The notes beneath the pieces were generated by a model that worked only from the letters and a program-made list of their open reading frames with translations, was not told the origin of the DNA and did no database searches. A program made the position numbers and the translations under genes. Below are positions 1-64,000 of a stretch of DNA of 64,000 nucleotides, one piece after another (the stretch's first letter is position 1; each line of letters starts with the position of its first letter). This DNA comes from Haplodiscus bocki (lineage: Eukaryota). The stretch spans positions 63,860,001 through 63,924,000 of the forward strand of contig OZ296649.1 in the NCBI GenBank assembly GCA_965655095.1. Reading direction: 5' to 3'.

Positions 1-677
1 AAATTTTTCAAGTTTCAAAGAAATTTACTAAGACAAGGGGTTTTGCATGTTGCTGCCGAAATTTGGCAGACGAAAAACAAATAAAGTTTCGCAAGTTTTT
101 GGATGCAGCGCAATTAACTATACATGTGCCGAACAACATTAGAATAGAATTAAAACAGATTACGTTTATAGCTACTCACGCCGATTCAACAATGAGCAAA
201 TATTATTTAAACGGTCACAGCGTCAAGGAAAAAAACAAATATGAGCAACTCTGAAGTTGTGATTGACTCAATAGAAGAACGAGAAATCTTGCGCTTCTAT
301 ATATCACTTGAAAACTTGAAGCAGCTGTGAAAACATTCAAAATACATTTACGCTAAAATCTCTGAATTGTCTATGTTTTATAATTTATTTGCCTGCGCTA
401 ATTAGTGCAAAATACAAAAACTTCAGCCAAGTTCAACTAGGACTCCCCAGCCTACTGCGAAAAAAGCAGCTCGCCCGCCCCATCAAGCTTTTTTATTTGA
501 AAAATTTACCTTTTATACTATTTCTCAGTTACATTTTTCTTATTCGTACCAGAAAACACAAAATAATAATATAAATATGAAGATTGAGTCATACTATTAT
601 AAGAAAATGATTTTTATTTGAAATTATATTTTCAGAAAGCTATGACTCAGCTCGTGGCGATCATTACATTTTTGGGG

Positions 678-1688
678 GGTCGCGCTCACATGAGGCAAAT
701 ACACTTACAAACATAACACTGTGCAACTAGTTTATGTCCAATTATAAAGCCCTTACCCCACTTGTTGTCAACTATTCAAAGTATTTGACTCAACAATCTT
801 TATGAAATGATAAAAAAAGCCACTAAGTTCTATGACTTCCCCCCTCACGATATGAATACGAGTACATATTATGCTAATGGGTATTCAAGCTAAAAAACAC
901 CAGTTGATTGCACCAAAACAGCTACACCCGAAATAATCAATGAGACAAGACCACACATGCGCATAACCAAAACAAGCAGACGGAAAAATGATTTATATAT
1001 CTTACATAACATCATGTATCGAATACAACACGTGTGAAAGCAAATGCAAGACGACAGTATAGACGAATTACAATCTGAAGTGATCAGTGTACCGATTTTA
1101 ACAAGCATACAGAAAAATGGACATGAGCTAAAAATTTGAAAAAAAAAGCGAATCTCGTATCCAAGGACTGTGTGTAACAATTCACTCAAGTGGATGGTCT
1201 GAAGGAAAGTTGCAAGAATCGACTAAAACATTTAACAATAAAAGCAACAGAAATCTTAAAAAATTGTTTCCGTAAATATTTATTTCAATTCCCTACCGAA
1301 GTTCTCACCACCTTGAACCAAAATACAGCTAAAACTCAAATTTGACACTATTCTCTTCCCACAGGCTGATCTGATAGCACAAGTCACCGAACCAAACTGT
1401 CAGAGAAAAATAGAACACTAATTACACAAGTCTTTGAAGTTGGTGATGTCCACCAGTCAGTTGAGTCCGCTAGCGATAACGAAGAAAATCTGCGATCAAC
1501 GCTACTTGACCTTAGAATGACTTCGAGCGGAATTGGCAGGCGGATAAATACTATTGTTGCGCGTCCATCAACACAACTAGAAACACTAATCCAGTCAGTG
1601 AGAGAACTTAATGAGGGAAATTCAACTCGCTCTACTAAAGGGAGCATAGTATTTGAACGATCAAGATCATCAGACCAACGTTCGCACA
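678..1688 (+). mobile_element. Degenerate LTR of a probable Ty3/gypsy-type retrotransposon
   Basis: Start (g)GTCGCGCTCACATGAGGCAAATAC resembles the start of the solo LTR at 57093 (TGTCATGCCCGCATGAGGGAAATAC). A C-tract block near 836-890 also has a counterpart near 57238-57300. Putative end TTCGCACA versus CCCGACA. Preceded by a G run. Boundaries are inferred. Confidence 0.45.
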
Positions 1689-1956
1689 TAACAACAGGAG
1701 CCGCTTCAAACCCAATTGACGAATGGCAAACCCAGCACCGCTACATCGCGAAATCTTCTGCCGGTAACACCCCATACTCGGGAAAAAACCACATGGCCGC
1801 AGAAGACGAATCCGGCGGTGAATGCGACGACCAAATTGACCAATTCATGGCCCCAACAACAAACCTACCAAGACGACTCCACACAACCCAAGCCAAGACA
1901 AAACCGATCAAACGCAAGTAGCAGTTTTCAACGGCCAAAAAGAGAAGTACAATGAG
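1400..1956 (+). pseudogene. gag-like N-terminal fragment, interrupted by the Polinton
   Basis: ORF 1517-1921 has a coiled-coil-like segment (RRINTIVARPSTQLETLIQSVRELNEGN) similar to ORF 58488-58862. After a frameshift it reads QTQVAVFNGQKEKYNE, resembling the P-x-F-x-G start of gypsy capsid domains. It stops exactly at the AGTAGT Polinton terminus. Confidence 0.5.
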
Positions 1957-2470
1957 AGTAGTAAGAGTGTGAGCTGATCAGGTGGGGGGGTCGAAGAGCC
2001 TATGTATTAAGATAGGCTAGAGCGAGCCGAGAGGTGCTGAGGGCCGAGAAGGGTCCTCCACCCTAGCCGAGATCTCTCGGGTGACGTACTGCTCGATTCT
2101 GATTGGCTGACGACTTGGATGACGTATTACTTGATTCTGATTGGCTGCCGATAGCCGAGGGTTCTCGGGTGTTCGATTTTGATTGGTTGTCCAGACGAGT
2201 TGTGTCGGTTCAAGATAGGTAATGCATGTATTAAGATAGGCAATAGAATTCGGTAATGTATAAGCATAGGCTATAGTTTGGCTCAATGTTTTAAGATACG
2301 GTATAGTTCAACGTATTAAGATATGGTATAGTTCGGCTCAATGTAAAAAGGAAGGAGTGGGTTCATTTTCGGCACTCTGAGATTTTTTTTCGGGAACTTC
2401 CGCCCACCCGCGCGGATAATTATTACGCCTGCGGATAACTCATTACGTGTGCGGCTTGATGCCTGGAAGT
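1957..2470 (+). repeat. Left terminal (TIR-like) region of the Polinton
   Basis: Begins AGTAGTAAGAG and is GC-richer than its flanks. Internal repeats: GTATTAAGATA-like x4, GATT(C/T)TGATTGG(C/T)TG x3, TAGCCGAG...CTCGGGTG x2. No partner TIR is visible in the window, so its length is unknown. Confidence 0.65.
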
Positions 2471-2498
2471 AAAAAGATTGTGGTCAATTTTAAAAGAG

Positions 2499-2969
2499 TT
2501 AATTAGAATATATAAAAAGGAAAAAACATATTATAAACTGCCCATTTACATACAAAGGTTGAAAAAAATACATGTAAAAACTTATAAAAGAGAGTACATT
2601 GACATTGTGAACCCCTGTTATTTCTTCCTGTTGAAACTTGAATAGATGAAAAGCTGCATATTTTGTATAAAAGCCGCATACATTTGGGTGAGACTGTAGG
2701 GGTGCTGGCATCATCTGCTTGTAGTGCTGGTTATTGTTGTTGGGAAAACTGTACCATTTACATCCAGGAGAGTCTGCAAAATACAATTCATATCGGAAAT
2801 TTTCAATCATGATCCAACGTTCACCCTGCATATTGCTGGGTTGTGTGTTGATAATAGCAAAAGTGTCATTGTTAAGAGTTGGAACATAGACTGAGGGTAA
2901 CAAACCGAGGTACCGAAATTTGAGCAGAGCAATACAATTGATAATTTGTTGCAGAGCAGAATTAGCCAT
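2499..2969 (-). pseudogene. Adenain-like cysteine (maturation) protease, Polinton PRO
   Basis: Motifs IINTQPSNMQGERW (usually N-T-x5-G-x-H-W; His replaced by Arg here), YFADSPG and LQSHPNVCGFY (oxyanion Gln and catalytic Cys). ATG at 2969 lies just after the MCP stop. Confidence 0.88.
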
Positions 2970-2971
2970 TT

Positions 2972-4305
2972 TCACACATTCTTTTCAACAGTACCAAACT
3001 TGTCAACTGCAATCGACGACATTCGTTCACCCAATACAATGAGTTCAGCTACGTTTTAAAGAAGATGAGTAAAATTTAGCTCCAGATTCAGTGGTTCTCC
3101 AACAAGTTTAAGATAATGACAATTTTCAGCAGCGTCTTGCATTGAGGTGAAGTCAAACACCAACACATAGTGATCTTTGAAATCATCAATGGGTATTGAG
3201 GGAATGTCATCCTGAGAGTTCATTGCTTTCATGGTGGTCACATAGAGACAACAATTGTCAGCAGTATCAAGATCTACAATTGGCTGTCCCCCTCTGAGTT
3301 TTCCAATTTGTCTGAGACCAAATTGTTGATACCAGAATGGGTTTTTAGTGAAAAAACCAGTGAAGGCATAGTTTGTGTTCATTGCAATCGCAATCCGACG
3401 AATGGGAGCCTTGTTGAAAATGTTTTCTTGAATGAATTGGTTTTGTGTTGCAGGTATGATGAATGTCTTTGCCAAAGTCTCCAAATATTTGTATTCTACA
3501 GGAGCATAAGCGAGCATGTCCATTCTCTTCTTTTAATAGTCATCCTTCAGAGCAATACGATGAGTGTAAGATGAACAATCCACAATTCCAACACAAACAT
3601 TGGGGTTGTCGCTAATCATGTAAAAATGGGTCTAGCTCTAATCAAACGCAGTCTAAATTTCATATTTGTATAGAGCAGTTCAGAAGTTGAGAAAAAGTGA
3701 ATCCCCAATTTGCCATACAACATGAAACTGTCAGGTCTACTTAGAAATTTCATTCTCCTTGTGAAAAAGGGATCAGGTAGGGGGTTAGTAACATGTTAAG
3801 GATCCTGTTCACAGTCATAGCCGTCACAATGCAAAACTCCCTTGTATTCAGAGACGGCTGCCTTAAGGTTGTTTGAAATGAAAGACTTGTTTGCATAGAG
3901 TACATTGGAATTGTAAATCTGCTGATTGTCAATGTACACTTCAGCATTTGAAAATATTGATTACATTATGTTGTTTACGTAGGTAACTCAAGCCACTTTT
4001 GTTCGTCGTACGTTCCTCTTTCAGTGAAAACAACAGACTCATCTTTGTGGTCACTTTTGTTTTTCTTACTCTAGTATGTATCGCAACCACGTCCCTTGAC
4101 AAGTTTGAGCTTCGAGGCCAAAAAAGACTGTTTCAAATCAACGTAAAAGTTCCGATCCGTTTGACTCTATGCAGTTTTCATCAAGTGAGGTAGTTGAATA
4201 AATTTATTGTTCATGCAAGGACAAGACATCGTCAACAGTTGGGCCCTTCCCTCCAGCATTTCCAGACACTGCCACAAAAGGTTGGTACCGAAAATTGTTC
4301 GACAT
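2972..4305 (-). pseudogene. Major capsid protein (double jelly-roll, Polinton PY/MCP)
   Basis: N-terminus MSNNFRYQPF...TTSLDENCIE..QTDRNFYVDLKQSFL. C-terminal half ENIFNKAPIRRIAIAMNTNYAFTG..KNPFWYQQF and YVLVFDFT..NLELNF match Polinton MCP motifs. About 1.33 kb with stops and frameshifts. Confidence 0.88.
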
Positions 4306-4309
4306 GGTC

Positions 4310-4645
4310 AACGACAAATGTTCGTAACATAGTCTCTTCACGACCGACTGGATTGTTTAGTAGATTTTGTTGGACCATTTCACCTCTGTTTACTACCGCT
4401 ACGCAATTAATTTTTCTGAGTTTGCCTTCCCACACTCTTTGCGGCCGTCTAATAACCTCTTCAATCTCTGGTGCAGCAAATTTCAACATATCAGCACCTA
4501 TGCGTTTTGCAGCTGGGACAAGATATGTAGGCAAAAAGTGAATTGCAGTTCTCCCAACAACTTGTGCAAGAGCCCCTAATCCCCTTCCCCTTTGTCTTCC
4601 AACCGCTCTACAGTATGGAATTTCTACTTGTCTTGAAGCAACCAT
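4310..4645 (-). pseudogene. Small basic virion/core-type protein with QRGRGLG motif
   Basis: MVASRQVEIPYCRAVGRQRGRGLGALAQVVGRTAI...PAAKRIGAD. The Q-R-G-x-G-hydrophobic motif is typical of the small gene between the two capsid genes in animal Polintons. The 3' part is frameshifted. Confidence 0.65.
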
Positions 4646-4663
4646 CTTGTATTATCGTATGTG

Positions 4664-5462
4664 TTAGAAGTGAATGTTGCACTCCTTTCTGAACATCAAA
4701 ACAAGCCGAATGATACCAACAGATACAAAGGGTATTCTTTCACTAGATGTGTCTCTCAGATCAATGTGTATACTATAAAAAGAATTTCTGAGCAAAGGTC
4801 TAAACTGTAGGTTACTGGATGTCTGATAGTTCATGTACTGTCCAGTTGTTATAATGTTTCCCCCCTTAGCTTTGATATTAAGGGAAAGCATCGTAGCAAG
4901 GGAGCTTTTACGTCTCCAACAATGTTGTTCTCAACTAGATCGCTGTAAATCTTCAGCGAATGGATACGAACAATGCCGTAGGCAACTTCGGTTTCTTGAG
5001 GACCTTTTCCTATAATCAGTACCCCAAATTCGTTCCCCATATTGTTACCAAAAATGTAACCCAAGTCGGTGCTACAGAATGCAAGACAAGAGGTATCGTT
5101 TGCAAGCATATTTGCAACTTCTTGCGTTCTGCACGAAACCTTAACTGTTATGCAAGTTTCGTTGTGGTTTTTTCTCCCTTGAATGAGCGTATTCATGACT
5201 TCCACAATATCTGTGAAAGAAGAAGACCAGGTTCCAGATTGTAGGTTATCGTAGATTTTGAAAGTTTCTCGTCAAAAAAATTGACTTTCCTCTCCGTTAT
5301 ATTTTGGTACATTGATGGGTAGGATATTCCTGAAATTGCAACCTCCCAATGCCCCTCCAAGTTTACTCGTTCTGGTAAAAACCTTTTTAAAAAACTGAGT
5401 CTATTTTCTGGAAACACTTCTCCAGAAGCGTTAGAAACCTACTGTATTTTAAACGATTACAT
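4664..5462 (-). pseudogene. Minor capsid protein (penton, single jelly-roll)
   Basis: SNAS.EVFPENRLS...LPERVNLEGHWEVAISGISYP at the N-terminus; IYSDLVENNIVGDVKAPLLRCFP and LQFRPL...SIHIDLRD...IPF...LVLMFRK at the C-terminus. Split over three ORF-track fragments. Confidence 0.87.
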
Positions 5463-5464
5463 TG

Positions 5465-6408
5465 TTAAATGACTTTAATCAGCTCTTTTTGATGAAATTT
5501 GCCTTGAACAATATCGTCCTGCTCATCTTGATTGTGTATGTTGGTGGTTTTCTTGTTGCAATTGATATAATTTCAAAAACTTCTCGACTAAACTGCAGCT
5601 TGTAACCTTTGAGAAAAGGCAAGTCATACGTTGAGATTCGCACTCCATCACCAATTTTGAATGTAGGTTTCTCATATTCTCGTAAAAGTTTACTGTAAAG
5701 AATAGACATAAAATCGCATTTCTTTACGGTATTGGGTCTCAAATCTATCGAACTGTTTCTTCTAGAGTTTAAGGTAGTGATAAACTGAGGTAGTCTGTGT
5801 ATATACTTGTATCCATAATCTTCCATTTAACGGTCAAGAATATTTTTCATTGATCGTAATGTACGTTCAGCAAAAACTGCCTTAGTTTCACTTATAGTAG
5901 AGTAACTTTGTATCCCCTCAGCTGCACAATTTTTTTAAGGGCTCCAGCAAAATCAAATTCGGTCCCCTTGTCAACAAGAAGTCTGGTCGAATTCTTTTTC
6001 GCTGCATTCCTTTTTGTAATCATGGACTAAAAGTCATTCACAGTTTCATGGGAATCTTTTGTTTTCATTCCTTTAGCATTTACAGTTCTACCAAGCAAGT
6101 CTTGACTAACTAGTAAATACTTTACACCGTTAATCTCTTTTGCCAATTTACCAACGTAAGCAAGAGCCATGCACCAAATTTCATTCCTGAATCTAGCAAA
6201 AGCCCTCACTCTCTTGAATTTTGTTGTTGCAAAAGTAAATTCTGTATAAGAAGCCTTTGTATGTAAAAACTGTCTGACCTTTGAAACTGGTAATCTGCTA
6301 GCTTTTGCCAAGTTGCGTACAGAACCCGTAAGCAGCAGCACCTTGCGTATACAGTCTTATTAGCTTCTGACGTTCATACTTTGAAAGGACCCCAGCTTCC
6401 TCTATCAT
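5465..6408 (-). pseudogene. Retroviral-like (rve, DDE) integrase of the Polinton
   Basis: LY...AAYGSV.NL, EIWCMALA (first catalytic Asp replaced by Ala), KYLLVSQD, VDKGTEF, FAERTLRSMK, FKIGDGVRIS...FLKGY..QFSREVFEI. Several frameshifts. Confidence 0.92.
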
Positions 6409-6783
6409 TAACTTTGGCATTCTGGTTGAAAATTCGAGAGGGTGATGTTCCAGCAGCGTCGGGTAAAGTAAAGTAAATGTCTGGAACGTCAGCGTTTTTT
6501 CGACGCAAATGTTGAGTAAAGTCTGAGAATAACACTCCCGTCTCAACACTATCCAAAATAATTGTTTCTGAATTTGAAAACTTGATGCGAGAACAGGATA
6601 AGATCTTGTCTATTAGGGCCTCTGCTTTACCAAACAGTTTTTTGTTAAAGTCTCTGTTTAGAGAATCAATGTGGTACGTGGGAGTTTGTTCAGCTTTATA
6701 CTGTGGAAGTTCCTGCTTTGCAACAGACTGCGTAGTGACACTCTTGTTATACACAGAAGCTGGTACAAAAACAAATTGGTCCA
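6374..6783 (-). CDS. Conserved uncharacterised Polinton protein upstream of integrase (136 aa, frame still open)
   Basis: MDQFVFVP...KAEALIDKIL..SRIKFSNSETIILDSVETGVLFSDFTQHLRRKNADVP resembles the conserved gene usually adjacent to INT. It overlaps the integrase start. Confidence 0.6.
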
Positions 6784-6785
6784 TA

Positions 6786-7061
6786 TCAAAACAAATGATT
6801 AATAACGGGAGGCGTAATGACGGCCAATAGCTGCAATCTTTTTTTTCTGACGACAAAACGTTTCTTCTTTGCTTCCTTGTTGTTCTTTTTAGCGATAATA
6901 ACCAAATTTTGTCTTGAAACTTTATCACGTGATGCCTTTTTAAGGCCTGCAAGTTTCTTTTGAGTCGGTTTACTATGCATTCGCATAGAAACCGGATAAA
7001 ATCTTCTGGTTAAGACTGAAGAAATTGGCTTTTGAATTTGCGGGAAAGCGATTGGAACACA
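6786..7061 (-). pseudogene. Small basic Polinton protein (LCEC-x-x-N motif, hydrophobic C-terminus)
   Basis: Reconstructed across a frameshift as DFIRFLCECIVNRLKRNLQALKRHHVIKFQ...RRNVLSSEK/LQLLAVITPPVINHLF. The pattern is typical of the gene downstream of the ATPase in animal Polintons. Confidence 0.6.
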
Positions 7062-7451
7062 TTGAGAGTAGAGAGCATTTGTTTGTTCGTCGTCCAAAGT
7101 CTTTAATAGCTTTAAACGTTCGGGAATATATATATAATTGAAGGAAAAGATCCACTGTTTGTGCAATAACGTAATCTATCGTCTGTCAAAAGTACAAGTG
7201 TTTTATACCGTTGTTTTTTAACGAATCAATAAATTCAAAGTTTACTCCACGCACAAACTCGAGATTTTCGATTTCTTTCTGCATAACAACATAAAGAGGT
7301 TGAGAATGTTGATAAAAAAGTAAATTTTGTCAAACTTTTGTTGAAATGTTCCATTTTTTAGCCAATTGTAAAGAGGCTGCGATTTTCCTGTTTCGGAAGG
7401 ACCAACCAATGAATTAAAGACACGATTTTTTGTAGCAGTTACCTTGTTCAT
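6973..7451 (-). pseudogene. Genome-packaging ATPase (A32/FtsK-HerA-like), internally deleted
   Basis: Walker A LVGPSETGKS, then KFDKIYFF and EFVRGVNFEFIDSLKNNGIKHLYF, joined directly to C-terminal TDDRLRYCTNSG. The middle of the protein is missing and the 3' end is approximate. Confidence 0.82.
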
Positions 7452-7708
7452 AATTTTGGTGAGGGTAAATTGTATCCTGCCTCACAAAACAAATATCCAA
7501 CCCGAACAGTTGAGTCGTTACAAATTTTCGAAAGGTGAATTCTCCAAAAACAACCAAAGATGATCAAAAAAATCACAAAAATTTGGGACAAAAACACAAT
7601 CAGCGATCTGGAACAGGTTTGTCCCAAAGAGGAGAACGATTTCCTCTCATGATTGTTGTCGTCAAAGACAATTTTACCTAGAAGAATTTTATCTTCTAGA
7701 TCAGTCAT
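7448..7708 (-). CDS. Small predicted membrane protein (86 aa)
   Basis: Hydrophobic run LIVFLSQIFVIFLIIFGCFW and C-terminal GYNLPSPKL. Its stop overlaps the ATPase start (ATGA at 7448-7451). Confidence 0.65.
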   Translation of the reverse strand: MTDLEDKILLGKIVFDDNNHERKSFSSLGQTCSRSLIVFLSQIFVIFLIIFGCFWRIHLSKICNDSTVRVGYLFCEAGYNLPSPKL

Positions 7709-7815
7709 CTGTTTCGTAAGCTCAATTTCTCATAAAGAATGCTATAGAAAAAATCAGGTCGAGTTGAAAGAATTAAATTAGTAGTAAACACAAATACAAA
7801 AAACACGTACAAAAT

Positions 7816-8280
7816 TCACAAATTTAAATGTTGCATAGCCCATTCTCCATACACGTTTGATTTCCTCCCGGCACAGTGAAGCCTTGTTTTGTGTCGGAAA
7901 GAGTAACTAGAGCAGATTCACGAACTGTCCGTTTTTCCTTCTCCATCAAGATGTTAAACTCTTGGGCATCCATAGTCAACCAAGTTTTCTACATTTTATC
8001 CGAGAAGTCTGGTCAACAGTCTACACTCTTCGAGTCTTTTAGCAAACACTTCTAAAATCATTACGTTTATGTCGTTAATGACAGCAAAAACTTTATCAAA
8101 ATCCATCTTTCCACTACTCCATGCAATTCCATGTAGATGACTTGTGTGCCATGTCGTCTGTTTATTAGGTTTAGAAGTCTTCGATGGACTAAATGGAACT
8201 CCTTGTAGAAAACCATCATTAAATAGTCCCAGTTCTTTAAATATGTTTTTCTCAGTTAGCTCTGTATCTAGTACAATCAA
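7816..8280 (-). pseudogene. DEDD/DnaQ-fold nuclease-like protein with Maelstrom-like E...C-H-C signature
   Basis: Single frame with three in-frame stops: IVLDTE...KELG...F.P...WHTSHLHGIAWSSG...FAKRLEEC...NVENLVDYGCP...ICSSYSFRHKTRLHCA...EWAMQHLNL. Confidence 0.55.
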
Positions 8281-8571
8281 AGACTTACTGTTTCAAAAGT
8301 CAACAGAATTGAAAATGGGAGGGTACAAAGATATTTACGTAATGACAGAACAATAGCCCAGTCGCTTGACCAAGCAAGCAAGAATTTGGACCTTGTCCAA
8401 TCATCTTTTGAATCAACCTTTTCATAATCTTGCAACTGCTGAGTTTCTACCAGAGTTGGTGGATTTTTTTTGGGAGAGTCTTTTGGTTTTTTTAAGTTCA
8501 AAAATGTTCAGTCCCAATGTCGTTTTTAGCTTGAGAAAGAAGTTTCTATTATCTCCAATGTTCCAACTCAT
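8277..8571 (-). pseudogene. Small orphan Polinton ORF
   Basis: Fills the gap between two genes in the same orientation (MSWNIGDNRNFL...LKKPKDSPKKNPP...). No recognisable motif. Confidence 0.3.
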
Positions 8572-8624
8572 CCTGAATCGATTAAAAAGAATAAATGATT
8601 AGAGGAAATAGTGGCAATTAATTT

Positions 8625-9205
8625 TTATAAAACATTGGAAATGGGTTGATTAGCAATTACTTCATGATACACCGAATTCATGATGTCAAGAAGATAAACA
8701 AATTCGTGAAGTGTATAGTTGACATACACAATTTGTTGAAATTTTCCCCCTCCTTCTTCCGTCCGAACAGACGAACTAGAGCACAGAGGGTTTTTGGGTT
8801 GTCCACCTTGTATCGCAGCAGTGTTACACAAATCCTTCTCTTTGAGCGATCCACTGCGTCAATCACTTTGTGAACCAGCTTCAGTTGCTTCTCCATGTTT
8901 TTGGACAGTGTAGATTGAAGAACTGGCGGCAAATTTTGCTCTCTGAGAAAGTTGTCTGCTGCAACAACTAGTTGATTTCTTCGTCGAACAAACTGATTGA
9001 AATCAGCTTCTCCCATTGTAAAGTTTTGTCTCGGTCAAAATTCTGCATCTTTAATTTCTCTCTTGAACACTTTTAGTTTAATGTATAGTTAGTTGGAGTC
9101 ATTTTTGGTCCAAGAAAAACGTCCCAAGCTGTCTTGACACTTGCGAAAGTCCACATAGTGAGTGCAAATTTGCTTGTCCAAGATTGGAAAAGTGTTATAA
9201 GCCAT
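8625..9205 (-). pseudogene. Putative tandem PC4-like ssDNA-binding protein
   Basis: ATG at 9205. Two units each end in strand-strand-helix patterns: LYIKLKVFKR...QNFTMGEADFNQF and LVRLFGRK...YVNYTLHEFVYL. Two stops and one frameshift. Confidence 0.45.
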
Positions 9206-9326
9206 CGTTCGTCCAAAAAATTGCTTTTAGTTGAAAGAAGCAAGTTGATTTAGGGAGTGAAACTTGAACATGGATTTGAGAGCTGTAAGTCGTTGCTTCT
9301 GTACGCGTCAGTGTCACGTTATACTT

Positions 9327-9336
9327 CCTTATAAGG
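9327..9336. promoter_or_regulatory. CArG box (CCTTATAAGG) in a divergent intergenic region
   Basis: Perfect CC(A/T)6GG palindrome between the minus-strand gene starting at 9205 and the plus-strand gene starting at ~9468. Confidence 0.4.
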
Positions 9337-9467
9337 AAACGCTTCCTTTTTGGGGGCGATAAATTTCCATGTATTATCATTCTTTCTTGTTTGGTAGCTT
9401 TGTACAACTAACAATAAAAAATTGTCTTTTCAGATTCACTTGTTAAAATTACGACAACTTTTTTGGG

Positions 9468-9979
9468 ATGGCAGTTGTAAAGTTACAAGTGATTCCCAGC
9501 TTTTTTGCTGAGTATTCAGAAAAATGTTTGTTTATTTCAGCAAACACGTACAAAAAAATATTGTGCGCAACGACTGTTCTGTATCTTCTCACAATGACAA
9601 GGCTTGTTTGGTGACTAACTGCAAATTTCACTTTATACTACATGGAAACTTTGAAGAGCTACTAAAGAATTTGGATACATTTTGCTTCACCTATCAACAC
9701 GTGGACTGTCTTTATACACTATTCAAGTATCGATTCAGTAGAAAAATTATTGCAAAGTGTGGAAAAGTGTTTGATAACGTGCAACAAGCAGTTGACTTTA
9801 ATAACAGAAACAAGGGAATGAACAGAATGCCGAGCATTGCAAAAAAGAGGCTCTTGCGGAAAAAGTTCAAAAAGTATTTATTCAGTTCCTTTCAAAAAAC
9901 AAAAACAACGAGGCCAGTGGTTCAATGTTTGCAAAAAGAAATGAAAAAGTCAAAAAAACTAAACTTGAAATGGAACTAA
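9468..9979 (+). pseudogene. Orphan plus-strand Polinton ORF (Cys/His-containing)
   Basis: ATG at 9468 (MAVVKLQVIP...), frameshifting into the 151-aa ORF 9524-9979. It is the only plus-strand gene in the accessory block. Confidence 0.4.
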
Positions 9980-10159
9980 TAAAAATTGTTGATTGTTTTC
10001 TTGATGGTCGTGGTAATTATGAAAGTAAATCAGTACCTTTAAAAAAATCTTTATAACAAACAAAAGTTTTTGTTAAAGTTAACAAGAGTAATGAGTTTTC
10101 CCGAAGAATTCAAAATGCTAGTTGAAAATGAAATTCCGAAGCAAAAAATTTCAAGTTTT

Positions 10160-10810
10160 GTCAGATTCTAAAACAAAATTTCTACAACGTGTCAGATTTT
10201 AAATTAATTTTTTCACAACGCGTCAGATTTTGAATTTAAGACTTTAAAACGCGTCAGATTTCGAAGAAAAATATATTTTTTAAAAGTATGATATTGACGA
10301 AAAAATTAGTTTTAAAAAACACGAATTCGAAGAAAAATCTCTTTTTAAAATGCAGCTTTCGGAAAAAAAAAGATTTTAAATTGCAGTGTTTGCGGAAAAA
10401 TTTTGCACACAAAAAAATCAGGCTTTGATTCCATTTAGCAAGTAAAATAGAATGCACAAAATTTGACGAGAAATTTTTTTCTAAAGAGCATGACTTTGAG
10501 TGAAAAAGTTGTTGTAAAACGCATGATTTTCATTTAAAAATTTATCGTCTTGTCAGATTTTGAAGTGAAATGTTTTCGCCTTGTCACGTTTCCAATTAAC
10601 GTTTTTTCGTCTAGTCAGATTTTGAAACAAAATTTTTTTCGCCTTGTCAGATTTTGAATTAAATTCATTTCGTCTGGTCACATTTTGAGTAAAATTTTTT
10701 CGCCTTGTCAGATTTTATATTAAAATTTCTTCCCCTTGTCAGATTTCGTATCAAGTTTTTTAAAACGTATAAGCTTTGGAATCAAAAAGTTTACAACGCG
10801 TCAGATTTTC
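10160..10810. repeat. 31-bp minisatellite inside the Polinton
   Basis: Core GTCAGATTTT(GAA) or variants at 10160, 10191, 10222, 10253, 10552, 10583, 10614, 10646, 10677, 10707, 10738 and 10800, with more degenerate units between. About 21 units. Confidence 0.85.
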
Positions 10811-10825
10811 AAGAGGAACAATTTA

Positions 10826-11085
10826 CCTAGGTCCACCACATGTACCTTTCATATCGATTTCCTCCATATAATCATGTTCAGTTACAGGCTACAATAGCTT
10901 CGCCAACTACATAATAGTATTCGCCACCGTTCAAGCAATACTTCTTGTACTCTTTTCGCAAGGACTTTCACTTTTGATTTTGCTATGGTGTCCCATTTTT
11001 TCTCTGAATTTACTTGATATATGCAAAAACCAGTTGCTGCTAATCGTAAAGCTGCAACAAATAATACAGTTTTCTTCTCACACAT
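10826..11085 (-). pseudogene. Orphan Polinton ORF
   Basis: MCEKKTVLFVAALRLAATGFCIYQ... continues past one stop to ~10826. No recognisable motif. Confidence 0.3.
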
Positions 11086-11167
11086 GTGTGACTAGTTTTT
11101 GAAAAAGGATATGAAAAATTGAGACAAACTAATTATAATTCATATCAAAACACAAACACGGTAATAC

Positions 11168-11829
11168 TTATCTAAACAAGTTTCTATAAACATAATCGGG
11201 TACATTTTCTAATCTTGCTCCAAAAGCGCGAAATCTGTGCCGCCTGGGAGGTTCCATGGGTCCGACAGGCACGCGGGTTAACGGCGCAGGAGGAGATTTC
11301 TCCTTGTCTTCCTCTTCGTCCAACACCATTGGGGTTTCAAATGATCCCCCATCCCCCCATCGATAAATCATCAAATGTAGTTGGAGAAAAGGGAGTGTCT
11401 ATGACTGGTCTGAACACTGCGTCCATGTCCAATTGAGAATTTTCCCAGTTGAACACTCTGTCTTCGATACTTGTTTGCTGCTAGTGTGCAAGACTTGAGC
11501 CCCACACTGGAGAGTACTTCGTCTCTCATCTCTATTGTTCCTTCTTGGTTCTGAGTGATTGAGACCCGTGCCAGATGTTTATCCAAGAAATCTTGCCTTT
11601 GAGACAACAGCAAGTTCCACGTAGCTAGGAGTTTTTCTTGTGAGCTGATTGTTATATTTTGAGCGAGATCATTTACTGTAATAGTACCGAAGTCGGGACC
11701 AAAACTGAGAGTCCACTGGATTCCGTCGTTGGAGACTGAGAAGATAATCATTTTCTGTAAGTCGACTGTAAGTTGATAAAATTTTACTGGTTCACAGTAG
11801 ATTGAAATTGAATAAAAATGGTCTGACAA
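11168..11829 (-). pseudogene. Orphan Polinton ORF with acidic/Pro-rich C-terminus
   Basis: ORFs 11371-11829 and 11168-11374 look like frameshifted halves of one gene (…ETPMVLDEEEDKEKSPPAP…). Confidence 0.4.
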
Positions 11830-11874
11830 ATGAATTTGTCGCTCAAATCATGAGCCATTAGGAAACGGACAAGT

Positions 11875-12583
11875 TTATTCCATATTTGGACTCATTTTAG
11901 CCTTTCTGGTGCGGGTGGCTGTGATTGGCGGGAAATTGTTCTCCTTCGTTTTGTCTTCATATGTCACAATTGCTCCTAAAAATGTCACACTTGTAAGCAA
12001 CAGAAAATCGATTCCTGTAGAGATGCTTGATTTTGCGGTAACCCAGGTTGAAAATTGATGTAAGAATAATTGATTACCGTAATGTTCAAACTTTTTGACA
12101 GAAAGACGCAAACCTTGTTCTTTTCAAACCGGAACGATAATCTAATTTGTCTGTTTAAATTCTCTCAGCTATATCCTTGTAACACTGAGTGTACAGTTCG
12201 TCTTTTGCTTTTGTAAATCCAATCTTAAATTTAAGTCTGGGTAATGGAATCTGCGATACTTTGTTGGTTTGATGGAATGCTCTGAGAAATTCACCCAAAT
12301 TGTCGAGTCGAGACTCAGTTTCCTTTTTGGAATTGCTGACTTTCTCCTTCAGAATGAATTGCTGCTGCAACTTTGAATCGCAAAAATGAAACAAGTTCAA
12401 TGCAAAAGACTTTTTGTTGGATCCTTTGCTAACTTGAAATATTCGGTGGTGGGACTGTGAAATGTCCGAAACTTTGTGACAAAAGTAATTATCCACGTCT
12501 GTTTCGTCCAAAAAATCTTCCGGTTTTTCTTCGTATGCTGAATAAAATTTGCACAAACTGGAAATTTGCTTTTTGGTAGACAT
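11875..12583 (-). pseudogene. Second putative tandem PC4-like protein
   Basis: MSTKKQISS...FALNLFHFCD..QQQFILKEKVSNSKKE...RQIRLSFRFEKNK..SVKKFEHYGNQ. Same two-unit organisation as 8625-9205; frameshifted. Confidence 0.35.
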
Positions 12584-12699
12584 TAACTGATTATAAATGA
12601 AAACAAATTGTAAAATGAAAAAAAAGAGTATTCTAGCGGTAAAAGTTTTGCTCACTTTGCTGGTGAACACTAAAATATTCGAGAACAATCCAATGAACA

Positions 12700-13250
12700 G
12701 TGATATAAGCTTTAAACCACTGCGCTAATTGTGTGTATATATAAAAATCATAATGTACTCCTTTTATGGGTCTCATTAACACGTGAGAATAAGATACTGT
12801 TGTTTTACTTGATTACTTTTTGCAGTCAGAGCAACTATTTAGCAGGGAAACTTGTTCCACTTGATTAAATTTCTCAGACAGTCTGTCTACTTGTCAAGGG
12901 GAATTGTTCCACTTGAGTTAATTTCTCAGACAGTGTGTCTACTTATCGGGGTACTTGTTTACTTTTCTCAGACAAACTGTCGCCGTGTCGGAGGATTTAA
13001 GGCTACTTAATTACGTTGTTAGACGTTACGTCTAAACATAAAACGAGTGACTGACAGCTCCTTTTATGGTTGGCATTTCCTTTTATGGGAGGTTTCCTTT
13101 TATGGTCTTTCTGTATATGCTACAAGGTAAGAACCATTTAATTGTTACAATTTAACCACCATTATTTTTCTTGCATTGCCAGAGTCAAGTTGGTTAAAAC
13201 TTTACCTTTTCAGATTATTCTGCTTTGGAGGTATTGTTAAAAATCTCTAA
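12700..13250. promoter_or_regulatory. Divergent promoter region between the structural/accessory block and pPolB
   Basis: Four exact CCTTTTATGG copies (12760, 13060, 13079, 13096), three TTTCTCAGACA repeats (~12871, 12922, 12964) and a TATATAAAA tract near 12738. Confidence 0.55.
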
Positions 13251-13255
13251 CAAGG

Positions 13256-14380
13256 CCTGCTTTGGATCGAAATGTTAAAGTTATTTGTGGAAATTGTGGA
13301 ACTTTAGTAACGAAGAAAAATCTATCTCAACACAAATCGAGCTGCAGTGGTGGAACATTGGATTATCCAAAATTTCCCAATTTCTCTACTAAACGGAGAG
13401 ATGATTTAAATTATATTATTTGCCAAAAAACACAGAGTTCCAAGACCTTCGATAACATACAAGTGTAAACTATGTCACGGCTTCTATGCTTTACGTCAAC
13501 ACAAAAGCACTCAACATGGAACACCAATTGGATTCGGAGCGAGCAATATTGATGTTGAAGACATGGTGGGAGAAGTTACGAGAGGAGTGTTTGAGAGAAG
13601 AATTGGAATCTTGCAAACACTTTTTGACAGAAACTGAAATGGAGAATGAAAAACACAGTCTTTAACTTTGCCATGTCATCCTTCGACATGTCTTTACTCA
13701 ACGATAAACTGGATTATGTATTCAAAGAACTGAAATGTGCTGCAAAAATTAACCTTGCATTTAGATTCGTTCTGAAAAACATTGAGGATGGAATGTGTAG
13801 ATACTTTTACGCTCGCGAGAACAATACTAATATGGAAAGGTCGAAACTTGTGTGACTGACCTGAAAAACATAATGCAGAAAATGGATATTGCTGGTCTTT
13901 GTACCCGAGAAAGAACGAATACAGAAAGGAAGTTTTACAAACTTAAAAATTTAAACAATTTTTGCTTCTTTACTCAAATATGTAACCATGGGTTGTCAAG
14001 ATACAGTCTCACCTGAACCACTTTTGTTAGAAAACCATATTGTGCCTTACTTTTGAGGGAAATACGAGACAACCCTACAATGACAGTCTCTGTTTGTCTA
14101 GAGCATTTGGTCTACATTTGCATGGTAACGAAAACTGGAGGAGAAGACTTCGAAAAAATTCAACCTTTTTCCTCAATAACAGTGAGGAGGGAGACCTTTC
14201 AAAAATTCACTGTGTTCGTTTGAATGACATTACAAAAGTTGAAGACTTCTTGCAGCTCAACATATTCCTATATGAAATTGATTTTGTAGATGGAGAACTG
14301 ATTGGTGGGCTCTGTCGAAGAAGTATTCAAAAGTATGAAAAAAGTGTCAAGCTTTTACGCTACAACAATCACATTTGCCA
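13256..14380 (+). pseudogene. N-terminal part of protein-primed DNA polymerase B (zinc fingers, terminal-protein-like region, vOTU-like domain), truncated
   Basis: CGNC..HKSSC, a degenerate second finger and CKLC...HKSTQH; then KINLAFRFVLKNIEDGMCRYFYA; then YNDSLCL.RA and LLRYNNHIC (D-x-x-C...H pattern). Position and orientation fit pPolB. No exonuclease or polymerase motifs are present because of the truncation. Confidence 0.7.
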
Positions 14381-14872
14381 TGGGATCTTAGGTCACAGAA
14401 GTGCAACAAAGTAACACTTGCCCTCTGAAATAAAATCTGGGTTTTCAGTTAATTTCGCCAATTGTTTTCGCCAATTAATTTCAAACAAACCGCGTTTTTT
14501 GCACGGAAACTGGCTCAAAAAACGTTAAGCTAACTTTATCATAGGACTGGGCTCAATTGAATGGTTTGCCATCAAAGAACCTAAGAACATTAGCATTCGC
14601 AAGTTGACTGTACAGACAGGACTCAAAATTTTAGACTTCGGCGTCTGAAAGATCTGAAAATTGAATTTTTTTTTGCCAATAACTCGCCGAAAAAAAATGG
14701 GGGGCCGAAAATTTGGAATATCTCGGATCGCAAACCCTTCGTACTGTTTTTACAACAGTTCGATAAACCCGGCCAACTATTGAAAAGAAAATTAGATTCA
14801 AAGAGTTGAAACACAGAGGGATGTCACGGGCGTGGATAAAAAACGAAATCATTTTGACAAGTCTTGTGCGAA
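14379..14872 (+). repeat. Dispersed repeat, copy 1 (abuts the pPolB breakpoint)
   Basis: Shares GCAACAAAGTAA.ACTTGCCCTCTGAAA and AGAAAATTAGATT..AAGAGTTGAAAC.CAGAGGGATG...ATCATTTTGAC with 15868-16135. Confidence 0.7.
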
Positions 14873-15867
14873 CAGAATTACATGGTCGCTGAAGTGCTTA
14901 CCGCAAGGCTCGCGAAAGAACTCAAACGCTTGAATACGTTGTTGATCACATGTCTATGCAATGCCAGAGAGCATGTACCAAATTCCGGAGAGATTAGGAA
15001 GAGAACAACCAGGAGTTAACGGCGGAGGTTTAAGATAACTATCCTTTTTTCAAACATAATTTAGAAAGAAAAATGCTTATCTCAGAAGTCATTGAAAGCC
15101 GGCCGTTGTTTGGCAAATATCATTTCAGAGCAACAAAGTTCCAGACGTTGAAAAGTATGCCTTTAAAAAGTGCGAATCTGGAAACAAAAATTCTTCCAAG
15201 AAAGCCGTGTTTTCTCGCTAAAAATTATCAAAAAACTCCATTGAAAGATGTTTAACGCAACCCCAAGGTCACGTGGGCACTCAGAAGATGCTGAGGGAAT
15301 TTACGAAACACACGCTTGAGGCAATTTTTCTGTTGATGGAAGCCACAGTAAATTTATCGCACAGGGCAAAAAGGATTGAAAAAAAATTACTGTACACATG
15401 GAGTACTTCGGCCACACCACCTATCTACAACCGAGCGAACTCTTAAAAGCCGGCGACTGCTTCTCCAGGCAATCCGATGGATGTCACCAAGCCCATTTTA
15501 GTTTCATTAATTGTACAGCAGAATGAAAATTGTTTGGAAGAGTTGACAAGTTCTAAAGAACTCTTTGTTTTGTCAGCTTTTGGCAAAAAATCCATGAGAA
15601 AATTCCACTCGGAGTCAAAACTTGCATCAATACTCACTGTTGTACACGTTGCTTAATCTGCATCTCAATTTAAGTGATACGCGTCCTTCTGAGGCACGGT
15701 TAGCGCGCTAAACTTTAGATAATGCAAAAATTTATTTGAAAACTCAAGTTTTTTCAGAAAATTTTCGGACAAACTTTTGTTGAAAAATCAGAAAAACTTT
15801 TGGCTAAAAACTAAATGCAACAGACGCTTCATAGTTCATAGTCTAACTAGCGTTGGGATCCCATACA

Positions 15868-16135
15868 TGGGAAAATAGTCCAAAGAAAAGCAACAAAGTA
15901 AGACTTGCCCTCTGAAAAAATCTCGGTTTCCAATTGTTTTCGACAGAAACTCTCCGGCGGAAATTTTTTGGCTGCCGATAGTTTGGAATATGATAGGTCG
16001 TGAACCCGTCGTAGTTTTTATATTAAAATCGGATGAATCCGAGGTGGCGAGAAAATTAGATTTGAAGAGTTGAAACGCAGAGGGATGCCATGGACGAGAA
16101 AAAACGATATCATTTTGACGTGTCCCCGTGCGAAA
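15868..16135 (+). repeat. Dispersed repeat, copy 2 (internally shorter)
   Basis: Direct similarity to 14379-14872. Confidence 0.7.
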
Positions 16136-17419
16136 GCGAAAAGGTTCCGCTTCGCTCGCCTAAAAAAGCAAAAGCAAAGACTAAAAAGTGGCACGAAAAA
16201 ATACAGGGAGCTGTAACACTAGGCAAATAAAGTTCCATCTTCCCCGCAAAAAAAATGTGACTTCCGTAGTGACCGATATTTCGCAGTACAAGACAAAAAA
16301 AAAGACTCAGATTCTGTCTGAAAAATCAGAGTCCCAAAAATTTCAAAAAAACCCTTCAAACCCTTCTAGTAAAGTGGAAAGGCAAAGAGCCTCCCAATAA
16401 TTAGAGAATCACCAGAAAATTAGAGGATTTTATGAAACACAAAAACTGATTGAAAACTGCCGTTCTTCACTTTCAAATTTGCTAGCATCTCCATATGCAA
16501 GTATCGATGTGAAATCAACTCTTGGAGCAAACGTTCAACTGCTGCTCAGTTGGATGAAAATCTGTTGAGAGCAACTGACAAAAACTTTTTCTTTTTCCGA
16601 GAAGAGATTTCTGATGAGAGCCTCATTCTGCAAACTTATTGTTTCTCCAAATCTATGCATTGAGAAATCAGTTTATTTCGTCAGTTGGTCGGTCATAATT
16701 CAGCGGCAAATTATCGTTTGCCAGAAAGAAACTAGCAGATAACCCTTCACTTAAATTGAGAACTTCTGCACACTTTTCCGTGATTTCGGAATTTGGAGGC
16801 AACCCATACTGGCAATCCATCTATTTTGGTACGCTCTTTTTGAAAACATTCAATTTAGTTCGTTGTCCGGATGATGCTTTTTTACACATTTCATAGGAAA
16901 ACTTAAGAGATCAAAAACAAATAGATTTTGGACTTTGTGAACTTTCATGTTGAAAAAACAATGAAATACGCAATAAACTGCACCCCTCCCAAAAATAAAT
17001 CTAACCATATCCTTCTGTTGTTTGAGGTTTGAGGATTGGCAACAAGCTATTGTAGCTAGTGCCACCGTATACTATGACGCCAAAATGAACGATTCAATGT
17101 GGGAGTTAGAGTACACTGGAAGCAAATTCTTGGATAAGTATCGTCGAAATTTATAGGGAATATTTAATTATGCAGCTACTTTTTTTTAACTCTGTTGATT
17201 TGATTTTTAAAGTTAAGCACTTTATCCAGTTGCTTTCCCAGATAGTTGAATACAATTTCAATGCCAAGAAAAAATTGTTAAACTTCCTTGGGATATTTCA
17301 TTTTATATTATCGAAAAAAAAAGAATTTTTTGAGCAATTTGTGGTAAGTTATTCCTGTTTAACCAGCGTCTCAGGTTGTTCAACTCATCGGTAATCATCG
17401 CCTGATTATTGCCACTGAC

Positions 17420-17900
17420 AAAAATAGGAGTGGTATCATCAGCGAACAAAAGGGGTTCAAAATAAACGCAAATGCTTTGAAGCCTTCTAATGTGAGTAGC
17501 AAAAAGAAGAGGTCAAAAAACATGGAAAAAAGCGGTAAGATGCACTGAAAAAATGTCCTTGATTAACCTAAGCCCAGTACCCGCGATTAATCAATTAGCT
17601 TTTAAAGTCACTGACTTTGTCTGGCAATCATTTTATGTGAAATTTTTCAAATAAAACGTGATCGTTTAGGTTAGAAGATGTCTTCAAATCCAAGAAGAAA
17701 GTAAGGCAAGAAATATCAAACCAGAAAGTCAAACTTTTTGCCTGATTTTTCTTGTGGCAACTGTAGTACGTTTCGGTTTGAAACCGAACTGGTCTTCGTA
17801 ATGGATATCAAACTGCTCCAAGAACTCAAAACACGGGAAAATTTTGACGTCACTGGAATTTTGTTTGGTGAGGCCGATAACGAAACAAGCAGGTAGCACC
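17420..17900 (-). mobile_element. Non-LTR retrotransposon (CR1/L2-like) reverse-transcriptase relic
   Basis: Ordered degenerate motifs on the minus strand: YRP, QFGFKPKRTT, FFLDLK...DH, PLLF and PLLFADDT (17434-17446). Confidence 0.75.
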
Positions 17901-18049
17901 AAGGCTCAAATTTATTACCATCTTGGTAATGTCAGGAATGTTGTCAAAACCAAATGAAAGCTTGGGTTTCAACATTTAGAAAATGCTTTGTATATAAGTA
18001 CGAAATACTGAACAAGACGGCCGGTCACCACTGGCATATTTTCCGCCCT

Positions 18050-18345
18050 AACTTTGTTGATTATACCTTTTAGAAGGATGAAAGCGTTTTACCGAAAGAA
18101 AATTATCTTATGCAAAATAAAGATAAACTTTCCAAATTCAAATCATTTCTGATTTCCTCAAAAAATCTTTAATTCAAGCGAAAAAAAAATTTGAAGCAAT
18201 TTCAATTGATAAGCATTCTACAGCAAATTTAGGGACTTTACTACATTTGAAAAAAAATTTTCTGTAAAAAATAATTTCTTTAAAAAAATCTAAATTTTGA
18301 GAATTCTTAGTAATTCAGTCCCATTGTACGGAAAATTTGATCTAA
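18050..18345 (+). repeat. Dispersed AT-rich repeat related to 38550-39420
   Basis: Shared GCATTCTAC..AAATTT and TTTTGAGAA.T.TTA.TA.T..AGT..CATT.TAC blocks. Confidence 0.55.
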
Positions 18346-21300
18346 TTCGGTAATCAAGAACTTTCACGATCAGAACATGCGACACCTCCATCGGAAATTA
18401 TCCATTGACATAAACGTTCAAAAAAATGTTCCATGTCAATGTTTTGAGTGGATGATTTTCCTTCCATATTATAAATTTGAGCATAAAATAAAAAAGCCAG
18501 CTTGAAAGTTTCTTTTTCAAATAGGTAGCGTGAGCCATTTATTCGCACCAATAGCTGCTAATTCCCTCAATGTTCTGAAAATTCTTAATCTTAAATAAAA
18601 CATATAACCTCAAAATTAACAATTGAAAGAGCGCATTCTGGTGATTTGAATGACCAAAATTTTCAAGTACTGAAAAAAATCTCGTTGGAGATGAAAGAAA
18701 AAGAGATGACATCCTGTAACATTTTGATATTTTTGCCTTCGGTTTTTGTTAAAATTGTGTTTCAGAATAAACGGAAAAATACATTACAGCAACTGTAAAT
18801 TGACTTCCCAGTTTCAAAACTTTAATAGAAACATATAATAATATCTGCCTGGAGAAGCCGTTTTTATGAGAATTTACCATTATAATTACAGTTGCAAGTT
18901 ACAGCAATTTTCTAAACTTTTTCTAAAATCAAAATATCTTGTTTTGTCCCAAACAAAACAACCTTTTCCAAATAACATTACGTTTGTGACACTTTTAAAG
19001 AACTGATACTAGCTTTCTACGGTAGTTTTGATGCTTTTTGGTAGTGAAAATACTTCAAAGTCAGAAAGTGCACGATTTTCGATTTCTTGCGTTTGGCCTG
19101 ATTTTAAGAAAGGACGCGATATATGGAAGATTTTCCTCCATTCTTCGAACACAGCTAAAAAAGAAAAAAGACATTTAGACCTGAAAGAGACAAAAAAACA
19201 AGTTTTGGATCTCTGGATTTGCTTTTGCTTCGGTTTAAGAGGGTTCAATTTTCAATGCAGGACTTCTTAGAAGCGTATGAAAAGTCTTTGCATTTCAAGG
19301 AAAATAAGCAAGTTTTGCCTTGTTCGCAATTGTGAAAATGTGAAAATGAGACCTCCGTTTTAAGACAACTTTGACTTGATCTAACCATAACAAAACGAGC
19401 CACTCCTAAATATCGTGAAGTGTTCGGGGCAACACAAGAGCATTTGACATCAATTAACATTAAGGAAAACAGGGAAAACATCAAAAACTACTCGATTTTA
19501 GCCAAATTGAAAAAAACTAAACCGTGACAACCCAGCCTTCAACCGAGTTTGAACTTGCTTTAGTACAATCGAAAAAGACCTATATGACGGTCTAACAGCT
19601 CTCAGTTTCCTCTCTCCGAAGAAAAACAAATCAACTCTCTACTCTCTGTAACTCCAAAACGGTATGGCATTACAGCTGCAGCTTGAAGAGAACCAAGCAT
19701 TGTTTAATCAAATCATAAAAGATAGTTAGAAATGAAGAGAAAGATAGATAGAGAAGGTGTGGTGCTGCGCATGGTTTTGTCGACATTGTTTTTTTGGAAA
19801 ACATTTATCAGAAAGGCTTGCTTTCGTTAACTTTATCACAAAGGTTTGCTTTCCGTTAACTTTATCACAACTTTTGCCATGTCTATAACCTTAAATATTT
19901 ACAGGCCCCTTTACCAACACCCTGTTTTTTGTTCAAGCTAGACGAAAGAAATTTATTCAAAGCAGCTTGGGGGTGTGCCATAGGTTCTAGGATTACTTCG
20001 AATATTTTTCTTTGGGAAAAGCACGGAAAAATGCTGTAGGTTGGAACTTCACGTTCTTTTTGCCAGCTACAAAATAATACATCACGACAGCAAATCATTC
20101 AACTGAGACACAGAATTGCTTGTGAACAACAAATAATCACAACCGTTCATTCGGTCTCTTGAGGCTTCAGTTTGATTTTTGGGAGGTTCTAAAGAAAACA
20201 TGAAAAACTTTGGGTAAAAAGTGCTTGCATTTTTTCCCTATCCAATCATTAGCTACCGCATATCAGTTCCTTTGGCACATGAAATCTGTCAAGACAGCAA
20301 AAAAAACCAAAACGGTTTGGGACACAGTGGGGCAACCAAGACGTTTTAACAGCCTTTCATTGTTTTCCAATTTTCATGAAGGAATGCAAAGGAATTTATG
20401 ACTCTTACCTCCTCTTCGACATATTCGAAAAAGCATAGTAGCATAGCAAATAACCTTTCAACAAAGGTAAACGTTTCTGGTAAAATATCAAAAGCACATT
20501 TTGAACCATTTTTTATGTTTTGTGAGTAATCTCCTTGTTTTGCTGGAATTTTTCAAAGGAAAGAAGAAAAAAAGAAAAAAAGCATGAATTTTCCAGAAAA
20601 TTGTTTCACGTTGACACCTCTCCAACCAAGAACAATATGACTTTGGTTCAGAAAAAACTCTATTCGCGTTGGAAACAGGCAAAAACTTTCAAAGCGTAGG
20701 CATAAGAGATAGGCAAGCCGATCCAGGAAAATTTATTGTAAACATTACAAAAAACATTGAAAAATAAATGTCTTTCTTCCAACTGGGTCCTTCAAAAGTG
20801 ACTAGCAGGACACCTGATGCTTGAGTTGCTGTTGATTTTGCTTGAGCGTAGTCATAAAAGCACTTATAGCACGTGCATGTTTTCTTGCTTCTGTTTCTAT
20901 TCCGTCGACAGAAAATAAGAAAAAACTAAAAATTTTTTGAACAATGTCAAAACGTTGCCATCTTAGTGAACGTAAAAATTTTTCGCTCGCTTTTCATCCC
21001 ATTGAATAAGTGTCCCAACAGCAGAGAAAGATAAAGTTTCTCAACAACATGAGATGTGCTAGACAATCTAGCATCATTGACTGACCTTTTAAATGGTTAA
21101 AACGATATCGATTGCGACATTTACTTTTTTGCTGATTCTAAACGGCACTTCATAACAACTAAGCGTCTAACATGGCCCAATTTATTTCTCTTTTTCTAAC
21201 TTAAAGGCTGTTTTCAAGTCAATCGAGATTAATTTTCGTTCTCGTTGCTTTTTCTGTGCGAACATGATTTTTCACTCAAGTCTGCCACTGACTTGCGCTA

Positions 21301-24300
21301 GTTTCAATCGTCAATTCTAAGACAGTTCCATTTCTTGTTCTAACTGAAAATTCCCCAATTGTTTCTATTGCAAGTCAAGTTTATCAGAGGACAGTTCCAG
21401 AACCACACGCAGATCACCCGATTCCATCAACAGTATCCGTTAGTTAAAAAGTTTTCTAGTACACAATGAGTATATCTCTCTGGTCAATCGTAGTATTTTA
21501 TTCATAAAAACCTAAAATATCTCAAACGCCGCCAAAAAACCCGGAGATTTACTCACGGTTGAGAAATTTGCGAGAACTAAGATTAGACGGTCAATTGCCA
21601 GTTACTGAGTCTAGACAAAAAGGTATGTACATAAAACCTTAAAAAAAGAGAAAAATCAGTGCCAGAAAAAAAGAATACATCATCATTTTCTCTGCCTACC
21701 AGCTCCAAATTATTCGTTCTCAAGTTGAATTCATTTCTCCAATTTTTTCGCGATTATCCTGAAAGTTTTGCTCAATTTTATACTTTGTACTTTTGGCCAA
21801 AATTTTTGAATTGTTTCAACGATGCCTTTATTATTTATATTAGTTCTCTGGAAAATGTGAAGATATATATCCGTTTTACAAGTATTTGATTCGATTTCTT
21901 TCTTCTTCCAAAGATCTGTAGAGCTGTTGATCAACCTTTATAATTATTAATTCGACGAATTTAATGACGAACCGATCTTTGGACTATATTACAAAAGGAA
22001 ATGGAATCCATTCACAATGGGAGTAAGATTTGAAGTTGAATCTTGAAAACTTTTAGTGAAACTACTGAAACGAATTTAAATACTATCAAACTGATGTTGC
22101 TTCACATTTTACCTTTTTTTCTCACTAGCATTTATCTATGAGTCAGTCCCCAGCGACTTACATTTGCCGTTCAATGTGGTTGAACCCGTTTTGTTCCCCT
22201 TTGTAGTCTGAATAATTGAATATTTCAATTTCTATTCTCCTTTCATCGCTCGTAAAGTCCTTGCTATTGAACTTACACAATCTCTGTTGCGGAGCCAGCA
22301 AAGCAACCAAAATAGGGAGATCAAAGCCCTAGAGACTAGTTTTGTTTATTGAAAAAGCACCTGACGTGCGCAGCCATTCCTGTATTTTAAGCAACAAACA
22401 GACCATTAGTCAAGTACCGCCTGAAGCGAAACTGAAAATTAGAACCAAATAAAACTTGCGATTTCAGTTTCTTTCCCCTTCCCATACATGCTCTGCGACA
22501 ATACTGTTGAGTTGGGGTGGTTGTAATCTAATTGAATTTTGCATTATAGATTAAGATGTGAACTTTTAACGCAAAGCATCTCGGAAAGGAGTTTCGGGTT
22601 TTCTGAGAAACAGTAAATCATCTCTGAATTGAACCAAAGTTCTCCCGCTGATTTGTTGTTTTCTGACGGAAAAACATATGCAAAGGAAACTTTGGACTCG
22701 TATGTCTGTTTTGTTTCTTTGGAGCAGGCTTGTGCTTTAGTGGTTGGCATAATAAAAAAACTGCATTGTTACCGTGGTTAAGTAGCCGGAAGGTCCGGTT
22801 TCGAAGTTGTGAAATGCCATTTACTATTTTTGTGTGGCTCGATTTCGTCAAAAAAGTTGTAGAGCAAAATTGGTAAGGCAACAGGGTACTGAAGAGCCAG
22901 GCAAGTTTTTAAAAACTTGTGATAAATTGAAATTAATTTTTCTTGTAAGATAGACCCTCTTTATCACACTCCAGTTATGATTTTTGTATTATTTCAAAGA
23001 CTGCAAAAAGTTGCCGTCGAAAATCTTTTCTGAGAGGAAAATACACCTTTGAGGGGTGGAATTTTTGCGGCAAGATTACGCTACGGTCAAGCGTAATTCC
23101 TACTGCAGACTTGCAAGTTTTATATGATTCAAGGATTCTGTGTCATCAATTTTTGGTTGTTATAGAAGCATTAGCACACTGCTGCAGAAAATATATCCGA
23201 AAACACAGTTTTTTACACCCATTGGGTTTTGTTGACAACCTTGTGTTATTATCCAAAAATCTGCCCTTTTTACCAAATTGCAATCATTCAACACTTTTCA
23301 AACTTTTCAGATAAACTCAACAAAATTTTTGACTCTATAGATTTCTATCTTCGGACAACTATGTTTTCAAAAAGTGGTACTAAGAAACTGAGATTGTCGA
23401 AAAACTCCTTCCAATATTTTCTTTATATCGTCTTTTTCTGGAACTAAAACATCAAAAATATAAATCGGAAAATTTTGCTTGAGAAGCGTTGTTTTCTAGT
23501 TCCCCCAGACCAACCAGCACGTCAGTTTTTGACTCCTGGGGACCAGTTTTTCTGAAAAAACGATTAGAATTCCTTCGTCTCGAACTTCAAACACTTTTTG
23601 TTTCAAAACTATTGGCTTGATTTCTGTATCACAATCTCATATGAAAAATTTGAACCTCTACAAGATTTTTTTTTACTTTCCGCCAAAAGTTTCAATTTTA
23701 GATCGGAAAAAACATTCATTTAACACTCAAATTTTTACAAAAATTGTGCCAGTTGCAAGCAGAGAGTCTTGAAACTAAAACAATCAGTATCGTGGGCTTG
23801 GAAAACCATTATCGCGCGGTTAATTGAAAGCAAGCAAATTGAAGAAAAAAGGTAAAATGTTAGCATTCAATCAGAAAAAAGCTTTAAACTTTGGAAAATT
23901 TGAAAAAAAAAACAGGAAAGATCCGGGAGTTATTCTGTTGTCTCTTTGACTTTTTTTCTGGGTTTCCGTCCCTCCTATCGGATTTTCATGAAACGAAAGC
24001 GCCAAAAGTTGCTCAAGCCAATTTTTGTTCTCCAAATTCAAAACCATTTTTTTAAAAAAAACCACGGGTTATATTCGTTCCAACGAGGTGTCAACGGGCT
24101 AATTTTTAACAAAGAAAAAGTCATCAAACAACAAAAAAGTGCTGTCTCCTAATTAATCTCTTGATCGGCAATCTGATTTGATCAAAATTTTTAAACCTTT
24201 CAAAAAGTAATGAGTTGTCTCAACCATTGAACCTAATTTTCTCCATAACCACAAGCTGGCTCTCATCAGTCAACGTCTCATTCGAAAATTTTTAATTTGC

Positions 24301-27061
24301 AGAAAAACTTCTAAAAGTAGTTTTGCGTTTTAATGTGTGCCTTGGAGAACTCGTGGGCCGGTAACGAGAATAAATGAATATGCCTATCTTTATCCTTGAT
24401 ATTCGAACTCACTATTCTTTTAAGCTATACGCTGAATTTCTTCCAACAGTTTTCAACCGACAGTTTTCTACTATTTGAAGGTCAGTCAATAGTACAAACA
24501 CTGGTTACGTTCTTTGCGCCGGACAACCCATTAGTTGAAAAAGCCAAAATGCCATATAAGTATGCTTCTTCATTGTGCTTTGGTTTTTCTTCATCAAAAT
24601 ATCAATCGAAAGCAAATCATTTGCAAAAAAACTACTCTGTATGGTTTTCTTTTGGTTTTGTTTCTTCACACTCTTAACAAGCACATGTCGAAAATTGCAG
24701 TCAGCATTGATTTTTTTCGTGTTCAAATATATGTTTTACAAATCTACCTGTTGATTTTTTTTCGAGTAAGGTATTCATTGACGACTTTTATTTTTTGGTG
24801 ATGTGTTTGGATTTTTTATTCGCATTTGAAACTTAGTAGTTGCAGATATTGACAAATTGCAATTGGCAATGGCTTTTTTTGCTAAATCGCATTTTAGCAA
24901 AGTGAAGGGATTTTTTCAAAAATAGTTGATGTATTTTTGATAAACCAGTGCTGAACCACCGTTGACGGATAGTACCGCTGCGCCGCTGCCCCTCTTTTTA
25001 CTTTTGGACTTATTAAAAAAATATCGGAACATCTTTTCAATATATCAACTTTCAAGCACTCATTGTTTATGAGACAAGTTTCGCAGAAGCATAAAAAAGC
25101 TGGTGTAGACTCGAAGCTGTTGATTAGCAACTCTAATGCTCCGAAGTGTTCTGTAGGAGTGTTAAATTCAACTGAAAACCGCTCTAGGATATTTGAAAAA
25201 AAAACAGTTGCTTCTTCTAATTGTCACATCTGTGGTCAGTGGAACAAACCGGTCGAATCCACTAAACATTATAGTGATTATCCGTTTAGAAACTGCACTC
25301 AAAACCACTAAGAAGATGATTGTGCAACTCAATGTACAAACTAGAATACCAGACAATCATAACAAATTATAATATTGACGTCATTTCCATAAAAAAACAT
25401 GTTTTCCGAAACCATTTTTTAACTATGAGTAGGTGCTCAGTGAACACACTATTTTTTTCAAATTCGAGAGCGTTAGTGAGACAGCAACTTCTTGAATAAT
25501 AATTATATTGCAAAAAATAGCATATCAATTGAGTAGTTTTCCAATGTTGATCAACTTTTGTTCGTAAATTTTCCCTTTGAAGTCACCTGTTACAATACTT
25601 TACCGGGGTATCAAGTTTTTTTTTAATGTTGTAGCGCTTGCTCGCATGCTGTTATTTTTAATCATTATCATCATAAAAATACCATCGTCATTACTAACCT
25701 TTAGGCGATCCCCGATGTGTGAAAGCAATGGAAGTGTATCCATCTTCAATTCCTAGTCCCAAGGATTTCGGACGACTGCGACCGTTGTAAAAAGCAATGC
25801 CAGTTTTTTCTCTAAAATATACTTCAATGAGCACATGGGAATTTGCATGCGATGAATAGTTAGCTATTTGAATCCTTCCCTGTGTCATAATCAGGTGCTA
25901 ATATCACTCTTTCTAAAACATTTGGATTCCTCTCATATGTTATCATCAAATGCATGATGTTTTTAAATTTCCAAAAGTAAAGAAGTGTTTGGGATTAGTA
26001 TACTTGATCTACCCCGATGAAATTTGGACTCATGGTAGAAAGCAGGCGCTCTTTTGCAGAAAAATGGGTTATTGAAACAAAAAAACACCCCCTCTTCACC
26101 AAAAATCGATATTTTTTTAAAAAAAATTGTCTCTAAAATTGCATGGAAATTTCTGTAAACTGGTTTTTTCATTTGCAGTATCATATTTAATATCGAGTTT
26201 AGTTATTATGTGTGAAAACATATCGACTGTTTGCCGTTCAGATTTGGAGATTGTTTTCTTTATCGAGATCATTTTCCGGTAGGAATAGTTTTCGGGATTT
26301 ACGGCAGTTTCAATTAGTATTTAATGCATTTGTTAAGATACCCTGAACTAACTTTCTCATTGAGTTGAGATACGTAGGATGACATGGGAGTTCGCTAGTA
26401 TCAGAAGACATTGCCTGGCAACCCAGCTTGGACTTGAGGTAATTTCTGAAAAGAAAAGTCTTCCAAGTAGTTTCTAGCACAACTGAGTCTGATAATCTAC
26501 GGTGACTGCAGGCGTGCGTGAAATTAAGAATAGCATGGTCAGCACTGTCGATTTCGCAAACCCCACGTGAAATTTAATCAAGGCTTTCAAAATCAAGGCT
26601 GAACTATAAAGCCTTCGCTACTGAATCACGGTGATCTATGCAGAAACCTACATCAGTGTGAGAAAGGACCGGAACCTTTATTTGTGATTAAATTTTGGAA
26701 CAATGCATACACAGAAACAACTGAAAGTCACGAGTTGAGTCAAAACATCTCATAAACTAAACGCCATTCTGAGAATATTTTGTTTCGACCATAACTTGAG
26801 ATTTTCAAATATTTTTCAAGTATTACGCAGAAATACGTATCGATCCAATAAACCTTTTGCAATTGAAATACGCCCTACCGAATAATCAAATTCAACAATG
26901 GGAAATTGAATTCAGCAGAAAATTGTTCCTTCAGAGAAAAAAAAGAAAACTAAGTTCAAAGCATTCACCGGAAATCAAGTACAACAACTCATTTTTCGAG
27001 CATATGCCTTGGAAACGCGATGTCAATCTTGTCCAAAAAACCTTCTCGACAAGGAACATTT

Positions 27062-27856
27062 CCCGGGTTGACCTGACATGCGAATCATACTATGCACCAT
27101 AAACTGCCATACAAAAAAAACAGCTTATAGTAATACCATTAGTTTCCTGTTTTTTTTATGTGGCCATAGTATGAAAAGCCTGTCAGCCATAAACTTGTAT
27201 GGTCAGTTAATGACTTTAATGTTATTTTGTATGGTCATCTAATGATTTTCATGTTTTTCTTGAATTTTTTTCCGACAAACAACTCCAAAATCTCTATTTA
27301 CATAGTTCCGAGTGAGTCAAAGGTCTTGAAAATTTCAAGACGCAAGGGGAAAGCCCATCAGCAACTTTCAGAGTTTAACCTTCCGCGTTTTTGTTAGGGA
27401 AGATAGACTTATTCCTTCATCGTAGTTTGTCCAACAGTACATCACTGTAGACTATACTTTTCGGGAATGGGATTTCACAAAAACTCTTTTTTATTTCTAG
27501 GCAACCAAAGATGAACGTAGATGGCATTTATCATGTTCCCCAGTCATATTATTGCCACAAGTTTTGAACTTCACACTTAAATGAAATGTTTTCCATGAGT
27601 ATTTCAACCCAAATTTTTGTTCACTAGAATACGTTATCATAATCTGATAAAATTCGCGCATGCTTTTCCATACTATGGCCATACTATGGTACAATGTATG
27701 TATAACTTGCATGGAATCATACCACAGTATGGTCATTTTATGGCTTGCATGTTACCATAAACTTCTATGGAACTTTCTATGACTTCCATGTTTTCAGAGA
27801 TCACCATATATGACTTTCTATGATTTCCCTGTTTTTTGTATGGTGGTAAATCCGGG
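27062..27856. mobile_element. Non-autonomous DNA transposon with CCC termini (CMC/EnSpm-like)
   Basis: Left CCCGGGTTGACC, right GGTAAATCCGGG (imperfect TIR); 2-bp TSD TT/TT; many internal CCATA/TATGG sub-terminal repeats. Confidence 0.6.
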
Positions 27857-29234
27857 TTACGAAACACCTAATTCAGTAGATAGAATTTTCTGGACGTGGT
27901 GAAAATTTTGAAAAATGATGAAACCGCGGCGTATAGCATTGTGAACATAGACCAAATGTCTTTACCTCATGGGGGAAACCATATTCAGAAGTCCGATGAA
28001 AAAATGAGGGTGTGTTTAGTCTGTCTGTTTGAAGTCAATAGCTGTCGCTTGCTGCCTCTTGCAACGGATACAGGCGTAGAACTTTTCTTACGGGAGCCCC
28101 TGCCGGCGATCAGAAAGAAGTTCCCCACAATTATACCAATATTAAAATTTCAGATAAAATCTTGTGTTGCTTCTTGAAAAATTATGTCTTATCTTTATAT
28201 GAAAATGAATAGGTGCTCGCTAACCTATACCAAGCGCAAAAGAGCAGAAATGCGTTGGAGTAGTTTTAAGATAGCAAAACGAAGTGATTTTTTTCTACCA
28301 AGACGTTTGCATAGGTGAATTGATTTAATACAAACTGTCAATTGCATATTGCAAATCCAAATTGTCAATATCTCCGGAGCCTAATTTGCAGATCAGGCCG
28401 TCAAAATATCCAACAAAACTCTGACGAATTTAAACTTTTTCAGTTGATTCATTCGTTGACAAAACGTTATCCTTGTACCAAAAATTGATTAGGTTGAGCT
28501 GTTAGACAAGTATTGTTTCTAATCGTGCAAAATGAACGTAGTTAAAAGGAAACTTTTTTAACCAACTAGTTGAGATTTCAACACATTTTTTTATTGGCAG
28601 TGAAAAAAAACGGGAACCAGACCTAGAAAATCTGCTTGAAAAACTTGTTATACATCATGTTGCTTTCATAAGTCCATATGAAAACAATTAAACAATTGTT
28701 TGCAAAAGGAATCTCTGGCAGCTTTTTGTTGCCAGATCATGAGGCAATAATCTATCGACATAACAGCAGCTAAGTGCGTTTCCTGGCAGAACAATTCCTC
28801 ACATTTATTGCTCGTTGTTTAAATGGAGAGGACATGGAATGCCTTGCATTTGGACGGTAATTGTTTGTTTTGTTTTTGTTTTTGCTCTGCCACAGTTAAA
28901 TAGTTAAAACTTGTCTCTGTTGTTTTTGATTTTCCTGTGGTGAACTTGAACTCAGTGATGGTTCCAATAACTCAACAATACCTGAAAAATTTCAAGGGTT
29001 TATCCAAAAATTTCAGAAAAATCCAAATTCTGAACGTTTGTCACTTGTGGGGACCTCCACAACTAAAAAGTTTTGAGAACTAGAATTTTTCCGGACACGT
29101 AGTTTTGGATTATCCGATCCAAAATAAACCTTGAAAGTTTGCCGGCACGAGTTGTAGATCAGTTGCATTTTTTTCATTTACGATATTTATTTGGTCTTGA
29201 AAGGCTTTTGATTTGGATCATTATGTAAAAAAAA

Positions 29235-29620
29235 CATGTCGGGAAAGGCCAAATCAGCGCCGTCCGTAAAGTTTGAAAAATCCGTGGCTAACGTTTTTTT
29301 GAAAAATCATAACTCTTCTGACAGAAAATTGGTATAGTCACGTTTTTTTACGGGAAAAAATTATGACTATGTTTTTCGGATTTTTTTTCAGGAAAATTGC
29401 CGAAAATTTGAATACTTAATAGAGTGGATCATTGGTACGTCATATGCATTGACTTAGATCCTTGGTGTAAACCTCGTATTGGAGACCATCTTTTGGAAAT
29501 TTCCATGATCTCAGAAAGGCTCCAAATAAACTTCGCAATATTGTTTAACCATTTGTTTAAATAGCGACTTATTTAGTTCAGTTGAATACCGACAAGTTAT
29601 ATTTTTTAACATTAAAAATA
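29235..29620 (+). repeat. Dispersed repeat related to 45780-46090
   Basis: Shared GGCCAAA.TC.G.GCCG.CCGTAA start, GTGGCT and TCACGTTTT blocks. Confidence 0.5.
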
Positions 29621-32600
29621 GTTGCTATGGATTGCAGAAACTTTAAATGTAAGAGCCACGTGATCGATTTCATTGTTATAAAAGACAAAAAATACGAATG
29701 TCAGAAGGATTTTCTAAGAGTCTTGGAAAAACCATCAGTGTGATTATACAAACAGTAATCACAAACAGAGGCCTTTTTGGGTGACAGGGGTTTAAACCTT
29801 AAAAAAGTAGATCGCTCTAATTCGTGCCGCTCTAAATAAGTTCCCACAAATTTAGACTCATGAGACTGAAAATCAATCTCTGAAACACTCGAATCCGATC
29901 TCATCGCCAAAGCGATTTTTGATCTTATTCCTAGGTCTCATTCTCACATTTTTTTTTCATTTTGCTTGTATGCATGAATGCATGCATCCAAATAACTTTC
30001 TGAAAAAGCACAAAAGAATCAGACGTGCAATATCGAAAAATCACTATTCATTAAACGTTATTCTTTGGGATACATTTTTGTGTCATTTGAATTTACATGA
30101 TTATGCAGAATACTTATAGTTGGAAATTAATGCTCTCAATTGCAAGCTAAGGACTTCAAACCGCACGTATTTATTAAGTTTTGTCTATTATTGTTGGTCA
30201 AATGTTCAAAATAATTCATGCTTTAAAATTTTCCTTTATTTACATTGTTTTTCCTATCTTTAATCTGAGCTCGATAAATAAATTGAATTCCAAGTCGTAA
30301 AATTTTTGCGTTAATTATACTTGTAGTTGTCAATAAAGTGGTGCTGTCAAGCTTCGAATTGTTGGAAACGAACAATTGTAAATTATTATTTGAGCTTGTA
30401 ATATCTACAGTAGTGATTTTAATTAATGCGACAACTTGAATGCATAACTCAACTCTCAGCACGAATAACTTCGGGAATAATCATTTTAGACAAAAGTACC
30501 AGAAACAAAATATTCTTAGAATTTTCAGGAGATTATAATGGTTTTGTTTGAAAAATTTCCAACGAATAGAGCAAAAACTAGAAAATCGTTTTTGGCCAAA
30601 CTTTCCATTCTTTTGAGAATTTCGTAACTTTAAAAAAATTAATAATGGAATTTGATTTCTTCAATAGATGCCTTTGATGTTTCTGCAACGGCTGATATTA
30701 TCTGTCGGTGGAAGCGTTTTCAAAAACTACTTGAAAACTTATCTTGAATCTATTAAATTTGAAAATCAATGTGCTAAAATAGGATGGTAAAATTATACTT
30801 TTATTTTTTTTGCAATTTCTTCTGAAATTCAAAGTTGTGAAAGAAGTGTTAAATATAAAAGCTCGGGGAAAATGATGTAATTTGTTTCCTGTTATCTTGT
30901 GTCATTGTCAAAATTTCTTACGAAAACTGCCAAAATTAGTCGTTATTCGCAATGCTTGCATAGTTTATTTACTCAACTTTGGGATGCAATTTTCTACCCT
31001 TTTGAAGTACTTGTTTTCGCAAATAAAACAACCATGTCGTAGCCCTTTTAATGAGCTTTGATCACTAAATGAGTTTACTCTGATCTCCTAATATTTACTT
31101 CTTCACTTGGGATTTTGTAAAGTTTATCAAAATTGCTGAGTCGCATTAATTAAAATCACTACTGTAGATTTAAAAATTATGCAGTTTGATAATCATGCAA
31201 TTCGCCGCACCTATTTGGAATCGAAAATTTTGTGTAACAAAAGAGTGTGTAATTAATGTGTCAGTTCAACGGCGTCTCGCATTAATTAAACTAAATGCGC
31301 AAATTCATATAGAAATATAATATTATGTAATACTCGGACCTAGTAAAAATTCGGACCATAGTTTGAGAAGATTCAAGCGAAACTTCTCAGGTTGAATTAA
31401 ACAAGCCGGCGACTGCGCAAACTCGGCACGGTTCATCAATGTTGTGAAATAGAAAGACATTTTTGAGTTTTCAGAATTAAAGCATCAGAATGAAGAACAA
31501 CTTTACGAAAGTTACACTCGTTTTCCGCGAAACTTATGACATTGAATGAAAATATAATTATTCATTCGCAGTGTGCGACAAAAATTAGGCAAACTCAAAG
31601 TTTCTGCTCGTCGAATGTTCCTCGAAAATTTGATTTCCAAAATGGCGGGCAATATAGAGACACTCCTTTCGCTGGTTCCAACTTTTCCCCCGAAAACACC
31701 AATATCAAAAATTCGTGATACCCCCTTGCATATACCAGACAAATTTTTCGAAAGGCAAACATCAAATATCCAATATTCTGAACAACTGAGTTTCCTAGGC
31801 ACTGTCAAATGTGCCTAAGAGTAACCGCATGAAGTATTTGACAGGTGCAATAATGTGAAATATTTTTTTCTGAGAGAAATCAGTATCGGTAAACTTTTTA
31901 AAAACAAACCAAAACGTTCAAAAACAACAAAAAATCCTCCTCAGAAAATTTTAACCAGTACGTGAAGCTTTGCTTCCGGTCATCCTTGGTTTGATGGAAA
32001 TAAAAAGGGCATCACTATAACTTCTTGCATATAATCAAAGGTAATTGACACTCCCATTTAGCATAATTTTTATTGAAATATCTTTGATGGAAGATTTTGC
32101 GATTCTCAAAAATTTTCGCAACTTTTTGACACCTATTCTTTTTACTTCAAACCGGCAATTCGTCGAAAATTTCTTTGGCTATCTACAGATAGTCACCTGA
32201 ACGAAATCAAGTCATTCAAATTAAAGTTAAATTTAACGAGCTTCCAATTATATAATTTGCCAGCTTTTCTTGCTGTTCCGTTAAAAGGTATATGAGCTCA
32301 AATCTCCCTTTCCATTGAAACTCCCCTTAACGCCTTTATATCGACAAGGACAGCCCTTAACGCCTCTAAAGTTTCGAGTTACCGGCGTTAACGTTGATAT
32401 ACCAGACAGAAAACGCGCCTGGGAAAACATCTAAACTTCTAAGAATCACAAAATAATGGCCATTCAGAAGTTTTCAATGAGGGTTTGAAGCTTTCAAAAC
32501 ACTTTTTTTTTGAAACTTTGGGAAGCCAGTGTCAGCGACAACCAGCCAGGAACTGTAAAAAGTTGAAAAGGAAATACCTTTTTTTTCCAGATCGAGTTCT

Positions 32601-33439
32601 TTGAAAAAGTAGACAGTAGATAGCTGTAATGTAAATGATCTCTTACTTCTAGTCGGACATTGAATCCTGGATTTCTATTGTTATATTTTAGGCACTTTTG
32701 TTCCTCTGGGTTTTTTTGAACGCCGAAAAAAAATTTTTTTTCAGGCTAAAATCACCGAAAGGCTTTTTGATGAAATTGATCTTTTGGAAGACCGTTTTAT
32801 TCTTTTTTACACATTGTTTTAATGAATACTCCAAAGTTCCAGCGTAACAAGGCGACATTACTAGCATCACACCTAACACTGAAAAACGTCAAACTGATAC
32901 TTTTTCGCCAAAAGTTTTTAAATATATGAGAAAAACAATTCATTCAGTAGGGTCGTTTTTTTATCGGTGTATTTTGCCAACCATTTTTTATTCTTGAATA
33001 AACAGTCTCGGCAGTTCGGTGGGGACAAAATTTTTCAAGCAGTTGGTCGGGGTTCAAATCTCTGTTGGGCCTTACAGTTTTTTGATTTCCTTGACATTTG
33101 TCAGAATTTCCAATGGTTCCCATGGCACAGTGGCTAGGACAACAAGGTTCTGAAGCGCAAGATACGGGTTGGGAAACAGCATTACCCTACATCTTTTCTA
33201 TTTCACTTATACAATTTTCAAACTTCATGGATTGTTTCTTTTCTACTCAATATTTTTCGCCGATTTTTAGTTGAAGAATTATGAATTAAAAAGCTAGCTT
33301 TTGGTGGTATTTTGTTATTTCTTCTATTGTTTCTATTCCTTTCAAGATCACAACAAATTCTCCACTTCTCTTCCTGAATGATTTCCCGGACAATTTATTT
33401 TGAAACATGCAACGGCAGTTTATGCGAAGCACAGCCAAA

Positions 33440-33950
33440 TTCTCGCAATTACCAAAATGTTCCTTCTACGAAAATTTTTGGTTCTGTGAGTCCAAAAACG
33501 TTCGACAAAATATCGTGATAAAATGCATCCTATGCATCAAATTTTTCGATGTCGGAATGTTTTAGGAACGCAAAAAGGTTCCCTTACAATTTGTTTGGTA
33601 TCATGAGACAAAAAAATTGACAAAACATGTGATACCGCCGTTAAGCATAGTTTTTCGACATGAGAAATTTTCAGAAATATAAAAAAAACCTCACGAAATT
33701 TTTCTTGTACACAAAAACTCTTCAACTAGTTTTTGTGATACCCCACTCTATTGTTCATCAAATTTTTTGCATCCGACAAATAGACACAAAGAGAAACTCT
33801 CAGAAACACCATAGACTCCCAGAAGTACACGACGGGCCCCCTAACTAGTTTTTCGGTAATGTGAGATTAAAAATATTTGACATTTTTTGGTGATACCTTC
33901 CGATGGTTTACCTCATGTTTCGCATCAGACAGACGAGCTACGTCAACTTT
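33440..33950 (+). repeat. Degenerate ~110-130-bp tandem-unit repeat family (also 44780-44950 and 49380-49600)
   Basis: Recurrent TGTGAGACAAAAAA.TT.GAC...GTGATACC unit. Confidence 0.65.
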
Positions 33951-35650
33951 GCCGTTTTCTCAACTTTTAATAGGTTCCCTCTGAAGTTTTCGAAAAAGAA
34001 AACAGTCACCTCACTTGTGCTTTTTTCCAGAATTTGCGAATGTCATCCATACATCGTGTTGCACACTCCTTAGCCATTTGTATAAAACATAAGTACATCG
34101 TCACCGCAGGTAGTTTGCACCGACATAAAACGCAGGAATTCTTTTACAAGCTGGTTTGCTGACTCCTCAAACTTTCGTACATTTTCGGTTCTTTTTGTCC
34201 CACAATGCAAAATTATATCTAAGAAAGTGTACGGTTTTTCTGTTTTCCATAAAAGCTCTTTTTCTCCATAGAAAAAAAAGATAATCCAGGTTTTGTATTT
34301 TTTTGAAAAGTTTGACAAAAATGGACGTTCAGGTAATTTTCAACTACCCGAAACTTATATCTTCACTTTGTACACTGAATTCCAATTGAAAATTTCAATT
34401 GTTTTTCCTGAAACGATTCCTCGAGTACTTGTATATAAATTTTCTATGTGAGCCCCAGACAACAATAATGCATTTCTTCAACACTTTTCCGGAAATACTT
34501 TGTTTTGGTTGTTGTATAGTCCCTACAGTCAGACAAGGCCTTGAAAAATGAAGTTATTCTCATTCTCGATATTCAAAGTCATTTTCCCCCGAAATGACGG
34601 ACTGGAATTTTTACATCAAGGCCACAAACAAATGTTTTCCACTACTCAAATGTCCGTTTTCATCGGAGTACTTAAGTTTGAAAACCTGGCATCTGACGCA
34701 AGGATCAATTCTTCATGAAAATTTTGAACGGGTGATTTCCTTAATCGAAATTAAAACCAGTTTTTTTTCAGAGCTAAATGCTATTTTTCCTCCGTTAACG
34801 TCTCACTTGACTTTTGTCACCATTCAAAAGGGTGTTCGGTAATGTTTTTTTGCGATTTGACTGTTCCAAAAGAATTTCTTTGACGGAGATTGGCATTACC
34901 TCCATTTACGTATAATCAACCTTAATAATCAAATTGGGTTATATTCAAAATTACCAGAAACAATCCTTTCGTCAATGTTTCAATCGACAGTTTCCAACTT
35001 TTTAAAGCGTCTTTCAGCAAAAAAATTTTGATGCTGGTTCTGCATTTTTGAATGGATTGAGCCAAAAAAACGTATGAAATGGTTTTTCTGGAAGTTTGAA
35101 TCTAAAATTTTCCAAAACTACATTTTGTCAGGAAAAGTCTCAATCGACGTTTTTTTACTTGTGCTACTCGGCTGTCAAGTATTAGGTTTGATTCCTCGAA
35201 CCGGAAACCTGTTACGCGTAAACTGTCAAAAATTGCATCTTGAAAAACAGATTCGATTCTTCTCAAAAAAGTTATCTTCATCATGGTCTCATATCAAAAA
35301 CTTTCAATCAGCAGAATATTGTTTAACGATATTGATTGTGGAAACCTTATCGAATCGCAGTCTTTAGACCAATAAATCAAAATGAGGATTTGGTCTGATT
35401 TTTCTTGAATAACAAACCTGCCTCTCTCAAAATTCAGTCGTTGCATTTGATTCAGCAAGGTATCAATCAAGTTTTCTAAACACTTGTAGACATACACGAG
35501 TATCACTTGTGGTGTTTAGTTCTTTGAAACGCATAATTGATAGGCGGAAAATGGCGAAAATTGCATTTTTTATTATTTGCCTTGATTGCGATTTTGTTTT
35601 CGTCTCAAAACAACCGATTGAAGTTCCCACATCCAGGTATAAATCAACAA

Positions 35651-35850
35651 NNNNNNNNNNNNNNNNNNNNNNNNNNNNNNNNNNNNNNNNNNNNNNNNNN
35701 NNNNNNNNNNNNNNNNNNNNNNNNNNNNNNNNNNNNNNNNNNNNNNNNNNNNNNNNNNNNNNNNNNNNNNNNNNNNNNNNNNNNNNNNNNNNNNNNNNNN
35801 NNNNNNNNNNNNNNNNNNNNNNNNNNNNNNNNNNNNNNNNNNNNNNNNNN
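35651..35850. other. Assembly gap (200 N)
   Basis: Run of N characters. Confidence 1.
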
Positions 35851-37899
35851 ATTTCAAAATTTTTGTTAGGTTGGAAACATTGAAAACCAAAATGGCCAGC
35901 AAGTTTAAAGGTTTTCAATTTTTCTAGCAAATCAAAATTTTTATTCTCTTGTGCTAAGGACTCCATTCTGTCCATCAGGGTATCAATCGAAATTTTCCTA
36001 ATCGTAAAAAAAACATTGATTTTCCAAACAAGGAATTTAGTTCCCTGCACCGGAACTTTGATGGGCCATATTAGCCAAAAAAATGAAGATTCTTCTGATT
36101 CGTATTGATATTGAAACTCTGTTTCCCTCAAAACGGCAACTGACAGGACTTCTTCCGTCAAGTTTCCGACCATTTTTTTTGCTTTTGTTCAACATGGTTC
36201 AATGCCCATATCTGTTTTCTTTGAAAGTTTGCATGTACTAAAATGCCCAAAGTTTTGTATATGTTTGATGCCTCCCTGTTTAAGAACTAATTTTTACGAC
36301 AGTTACCGACTGCATTTCTTCATCAAGTCCTCAATCGAAACGTTTTAAATTTTGAATAGTTTTGAAATGAGAAACTTTAAGTTGTATCGCTCTGAGGGAA
36401 CCTCAATTGGCTGAAAATTCCAAAACCTGCAAATGCGTATGATTCTTCCTGAGATTCCATCTCATCTGTCTCCAAAGCTATTGACTGGACTTCTTCCATC
36501 AAGTCTCAGTGGACAATTTTATCTGTGTATAAGGTTACTCGATAAAGATATTCCGAAATATGTTCCCAGCATTTGTACTCTCATAGGCTGAAATTGACAA
36601 AAGTTTGACTTGTAGTGGCTTTTCTCAGAATTTTTGGAAGGTGAATCAAAAATATACCTCAAGTTTAGTACTTTGCTTCGGAGCCCTGATAAATCGATAA
36701 TGCCGAAAATTGTAGAAGTCAGTGGTGGAATTGACAATTTTGAAAAACCTTTGAAAACTAGATTCAAGGCAGTATTTTCGTTTTTAATTTGTTGCAAAAG
36801 TTGATCAAGTATTTTGTAGTTAGGCGAAAAATATGCCGGTTCTAGCCGGCCGTCTTGTTTAAAATTCACTACATTTAACAAAAATTTTCTCTCAATTTTT
36901 TTGCTTCTCTTGTAAAGTGCCAAAGCGAGATACTGCTCACTCCTTGCCAGTCAAAACTACGGAAAGTATTTAGCAAATTGCGGAGCTGAAGCATTTCATC
37001 ATCCAACACTTCCAAGTTTCTTTTACCTCTTCGACGAAACCCACTTTAACGAATACGGATACAGTTAAAATTTTCGACTCTAATGAAGAAGAAGCCACTG
37101 AAGATCTAATACGCCAGTCTTAAAAAGGGAAGCAGGTAAACCCTTAAGGAACTTTCCCATACAATTTCTTTCGAAAACTCAAAAATACTCTTTTTGGGTA
37201 CATCAAGTTTAAACCTCATTAAGCACAACCACAACCAACTTGGAAAACTAGTCCTTTACTCATTTCCAGTAGCAAGACTTGAAGATTTGCAATCTGTCAT
37301 CTCTTACAAGAGCCGAGAGAACTCAAAACTGTGCTTTCACCTGCTAGTACTAACGACACGAAGTTCATTGAAAACAGTGAAGTGATTGCAGAGAATTCAT
37401 TCAGAGTACCGAAAGAAATCTCCTAAAATTTTAAATTTTCAGGCCGAAAAACATAACGCAGCTCCTAGTGCAATCTCAGCTCAAGTCCAGTTTTCCATCT
37501 ATCGTGCAAAGTCAATCAAAAGAATCTATCAAAAACCTATCAAAAATGCTTCAAAAGCGGAAAGAACAAGAGTTTCGACTAAAAATTCACCACCAAATGT
37601 TTTCGCCTGTTTTCTGGCCATACATTCCAGAAGCCACTAGGAACATATTATTATACTCTAGTATTTTAGTATAAGCTATTATTGTTGCTTCATTCTGTGA
37701 CCTGCTTTTTTGTCAAGTGCCTGTTCATGACGAAAAAAATTCTGATTCTGAATACTTTATTGCCCACGCTACACAAGCTTTTGATAATAGATCTGACAGA
37801 TATTCTAATAAAACCGAGCTGCAAATCTTCCAAAACACTTCAACAATTTGAAATCACCTCGTTAAAAAGAGACTGTTAAAAGACAATATATAACTTTTC

Positions 37900-40100
37900 T
37901 GGATATAAAACCAAACTGAGACCCCTATTTGACTATGACAACCAACGCTAAAATTCTGAAGTAAATCAACAACCTCACGTACATAACAATCAACTGTCAG
38001 AGCCACCTAAAAAACGATACTTGATACAAACGTTCAAGAGAGACTCTGGACCTAATGCCATGTAAGGACGGAAACTTAAAGAAATAGGGTTGAAAAAAGA
38101 CTATAATAATGAACTTTAGGCGTTCAATTGAGGCATTTACGTTTGTTTTCGACTTCGATCGGATTCTGGTCATTCCACAGAAGTCAAGGCGTGGAGGTTC
38201 ATTCCTCCTTGTGTCAAAAATATCCAATCCTAAAAACCGACCTGAACTGAACGTCCTCGACATAAGAACATTAGAGTATTTGGGTAGAAAATGAGAATTT
38301 TTCACTGAAGAGAGCGAACCGACAACTCACTAAGTCAGCAAACAACCCTCAAAAGAAACTCATGAAGAAAATTTTCTATCACCTACGAACAACGAGCGAC
38401 AGTGTGATCACCCGAAACAAAACTATCATACTGATGGGTGATAATACTATAAATTACATGAACACCAAAAAAGCAGTCTCTGGAAATTATCTCACTTCAA
38501 TACGCTCTTCGTCTGACTACCACCGACATATTGTGCGCATTCCCATTTTGGTATAGATGCCTTTTTAAAAGATGAAAACGGTTTTTTAATACTCTATTCC
38601 TTTATCATATTTTCTAATTTTTCCAATTTTAAAAATTTTATGATTTTTTGCCAAAAAAATCTCACAAATAAGGTGGAAAGACACTTTTAAAAAGTAACAC
38701 TATTTGAGACGCATTCTACGAAAAATTTGCCACATGTAACGATTTCCAAAAAGGAATTCGGTCTTTTTCAAAAAAAAACCATCTATTTCTCCAAAAAAAA
38801 ATTAATTTTGAACGTTTTGAGAAATTTTACTATTTTAGTTGCATTCTACAAAAAATTTGCTACAATTTGGTGAAAAAAACACATTCAGAAATGTGGACAA
38901 AGATCGTTTAACGTGAACGCAATTGACAAACATCGGGTAGAAAAACGCACCCACTTGAGTCGCTGATTTTGCTCCAAAATTATATAATATGGCGCAAAAT
39001 AAAACGAAATCAAATAGGGCGATCAAGGGGGACCTTAGAAACATTTTCTTTCTACAGCTTTATGTTTTCTACAGCAAATTTTACACCGTCTCCCGATTTT
39101 TGAATTTTTCGAAAAAAAACTCAAGCTTTCAATTAAAAAAAGGTCACGGAGGTTTTACTGTTTTATTCGAACCTTTCAACAGACTTGCCATTTTATGCCA
39201 CTTTAAAAAAATTGGTAATTTTTCAAAGACATATCCCATACCGAGGAACGTACTTTTCCTTACCCATTTTCGAGAAATGTCAATAATTGAAACGGAATAG
39301 GAAGTAAATTTGTTACTTGTTGGTAGTGAAAAAAAGTCGGAGACAGAAAGTGCATCATGGTTATCAATTTTTGGCAAGTAAACGGATAAAAGAACGCTTA
39401 CCCGGTGTGCATGATGTTCGTTCCTTCAGTTTATTAAAAAAATCGCAAAATGAGACTGCAAAATACTGCATTTAGTGCATCACATTGGATACAAATAAAT
39501 CAAAACTTACCATAGGGAACTGTAATTGGACCACTCTTTTTAAACAAGTGCGTTAAATACAATACACTAGCAATCCCGAACAGTTGCAGAACAGGGCAGT
39601 ATGCATAGGAGACTATGATCTACACAGCAAATGAGTAAATGAAACCAGTGAAAAAGCTCGCAATGATTTCAAAAATCTATCAATGCAATTGGACAAATGT
39701 TTGTTAGCGCGTCCTTAATGCTCAACAAACACTTTTGTCTGAGGACTGGGTTTTAAGGAAGTCCGCTTCATTAAAAAATAAAGTGATGTCATTAAGTATT
39801 TTGGTGGCCTCCTTCATATCTATTTAACATACCAAGCTGAAGTTAAGTACATACTAAAACAGTTTCTTTAATCAATATCGTCCATTCAAGGAAAACATGT
39901 TTTTCGATCAAAAATTAGAAAAAAATTGATGCAAGTGCTTAGTCATACCCATTATCCTTCCATTTTACTCTCCAGTTTATCGAAGAGAATGGTAACTTTA
40001 CTCGGGAAAAAATCATTTGGACCATAAACACGTGATTCCATCGCAAAATAAAGAATGCTTCAACGATTTGAGAATATAGATGGTAATGTTATTAATTTCC
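37900..40100 (+). mobile_element. Highly decayed LINE (APE endonuclease and RT fragments) interrupted by a repeat at ~38550-39420
   Basis: RRGGSFLLV (38148-38175) and TIILMGDNTINY (38422-38457) resemble APE motifs. P*GTVIGPLFL (39510-39542) matches the PQGSxLGPLLF RT motif, with a later KYFG. Confidence 0.6.
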
Positions 40101-43100
40101 GTCACATTAAATTACAAAAAGAAATCCATTCTCTCAGTGTGTAGACTTTTTATCCGGATTTTGCCAATTGGTAGTGAACATGTTCACGTTTTTTTTGGAA
40201 TTAAAATTGTTCTTCTGGACTCATGGAATTCAGTTTTGACAACCCTGCTGAAAATTTTTCGCTCAGTGTCCGAAATTTTTTTCACTCAAAGTCCAGAAAA
40301 AACTTCTGAAAATACAAAATTTTTCGAAAAAATATTTTCCTCAAAAATTCCACTGGAAATTTTTCCCCTGGCGATTTTTCCTTTTTTTTATGGCTGCAGT
40401 CAGTTAATTTTTTGATATTTTTTTGACATAGAAACTTAGAAACCGACCTAAATTTGGTCAATTTGACCAAAGTTGTCAAATTAGAGGTGGTTTATCTCAA
40501 TAGGAAAGACTCTAAAAGGATTGAAGTTTGAGCAAGCTTAACAAAGAGACTCTGCTTCATCACACTATAAAATTTGGTATTGGTCTGACATACCTTTGAC
40601 GATTTTTTACCGAGAGATACCTAGAAACCGAGTTAAATTTTGGTAATTTGTTCACCATACTTGTTTTATTATAATTTACTTGTTTCATCATGTGGTGATT
40701 CAAAAAACTTGAATTAGGCATGCTTTAAAAAACAGATTCTGTTCTACCACATAGTAAATTTTGATTCCGGTTCAATATTTTCCATTTGAATTTGTTGCCG
40801 AAAAAATCAGAAAACAAAAATAAAACTTCAATTACTTGAACAATAAATGTCGTATTTTAAGTCGCCCATTTCGACATACAGGGCTCCAAGATGTCTAACA
40901 ATTGATCAAATTTTACGATAAGTCCCTTTCTTACCACATACTAAACTTCAGTTCCAGCATTGTCGATCTGTATGAAACTTCAGATTTCTTGGCTTTTTCA
41001 AAGACTCGTGTGAGCTTCAATTCTCTTTTTTTTGACACCTAGTTCCTCAAATTACTTCAATTTTGAAGAAATATAAACTTAAAAGTCAAATTCTTCACTT
41101 AGTCAATTTTAGTTGCCTTGACGAAATTTTGCGATAGGTGTTTTTTGCGAACACATCTGGAAAACCGAGCTGTCATGAACAATTTTTGTTGAATCTCAGT
41201 GCTTTAAACTGAAAGCAAGCCCTTGGAAAATCTTTAGTTTGCCATGGCGTAGTAGAAAGTACCGAATCAGTATTTTAATTTCTAATGGTTGCTAGGAAAT
41301 TTTTCCGTTGTGTTTTTGCGCAGAAGTGTCTCGATAATGAAGCTTCTTTTGAAATATTCGTCAATTTGAAGTCTTTATTTTGGCACGTAGGTCATACTTT
41401 TCCATAAATTCTTCACAACTTCAATCAAAGATTCCAAATGATGAGATAGCAGCTTTTCGTTTAGGTGTCAACCGGTGTCAATAATTAATTTTTATTTTTT
41501 ACATAAAGCAGAAGTTCCGAGAAGAGACCACCTTTGCACAGAATCAACGGAATGCTTCAATCGAGTGTTTGTTGTATGTTCGATCAACGACCCCTTTGTC
41601 TCAAAACCACCAAATGCAACTCTGTTATCAAAGTCTCAAGCTACAAATTTCTGCTTCTACCAAATTGTTTGCAACAGATGGAATCATTTTGGTTCCTTAC
41701 ATCGGAAATTTAATACCGTGAAACAACCGGAACCCGCTACAAAACCGGGTCTCCTCAAATTGTTGAAATTTAAACCTCTCCAAAATTGAGGGTTTGATTT
41801 TTTCGATCAATAGACAGCGCGTAATTTGTAAGTTACCATTTCAAAAAATGATTCGGGTTTTGTTCTATTAATGGGAAACTTGACTTGCCGAGAACGTCGA
41901 GCATTGTAATTTTTCTCCGAAACTACCGGCCCCATCTCCTCATCGAAGCTTCAATCGAAAGCGTTTTCTTTCTTTCTTTTTGTTCCTGCAGTGGGCACCT
42001 GGAGAAGAGGCTAAAACGAAAACGGCTCCAGTACTGGCTCTAACTTCTAAAACCGTTTTCTTTAAAATTAAGGGCAGGATCTTCCATTACGCTCTGACTG
42101 ACGTGTGGCTAGAAATGAATTGTTTTTTAACAAATTTTGAGCCATTCATGCTTTGTGCATCAAAAATATTTGAGATCAAAAATGGCAAAAAGTGTCATTG
42201 GGATTATTTAGCCGAATCCACCGGCTTGATTTTTTCCATCAGAACCTCAATTGACAGCGTTCTATTGGTACGCGCCATTTAAAATTTTTTTGCGGGCCTT
42301 TTCTATATTCTTCTTCTTACTGGTACCTTGCTCAGCCGAAAATGCCAAAAAGTGTTATTGATACTGGCTTTTCTCGATCTTGAAACTCACGTTCCTCTGC
42401 AAACATCTAGGAAGATGCTTTACATCAAAGTGTTATCTTGCGACAGCTGTTTATTTTTATGAACTATTCGTCATCATTTTAATTGGTTGTTTTCTTAAAT
42501 AGAAAATGCAAAAGCCAGAAAATTCCGAAAAATACATTCAATAATGAATTTTCTCGTTATTTAAAATAATTTCTTCTGTCTGTCTACAACACCTGGGAAA
42601 TTGCTTCCATGAAGATGTCAATCGACAACTTTCAATTTGCAGATAAAAATTGTTTCTCTTATCTTCATTTTCGTTGCTTGCATCTAAAACTTGGACGGCC
42701 AACGATGCCAGGTTTTTCTCCAAATTGGAAACCTCACAGGCTGGCAAAAGCAAATACTTGCAATACGGTTGATCACTTTGTCAGAATCTGCTTTTAGCAA
42801 AAGAAAGGTTTTTAGTCAATATTGTCTGATTATTTTGATCTATCATTTTTGAACCCTTGTCTACTGAAAAGTTTGCATTGCCGCTTTGCATCTTGTTGTT
42901 GTCAAATATGGAATTATTAACTTTTTACCGGTACTGTTTTTTCTAAATTTGGCCGCGCGTTCCGCGGATGAAGCCAAAACAAGCGATTTGATTGCTGAAA
43001 AGGGCACACACAAAATGAACAAACGGAACAGTGCTTGGAAAGTTGGCTGTGATTTCGTTGGAGTATTTCAGTAGTTTTCTGAAGTTTTTGAACTAAAAAA

Positions 43101-43972
43101 CTCTGACTCAATGCTTTGAAAAAGTTGTTCAAGGAGCAAAAATTTCTCATGAAAGATGTTGGCGGAAGGACCAACTTTCCAGGCACTGGCTAAGCATTAG
43201 TCATTCGCAACAAGCCGCAAGCTCACAAATGAATTATCAGTGTTGTTAATAACATACAAATACCCTGGTTTTGTTGGCAAATACTCAGATCTTTTCAAAT
43301 CTATTGGGGCTATTATCGTCGTGTGTTTTCTAAGAGAGCAAACAACAAAATGGTTAAACACTGAAAATGAATGTTTGAAGGACAAAAACAACATGAAATT
43401 AGAGTATAAAGAGACATTTTGTCTACAAGGAAGAATGAAATTTTGAGAGATGAAGATGTCGCATAAATTTGGACAATGATATTATTTTGTTTTTCAATAA
43501 AAGGTTTTTAAGCGGCAATAACCCAAAACATAGTTTCTCATTTTAAATGATAGAAGGTTGACCAAAATCCCAAAAGCTCAATTCTTGGAATATTTTTTCG
43601 AACAGTATTCATGATAGTATCTTGAGAAAGCAAATTGAATTTCTCTCCATTTTGTCAAAAAAGCATGAAGAGTTCAATTTAGAACGTTTTCAGATCAATG
43701 CTTATGCTTGAATGGTCGGTGCTTTTGCCATGTCAACTGTTGCCTTTCTTACCAACAACTTCAGCACTTTCTAGCCGAAGCGTTCCTTAAGAAGTGAAAC
43801 TGTAATAACGTGGTCCAAAAATTGTTGCTTAAACCACAGGAATTTGAGTCAGAGCTGAACGGACTGAAATTCTAGAAATCAACTTGGGGCCAATTTAGCG
43901 TACTGATTTGTCGTACACTAATAATGGCATAATTATATCATTAGTTTTCAGTTAAAATGACGTAATGAGATT

Positions 43973-44297
43973 TCATCTAAAGTGACTTAATGAGAAATCA
44001 TCTAAAAAGATGTCATGAGAACTCTTCCAAAAATGAATATACCTTGGAGAATACTTGGGAGCTAGTACAGGCTGTGTTGCGGCCCTTTTGAAAGGATAAC
44101 TCTGAGACAAGAAGCAGTTATTGGAGCTAGAGGAAGGGCTATTAGTTATTGTGTCTGGAACGAGCCCATCAGTTCCCAAGCAAGATATTCCATCCATGGA
44201 CATGAAATTTTGTAGATCTTTGTTTTCCTTGCTTCCGATATCAACTTCATTGTTTCCCCAGCAAATATAGGAGACTAAGTGAAGGTTTCCTGAAGCC
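43973..44297 (-). CDS. Candidate host exon of unknown gene
   Basis: ACTAACAG acceptor-like site at 44298-44305 followed by an open frame (ASGNLHLVSYICWGNNEV...) to a stop at 43973; possible internal donor AAG|GTATAT near 44042. No recognisable domain. Confidence 0.25.
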
Positions 44298-47200
44298 CTG
44301 TTAGTGCATGAATAAAGTAGTTAGCTTTCAAACGTACTTTAAATTTATAAAATTGAACTAAGTTTTGAATTTTTTTTATTAAGACTGAAGGTCTCCAGTA
44401 CTCTTCTAAACTCGCTCATCAATTTCCGCCATTAAATACTCTCATTACTCTATTTAGTGACCCTTAGATTGTCTAAAAAGAAAGTTCTTTCTTTTCTCGC
44501 AATAGATTGAAAACTTTGATCCTCAAACAAACCATCCACGAATTGCCTACGCATTTTCTTTTTCGTAATAATAAATCAAATACAATAACAGCATTCAAGG
44601 GATTCAAAGACTATTGTTTAGAAGTCATGAAGAGCTTTTGGTCGACTGTTTTGTAGAAAATGTCGATTCTGTAATCACTTTTTTTTCTTTCATTTTTCTA
44701 CGATCACAACGAATAATCCACTTCTTTATTTTTTGTTTTCGAGTATATCGACCGGCTTTTCTTTACACCGTATTTTACAGCATGCCAGTGCAGTCAAAAA
44801 CGAACACCTACAAAATCCCAAAAATACCAAAGGGACCCCATGCGAAATTTTGCGGTACTGTGGGATAAAAAATATATTCGACAAGAAAATTTCCGACTTA
44901 ATTTTTGTTCTACCCCCTCTGTGGTTTAACCAAATTTTTGCGCCCAAAAGATGGGCGACGTTGATTTTCAGCTGTTCTCAGTTTAATAATATGTAGTAAT
45001 AACCCTCTATAAACTTACCATTGAGGGCTATCATGTGTTATGCGTCCAACCAGTTGAATTTCATGTCGGGCTCTGTTGGGCCCTGCAACTGTCGATAGAG
45101 ATGTCGTAATGTACCTAATTTTGGGGTACTCATTAAAATGACCGCTCTTTTTCGTGTAAGAGGAGGTCATTTTGGATCACAAGCCTTATTAAAGCAAGAA
45201 GGAAAGAGAAAACGTGTAATTGTGGTAAAAAAGGAAATTATTATCTAAACTATATTTATGCTGAGATTCATTGATTATGGAAACATAAAGCGTTATGAAA
45301 TTCGAGGCAATCTTTGATGGAAAATAATTTTCCTTTTCAAGAAAAGGCTTTTATTTCCACCTGTAGTTTATGGCCTCACGAAAAAACGGCGTCTATGAGG
45401 ACCAAATTATTCCCTTCTTGAACCTGTCATGCTTTTACAGTTCTCATATCGCTAACCTAGCTGTTTAGATGATATAGACACGTCAATGCACTGACAGGGT
45501 GGTAATTTTCATTACCATCTGATATTTAAGGAGTCTGCTGAGTGCACGACTCGTTCTAGTAACCCTGAAAGTATTTGAATTTTTGCAAAACAAATGGAAA
45601 ATTGTTGTCAGAATGGCGCCGAGTGTTATAATATCTTGTTTTTACAACCAATTGAAAAACAAACGTTCACTTTTCAAAGTAGTTCTTTTTATACAATGAT
45701 TCGATTCTTTTTTCACTTAAAAAAAGGAGGCTACGACAGTTGTTTGATGAAATTAAATTAAGGTAGCTTCAATTTCCAACAGGTTTGGAACGGCCAAAGT
45801 CGGTGCCGCCCGTAAGCCTCAAAATATCCATAGGAGGACCTTTGCTTTGGAAAAATTGTGGCTTTTTGGACAAAAAAATTAGTGCAATCACGTTTTGTTT
45901 TTGGTAGAACCGTATCGCAATTTTTCAAAATTTGTCGAAAATGGGAGGAAAGGTTGAAAATTTAGCAGACTGATTTTTGGTACGATTTATAGTGCCTCAA
46001 ACGATATATAGTCCTTAGTTCAATCATATTTGGTACATCCTATTTCAGAAAATACTTTGAAATATATTTAGGGTACATGTAAGGGGGTTATCACGGAAAA
46101 AAAGTTGATCGAAGGCCCAAAACTTTCCTAAATGAATAAGTTGTTTTCGCGCTCCTGGAATGTAATCCCGAACGTAAAATTAATGGGTACCTTGAAAACT
46201 TTGGTGGCCCGAAACATTTTGAACAATTTGTAGTTTTACACAGTAAATTAAACCCACTGTATTAATCGGGCACTTTATTACAAAAGCGCTGACTGAAAAT
46301 AACACGAAAATTTATTTGACCGCTTGCAATTTTTCTCTGAGAAAAATTGTTTTCGCAATTTTCACGAAAATTTTGTTGAAGGTGATAAGCTGTGAGCAAT
46401 GTGTTAAAGATGAAAGAAGGTGATGAATTCACTCGCTTCGAATGGTACAAAATGAACTGGTTCTTCTTGCAAGTGGCAGCTTGCAAAGATGTCAATTGGC
46501 AAGCCTATACTTCCGTTAGCATCTCTCTGGGTGTTACTCTTCAAGCGTAAAATAAGAAAAGAAGAGCAGTCGCACTGCGATTTTTTCCATCAAAGAGGCG
46601 TTGAAATTATTGATCGAGCATACAACAAACGATTCTTCAAAGATTTCTACTATATAGAAAGTTGTCAATTGAAGTTCTGTTGGAAAAATTCCAGCCGAGC
46701 TTCAGAAAAAGATGATTACGAACATTGACAAAATAACAATAACAGCTGCACTTTTCAGTATCTTCGGCCCATTATGAAACTTCTGTTGATTGTGTCAAAA
46801 TCAGAAACTTCTAATTCAAAGACTCTTCTACAGATAGAAGGCTGTCAATAAAAACCTTGATGTAAGAAGTCAAGCCAACATTTATGGAGAAACAAGAATT
46901 TTAAAAAAGGGTTATGTCAAAATTTATTATATTTCTTTGGCACTTTCAGGCTATCAGGTTTCTGAAATAAAGATCAAAATCCATCATTTTTCTATCAAAT
47001 AATCCCCCTAAAATTGGGATATGTTGCTTTTGCCTTTGACGGGAGAATTCGAGCTCGTATTTTGTGGAAAAATTTGAAATCGAAAACGAAGAGGTAAATG
47101 TTGAAATCAATTTTGGCATTTTCGGCTTGTCACGAATTGGGAGCAAAAAACATGTGCAATAAGGGCTCACAGCAAGGCTCGCTGCAACAGCTTGCCAAAA

Positions 47201-49599
47201 ACAAAGGAACCGCACCATCACCTTTAAAGTGAAACTCCGCAGATTCACGGATTTGACAAATGTCTGAGGTTTTAAAAAGTATTCCACAGATATCGATCTA
47301 AATTTTTTTGGACACACCTTATCCAAAACAGTTCTTGGTTTTAACTCAATTTTTGATACATTGGAGTGTTTTTGTTATTGCTATGCCAAATCGGCCTCAT
47401 TTTCAGCAATTGCTTCCAAGATTTAGGACCCAAGGTTCACAAAATTTTCAAAATGGCCGCCTCGGTATGATAAGCCACGGTAAACCAAAAAAAAACATTT
47501 TCAGTTTCTTTTGATCTTTTTGGCTCCTGAAGAAACAAAACACCAAAAAAACTGATATAAGTTAAAAATTTGCCGAAATTTTACTCACAATTAAAGTCTC
47601 TTTCGGCTGTTTTTAAAAACCCAGCTGTTCTCAAAACCAAATTCCACGCCTCCATTTGAAAACGTAGTGAGAAATAAATTTGAAGTTTGTCAACAGTGCC
47701 ATCTACGTGTCCCAAGGAACAATTTGAGCCAAAAACTTCTCGAAAAAGTCGCGGTTGGCGCACCCAGGTTACACAAATCACTGGAAAAATTTCTATTCAC
47801 TGAGTGACTGATTTTAATTTTGTATGAAAAACTTTACGACGGAAAGTACCAAGGTTACAAAGGCACTGCAATATTCTCCGTCAAGAGGGGCTGAGAAGTG
47901 ACTAGTTGAGAGAAAGGTATTGATTTCGACAAAAAAGAAACACAATAGTGAGAGACAGATCAACCAATACCAATTGCACTCATTCCCCCTGGCGGTCTGA
48001 ATAGTTTTACAACGCGACTGCAGAATTAAATAATTTGTCATATAACAAGGTTCTACAAACAGTTGTCAAAAATACCTGGTTGGATGACCCGAACAAAAGT
48101 TCAGAAGGTCACTGAAATCTTTTATTGGCAACTTCAGCCAACCAAAAGTTTCTATAAAAAGCATTATCGTTTTTTGTCTAAAACTCTTTTCTAATGGAAG
48201 AAAGAAATTTTTGAAACTTCCAATGAAAAAATTAGGCAGGTAGATTTGGAGAAACTGAGATTAAACATTAAGTGAACTAGATCCATTAATGAACTCTGAT
48301 AATTTTGGCCATTCCGGATGCCAACAAGAAGAACCTAAACGCGGATAATTGTATTCAATGGCTCCACATGAGTAGAGAGTTGTCGATCGACACCTCGAGA
48401 GAAGAATTGGAGCAGGTGATTCCGCAAAAAAATGTTTGATTATCGAGAAAAGTCAAAACTAAAGGCATACTGTGATTCTTTTGGCCAGTTGGACTTACCA
48501 AGCAAGGAACAAAACCGAAAAACTTTCACTCATATGAAGTATTGTTGTTTGGAGCCTTGATGAAAGCAATCAAGCCATGACTTTGTAAGAAACTGAGTCG
48601 GAATATCCAGAGAAATCAATTTATATTTCTTTTTTTCGGCAACTTCGGCGTCGCAGAATTTGCCAAATAGTCAAACACTAAATCAACAATACCACTTCTG
48701 AATGGAGTAAAACGACGATGACACAGGCGCAGCCTCGTATTGGAGGGAATTGAGTATTCCCAGAAATTTCCCCAAATTCATCCCTAAAAACTTTGTTTCT
48801 GTCACTTTTTCACGCCTTCGACCCCTATTGATTCCCATTCGAGGAACTAAACCGAAGTAAAATCGTATTTTCCTTTTTGGGACGTAGAAAATTTCCGATT
48901 GAGGCGATGATGAAAGATGCAAAATGGAATTCTCAGAAAAATTCATGAAAATTTCACCAAAAATCAATACTGATTGCGGAGTTTTTCGGCATTTCTGGCC
49001 TATCTACACTCCCATTTGAGAAATCAAAATGAAGCTAATAGTATCGAACTAACTTCTACAAGAACACAAGCCTCCATTGAAAAAATGATGGAAGAGTTGT
49101 GTCAAGAGCATGTTATGTACTTTCAAAAGATATTCTTGTCTTTTTTTGAATATTTTTCCAAGTCTAATTTTTTTCGCCACATATGTAATATGCAAGAAAA
49201 ATTGTTCGTTCAGTAGGGTTAGTTTTCTTCTTCTTTCGTGCCAAAATTGCCAACCATTCTGATTGAAAATGTAGGGTTAGGACTGCAGGGTTCTCAAGCA
49301 GTAGGTTCCAGGCTCGAGTCTCTGTCGTGACAAATGTTTTTATGATTTATCCCTAACATATTTTGATACCCAAAATTAATGAAACACTAAAGGGTCCCAT
49401 TACGAAATTTTCAGCTCTGTGAGAAAAAAAAATTTCGACGAAAAATTTTGATACTTCCTCCCTCCCCCCCCCCCACCCACCTTTTATCCATAAAATTGTT
49501 CGATACCAGAAACTTTGTGAAATACAGAAGGGTTCCCCTACGAAGTTTTCGGCACTGTGGGACAACAAATTTTTTATAGAAAATCGTGATACCTTTTTG

Positions 49600-49760
49600 C
49601 ATTAAGTACAGAAATCAATGGTGGAATTGATGTTTGCAAAAACTCTTTGAAAACTAAATTCAAAACAGTAGTTTTGTTTTTAACCGTTTGCAAAAGTTGA
49701 TCAAAATTTTCGTATTTGGTCGAAAGATATGCCGGTGCTAGCCGGCCGTCTTGTTTTATT
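49600..49760 (+). repeat. Dispersed repeat end motif (also 36720-36860, inverted at ~18011-18050)
   Basis: Shared TGCAAAAGTTGATCAA...ATATGCCGGT.CTAGCCGGCCGTCTTGTTT. Confidence 0.7.
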
Positions 49761-52700
49761 TTTGTCCGAATTTGGCACTTTTTGCTTAATGTTTTGCTGT
49801 TCTGCCAACCAGGAGAAACCCATGAGGGCGCTAAACACGGGAGTAGGATTACAACATTTTGCCGTACATCAAATTAAAAATTTTTGAGTTCTCTGCGCAT
49901 GAAAGGCCAATAGAAAAACAGTAGAAATCGGTAGTTTCACTTTTTGTTCATCGAGTCTGTCAAATTGAAGTCAGTTTCAAGATAGAATATGTTAGGGAAA
50001 GTCAAATATGCATATCGATAAGAATCTCAGCCTCCTGAAAATACTGCAACACTTTTCTCAGAACAACATTGATGACGCTGAATAACGGAAGTAAGATGGA
50101 GGCAAGTTAAAAACGAAACAAGGGGCAAAAACTTTTTTTTACGGTTAAAAGGTCACGGTGATATCGATCTCGAGTTATTCAAAAAACTCCACCAGATGAC
50201 ACAAGTTCTAATACAAGTAACAAAGAAGCTGCAGGACAGTTTCCAAGTTTTCCGGTGCTCTTGTCTCTTGAAGCCCTGTGTATCCAGAAATCGCATTGCA
50301 ACCCACTCAGAAATCCAGAAAAAATTGTGCGTCTGAGTGCATCTATGTGGAATAGTGCTTAATGTGGACTCCAGAACATTTGTTTTGTAACACGTCTACA
50401 TCATGACACTAACTACGTAATGGTTCAAGTACTGTTTCTTGCAGATCTTGTCTCACCAATAGTGAGGTAGGTGATACACGAGACGCATTTTATCCCAATC
50501 TGATTCAATTTTTGCTTGTTTCGAGATTGTTTCGAAAATTTTGCTTTCTCAACAATTTGTACCGAAGCAACCAGCGTGAAACAAAACAAATCGTTGAACT
50601 TCAAATAGTTTCCAAAATATTGAAAAATTCGCCTGAAATTAGCGTTCCCGGTGCTCTTAATTTAGTCAAATTAGTCATTCTCAGTGTTTTCAAGAATTTC
50701 CGCACTTTTATCAAACATGTCATTTTTCTGGCTACATTGTGCAACCTAACAGAATGACAAAGCTCAAGTCTATAATTGAACAGCAATGCATGCCACACTC
50801 CTTCAATTTAAGAGCTTTTCAGTTTCATGGTGATTCAAATAAAGTTTTCGAAACTATTTAGTATTCCAATTATAACTAAAATTGCCGTTGTTCAGAATTT
50901 TGGCAGCCTTGGAATCAATGGGATTTTTGACAACAAACGTATCCAAGACTGATGCTAAGAAAGATCTACAGGAGAAGTCACCGAAAAACAAATTTGTGAG
51001 GAGAAGGTTTTTTGCTGTCGTCGAGAACAGCTAATATCTAAACGAATTCGAACTCTTTTGAATTTCAAACCACCTTGGTGACTATGAAAACAAAACAAAT
51101 CGGTTTACCCGAAAACTTTTCAAAACTTCCTCCCATCTTGTAAAATTTTTCCCTAACGGTACTTCAAAGTCAGCCAGCAAACTGCTAAAATTGTCGATTC
51201 TTCATCAAAAGTTCTTTTTCTGCCCTACAAATGATTTTCTCAACATGAAAAAATCAGATGCTAGGGACCCAAATAAATTCCTCAAGGTTCACTAATGACA
51301 ATGAATTCCCTCCCTGGGTAAAGAGCAAGAATAGGGGAATCTTTCAGAGTATTAAAAAATTCACCTTCATGCTGGACAAAACTCAACATTTTTCGCTTCT
51401 TTTTTTGACAATTAAAAACGTATTTGGTTTCTTTCTAGGAACGTTTTCTTCCCAAAATTCTTTTCAACATCGAAACCAATGAGAATCCAAACCCATCGCC
51501 TAATTTTAAAACAACTTCAGAGAGTTAAAATTTTTCCTAATTTTGGTTTTTTTGGTGCCTTTCGGTCAGCTAAAAACAGCTATTCTGTAACTTTTGCGGA
51601 CTTTTCGCACTTTTTCTAACCTTTTCAAAATATAAGCGTCTAAGTGCAAATTAATTTCATTGCAAAGCACAGATCTAGATATGCACAGTGGAACAAATCA
51701 AATTTGTCCACTTTTGAGGTTTCTCTGTTTCGTAGTGTTTTAAATGGCGTTTTCGTGCTTCCATTTAGGATAAAATGCACCAAAAATGTTTTTTTTCTCG
51801 ATGTTTTGCACTTTAGTCATGCTGATCAGTTTTCTGAGTCTTATTGCAGACTAAAAGAACATAGAAGCCTCTTTCTTAGCTGAAATAACAAGCTTTTGGG
51901 GACTTGATTGATTTCGAAAATTATCAGTTTCCTTAAGTTTCATTTTCGATGATTTAAAGAATGGCAAGCTTTTCAACTTGTCCAGAATTTCCACAGTCTG
52001 GCCTTCTAATTTTGCTTTTATAATCGCAAAAGCATCAAAAATTGATGAAAATAAAGGATGAAACAAGTAAAGCGAGTTTTTGATTATTCAGACACCTTGG
52101 GACCGCAGTTATGAACATATGTTAAGATTATGGATTTGTTCGGATATTCGAATACGAGAGAAAAATTTATTGAACAAATCAGTCTTTTCTGTGTTTAATG
52201 GTCTCAAAACGTCTAAATGCTGCAAGAAATCTCAATGCAGAAAGCATGAAAATCTTCTCAGGTGTTGCCTCAAGTTGTTTTGATTATTTCAGAGAAAGAT
52301 CCGAAGCCACGAAAGTTTTTGCACGGGGTATTTTTCAATTAGCTTCCGCAGGGTGATTATATCCTCAAATTCAATCGGTTGTTGGATTAGTTCCACGGTA
52401 TCAGTAAGGACAGTTGCAATTTTTTTTGTCGTCAAGGAAATGGTTTTCAGGGCCACCGTTGCCACTCTCTGATAACCAATTTTCCAATTCAGGAACAAAT
52501 CGCAGGTTGACGGCCGGAATTGCGAGGATCTCCTTGATATTTGGTTCTATTGCATATGCCATAAGGTCTGAAAACAAGACCAAAGTGTGGTCCAGCTCCG
52601 TTGAGAAGTTAGAAGTTTCCTTCTTGAAAAACGCCCAGGAGGAAAACACTAAATGAATAACTTATTTTATGTTGATAGAATACATGAATTCCTCAACGCT

Positions 52701-55700
52701 CGGGTTTCTCTGCAAAATCTCCCACAAAGCTTCATTTCAATGCTTCAACGACACTTAATTCATAAAATGTAGTCAAGTGGGAATATTTGGGTGAAAAAAC
52801 TTAATGAGAAGTTTACCAACAGCTAATACAAGAACTTCCTCATTTCAATGAGCGGCGCCGTTGTTAAGGAAAAGAACAGCTTTAGATTCTTCCCCAATCT
52901 GCAATAACGTTTGTCACCCACAAAATGCTTTTGACACCAATCTTCATAAATTTTGCAATCCATCCAAAGCTCTTTTTGACTCTTACAAACAACAGGTTAA
53001 GTACTCACAGTAATGTTTTTGAAAATCCAAGAATTTTGTATTTACCAATTGGTTGAGCTGAAAATTATTTGATTGAGCCACTCGCATTGGCGTAAACGTT
53101 CACAGTGATCCTGATCCTTTTTTGGATAAATGACGACCATTTTGAGTATATATTGCAAAGTTTGTACAGATTTGATTCAGTGAGTCACTCCGGTGTCGTC
53201 TGAATTGAAAATCTATTAGTTTGAATAACCTTCAACCATTTTGAATATTTTGAGTTTGTACCAATTGGCTTTTATGGGATCGGCCGACATCTTTTCTCCT
53301 TTAATTGATAAATTTAACAAAATGAATCGTTCACAAAACTTTTATACAATCATCGCTTGCGCTAAAGTTTGAGTCAGTATAAAGCAGTGAAAGCAACTTG
53401 GTAAATTGCACTCACGCATTTGCTGCGCCTACATGATCAAAGTTTTGTCGAGCACAGGATACGAACTCTGTTCCGGAACTTGGGTATTTATCTTTGTCCT
53501 ATTTTCATGATCAAACGGCTCAATTCGTCTTGAGAAGAACGTATATCAGTGATAGTTGATATAAATAAATTATAGTTTACCATTAGGAGTGCATATGGAA
53601 TTCCTGAGACTACACCTTTGCATGAATTTAGTTTTTGCTCAACAGTCAGAACTGAGTTTTCATTTTGATTGCAATCTGTTGGGCATTTGGACTTGCGAGA
53701 AAAAAAATTCTATGATAAAAAAATTCAAGCAATCGCTTATGACATTACACTGTTATGACTTGATGGCGGAAAGGTAGTATAAGCTACGATTGCTCATTCA
53801 AACGACGGTAATACGACGAGCGTGCGAATACAAAGGGGGAGATTGAAAGTTTCACCTGAAGTAGAAGATTAAAACACAATTACCGAATGCGGCAGTTCAT
53901 TCCATTCGAACCATCGCGAGTTCTGGTAACCGAGACTCGGATAATCGAAAATTAACAGTAGGATGTTCCTTCTGAAATCAAGGTCTTATTATATGAGACA
54001 GGCAATCGTGAGTGATTTGGAGTCGGTAAAAACTTAACTTGACGATAATTTCGAATTTTTTGCTTTATTGTCTCTTCAGTCATATTTCCGAATTTTCGAA
54101 TGAGTTAGTGTGATGAAAAAGTAAAACTTTCAGAGAATTCATCAGGTTTTTGTTCAATATTGTCTTTTTGTTGATTCAAAACCTGCAAGAAACTGCTCAT
54201 ATATCGATATGTCATGAAAATTTTAGCTTTCCGACTTACAAATCAACTTTTTAGATTAAAATGCACCAATTACAAAAAACACCCAATCTACTGACCTGAA
54301 AAATTTCAAATTTCATTCATGTTTGACAAAGCCTTCACTGTGAGTGCAAACAGTGAGCTTGTTGTCGTACCTTAGAGAATAGATGTCCTTTTTTTTCTTA
54401 TCACACCATTGCTGCTACGCTCCGCTTTCACGCCAGAAATTGGAAATCAATCAACCAGTGAAATTCCCTGCGAACTTTACTTTTCAACGAGTAAAATAGT
54501 TTCTGTGGATGGAAAAACAGAACTTTGGTACGCTAAAGCTGGGCACTTTTAGTCGGTTGCCAGTTATGCACAAAGTTTGACATTTTTACCTACGCCCGTC
54601 GAAAAACTATATGCTCAGACTTCACTAAAAGTAGTACAGAGTCATTTTTTTATGTAGCGCTTTTTGCCGCTTTTTCAACAATCTGGTCAACTACGCAACA
54701 GGCAAGAATTGGAACAAACGCTTGAGTTTCATGAAAGTTTTTGCAAGTTTGAACATCAATTTCAAAAATGACGTTTGTAGGCTTCAAAGTAGGCCAAAGT
54801 GAACTGATTTTCTGACTTGTCCCGACGTTCTCACTTTTGTTATCTAAACAATTTTCTAGCAAATATTGCATACTGATACAATATAGAAACAAAACTCTAA
54901 CCTAAGACGGCAAACTATTCATCATAGAAGTTGGTCAGTGATGAAAAATGTGTCCCAAAACAAACAAAACCTATTTCCAATAATTTCTCGGCACCTTTTT
55001 TGTTTTGGTTTGCAATTTTGTTACTACTCAACCAAATCAGTCATAAGAAACTGATGACTTTCAGAAAACACAAAACATTCTCAAAAATTCATTCTGTTTC
55101 CAAGCTTTGGTGCTTCAAAAAATCACAAAGGCAGCACAAGTTCGCAATTCATCTTGCACGCTTCAATTTTTTGACTTTCAACTCGGTCTTTTTGCTACAG
55201 TTTTGTTAAGTGTACTGAAAATTCCCAAAATAGTGCACTCGAAAAGTTCTTCCAAATTCAGTGCTAAAAAAATTTTTGAACAAGAAGCGGACCTCCTCCA
55301 ACCATCAAAGACATTTACTCTTATTTGATATCGTAAGCTTTGAACACTTTTCAAAAGCTTTTAAATGGGCTTTTTCAGAAAAAAATACATTTTGTCAATG
55401 TTATCATTTTCCTGTAAAATTTCGTCGTTACAATCAACTTAGATACTCGTTATTTCCAATTTTTTTGAATATCTAGCAAATCCGAATGGTTCAGCCCCCG
55501 AGATTTTTCACGCCTTTTTACAAAAAATAAATTATTCGACAATATTACAAGCTCCTCCCAAAGAACTCTTGCGACTGTACATATCTCTTTCGCAATGAGC
55601 CCGGAAGTATTTAGTTAGAGCAAAATTCCGACTAGGTTTTCACAATCAATTAGCAGAAAAGCTACCGGAAAGATGTGCTCCATCAAAGTTTCTCTCGATC

Positions 55701-57092
55701 GTAATTCAAATCAAAAAGAAACAAAACAAAAAAGACGGTTCACCTAATTGCAACAAAACCTCGATGAACCCAAAATGGTTGAAGAAAACTTCATTGGTGT
55801 CATTTTTTTGATAATCAGCCTCACTTTTTTCCAAAACTATCCCGTTGAGTTTTTTCCATCGACGCCTTTCTCTAATGGTTTCTTTTTTTTAAAAAGACTA
55901 GTCTATGAACATTCCAAGGTTTGCATACCATGAATAGTAACCCAGATAGGGCGAAAATGCAAAAATTTCAATTTGTTGGGATTTTTCCTGTTATTCTGAA
56001 ACGTGTTTTACCAAAAGTACACGCTGTATTTCTTACAAACTTCTCCTTGCGCAGGTTCTTATTCGTAAAACATTAATTGACGACGCTAGGGTGGATTTTG
56101 TTCACTGCACTGGAAACATCACTATCCGAAACAATAGTAAACTATTAAGAAAAAGGAATGAAAATACTTTTTTCTCTGTTTTCAAAAACTTTTTTGCTCA
56201 GAACTATCATCTGTTTTTCTTCCATCTGTTTTTCTTCCTTCAAAGTTTTCTTGTGACAGTAAGCTTGAGAAGCTTGCTCTATGAATAAAAATTCAACTTT
56301 GTTACGGGCAAGGGAATACATTTAATCTGAAACGACAAAAATTTCAGGCAACGTTGCTTGTTTTGTCTTTCGAAATTGCGTTACAGCCAAAGTACCTTGT
56401 CCTTGTGTCAAATTCAGATTCTGTATCTCCAATAAATCATGTTTGCTCCCATGTCGACGGAAAATGCCGCTCAAGCTTTCGTTTCTTTTTGCTCCAAAGG
56501 TGTGAAAATCATTGCACTAGCTGTGATCGACCTAACTTTAACCATTTTTTAAAAAATTCAATCATGTTTAGGATTCGTAAAATTTCAGTTTTGAGCGTCG
56601 CGCCTATCGGTAATTCAAATTCATTGAGACTTCTTCTCTTCGCCTTCTCGCAGCTTTCTAACTCGGTTGTGTTTTTTTAATTAGGCTTCAGTGAAGTTTA
56701 CCTGCCAAACAATTACATGCTTAATAAAAGCCTCGTTCCCGCTATCTGTAAATGTTCCATCATATTTGACCTCTTGGTCACCTGACATCGCTTCACTCAC
56801 AAACCATTACGTTCTGTGTCATATAGTTTTTGAAATTTTTGATATCGCAAAATCAATCACGGGAACTCATATTGCTTGAATCTTAATCCTCTGCGTTATA
56901 ACATCAACTTTTCCATATGATCTTATGACACAAAGTTTAGGAAGTTCTGTGTTTTTTTTTCTGTTTGGAATTGCATGATTTTTTCTAAGGTGCATTAATG
57001 ACCACAGGCAAACAATTTATACAACATACACAATCCAGATTTTTAGCATACACTAAATATTATCTATAAGAACAATTTTATTAGAACATGAC

Positions 57093-58872
57093 TGTCATGC
57101 CCGCATGAGGGAAATACTGAGTTATCTACATATCCCTAAAACTACGACTATGTGCTATATATATGAAACTAACTATAGTGATTAAGATCTCAATGCATTT
57201 CTGTAGCCAAAAGGAAAAACGCGAGTATGTCATATTACTTCCCTTCCCCCGCATTAAACGCGACTATGTATTATTTAAAAAATGCTATGTGGTATGTAAA
57301 ACCAAGTACCGCTGAACATATTATAAATTAGCTGCTACCCAACATCGATACCAATAGTGTAGAAATGACAAGATAAAACAGATTCAACAGGTGCCAGATT
57401 CTGACTGAAGCTCGAAGGTGAAAATACACATTAAGAGACTAGAAGACACCGGTAAGCTTCGGCCGGAAATCTGCAATAATTACATGTGCCCTCTGTAATG
57501 CAGTAAATTGACTATATAGACTTGTTTTGAGCTGAATCTACACCACATCGGAAAACATCCGTCCCGATGTTTTCACTCAGGAATCCATTCTACTATAAGC
57601 GCACACGGAAAATGTCAGTTAGAGAGAGATATAGCAGTAGATAGGACAGAATTAGAATGGATTTGGGAGAAAGTAAAGATTGTCCAAGATGGAAAACGGT
57701 ATAATTTGACTCTGCAGCTCAACTACCGAAAGAAACCGATGGATAAAACACACACCGGTTAGCTTGCGCCAGATTTCAGACATTTTACGATGTCTGAGGG
57801 CTTGATACAACTGCTGAAATTTTAAACACATGTAAACAGACATTTTCCGATGTCTGCTTTATAAATAACCTGATGTATCAGTACTAAAACATATTCCGAT
57901 GTCCCATGCAAAAAATAGTACTACATAAGAGTACTAACACTGACTAAGCTGATACATTAGGTATTCGGACATTTTGCGATGTAGATTGGAAAATGCCATA
58001 AAACACCCCCCAAGGAACATCTGAACACCTGCAATTCATCATATTTAGCCCTTTTTCCAATTGTTCACAGATTATTTGCGCAATATTTAGAATATTCAGA
58101 AATGGTGTTCAAACTTGCATAAACTTCATGTTTTATCGCTCTAGCGCCGGATTCGCGCGTCATGCAGTTATTAATTATTTAGCACCTAGACCAAGAAACC
58201 AAAAGGAGCTCGCCGATGATAAGAGTTGCGTCTTACCATCGGTCACGTGACCGCGCTAAACCGACCGCGAAGAGTTAGTAATTCATAACCAAAAAAAAAC
58301 GAGAACCACCAAGCAGACTACTTGCGAGCCAGAGAAAAGTTATTTCAATTCTCACAACCTACAGCGCTTTAAATTTTTGATACATGTTTGACGTCAATGC
58401 CTAGGTTCACTTTTGTAAGACTTTAGAAAACCATATTCTCTCAACAAATAGACCGCTCCAAGTTCTAAATTTCCTCTTGCCGATTGTATGAGTTTTTCTT
58501 GTAAGGTTAAAACACTAAGAAGCGGAAACTCGCACGACTCGAGAACGCAGCCTAAAATGACGATGCACAGAGATGAGAACACGGAAGTAGTGGAATCGGG
58601 AGTAACTGAAGGCAGCGAGGAGAGTAACATTGGACTTTCTCCAGAATTAGTTGAGGAAAGGAGAAAGGCTAGCCTTGAGCCTCTGCATGCTCAAATCGCT
58701 GCCCTAACTGAGATGATGGACAGATTAATCCAAGGCAATTTGACCATAAAATCTACGACGGTGAGTACCAGAGGGCTAAGACTTCAGCTTGAGTCACGTT
58801 ACAGCGAAGACCCGGGGTCATCTAGGTTCGTGACCGTAGCACCTCTGACCACCACGGGATAATCGCCCGACA
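57093..58872 (+). mobile_element. Solo LTR (~1.78 kb) of a probable gypsy-type retrotransposon
   Basis: TGTC...GACA inverted termini; flanks ATGAC/ATGAG (5-bp TSD with one mismatch); internal ACATTTT(C/A/G)CGATGT repeats; 5' end similar to the region at 678. Confidence 0.75.
58488..58862 (+). pseudogene. gag-like N-terminal ORF contained within the LTR
   Basis: KTLRSG...SPELVEERRKASLEPLHAQIAALTEMMDRLIQGN coiled-coil. The stop lies 10 nt before the LTR end. Similar to ORF 1517-1921. Confidence 0.55.
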
Positions 58873-61800
58873 ATGAGGGTCTGAAAAACTTCTTTTAAAT
58901 AAGAACGCTTCAGATAAATTCAGCCTCAAAATTACTCAAAATTATTATGAATAAAATACAATTCTGGATCTCCAATTCTAATTTCAAACTAAATACAGTT
59001 TTGTTTGTCCGATGGCATCAGAAAATCAGCATCAGCACAGTTTTGTTAGTTGAATTCAGACACCGTGAAAATTTGCTCTGACTTAATTCTGCCGCAGCCC
59101 TAAATGAAAATTGCTTTTTCTACTTTTTGGTAAATTTTTCTGAGAGTTTTCGAATTTATTGTTTTCTAAGCAAAGAAGGCTCAGGAACCAAAACATATCG
59201 AACCACGAACGATTTTCAATATTTTTGAGCTCGTTTTTTAGATTTTTCAGAAGCATTTTTGAGTAAGTCAACATTTTAAGTTACATTTTGTTTCATTTTA
59301 TGGGCAGACGAGACTTTTAGGGTTATTTTCTGATTAAACGTTGAGCACAAGCAATAGGTTTTTCATTCTGCTCAATCTGCTGTGAATGGTAAATTCTGCC
59401 AATTCTGCTGTTTTCTGCTCGCTGCAGATTTTCGCGGGGCTTAGTTGAATTGAAAGTTGCATTAGCTGAGCTCTACTGATTAATAGCTGCATTATAATTT
59501 GCAAGTTAAAAATCAGTATTTTCACACGCTAAGCAATAATTACGTCATACATGTACACTAAGAATATTTTAAGAGCAATTGGGACTCAATTCGTTGTTTT
59601 GGTTCAGAAAAATTGAGGCTCGATTCGAATATGTGTTTTCTTACGAAGGATAATGAGCGTACATGTACACTGAATGTTTCACAGCAAAGATTGTTCAAGA
59701 TTTCAATGTGACACATAGAATTTGTAAAACATCTCGCACTCTTTTTACTCTACCGGTACTACTTCCGAGAGTTGCTGAATATTTTTGTATCCTTGACGCT
59801 TTGACAATTAAGATATCGGCGTGGGTAGAGTCATACTCTATAACCTTATTCTATATTATTGCTATTGTTATGAGCGTCAAAAATCCAAGGTCGTCTGTCG
59901 CAAGTAAAGTTAGTTGAGCTGCGTCCGATAGTTTGCAAAACTTAACTTAATTTTCGCCTGCCAAGTTTTGAAAGCAACCAACAAAACGCTGCCTCAATTT
60001 ATGGGATTCTTTGCAGCAACTTGAAAGATATCATTCGAGATTAAGCTTTGTAAGTTTAAGATGAATCGTCAAAAGTCATTCAAAAAGTGTGCTGTAAACT
60101 TTAAAATCTTAAGAGAATTCCACGCATTTTCAACGGGTTTATGTATGTCCGGTCTTCCAGGTGTTCAGTCAGCTAAGCTGCATTTTAGTTGGAGCCGCGT
60201 ACGATGAACAACATGGCCGCTCATTTTGAAATATAAAGTCGCCTCAGTGGATCTTTCTGCGGTATAAGACTCATGTGGTGTTGGACCTCAAAAAACAGGC
60301 AGTGTATTTGCTCTAGCATATTTTTGCCAAGTTTCTTAAAGATCTGACACGATTGGCTTAACGTGGTGCGGCTCATGAACAACGGGTGAAGTTTTTTCTT
60401 AAGTTTCAATAATTTCATTCTCAGTAATGATTATCTTCATTCTACCCGGAACGTAGAACGTTCGGTGATCGGGATCAACGCAGATTAATATTTATGCCGA
60501 ACGTGATTTTTTTCCGACACGACTCAGAAAGGTGAATTAGATTAAGTGAAACGATCAGTTCAAGAAAATTAAGCTACTTCCGTCAAAACTATCGGATTAC
60601 ACTTTTTTAAATTCCAACAAGAATTTTCATTACTCCCAATTAAACTATTTGAAAACATTAATTAACTTTATTTACATTCGCTTCAAGGGATCAACTGAGT
60701 CCCGGGTCAATTTTTTTGAGATTCGCCGTTAATTTTTAAGATTGCCTGTAATTCCGCTGCTATCATTCTAAGATTCACCGATAGGCTCTTATCGTAGCAC
60801 ACCTTCGGAGAAAATAGAAAATTGGCGGATTTTGCCGAGAAACGCCGGCAATGTCGCCTATATCTTAGAGAAAAAACGCCGCTCAGTTATGATAACGTTC
60901 TCCGAATGCCAATTTTGAAGATATTCTCCCGAAGGATTTCAATAGATGTCCCAGAGTTTTTGACATTAAATATCAATTGAACTGATGTATTTTCAAAAAT
61001 CTGATCCAAAAATTTTGTGGATGATTTTTTGTCTCAAAAGAAGCAAAACGCAATTTTTGCTAGAAAAACTGTCATCATTATATTGTGCATAACCTATGAT
61101 TTTGTGAAATGAAGACGGAATTTCATAGAAGATTGAATCTCGGATTTTATTCTAAATTCAACTTCTCCTTTTTCAACCTCTGTAAGAAGGAAGAATTTTT
61201 GGGTTCGGGCCAGAAACATAATACACATCATGGAAAAACATTTTGAACTAAATTGAAATCAACAATAAAAAAGTCTGCTAACGGGGGAATTTTACTAAGA
61301 CAGTCCGGTAGCCGCTGCTATTTCTCTGATAAACGCCGGTAACAATGGCTAAATTTCTAAGAAAAGCAGGTCACTGTCGTTATTTTTCAAGGACACACTG
61401 GCATTTTTGCGTTTTTTTTCCACCGATCCCCCATTATCATTGAAAAGTTTCAGCCAAAATTTTGACCAAGGATACTTCGTAAAAATTGTCAGTGGGCATT
61501 CAAAAAACTGACAATTTTCAATTATTCTCAGCATAAAGTAAGAGAAACTCCTTGTCTTTGTTTACTTTGGCAGTGGCTTGGTCATTGTACTGATGTGTTC
61601 CGGTGAAGTATTTTGCTTTTTTCGGCAAAACTGTCATTGTCACTGGGGTCTCCTTTGACCACCAGTGTTTGGCTAAGCGAATGAAGTTCTGGGTGCGTGA
61701 AGTACACTAAGTACTCAGTAAAGTTTGCTGTTAACACTCTAGGTGAATGAAGGTAGAAACATTTCCTTTGTGTGGAACACTGAGTGAGAAGCTGTTGAAG

Positions 61801-62323
61801 GTACCATAGGTTCCAGTGAGGAATCAAACCAAAGCTACAGGACAGTTGGTGGTTAAAAAGATGACCACCGAACGGCATGATTGCGCAGTAATGGATGTAT
61901 TGGTGTGCTCTTTAATTGAACTGAGAAGTTGCTTTGAATTAAAATGATCATTTCGGCGTTGCTCCATTGCCCGAGGTTGATTGGGTGATTTCTTGCAGCG
62001 AACGTGTCCAATCTTTGAAATTAGAGTCTACATGGCGTATAGGCAATTCTTTGTTGCATTTCTTAGCTAAAAAATCGAGATCGCCACTGGCTCTTAGCTC
62101 AAAAGGAAGGAACGATACATGGTCTTCGTTGTATTTCTCTTCAAACTGCTCAACTTTTCGTTCTTGAGCTCTGGAAGTTGCACGACCCTGCTTTTCAACC
62201 ACTTGAGAAACGAAAGGCTAAACTGAAAAGCCTATTAAATTTTTGATTTCAAATCAAAAAGTAGCTATTCAAGGAAATTAAAACTCATCGTTAATCACAG
62301 TCGGCTTAAATTCGATTTGACTA

Positions 62324-63552
62324 CCCGGGTTGAAGTCCCAGAGCAAATCAGCGCTGAACAGCGCTGTTTCAGAGATTTCATAAATTTCAGCGCTGATCAG
62401 CGCTGTTTCAGAATGGGTTAAAAAACCAGCGCTGATCAGCGCTGTTTCAGAGCTGTTCAGCGCTGGTTTTCTCTGAATCAGCGCTGTTCAGCGCTGGATC
62501 AAAACGAAGTGAGAAACCGACAAAAACGCTTCGTGAAAGTTCAAAAAGGTATTGGGATCACGAAAAACGTGTTCTTTTGGAGTGTACCAGCTATGAAAAA
62601 AATCATTCCGGCGAAATTCTAGTCAAAAATTTGAAATGACGCACCCACTTCTTCCTCATGCTTCTTGGTCGCACGTGACCTGTAGAATAGTAAAAAGGCT
62701 GAAATATAGGGTTTTGAGTAAAAAGTGAACTGAAAATAAAGCAAAAGTTGTGTTAATTAGTGTATTTTTACTATTTCAGACCAAAATGTGACGAATTTTG
62801 GCCAGCGCTGAACAGCGCTGAATCAGAGGAAAACAGCCCTGAACAGCTCTGAAACAGCTTTGTTTCAGAGAGAAACAGCTCTGAAACAGCACTGAACAGG
62901 GCTGATAATCTCTAAAAGCGCAAGATCTAAGATCTATTTTTGCCATAACGGAATAATTTCTAAATTTCCAGGAAAGATAAGATCTAAGCTTTCCCGCAGA
63001 AATTTGCGAAAAAAGACTAAGATTTAAGTTTCCAGAGAGCTTAAGATCTGTGGTTACCTAGAGAAAATCTACGGAAAGAGAACAAGATCTAATTTTTTTA
63101 ATGACGGAATAATTTCTAAATTTCCAGGAAAGCTCAAGATCTGAGCTTTCCAGCAGAAGTTTGCGGAAAAAGAACAAGATGTCTTGGGATGTTCAGCGTT
63201 GTCTCAGGGGAAAATCAGGGATGATGAGAGCTGTTTAAGAAGGCTTCAGTGGGTATCAGCTATCTTTCAAGGAAAATCAGCGCTGAAACAGCTCTGATTC
63301 AGCGCTGACTTTTTTTGCTCTGAAAATTTCCAGTTTCAGAGCTGTTTCAGAGAAAATCAGCGCTGTTCAGCTCTGAATCAGCGCTGTTTCAGCGCTGATT
63401 TTTAGCTCTGAAAATTTCCGTTTTCAGCGCTGTTAAGAGCTGAATCAGCGCTGTTCAGAGATTTTCAGGTAATGAACAGCGCTGAAACAGACCTGAAAGT
63501 ATTCCGAATCAGAGCTGATCAGCGCTGAATGTCTCTGAGACGTCAACCCGGG
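62324..63552. mobile_element. Non-autonomous DNA transposon with CCC termini and palindromic sub-terminal repeats (CMC/EnSpm-like)
   Basis: TIR CCCGGGTTGA.GTC.CAGAG...TCAGCGCTGA (~45 bp, imperfect); TA/TA flanks; numerous CAGCGCTG/CAGCTCTG units; internal duplication ACGGAATAATTTCTAAATTTCCAGGAAAG (62948, 63104). Confidence 0.85.
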
Positions 63553-64000
63553 TAGATCAACAACTACCACTAGAGAGGAACGTTGAAGTTAAGCCACTTC
63601 TGACTCAATGCTGAGGTTGGTTTACGTTTCAACAGTTCTTGCCCGTCTTTCCAGTATCGAAGTTACTAAACAGACCCTTCCCCGATTAGTTTATGTCCCT
63701 CCACGCCATAATGCATACGCAACGTAATGATTTAAGTTGTACGCGAGTGAATTTTAGCCAATAAGAAAAAAGTCCACTTTCGCATGGTAGGAATCAAACC
63801 TCTCGTTACTCTGTTGGAGAAGAATAAACGAAAACTATCCCACTTGCATTTTCATAGCGTTTTGAAAGATTCTCTTGATGTAAAATTCAACGAGAACAAA
63901 TGAATGGAATTGAGAAATTTTTTGATGAGCTGATGAACTGTTAAGAGTTTGAACATTTACGAGTAAAAAGTACCATTTTTTTCGGGTATTAAGGAAAAAG

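Follow-up and report, generated by a model that had tools for sequence, protein, structure and literature searches.

At positions 1957 to 14381, the window (the whole 64,000-nucleotide stretch of DNA analysed here) carries what largely holds up as a Polinton/Maverick (adintovirus-like) element in a decayed state, with its left ~12.4 kb retained. The explanation we favour, and which taken as a whole we consider very probable, is a mutationally dead, integrated copy, retaining about the left three-quarters of the element, of a high-copy family with a leader-plus-EGF gene, in a eukaryotic genome that is probably an animal's. The locus is an ordinary fossil of a known element type, with precedents for the majority of its accessory genes; what may set it apart is the EGF-like gene, comparable in kind to the growth-factor genes of poxviruses.

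The element begins exactly at position 1957 with AGTAGT, in agreement with the (AGT)2 or (AG)3 terminal motif of Polintons/Mavericks (PMC8097293), and 38-nt and 25–30-nt subterminal repeats lie inside its left terminus (Table 1). The copy is cut at 14379, and no inverted partner of the left terminus, right arm, ACTACT+AATGAG sequence or target-site duplication was found within the window. Between 2499 and 7708, eight core-type ORFs and a hydrophobic ORF are packed head-to-tail on the minus strand, as an earlier note on this DNA had described, and the core ORFs follow the known order protease, capsid, PW, penton, integrase, PZ, PM, ATPase. The conserved arrangement atp-pm-pz + int-mcp-pw-Mcp-pro is matched by ORF number, size and order, the names pm, pz and mcp leaning partly on position; the single jelly-roll penton gene is known to sit one gene upstream of MCP (PMC4028283), and its place here fits. 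To call the morphogenesis module 'full', as the earlier note did, goes too far: the copy lacks the polymerase and the right arm, and its ATPase is seemingly shortened.

Table 1. Features of the element remnant, with positions in the window.
Feature	Position	Strand	Remarks
Left terminus and presumed left terminal repeat	1957..2460	.	starts (AGT)2; inner boundary approximate
Adenain-like maturation protease (PRO) remnant	2499..2969	-	relative P0041 79-89% identical here
Major capsid protein (PY/hexon) remnant	2972..4308	-	mapped onto natural relative P0002
PW / cupiennin-like QRGxG protein (presumed name)	4310..4645	-	between penton and capsid; QRGRGLG, then amphipathic stretch
Minor capsid (PX/penton) remnant	4664..5450	-	three frames; one gene upstream of MCP
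rve-type DDE integrase remnant	5460..6395	-	motifs and weak matches
Small conserved gene, PZ position (GasderminX slot)	6374..6784	-	open frame; named by position
Small basic gene, PM position	6786..6990	-	named by position only; boundaries approximate
Packaging ATPase remnant	6970..7451	-	Walker A (GPSETGKS); only ~160 codons
Small membrane protein	7448..7708	-	one strong hydrophobic segment, KD19 maximum 2.85
Candidate MAEL/DEDD-like nuclease remnant	7822..8300	-	DxE near N-terminus, Cys/His cluster near C-terminus
Small basic orphan ORF remnant	8320..8571	-	DNA overlapped by 5/150 relatives
Tandem PC4/Pur-alpha-fold protein (MOSUB-like)	8625..9205	-	2 stops, 1 frame change
Cys/His-containing orphan ORF remnant	9512..10056	+	two frames; 6/150 relatives overlap
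31-bp minisatellite	10113..10814	.	two blocks, 33-bp block between
EGF-like gene, ~85 codons	10827..11085	-	hydrophobic N-terminal leader and one EGF module
Orphan gene, acidic/Pro-rich C-terminal part	11168..11751	-	two frames; directly upstream of EGF-like gene
Orphan ORF remnant, second PC4-like gene of the earlier note	11970..12583	-	3' boundary approximate
Spacer between divergent genes	12725..13250	.	non-coding; 52-bp and 17-bp tandem repeats
pPolB N-terminal third	13253..14381	+	C2H2/C2HC zinc fingers, presumed terminal-protein domain, vOTU-like Cys and His motifs
Unrelated repeat, start, truncating element	14379..14460	.	second copy 15866-15945; 79% identity, E 2e-13

None of the 38 window fragments reached the Pfam cut-off, nor did any core gene pass a curated one; the majority of the genes are therefore named from motifs, order and weak matches. 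For four genes the expected family was the top match but sub-threshold (rve, Peptidase_C5, DNA_pol_B_2 and an endonuclease PHROG, the last with E 0.13 at an insertion in P0179), and wrong families scored alike among window fragments (Pfam, E 0.016–0.09). The best integrase matches were to Pfam rve (E 0.018) and to an NCBIfam IS3 transposase (E 0.013), both below cut-off, while its PDB search was negative and its decayed C-terminal fragment matched nothing in Pfam, including the chromodomain of the Beta adintovirus class. The protease relative P0041 matched Peptidase_C5 at E 0.05, also below cut-off, and a PDB search for the protease returned no match. Of the profiles that the earlier note had named as a check (DJR capsid, adenain, rve and A32), rve and, in a relative, Peptidase_C5 were reached at sub-threshold level, and the capsid and ATPase found no profile match. 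Searches with the penton and PZ-slot ORFs gave no profile match, the Cupiennin and GasderminX slots hold ORFs with no Pfam support for either, and the small membrane protein matched no family above noise. The ORF between penton and capsid is presumably the PW/cupiennin-like gene, a name suggested by its position. Pfam and PDB searches with the capsid were negative, and its predicted model was poor (pLDDT 36), the best match having a Z of 4.1 and viral capsid-type chains Z scores of 3.1–3.7 (Foldseek, VIA), none of them significant; the double jelly-roll fold expected of this protein was not confirmed by fold searches with that model.

The copy in the window is dead, as the earlier note had said. 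Its capsid gene aligns to P0002 in four segments with eight in-frame stops, and with multiple frame changes, these stops and the truncated polymerase it is not an intact, autonomous Polinton. One position of what we take to be the protease catalytic triad is not retained, and the ATPase is probably internally deleted, judging by the length that we assume for its family. Such a state is typical, 96% of vertebrate Maverick loci being degraded (PMC8097293).

The family itself is large and high-copy, with relatives elsewhere. Capsid relatives number 894, of which the best 120 include 39 full-length, end-to-end ORFs, and two capsid clusters, each represented by a sequence of 450 aa, comprise 530 and 307 members. 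Local order is reproduced by some of these 120 relatives, 13 of which run into protease DNA and three into the QRGxG gene, and the pw-Mcp-pro linkage recurs. Together with the (AGT)2 end, the gene order and the sub-threshold matches, this linkage supports the Polinton/adintovirus-like identity that the earlier note had proposed. Several relatives (P0246, P0250, P0251 and P0373) join distant element parts, which points to deletions.

The polymerase is less complete. The divergent ZnF-pPolB of the earlier note is indeed on the opposite strand and bears zinc fingers, but the window holds only its N-terminal ~385 codons, ending after the His motif, and no exonuclease or polymerase region is present anywhere in the window. 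The spacer that separates it from the minus-strand genes is probably a bidirectional promoter. Among the best 120 of 473 polymerase relatives, ranked by similarity to the decayed N-terminal query, the vOTU-like Cys motif occurs in 82 and the His motif in 93, by the motif patterns that we assume for them. ExoI-like and ExoII-like motifs occur in 20 and 21 of 25 long relatives, and DNA_pol_B_2 (PF03175) was matched at a sub-threshold E of 0.0016 in one of 17. The OTU-like domain gave no profile or fold match; the architecture of the pPolB N-terminus was read after PMC11071308. No relative among the best 120 of 473 is full-length, none carries polymerase motifs A, B or C, and none exceeds 974 aa. 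The earlier note's expectation of relatives elsewhere is supported, with 39 full-length ORFs among the best 120 for the capsid and none among the best 120 for the polymerase. These observations suggest that the family may now be non-autonomous or extinct, its capsid-module ORFs persisting by recency or chance with no complete polymerase and no virions, a reading to which the deletions and the general degradation of vertebrate Mavericks lend weight. Against it stand the two large capsid clusters with their 450-aa representatives, the scope of the polymerase survey, which covers the best 120 of 473 matches as ranked against a decayed N-terminal query, and the possibility that assembly errors split long ORFs; we regard this reading as a serious possibility, though with rather less than an even chance of being right.

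An intact member would be expected to integrate through its rve integrase, to use a TP-vOTU-pPolB polyprotein for protein-primed replication, and to package its DNA into a jelly-roll capsid with ATPase, penton and adenain, forming virions.

Seven accessory ORF remnants and the 31-bp minisatellite, which relative P0337 overlaps beside the plus-strand ORF, bear out the earlier count of about seven further genes and a minisatellite. The assignments made to them fared less well. No MAEL-like match to the decayed 7822..8300 copy was found in Pfam, NCBIfam, PHROGs, PDB or Atlas, leaving the proposed Maelstrom-like nuclease, a candidate by its motifs, without support from these searches. Of the two proposed PC4-like proteins, the one at 8625..9205 is upheld by structure. 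The predicted model of its relative P0306 (pLDDT 69) has two beta-sheet/helix repeats in one chain, as in the Pur fold, and matches Pur-alpha repeats I–II (Foldseek E 9.2e-4); ranks 1–10 are Pur-alpha (nine) and Whirly (one), and Pur-alpha is the sole match with Z>=8 among 48,161 chains (Z 9.3, rmsd 4.3, 143 aligned). A model of this PC4-like protein weakly retrieves 'MOSUB [Bos-associated insect adintovirus]' (E 0.015). The protein is predicted to bind single-stranded DNA, which makes it a specific candidate for the role of ssDNA-binding protein in the element, and would most likely coat displaced single strands during replication. In contrast, the second proposed PC4-like gene (11970..12583) was undetected with the profile of the first family (iE 4.4; probability 0.09). 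The plus-strand orphan matched no Pfam family, and relatives of the orphan at 11168..11751 are P0384, P0378 and P0383. Among the orphans of the earlier note, the one at 10827..11085 is the EGF-like gene that it missed.

The similarity of this gene to ErbB-ligand-type growth factors was shown by PDB searches with its relatives, only three of which were retrieved. All 26 PDB matches of P0395 at E<=1 are EGFs of the ligand type, comprising 25 ErbB ligands or chimeras and one EGF-like ant peptide, with 15 at E<0.001 and the best at 6.5e-6. P0394 likewise matched the EGF family, again of ligand type, in 11 of 11 cases, and none of the matches of either was of the Notch, fibrillin or coagulation type. 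In Pfam, none of the four EGF-like sequences gave an EGF match at E<=1. Of the four, P0395 alone has the six-cysteine spacing in full. P0394 and P0383 keep it in part, as does the window copy, whose reading frame shifts and is interrupted by stops and in which cysteines have been lost. Cellular ErbB ligands typically have a C-terminal transmembrane segment (PMC1618406). The ORF here contains no intron and stops directly behind the module with no C-terminal anchor, lacking the cellular hallmark of a Cys4–Cys5 intron and a module before a transmembrane segment; because of this we class it as viral-growth-factor-like and not as a canonical cellular ligand. The gene most likely goes back to a growth-factor module captured from a host, and its product is most likely a small ligand of the ErbB/EGFR type, which would be secreted and would activate its receptor as poxvirus growth factors do.

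The gene could instead be passive cargo, a piece of host DNA that was taken up a single time and has been copied with the element without ever being functional, as the small number of relatives and the missing part of the cysteine pattern in two of the three might indicate. The ORF, however, is a compact, intronless, stand-alone leader and module; P0395 and P0383 both carry the tail of one upstream gene, so that the ORF keeps its place in copies that have diverged over the module (~74% and ~50% identity, respectively), and the leader of P0394 has diverged yet is hydrophobic (KD15 2.5). We consider passive cargo unlikely.

A little less likely again is a functional module that is not a secreted agonist, serving as a membrane-tethered attachment or entry factor through an uncleaved signal anchor, or as a receptor decoy or antagonist. 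The missing transmembrane segment, a leader that could act as an anchor, and the absence of the arginine before the sixth cysteine position from P0395, the sole sequence with full spacing, favour this reading. The arginine is nevertheless present in three of the four sequences, and the PDB matches are all of ligand type. Some poxvirus growth factors, moreover, are leader-plus-EGF proteins of ~80–85 aa without an anchor, and the gene described here resembles the short leader-plus-EGF layout of the leporipox growth factors.

Returning to a secreted ligand, we tentatively propose that a Polinton lineage encodes a functional EGFR/ErbB agonist (virokine), acquired independently of poxviruses, that would drive proliferation of neighbouring cells to aid infection or integration; this full proposal we hold to be possible and somewhat more apt to be wrong than right. 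If it is true, it would add indirect evidence of a new kind for animal Polintons being infectious viruses, because a paracrine factor benefits an agent spreading from cell to cell, and one host genome would contain hundreds of element-borne growth-factor genes. The gene offers a cheap assay, a short natural peptide applied to a receptor, relevant to whether animal Polintons manipulate their hosts as real viruses do. No report of a Polinton or adintovirus with a growth-factor mimic was found in the literature searched.

That the locus is no Polinton at all, and consists of unrelated repeats brought together by chance or of an endogenous DNA virus from some other class, is very improbable, since concordant top matches, diagnostic order, the end motif and the linkage of neighbouring genes in independent relatives outweigh core matches below cut-off, an unconfirmed capsid fold and the absence of paired ends in the window.

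Among known systems, vertebrate Mavericks/Polintons (Barreat and Katzourakis 2021, PMC8097293) share with the window the (AGT)2 end and the atp-pm-pz + int-mcp-pw-Mcp-pro order, and in the Xenopus tropicalis Maverick both modules lie on one strand, as here (PMC8097293). In vertebrate Mavericks, the first module includes pPolB and the accessory regions lie on either side of the core (PMC8097293), whereas in the window an accessory block of ~5.5 kb separates the ATPase from a pPolB on the opposite strand. Adintoviruses (Starrett et al. 2021, PMC8502044) have OTU-type motifs at the PolB N-terminus, an integrase, an adenain and an FtsK-type ATPase, for which the window shows vOTU-like motifs and putative remnants of the other three, and their Beta (Cupiennin) module likewise places a small protein between penton and hexon. 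MAEL, MOSUB (PC4-like), SSDBP and SLATT are already labelled in the readable part of their Fig. S2 (panel A), leaving the idea that the accessory set defines a poorly described lineage largely unsupported; no EGF-like label appears in that part of the figure (PMC8502044). Gene order and the weak PF03175 score lean towards the Beta class, while the MAEL and MOSUB labels come from the Alpha panel, as far as the readable part of the figure goes. The tandem PC4/Pur protein shares with Type I PC4-like domains (Pur-alpha, Whirly, MRP1/2; PMC7549692) two beta-rich/helix repeats in a chain of ~195 aa, and differs from Pur-alpha in its ~10% identity and in a second repeat modelled, at lower confidence, with three clear strands. 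The growth factors of vaccinia, myxoma and Shope fibroma viruses (PMC1618406) are, like the product described here, virus-encoded single EGF modules of ErbB-ligand type; here the module belongs to a different virus class, an integrated element in a probably invertebrate host, and if under selection and active it would be the counterpart of the poxvirus proteins in a DNA virus that integrates.

The element lies in AT-rich DNA (GC of the window about 36%) that holds no long ORFs outside the element region. It starts with AGTAGT, given as the most frequent end motif of Mavericks in the available text of PMC8097293, is preceded by the six bases AATGAG and is filled for about 500 bp inward of its left end by subterminal repeats. 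The order of its minus-strand genes is that of vertebrate Mavericks, atp-pm-pz followed by int-mcp-pw-Mcp-pro, in the same source. Rfam returned 0 matches, and a bacterial promoter scan, a method not applicable to this DNA, stayed at chance level.

Coordinates of the features of the element and its surroundings in the window
Feature	Coordinates	Strand	Remark
Far left flank	40-420		Inverted-orientation similarity (71-78%) to distal repeats 56980-57050 and 59656-59987
183-codon ORF	1370-1955	+	Ends just before element left end; no Pfam family
Element start, AGTAGT	1957
Membrane ORF, ATPase with Walker A, two small genes, integrase, penton-sized gene, QRGxG protein, capsid-sized gene (450 codons), protease		-	Right to left; three-frame translation
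Accessory ORF remnants (7) and 31-bp minisatellite	within 7822-12583
Pur/PC4-like gene	8628-9205
Degenerate trace of tandem repeat	~9230-9400		Repeat lies upstream of Pur/PC4 gene in relatives
EGF cysteine motif	10952-10845		Aligned to P0383
Gene upstream of EGF module	11168-11751
Polymerase gene start	~13253	+
End of polymerase homology	14381		Unrelated repeat starts here (14379-14460; second copy 15866-15945)
Unclassified repeat, two copies	14379-14872; 15866-16134		Segments 79-82% identical; first copy starts at polymerase break
Short ORF with FADD motif	17303-17512	-	No Pfam match; probably a LINE reverse-transcriptase fragment
Dispersed repeat, three copies	36714-36899; 49610-49756; 17971-18051		Direct and inverted
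Inverted repeat pair, MITE-like	30396-31176		37 nt, 92%, 707 nt apart
N run, assembly gap	35651-35850		200 bases
136-codon ORF	58452-58862	+	Resembles a retroelement gag start
MITE-like element	62321-63555		53-nt inverted ends (83%); interior with tandem and inverted repeats rich in CAGCGCTG

The ORF abutting the left end resembles an LTR-retroelement gag region, and the insertion target of the Polinton may therefore have been another transposon. A relationship between the two flanking ORFs, at 1373 and at 58452, was rejected (E 3.7, not alignable).

Family searches gave concordant, individually weak matches for the core genes. None of 38 window fragments reached the Pfam cut-off, wrong families appearing at E 0.016-0.09 in the same search, and 19 sequences gave no significant match in NCBIfam and PHROGs. 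Once stops were read as X, or natural relatives retrieved with window fragments were used, the expected family ranked top for four genes: the integrase (rve, E 0.018 in Pfam; IS3 transposase, E 0.013 in NCBIfam), the protease relative P0041 (Peptidase_C5, E 0.05), the polymerase relatives (DNA_pol_B_2, E 0.0016 in one of 17) and the polymerase relative P0179 (an endonuclease PHROG, E 0.13). Each match alone is weak; because they agree with the gene order and the end motif, the earlier note's identification holds, and we regard the element with high confidence as a Polinton/Maverick. Against the PDB, the protease, integrase, polymerase and MAEL-like pieces found nothing relevant besides weak zinc-finger matches, and neither PDB sequence and profile searches nor phage tblastn found a relative of the capsid. 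A pattern scan of prokaryotic genomes gave 78 capsid pattern matches, none confirmed. The structural check of the capsid that had been proposed yielded nothing significant: the model of the capsid relative P0002, built from 38 close relatives, was too poor for use (pLDDT 36), which makes a missing jelly-roll match uninformative. Capsids of this group are described as detectable only at HHpred-level sensitivity in the accessible portion of PMC4028283.

This copy is dead, as had been claimed. Aligned to P0002, the capsid gene falls into four segments with eight stops, and the polymerase piece into seven segments across three frames before its homology breaks off. The remaining polymerase and the right arm were sought elsewhere in the 64-kb window and rejected, neither being found, and the window holds no second copy of the element. 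The retained part of the polymerase bears zinc fingers and Cys and His motifs that resemble those of a vOTU domain. In the protein-primed polymerase (pPolB) architecture given in the available part of PMC11071308, the vOTU domain comes after the terminal-protein domain. The CpG observed/expected ratio is 0.65-0.69 in the coding parts, compared with 0.91 for the distal part of the window and 1.17 over the terminal 500 bp, and the depletion in the coding parts is consistent with methylation-driven decay. Such a state is normal, affecting 96% of vertebrate Maverick loci (PMC8097293, as far as accessible); as a Polinton fossil, the locus is genuine but unremarkable.

Intact relatives had been suggested to exist elsewhere; full-length capsid ORFs were found, but no full-length polymerase among the best 120 relatives. 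A capsid-fragment search recovered 894 relatives among 1051 candidates, with two clusters of 530 and 307 members. The best 120 of the 894 are 78-88% identical; 39 of them are open end to end, 13 continue into protease DNA and three into the QRGxG gene. No relative of the capsid was found in prokaryotic genomes and phages. The polymerase fragment recovered 473 relatives among 524 candidates, and 81 of the best 120 extend at least 80 residues beyond the window's break, the 25 longest extensions carrying ExoI-like (20/25) and ExoII-like (21/25) motifs. None of these best 120 of 473 exceeds 974 aa or has the polymerase A/B/C motifs; hence no autonomous copy emerges from this set. The C-terminal segment of P0179 resembles a Vsr-type insertion. 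Such insertions occur in some pPolBs (10.1101/2023.08.22.554363, available text). Four natural proteins (P0246, P0250, P0251 and P0373) fuse parts that lie kilobases apart in the window copy, which suggests many internally deleted family members. Mavericks make up 4.5% of one acoel genome assembly according to the accessible text of PMC6451197, a figure that only shows that such abundance exists in animals. Repeat-derived proteins of acoels may resemble those of the element, and low-scoring Atlas clusters were of arthropod, mollusc and annelid origin.

The accessory genes had been put forward as the possible mark of a poorly described lineage. A search with 7799-11398 returned 898 proteins, and 144 of the best 150 overlap the Pur/PC4-like gene, which seven relatives span whole. 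Of the 144, 63 picked by coverage were aligned, and the model of the relative P0306 has a pLDDT of 69. Foldseek placed Pur-alpha (nine) and Whirly (one) at ranks 1-10 (best E 9.2e-4), and the fold search VIA gave Pur-alpha at Z 9.3 (rmsd 4.3, 143 aligned), the sole chain of 48,161 with Z of at least 8. P0306 is thus predicted to have the type I PC4-like fold, as defined in the accessible part of PMC7549692. P0241 alone drew a PC4 lead from Atlas, at a score of 0.79 and with the family on 31% of its members. The idea that the two repeats of the first PC4-like protein can be aligned by profile was rejected (probability 0.5). Of the two PC4-like proteins claimed, the first stands by this fold match, whereas the second was missed by the first family's profile, and the pair was rejected as detectable paralogues. 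In P0262 and P0257 a tandem repeat lies upstream of the Pur/PC4 gene, with about 13 codons per unit in P0262. The MAEL-like ORF shows suggestive motifs and was unsupported in the five libraries searched; Atlas leads to peptidase M1 (below 0.9) were rejected as noise. In the viral library the Pur/PC4-like protein had no match at E≤0.001, and MOSUB of a Bos-associated insect adintovirus stood at rank 18 (E 0.015, probability 0.99). Because of this match, and because adintovirus maps label MAEL, MOSUB, SSDBP and SLATT genes (Fig. S2 of PMC8502044, the part available), the Pur/PC4-like gene is not new to the group, and the idea that MAEL with PC4-like content is new was rejected. The accessory set is largely precedented.

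What may set this Polinton apart is an EGF-like gene that had been overlooked. In the window its hydrophobic leader and its decayed EGF module lie in different frames, and P0383 extends from the upstream gene into the cysteine motif of this module. A search with the module returned two candidates, P0394 and P0395, both relatives (72-76% identical, E about 1e-11). P0395 shows a complete six-cysteine spacing and also includes the tail end of that upstream gene. Against the PDB it had 26 matches at E≤1, 15 of them at E<0.001, the best being EGF at 6.5e-6. The 26 comprise 25 ErbB ligands or chimeras (EGF, betacellulin, amphiregulin, epiregulin, TGF-alpha, neuregulin, HB-EGF, epigen) and a single EGF-like ant peptide. 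All 11 matches of P0394 likewise belong to this group, with a best E of 0.0042. The leaders score 2.0-2.5 in hydrophobicity (KD15), and an arginine precedes the sixth cysteine position in three of the four EGF-like sequences. Pfam gave no EGF family at E≤1 for these sequences, and the searches yielded only three relatives, of which two lack some cysteines. On balance we favour a selected family gene; agonist activity of its product we consider less likely than not.

The functional steps that we infer begin with an intact member that would most likely be a standard integrating, protein-primed, capsid-encoding Polinton. Its Pur/PC4 protein would serve as a helper, binding ssDNA in strand-displacement replication, and its EGF-like protein could be a small secreted ligand stimulating host EGFR-type signalling, which would favour dividing target cells.

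Literature listings on Polintons with Maelstrom, PC4 or ssDNA-binding terms were uninformative. No report of an EGF-like gene was found for Polintons, though Repbase, subscription papers, bioRxiv supplements and the Starrett slides and tables lie outside this scope and may bear on it; in the text available, only one transposon review mentions 'growth factor', and the PMC8502044 supplement, 10.1101/2023.10.06.561300, 10.1101/2024.03.25.586562 and 10.64898/2026.10.13.758929 mention neither EGF nor growth factor. This absence carries a caveat, because the MAEL- and PC4-like genes proved known under other labels. Viral growth factors are listed only from poxviruses in the accessible part of PMC1618406, and by the same source the EGF-like gene differs from cellular ErbB ligands, whose intron and C-terminal anchor it does not have.
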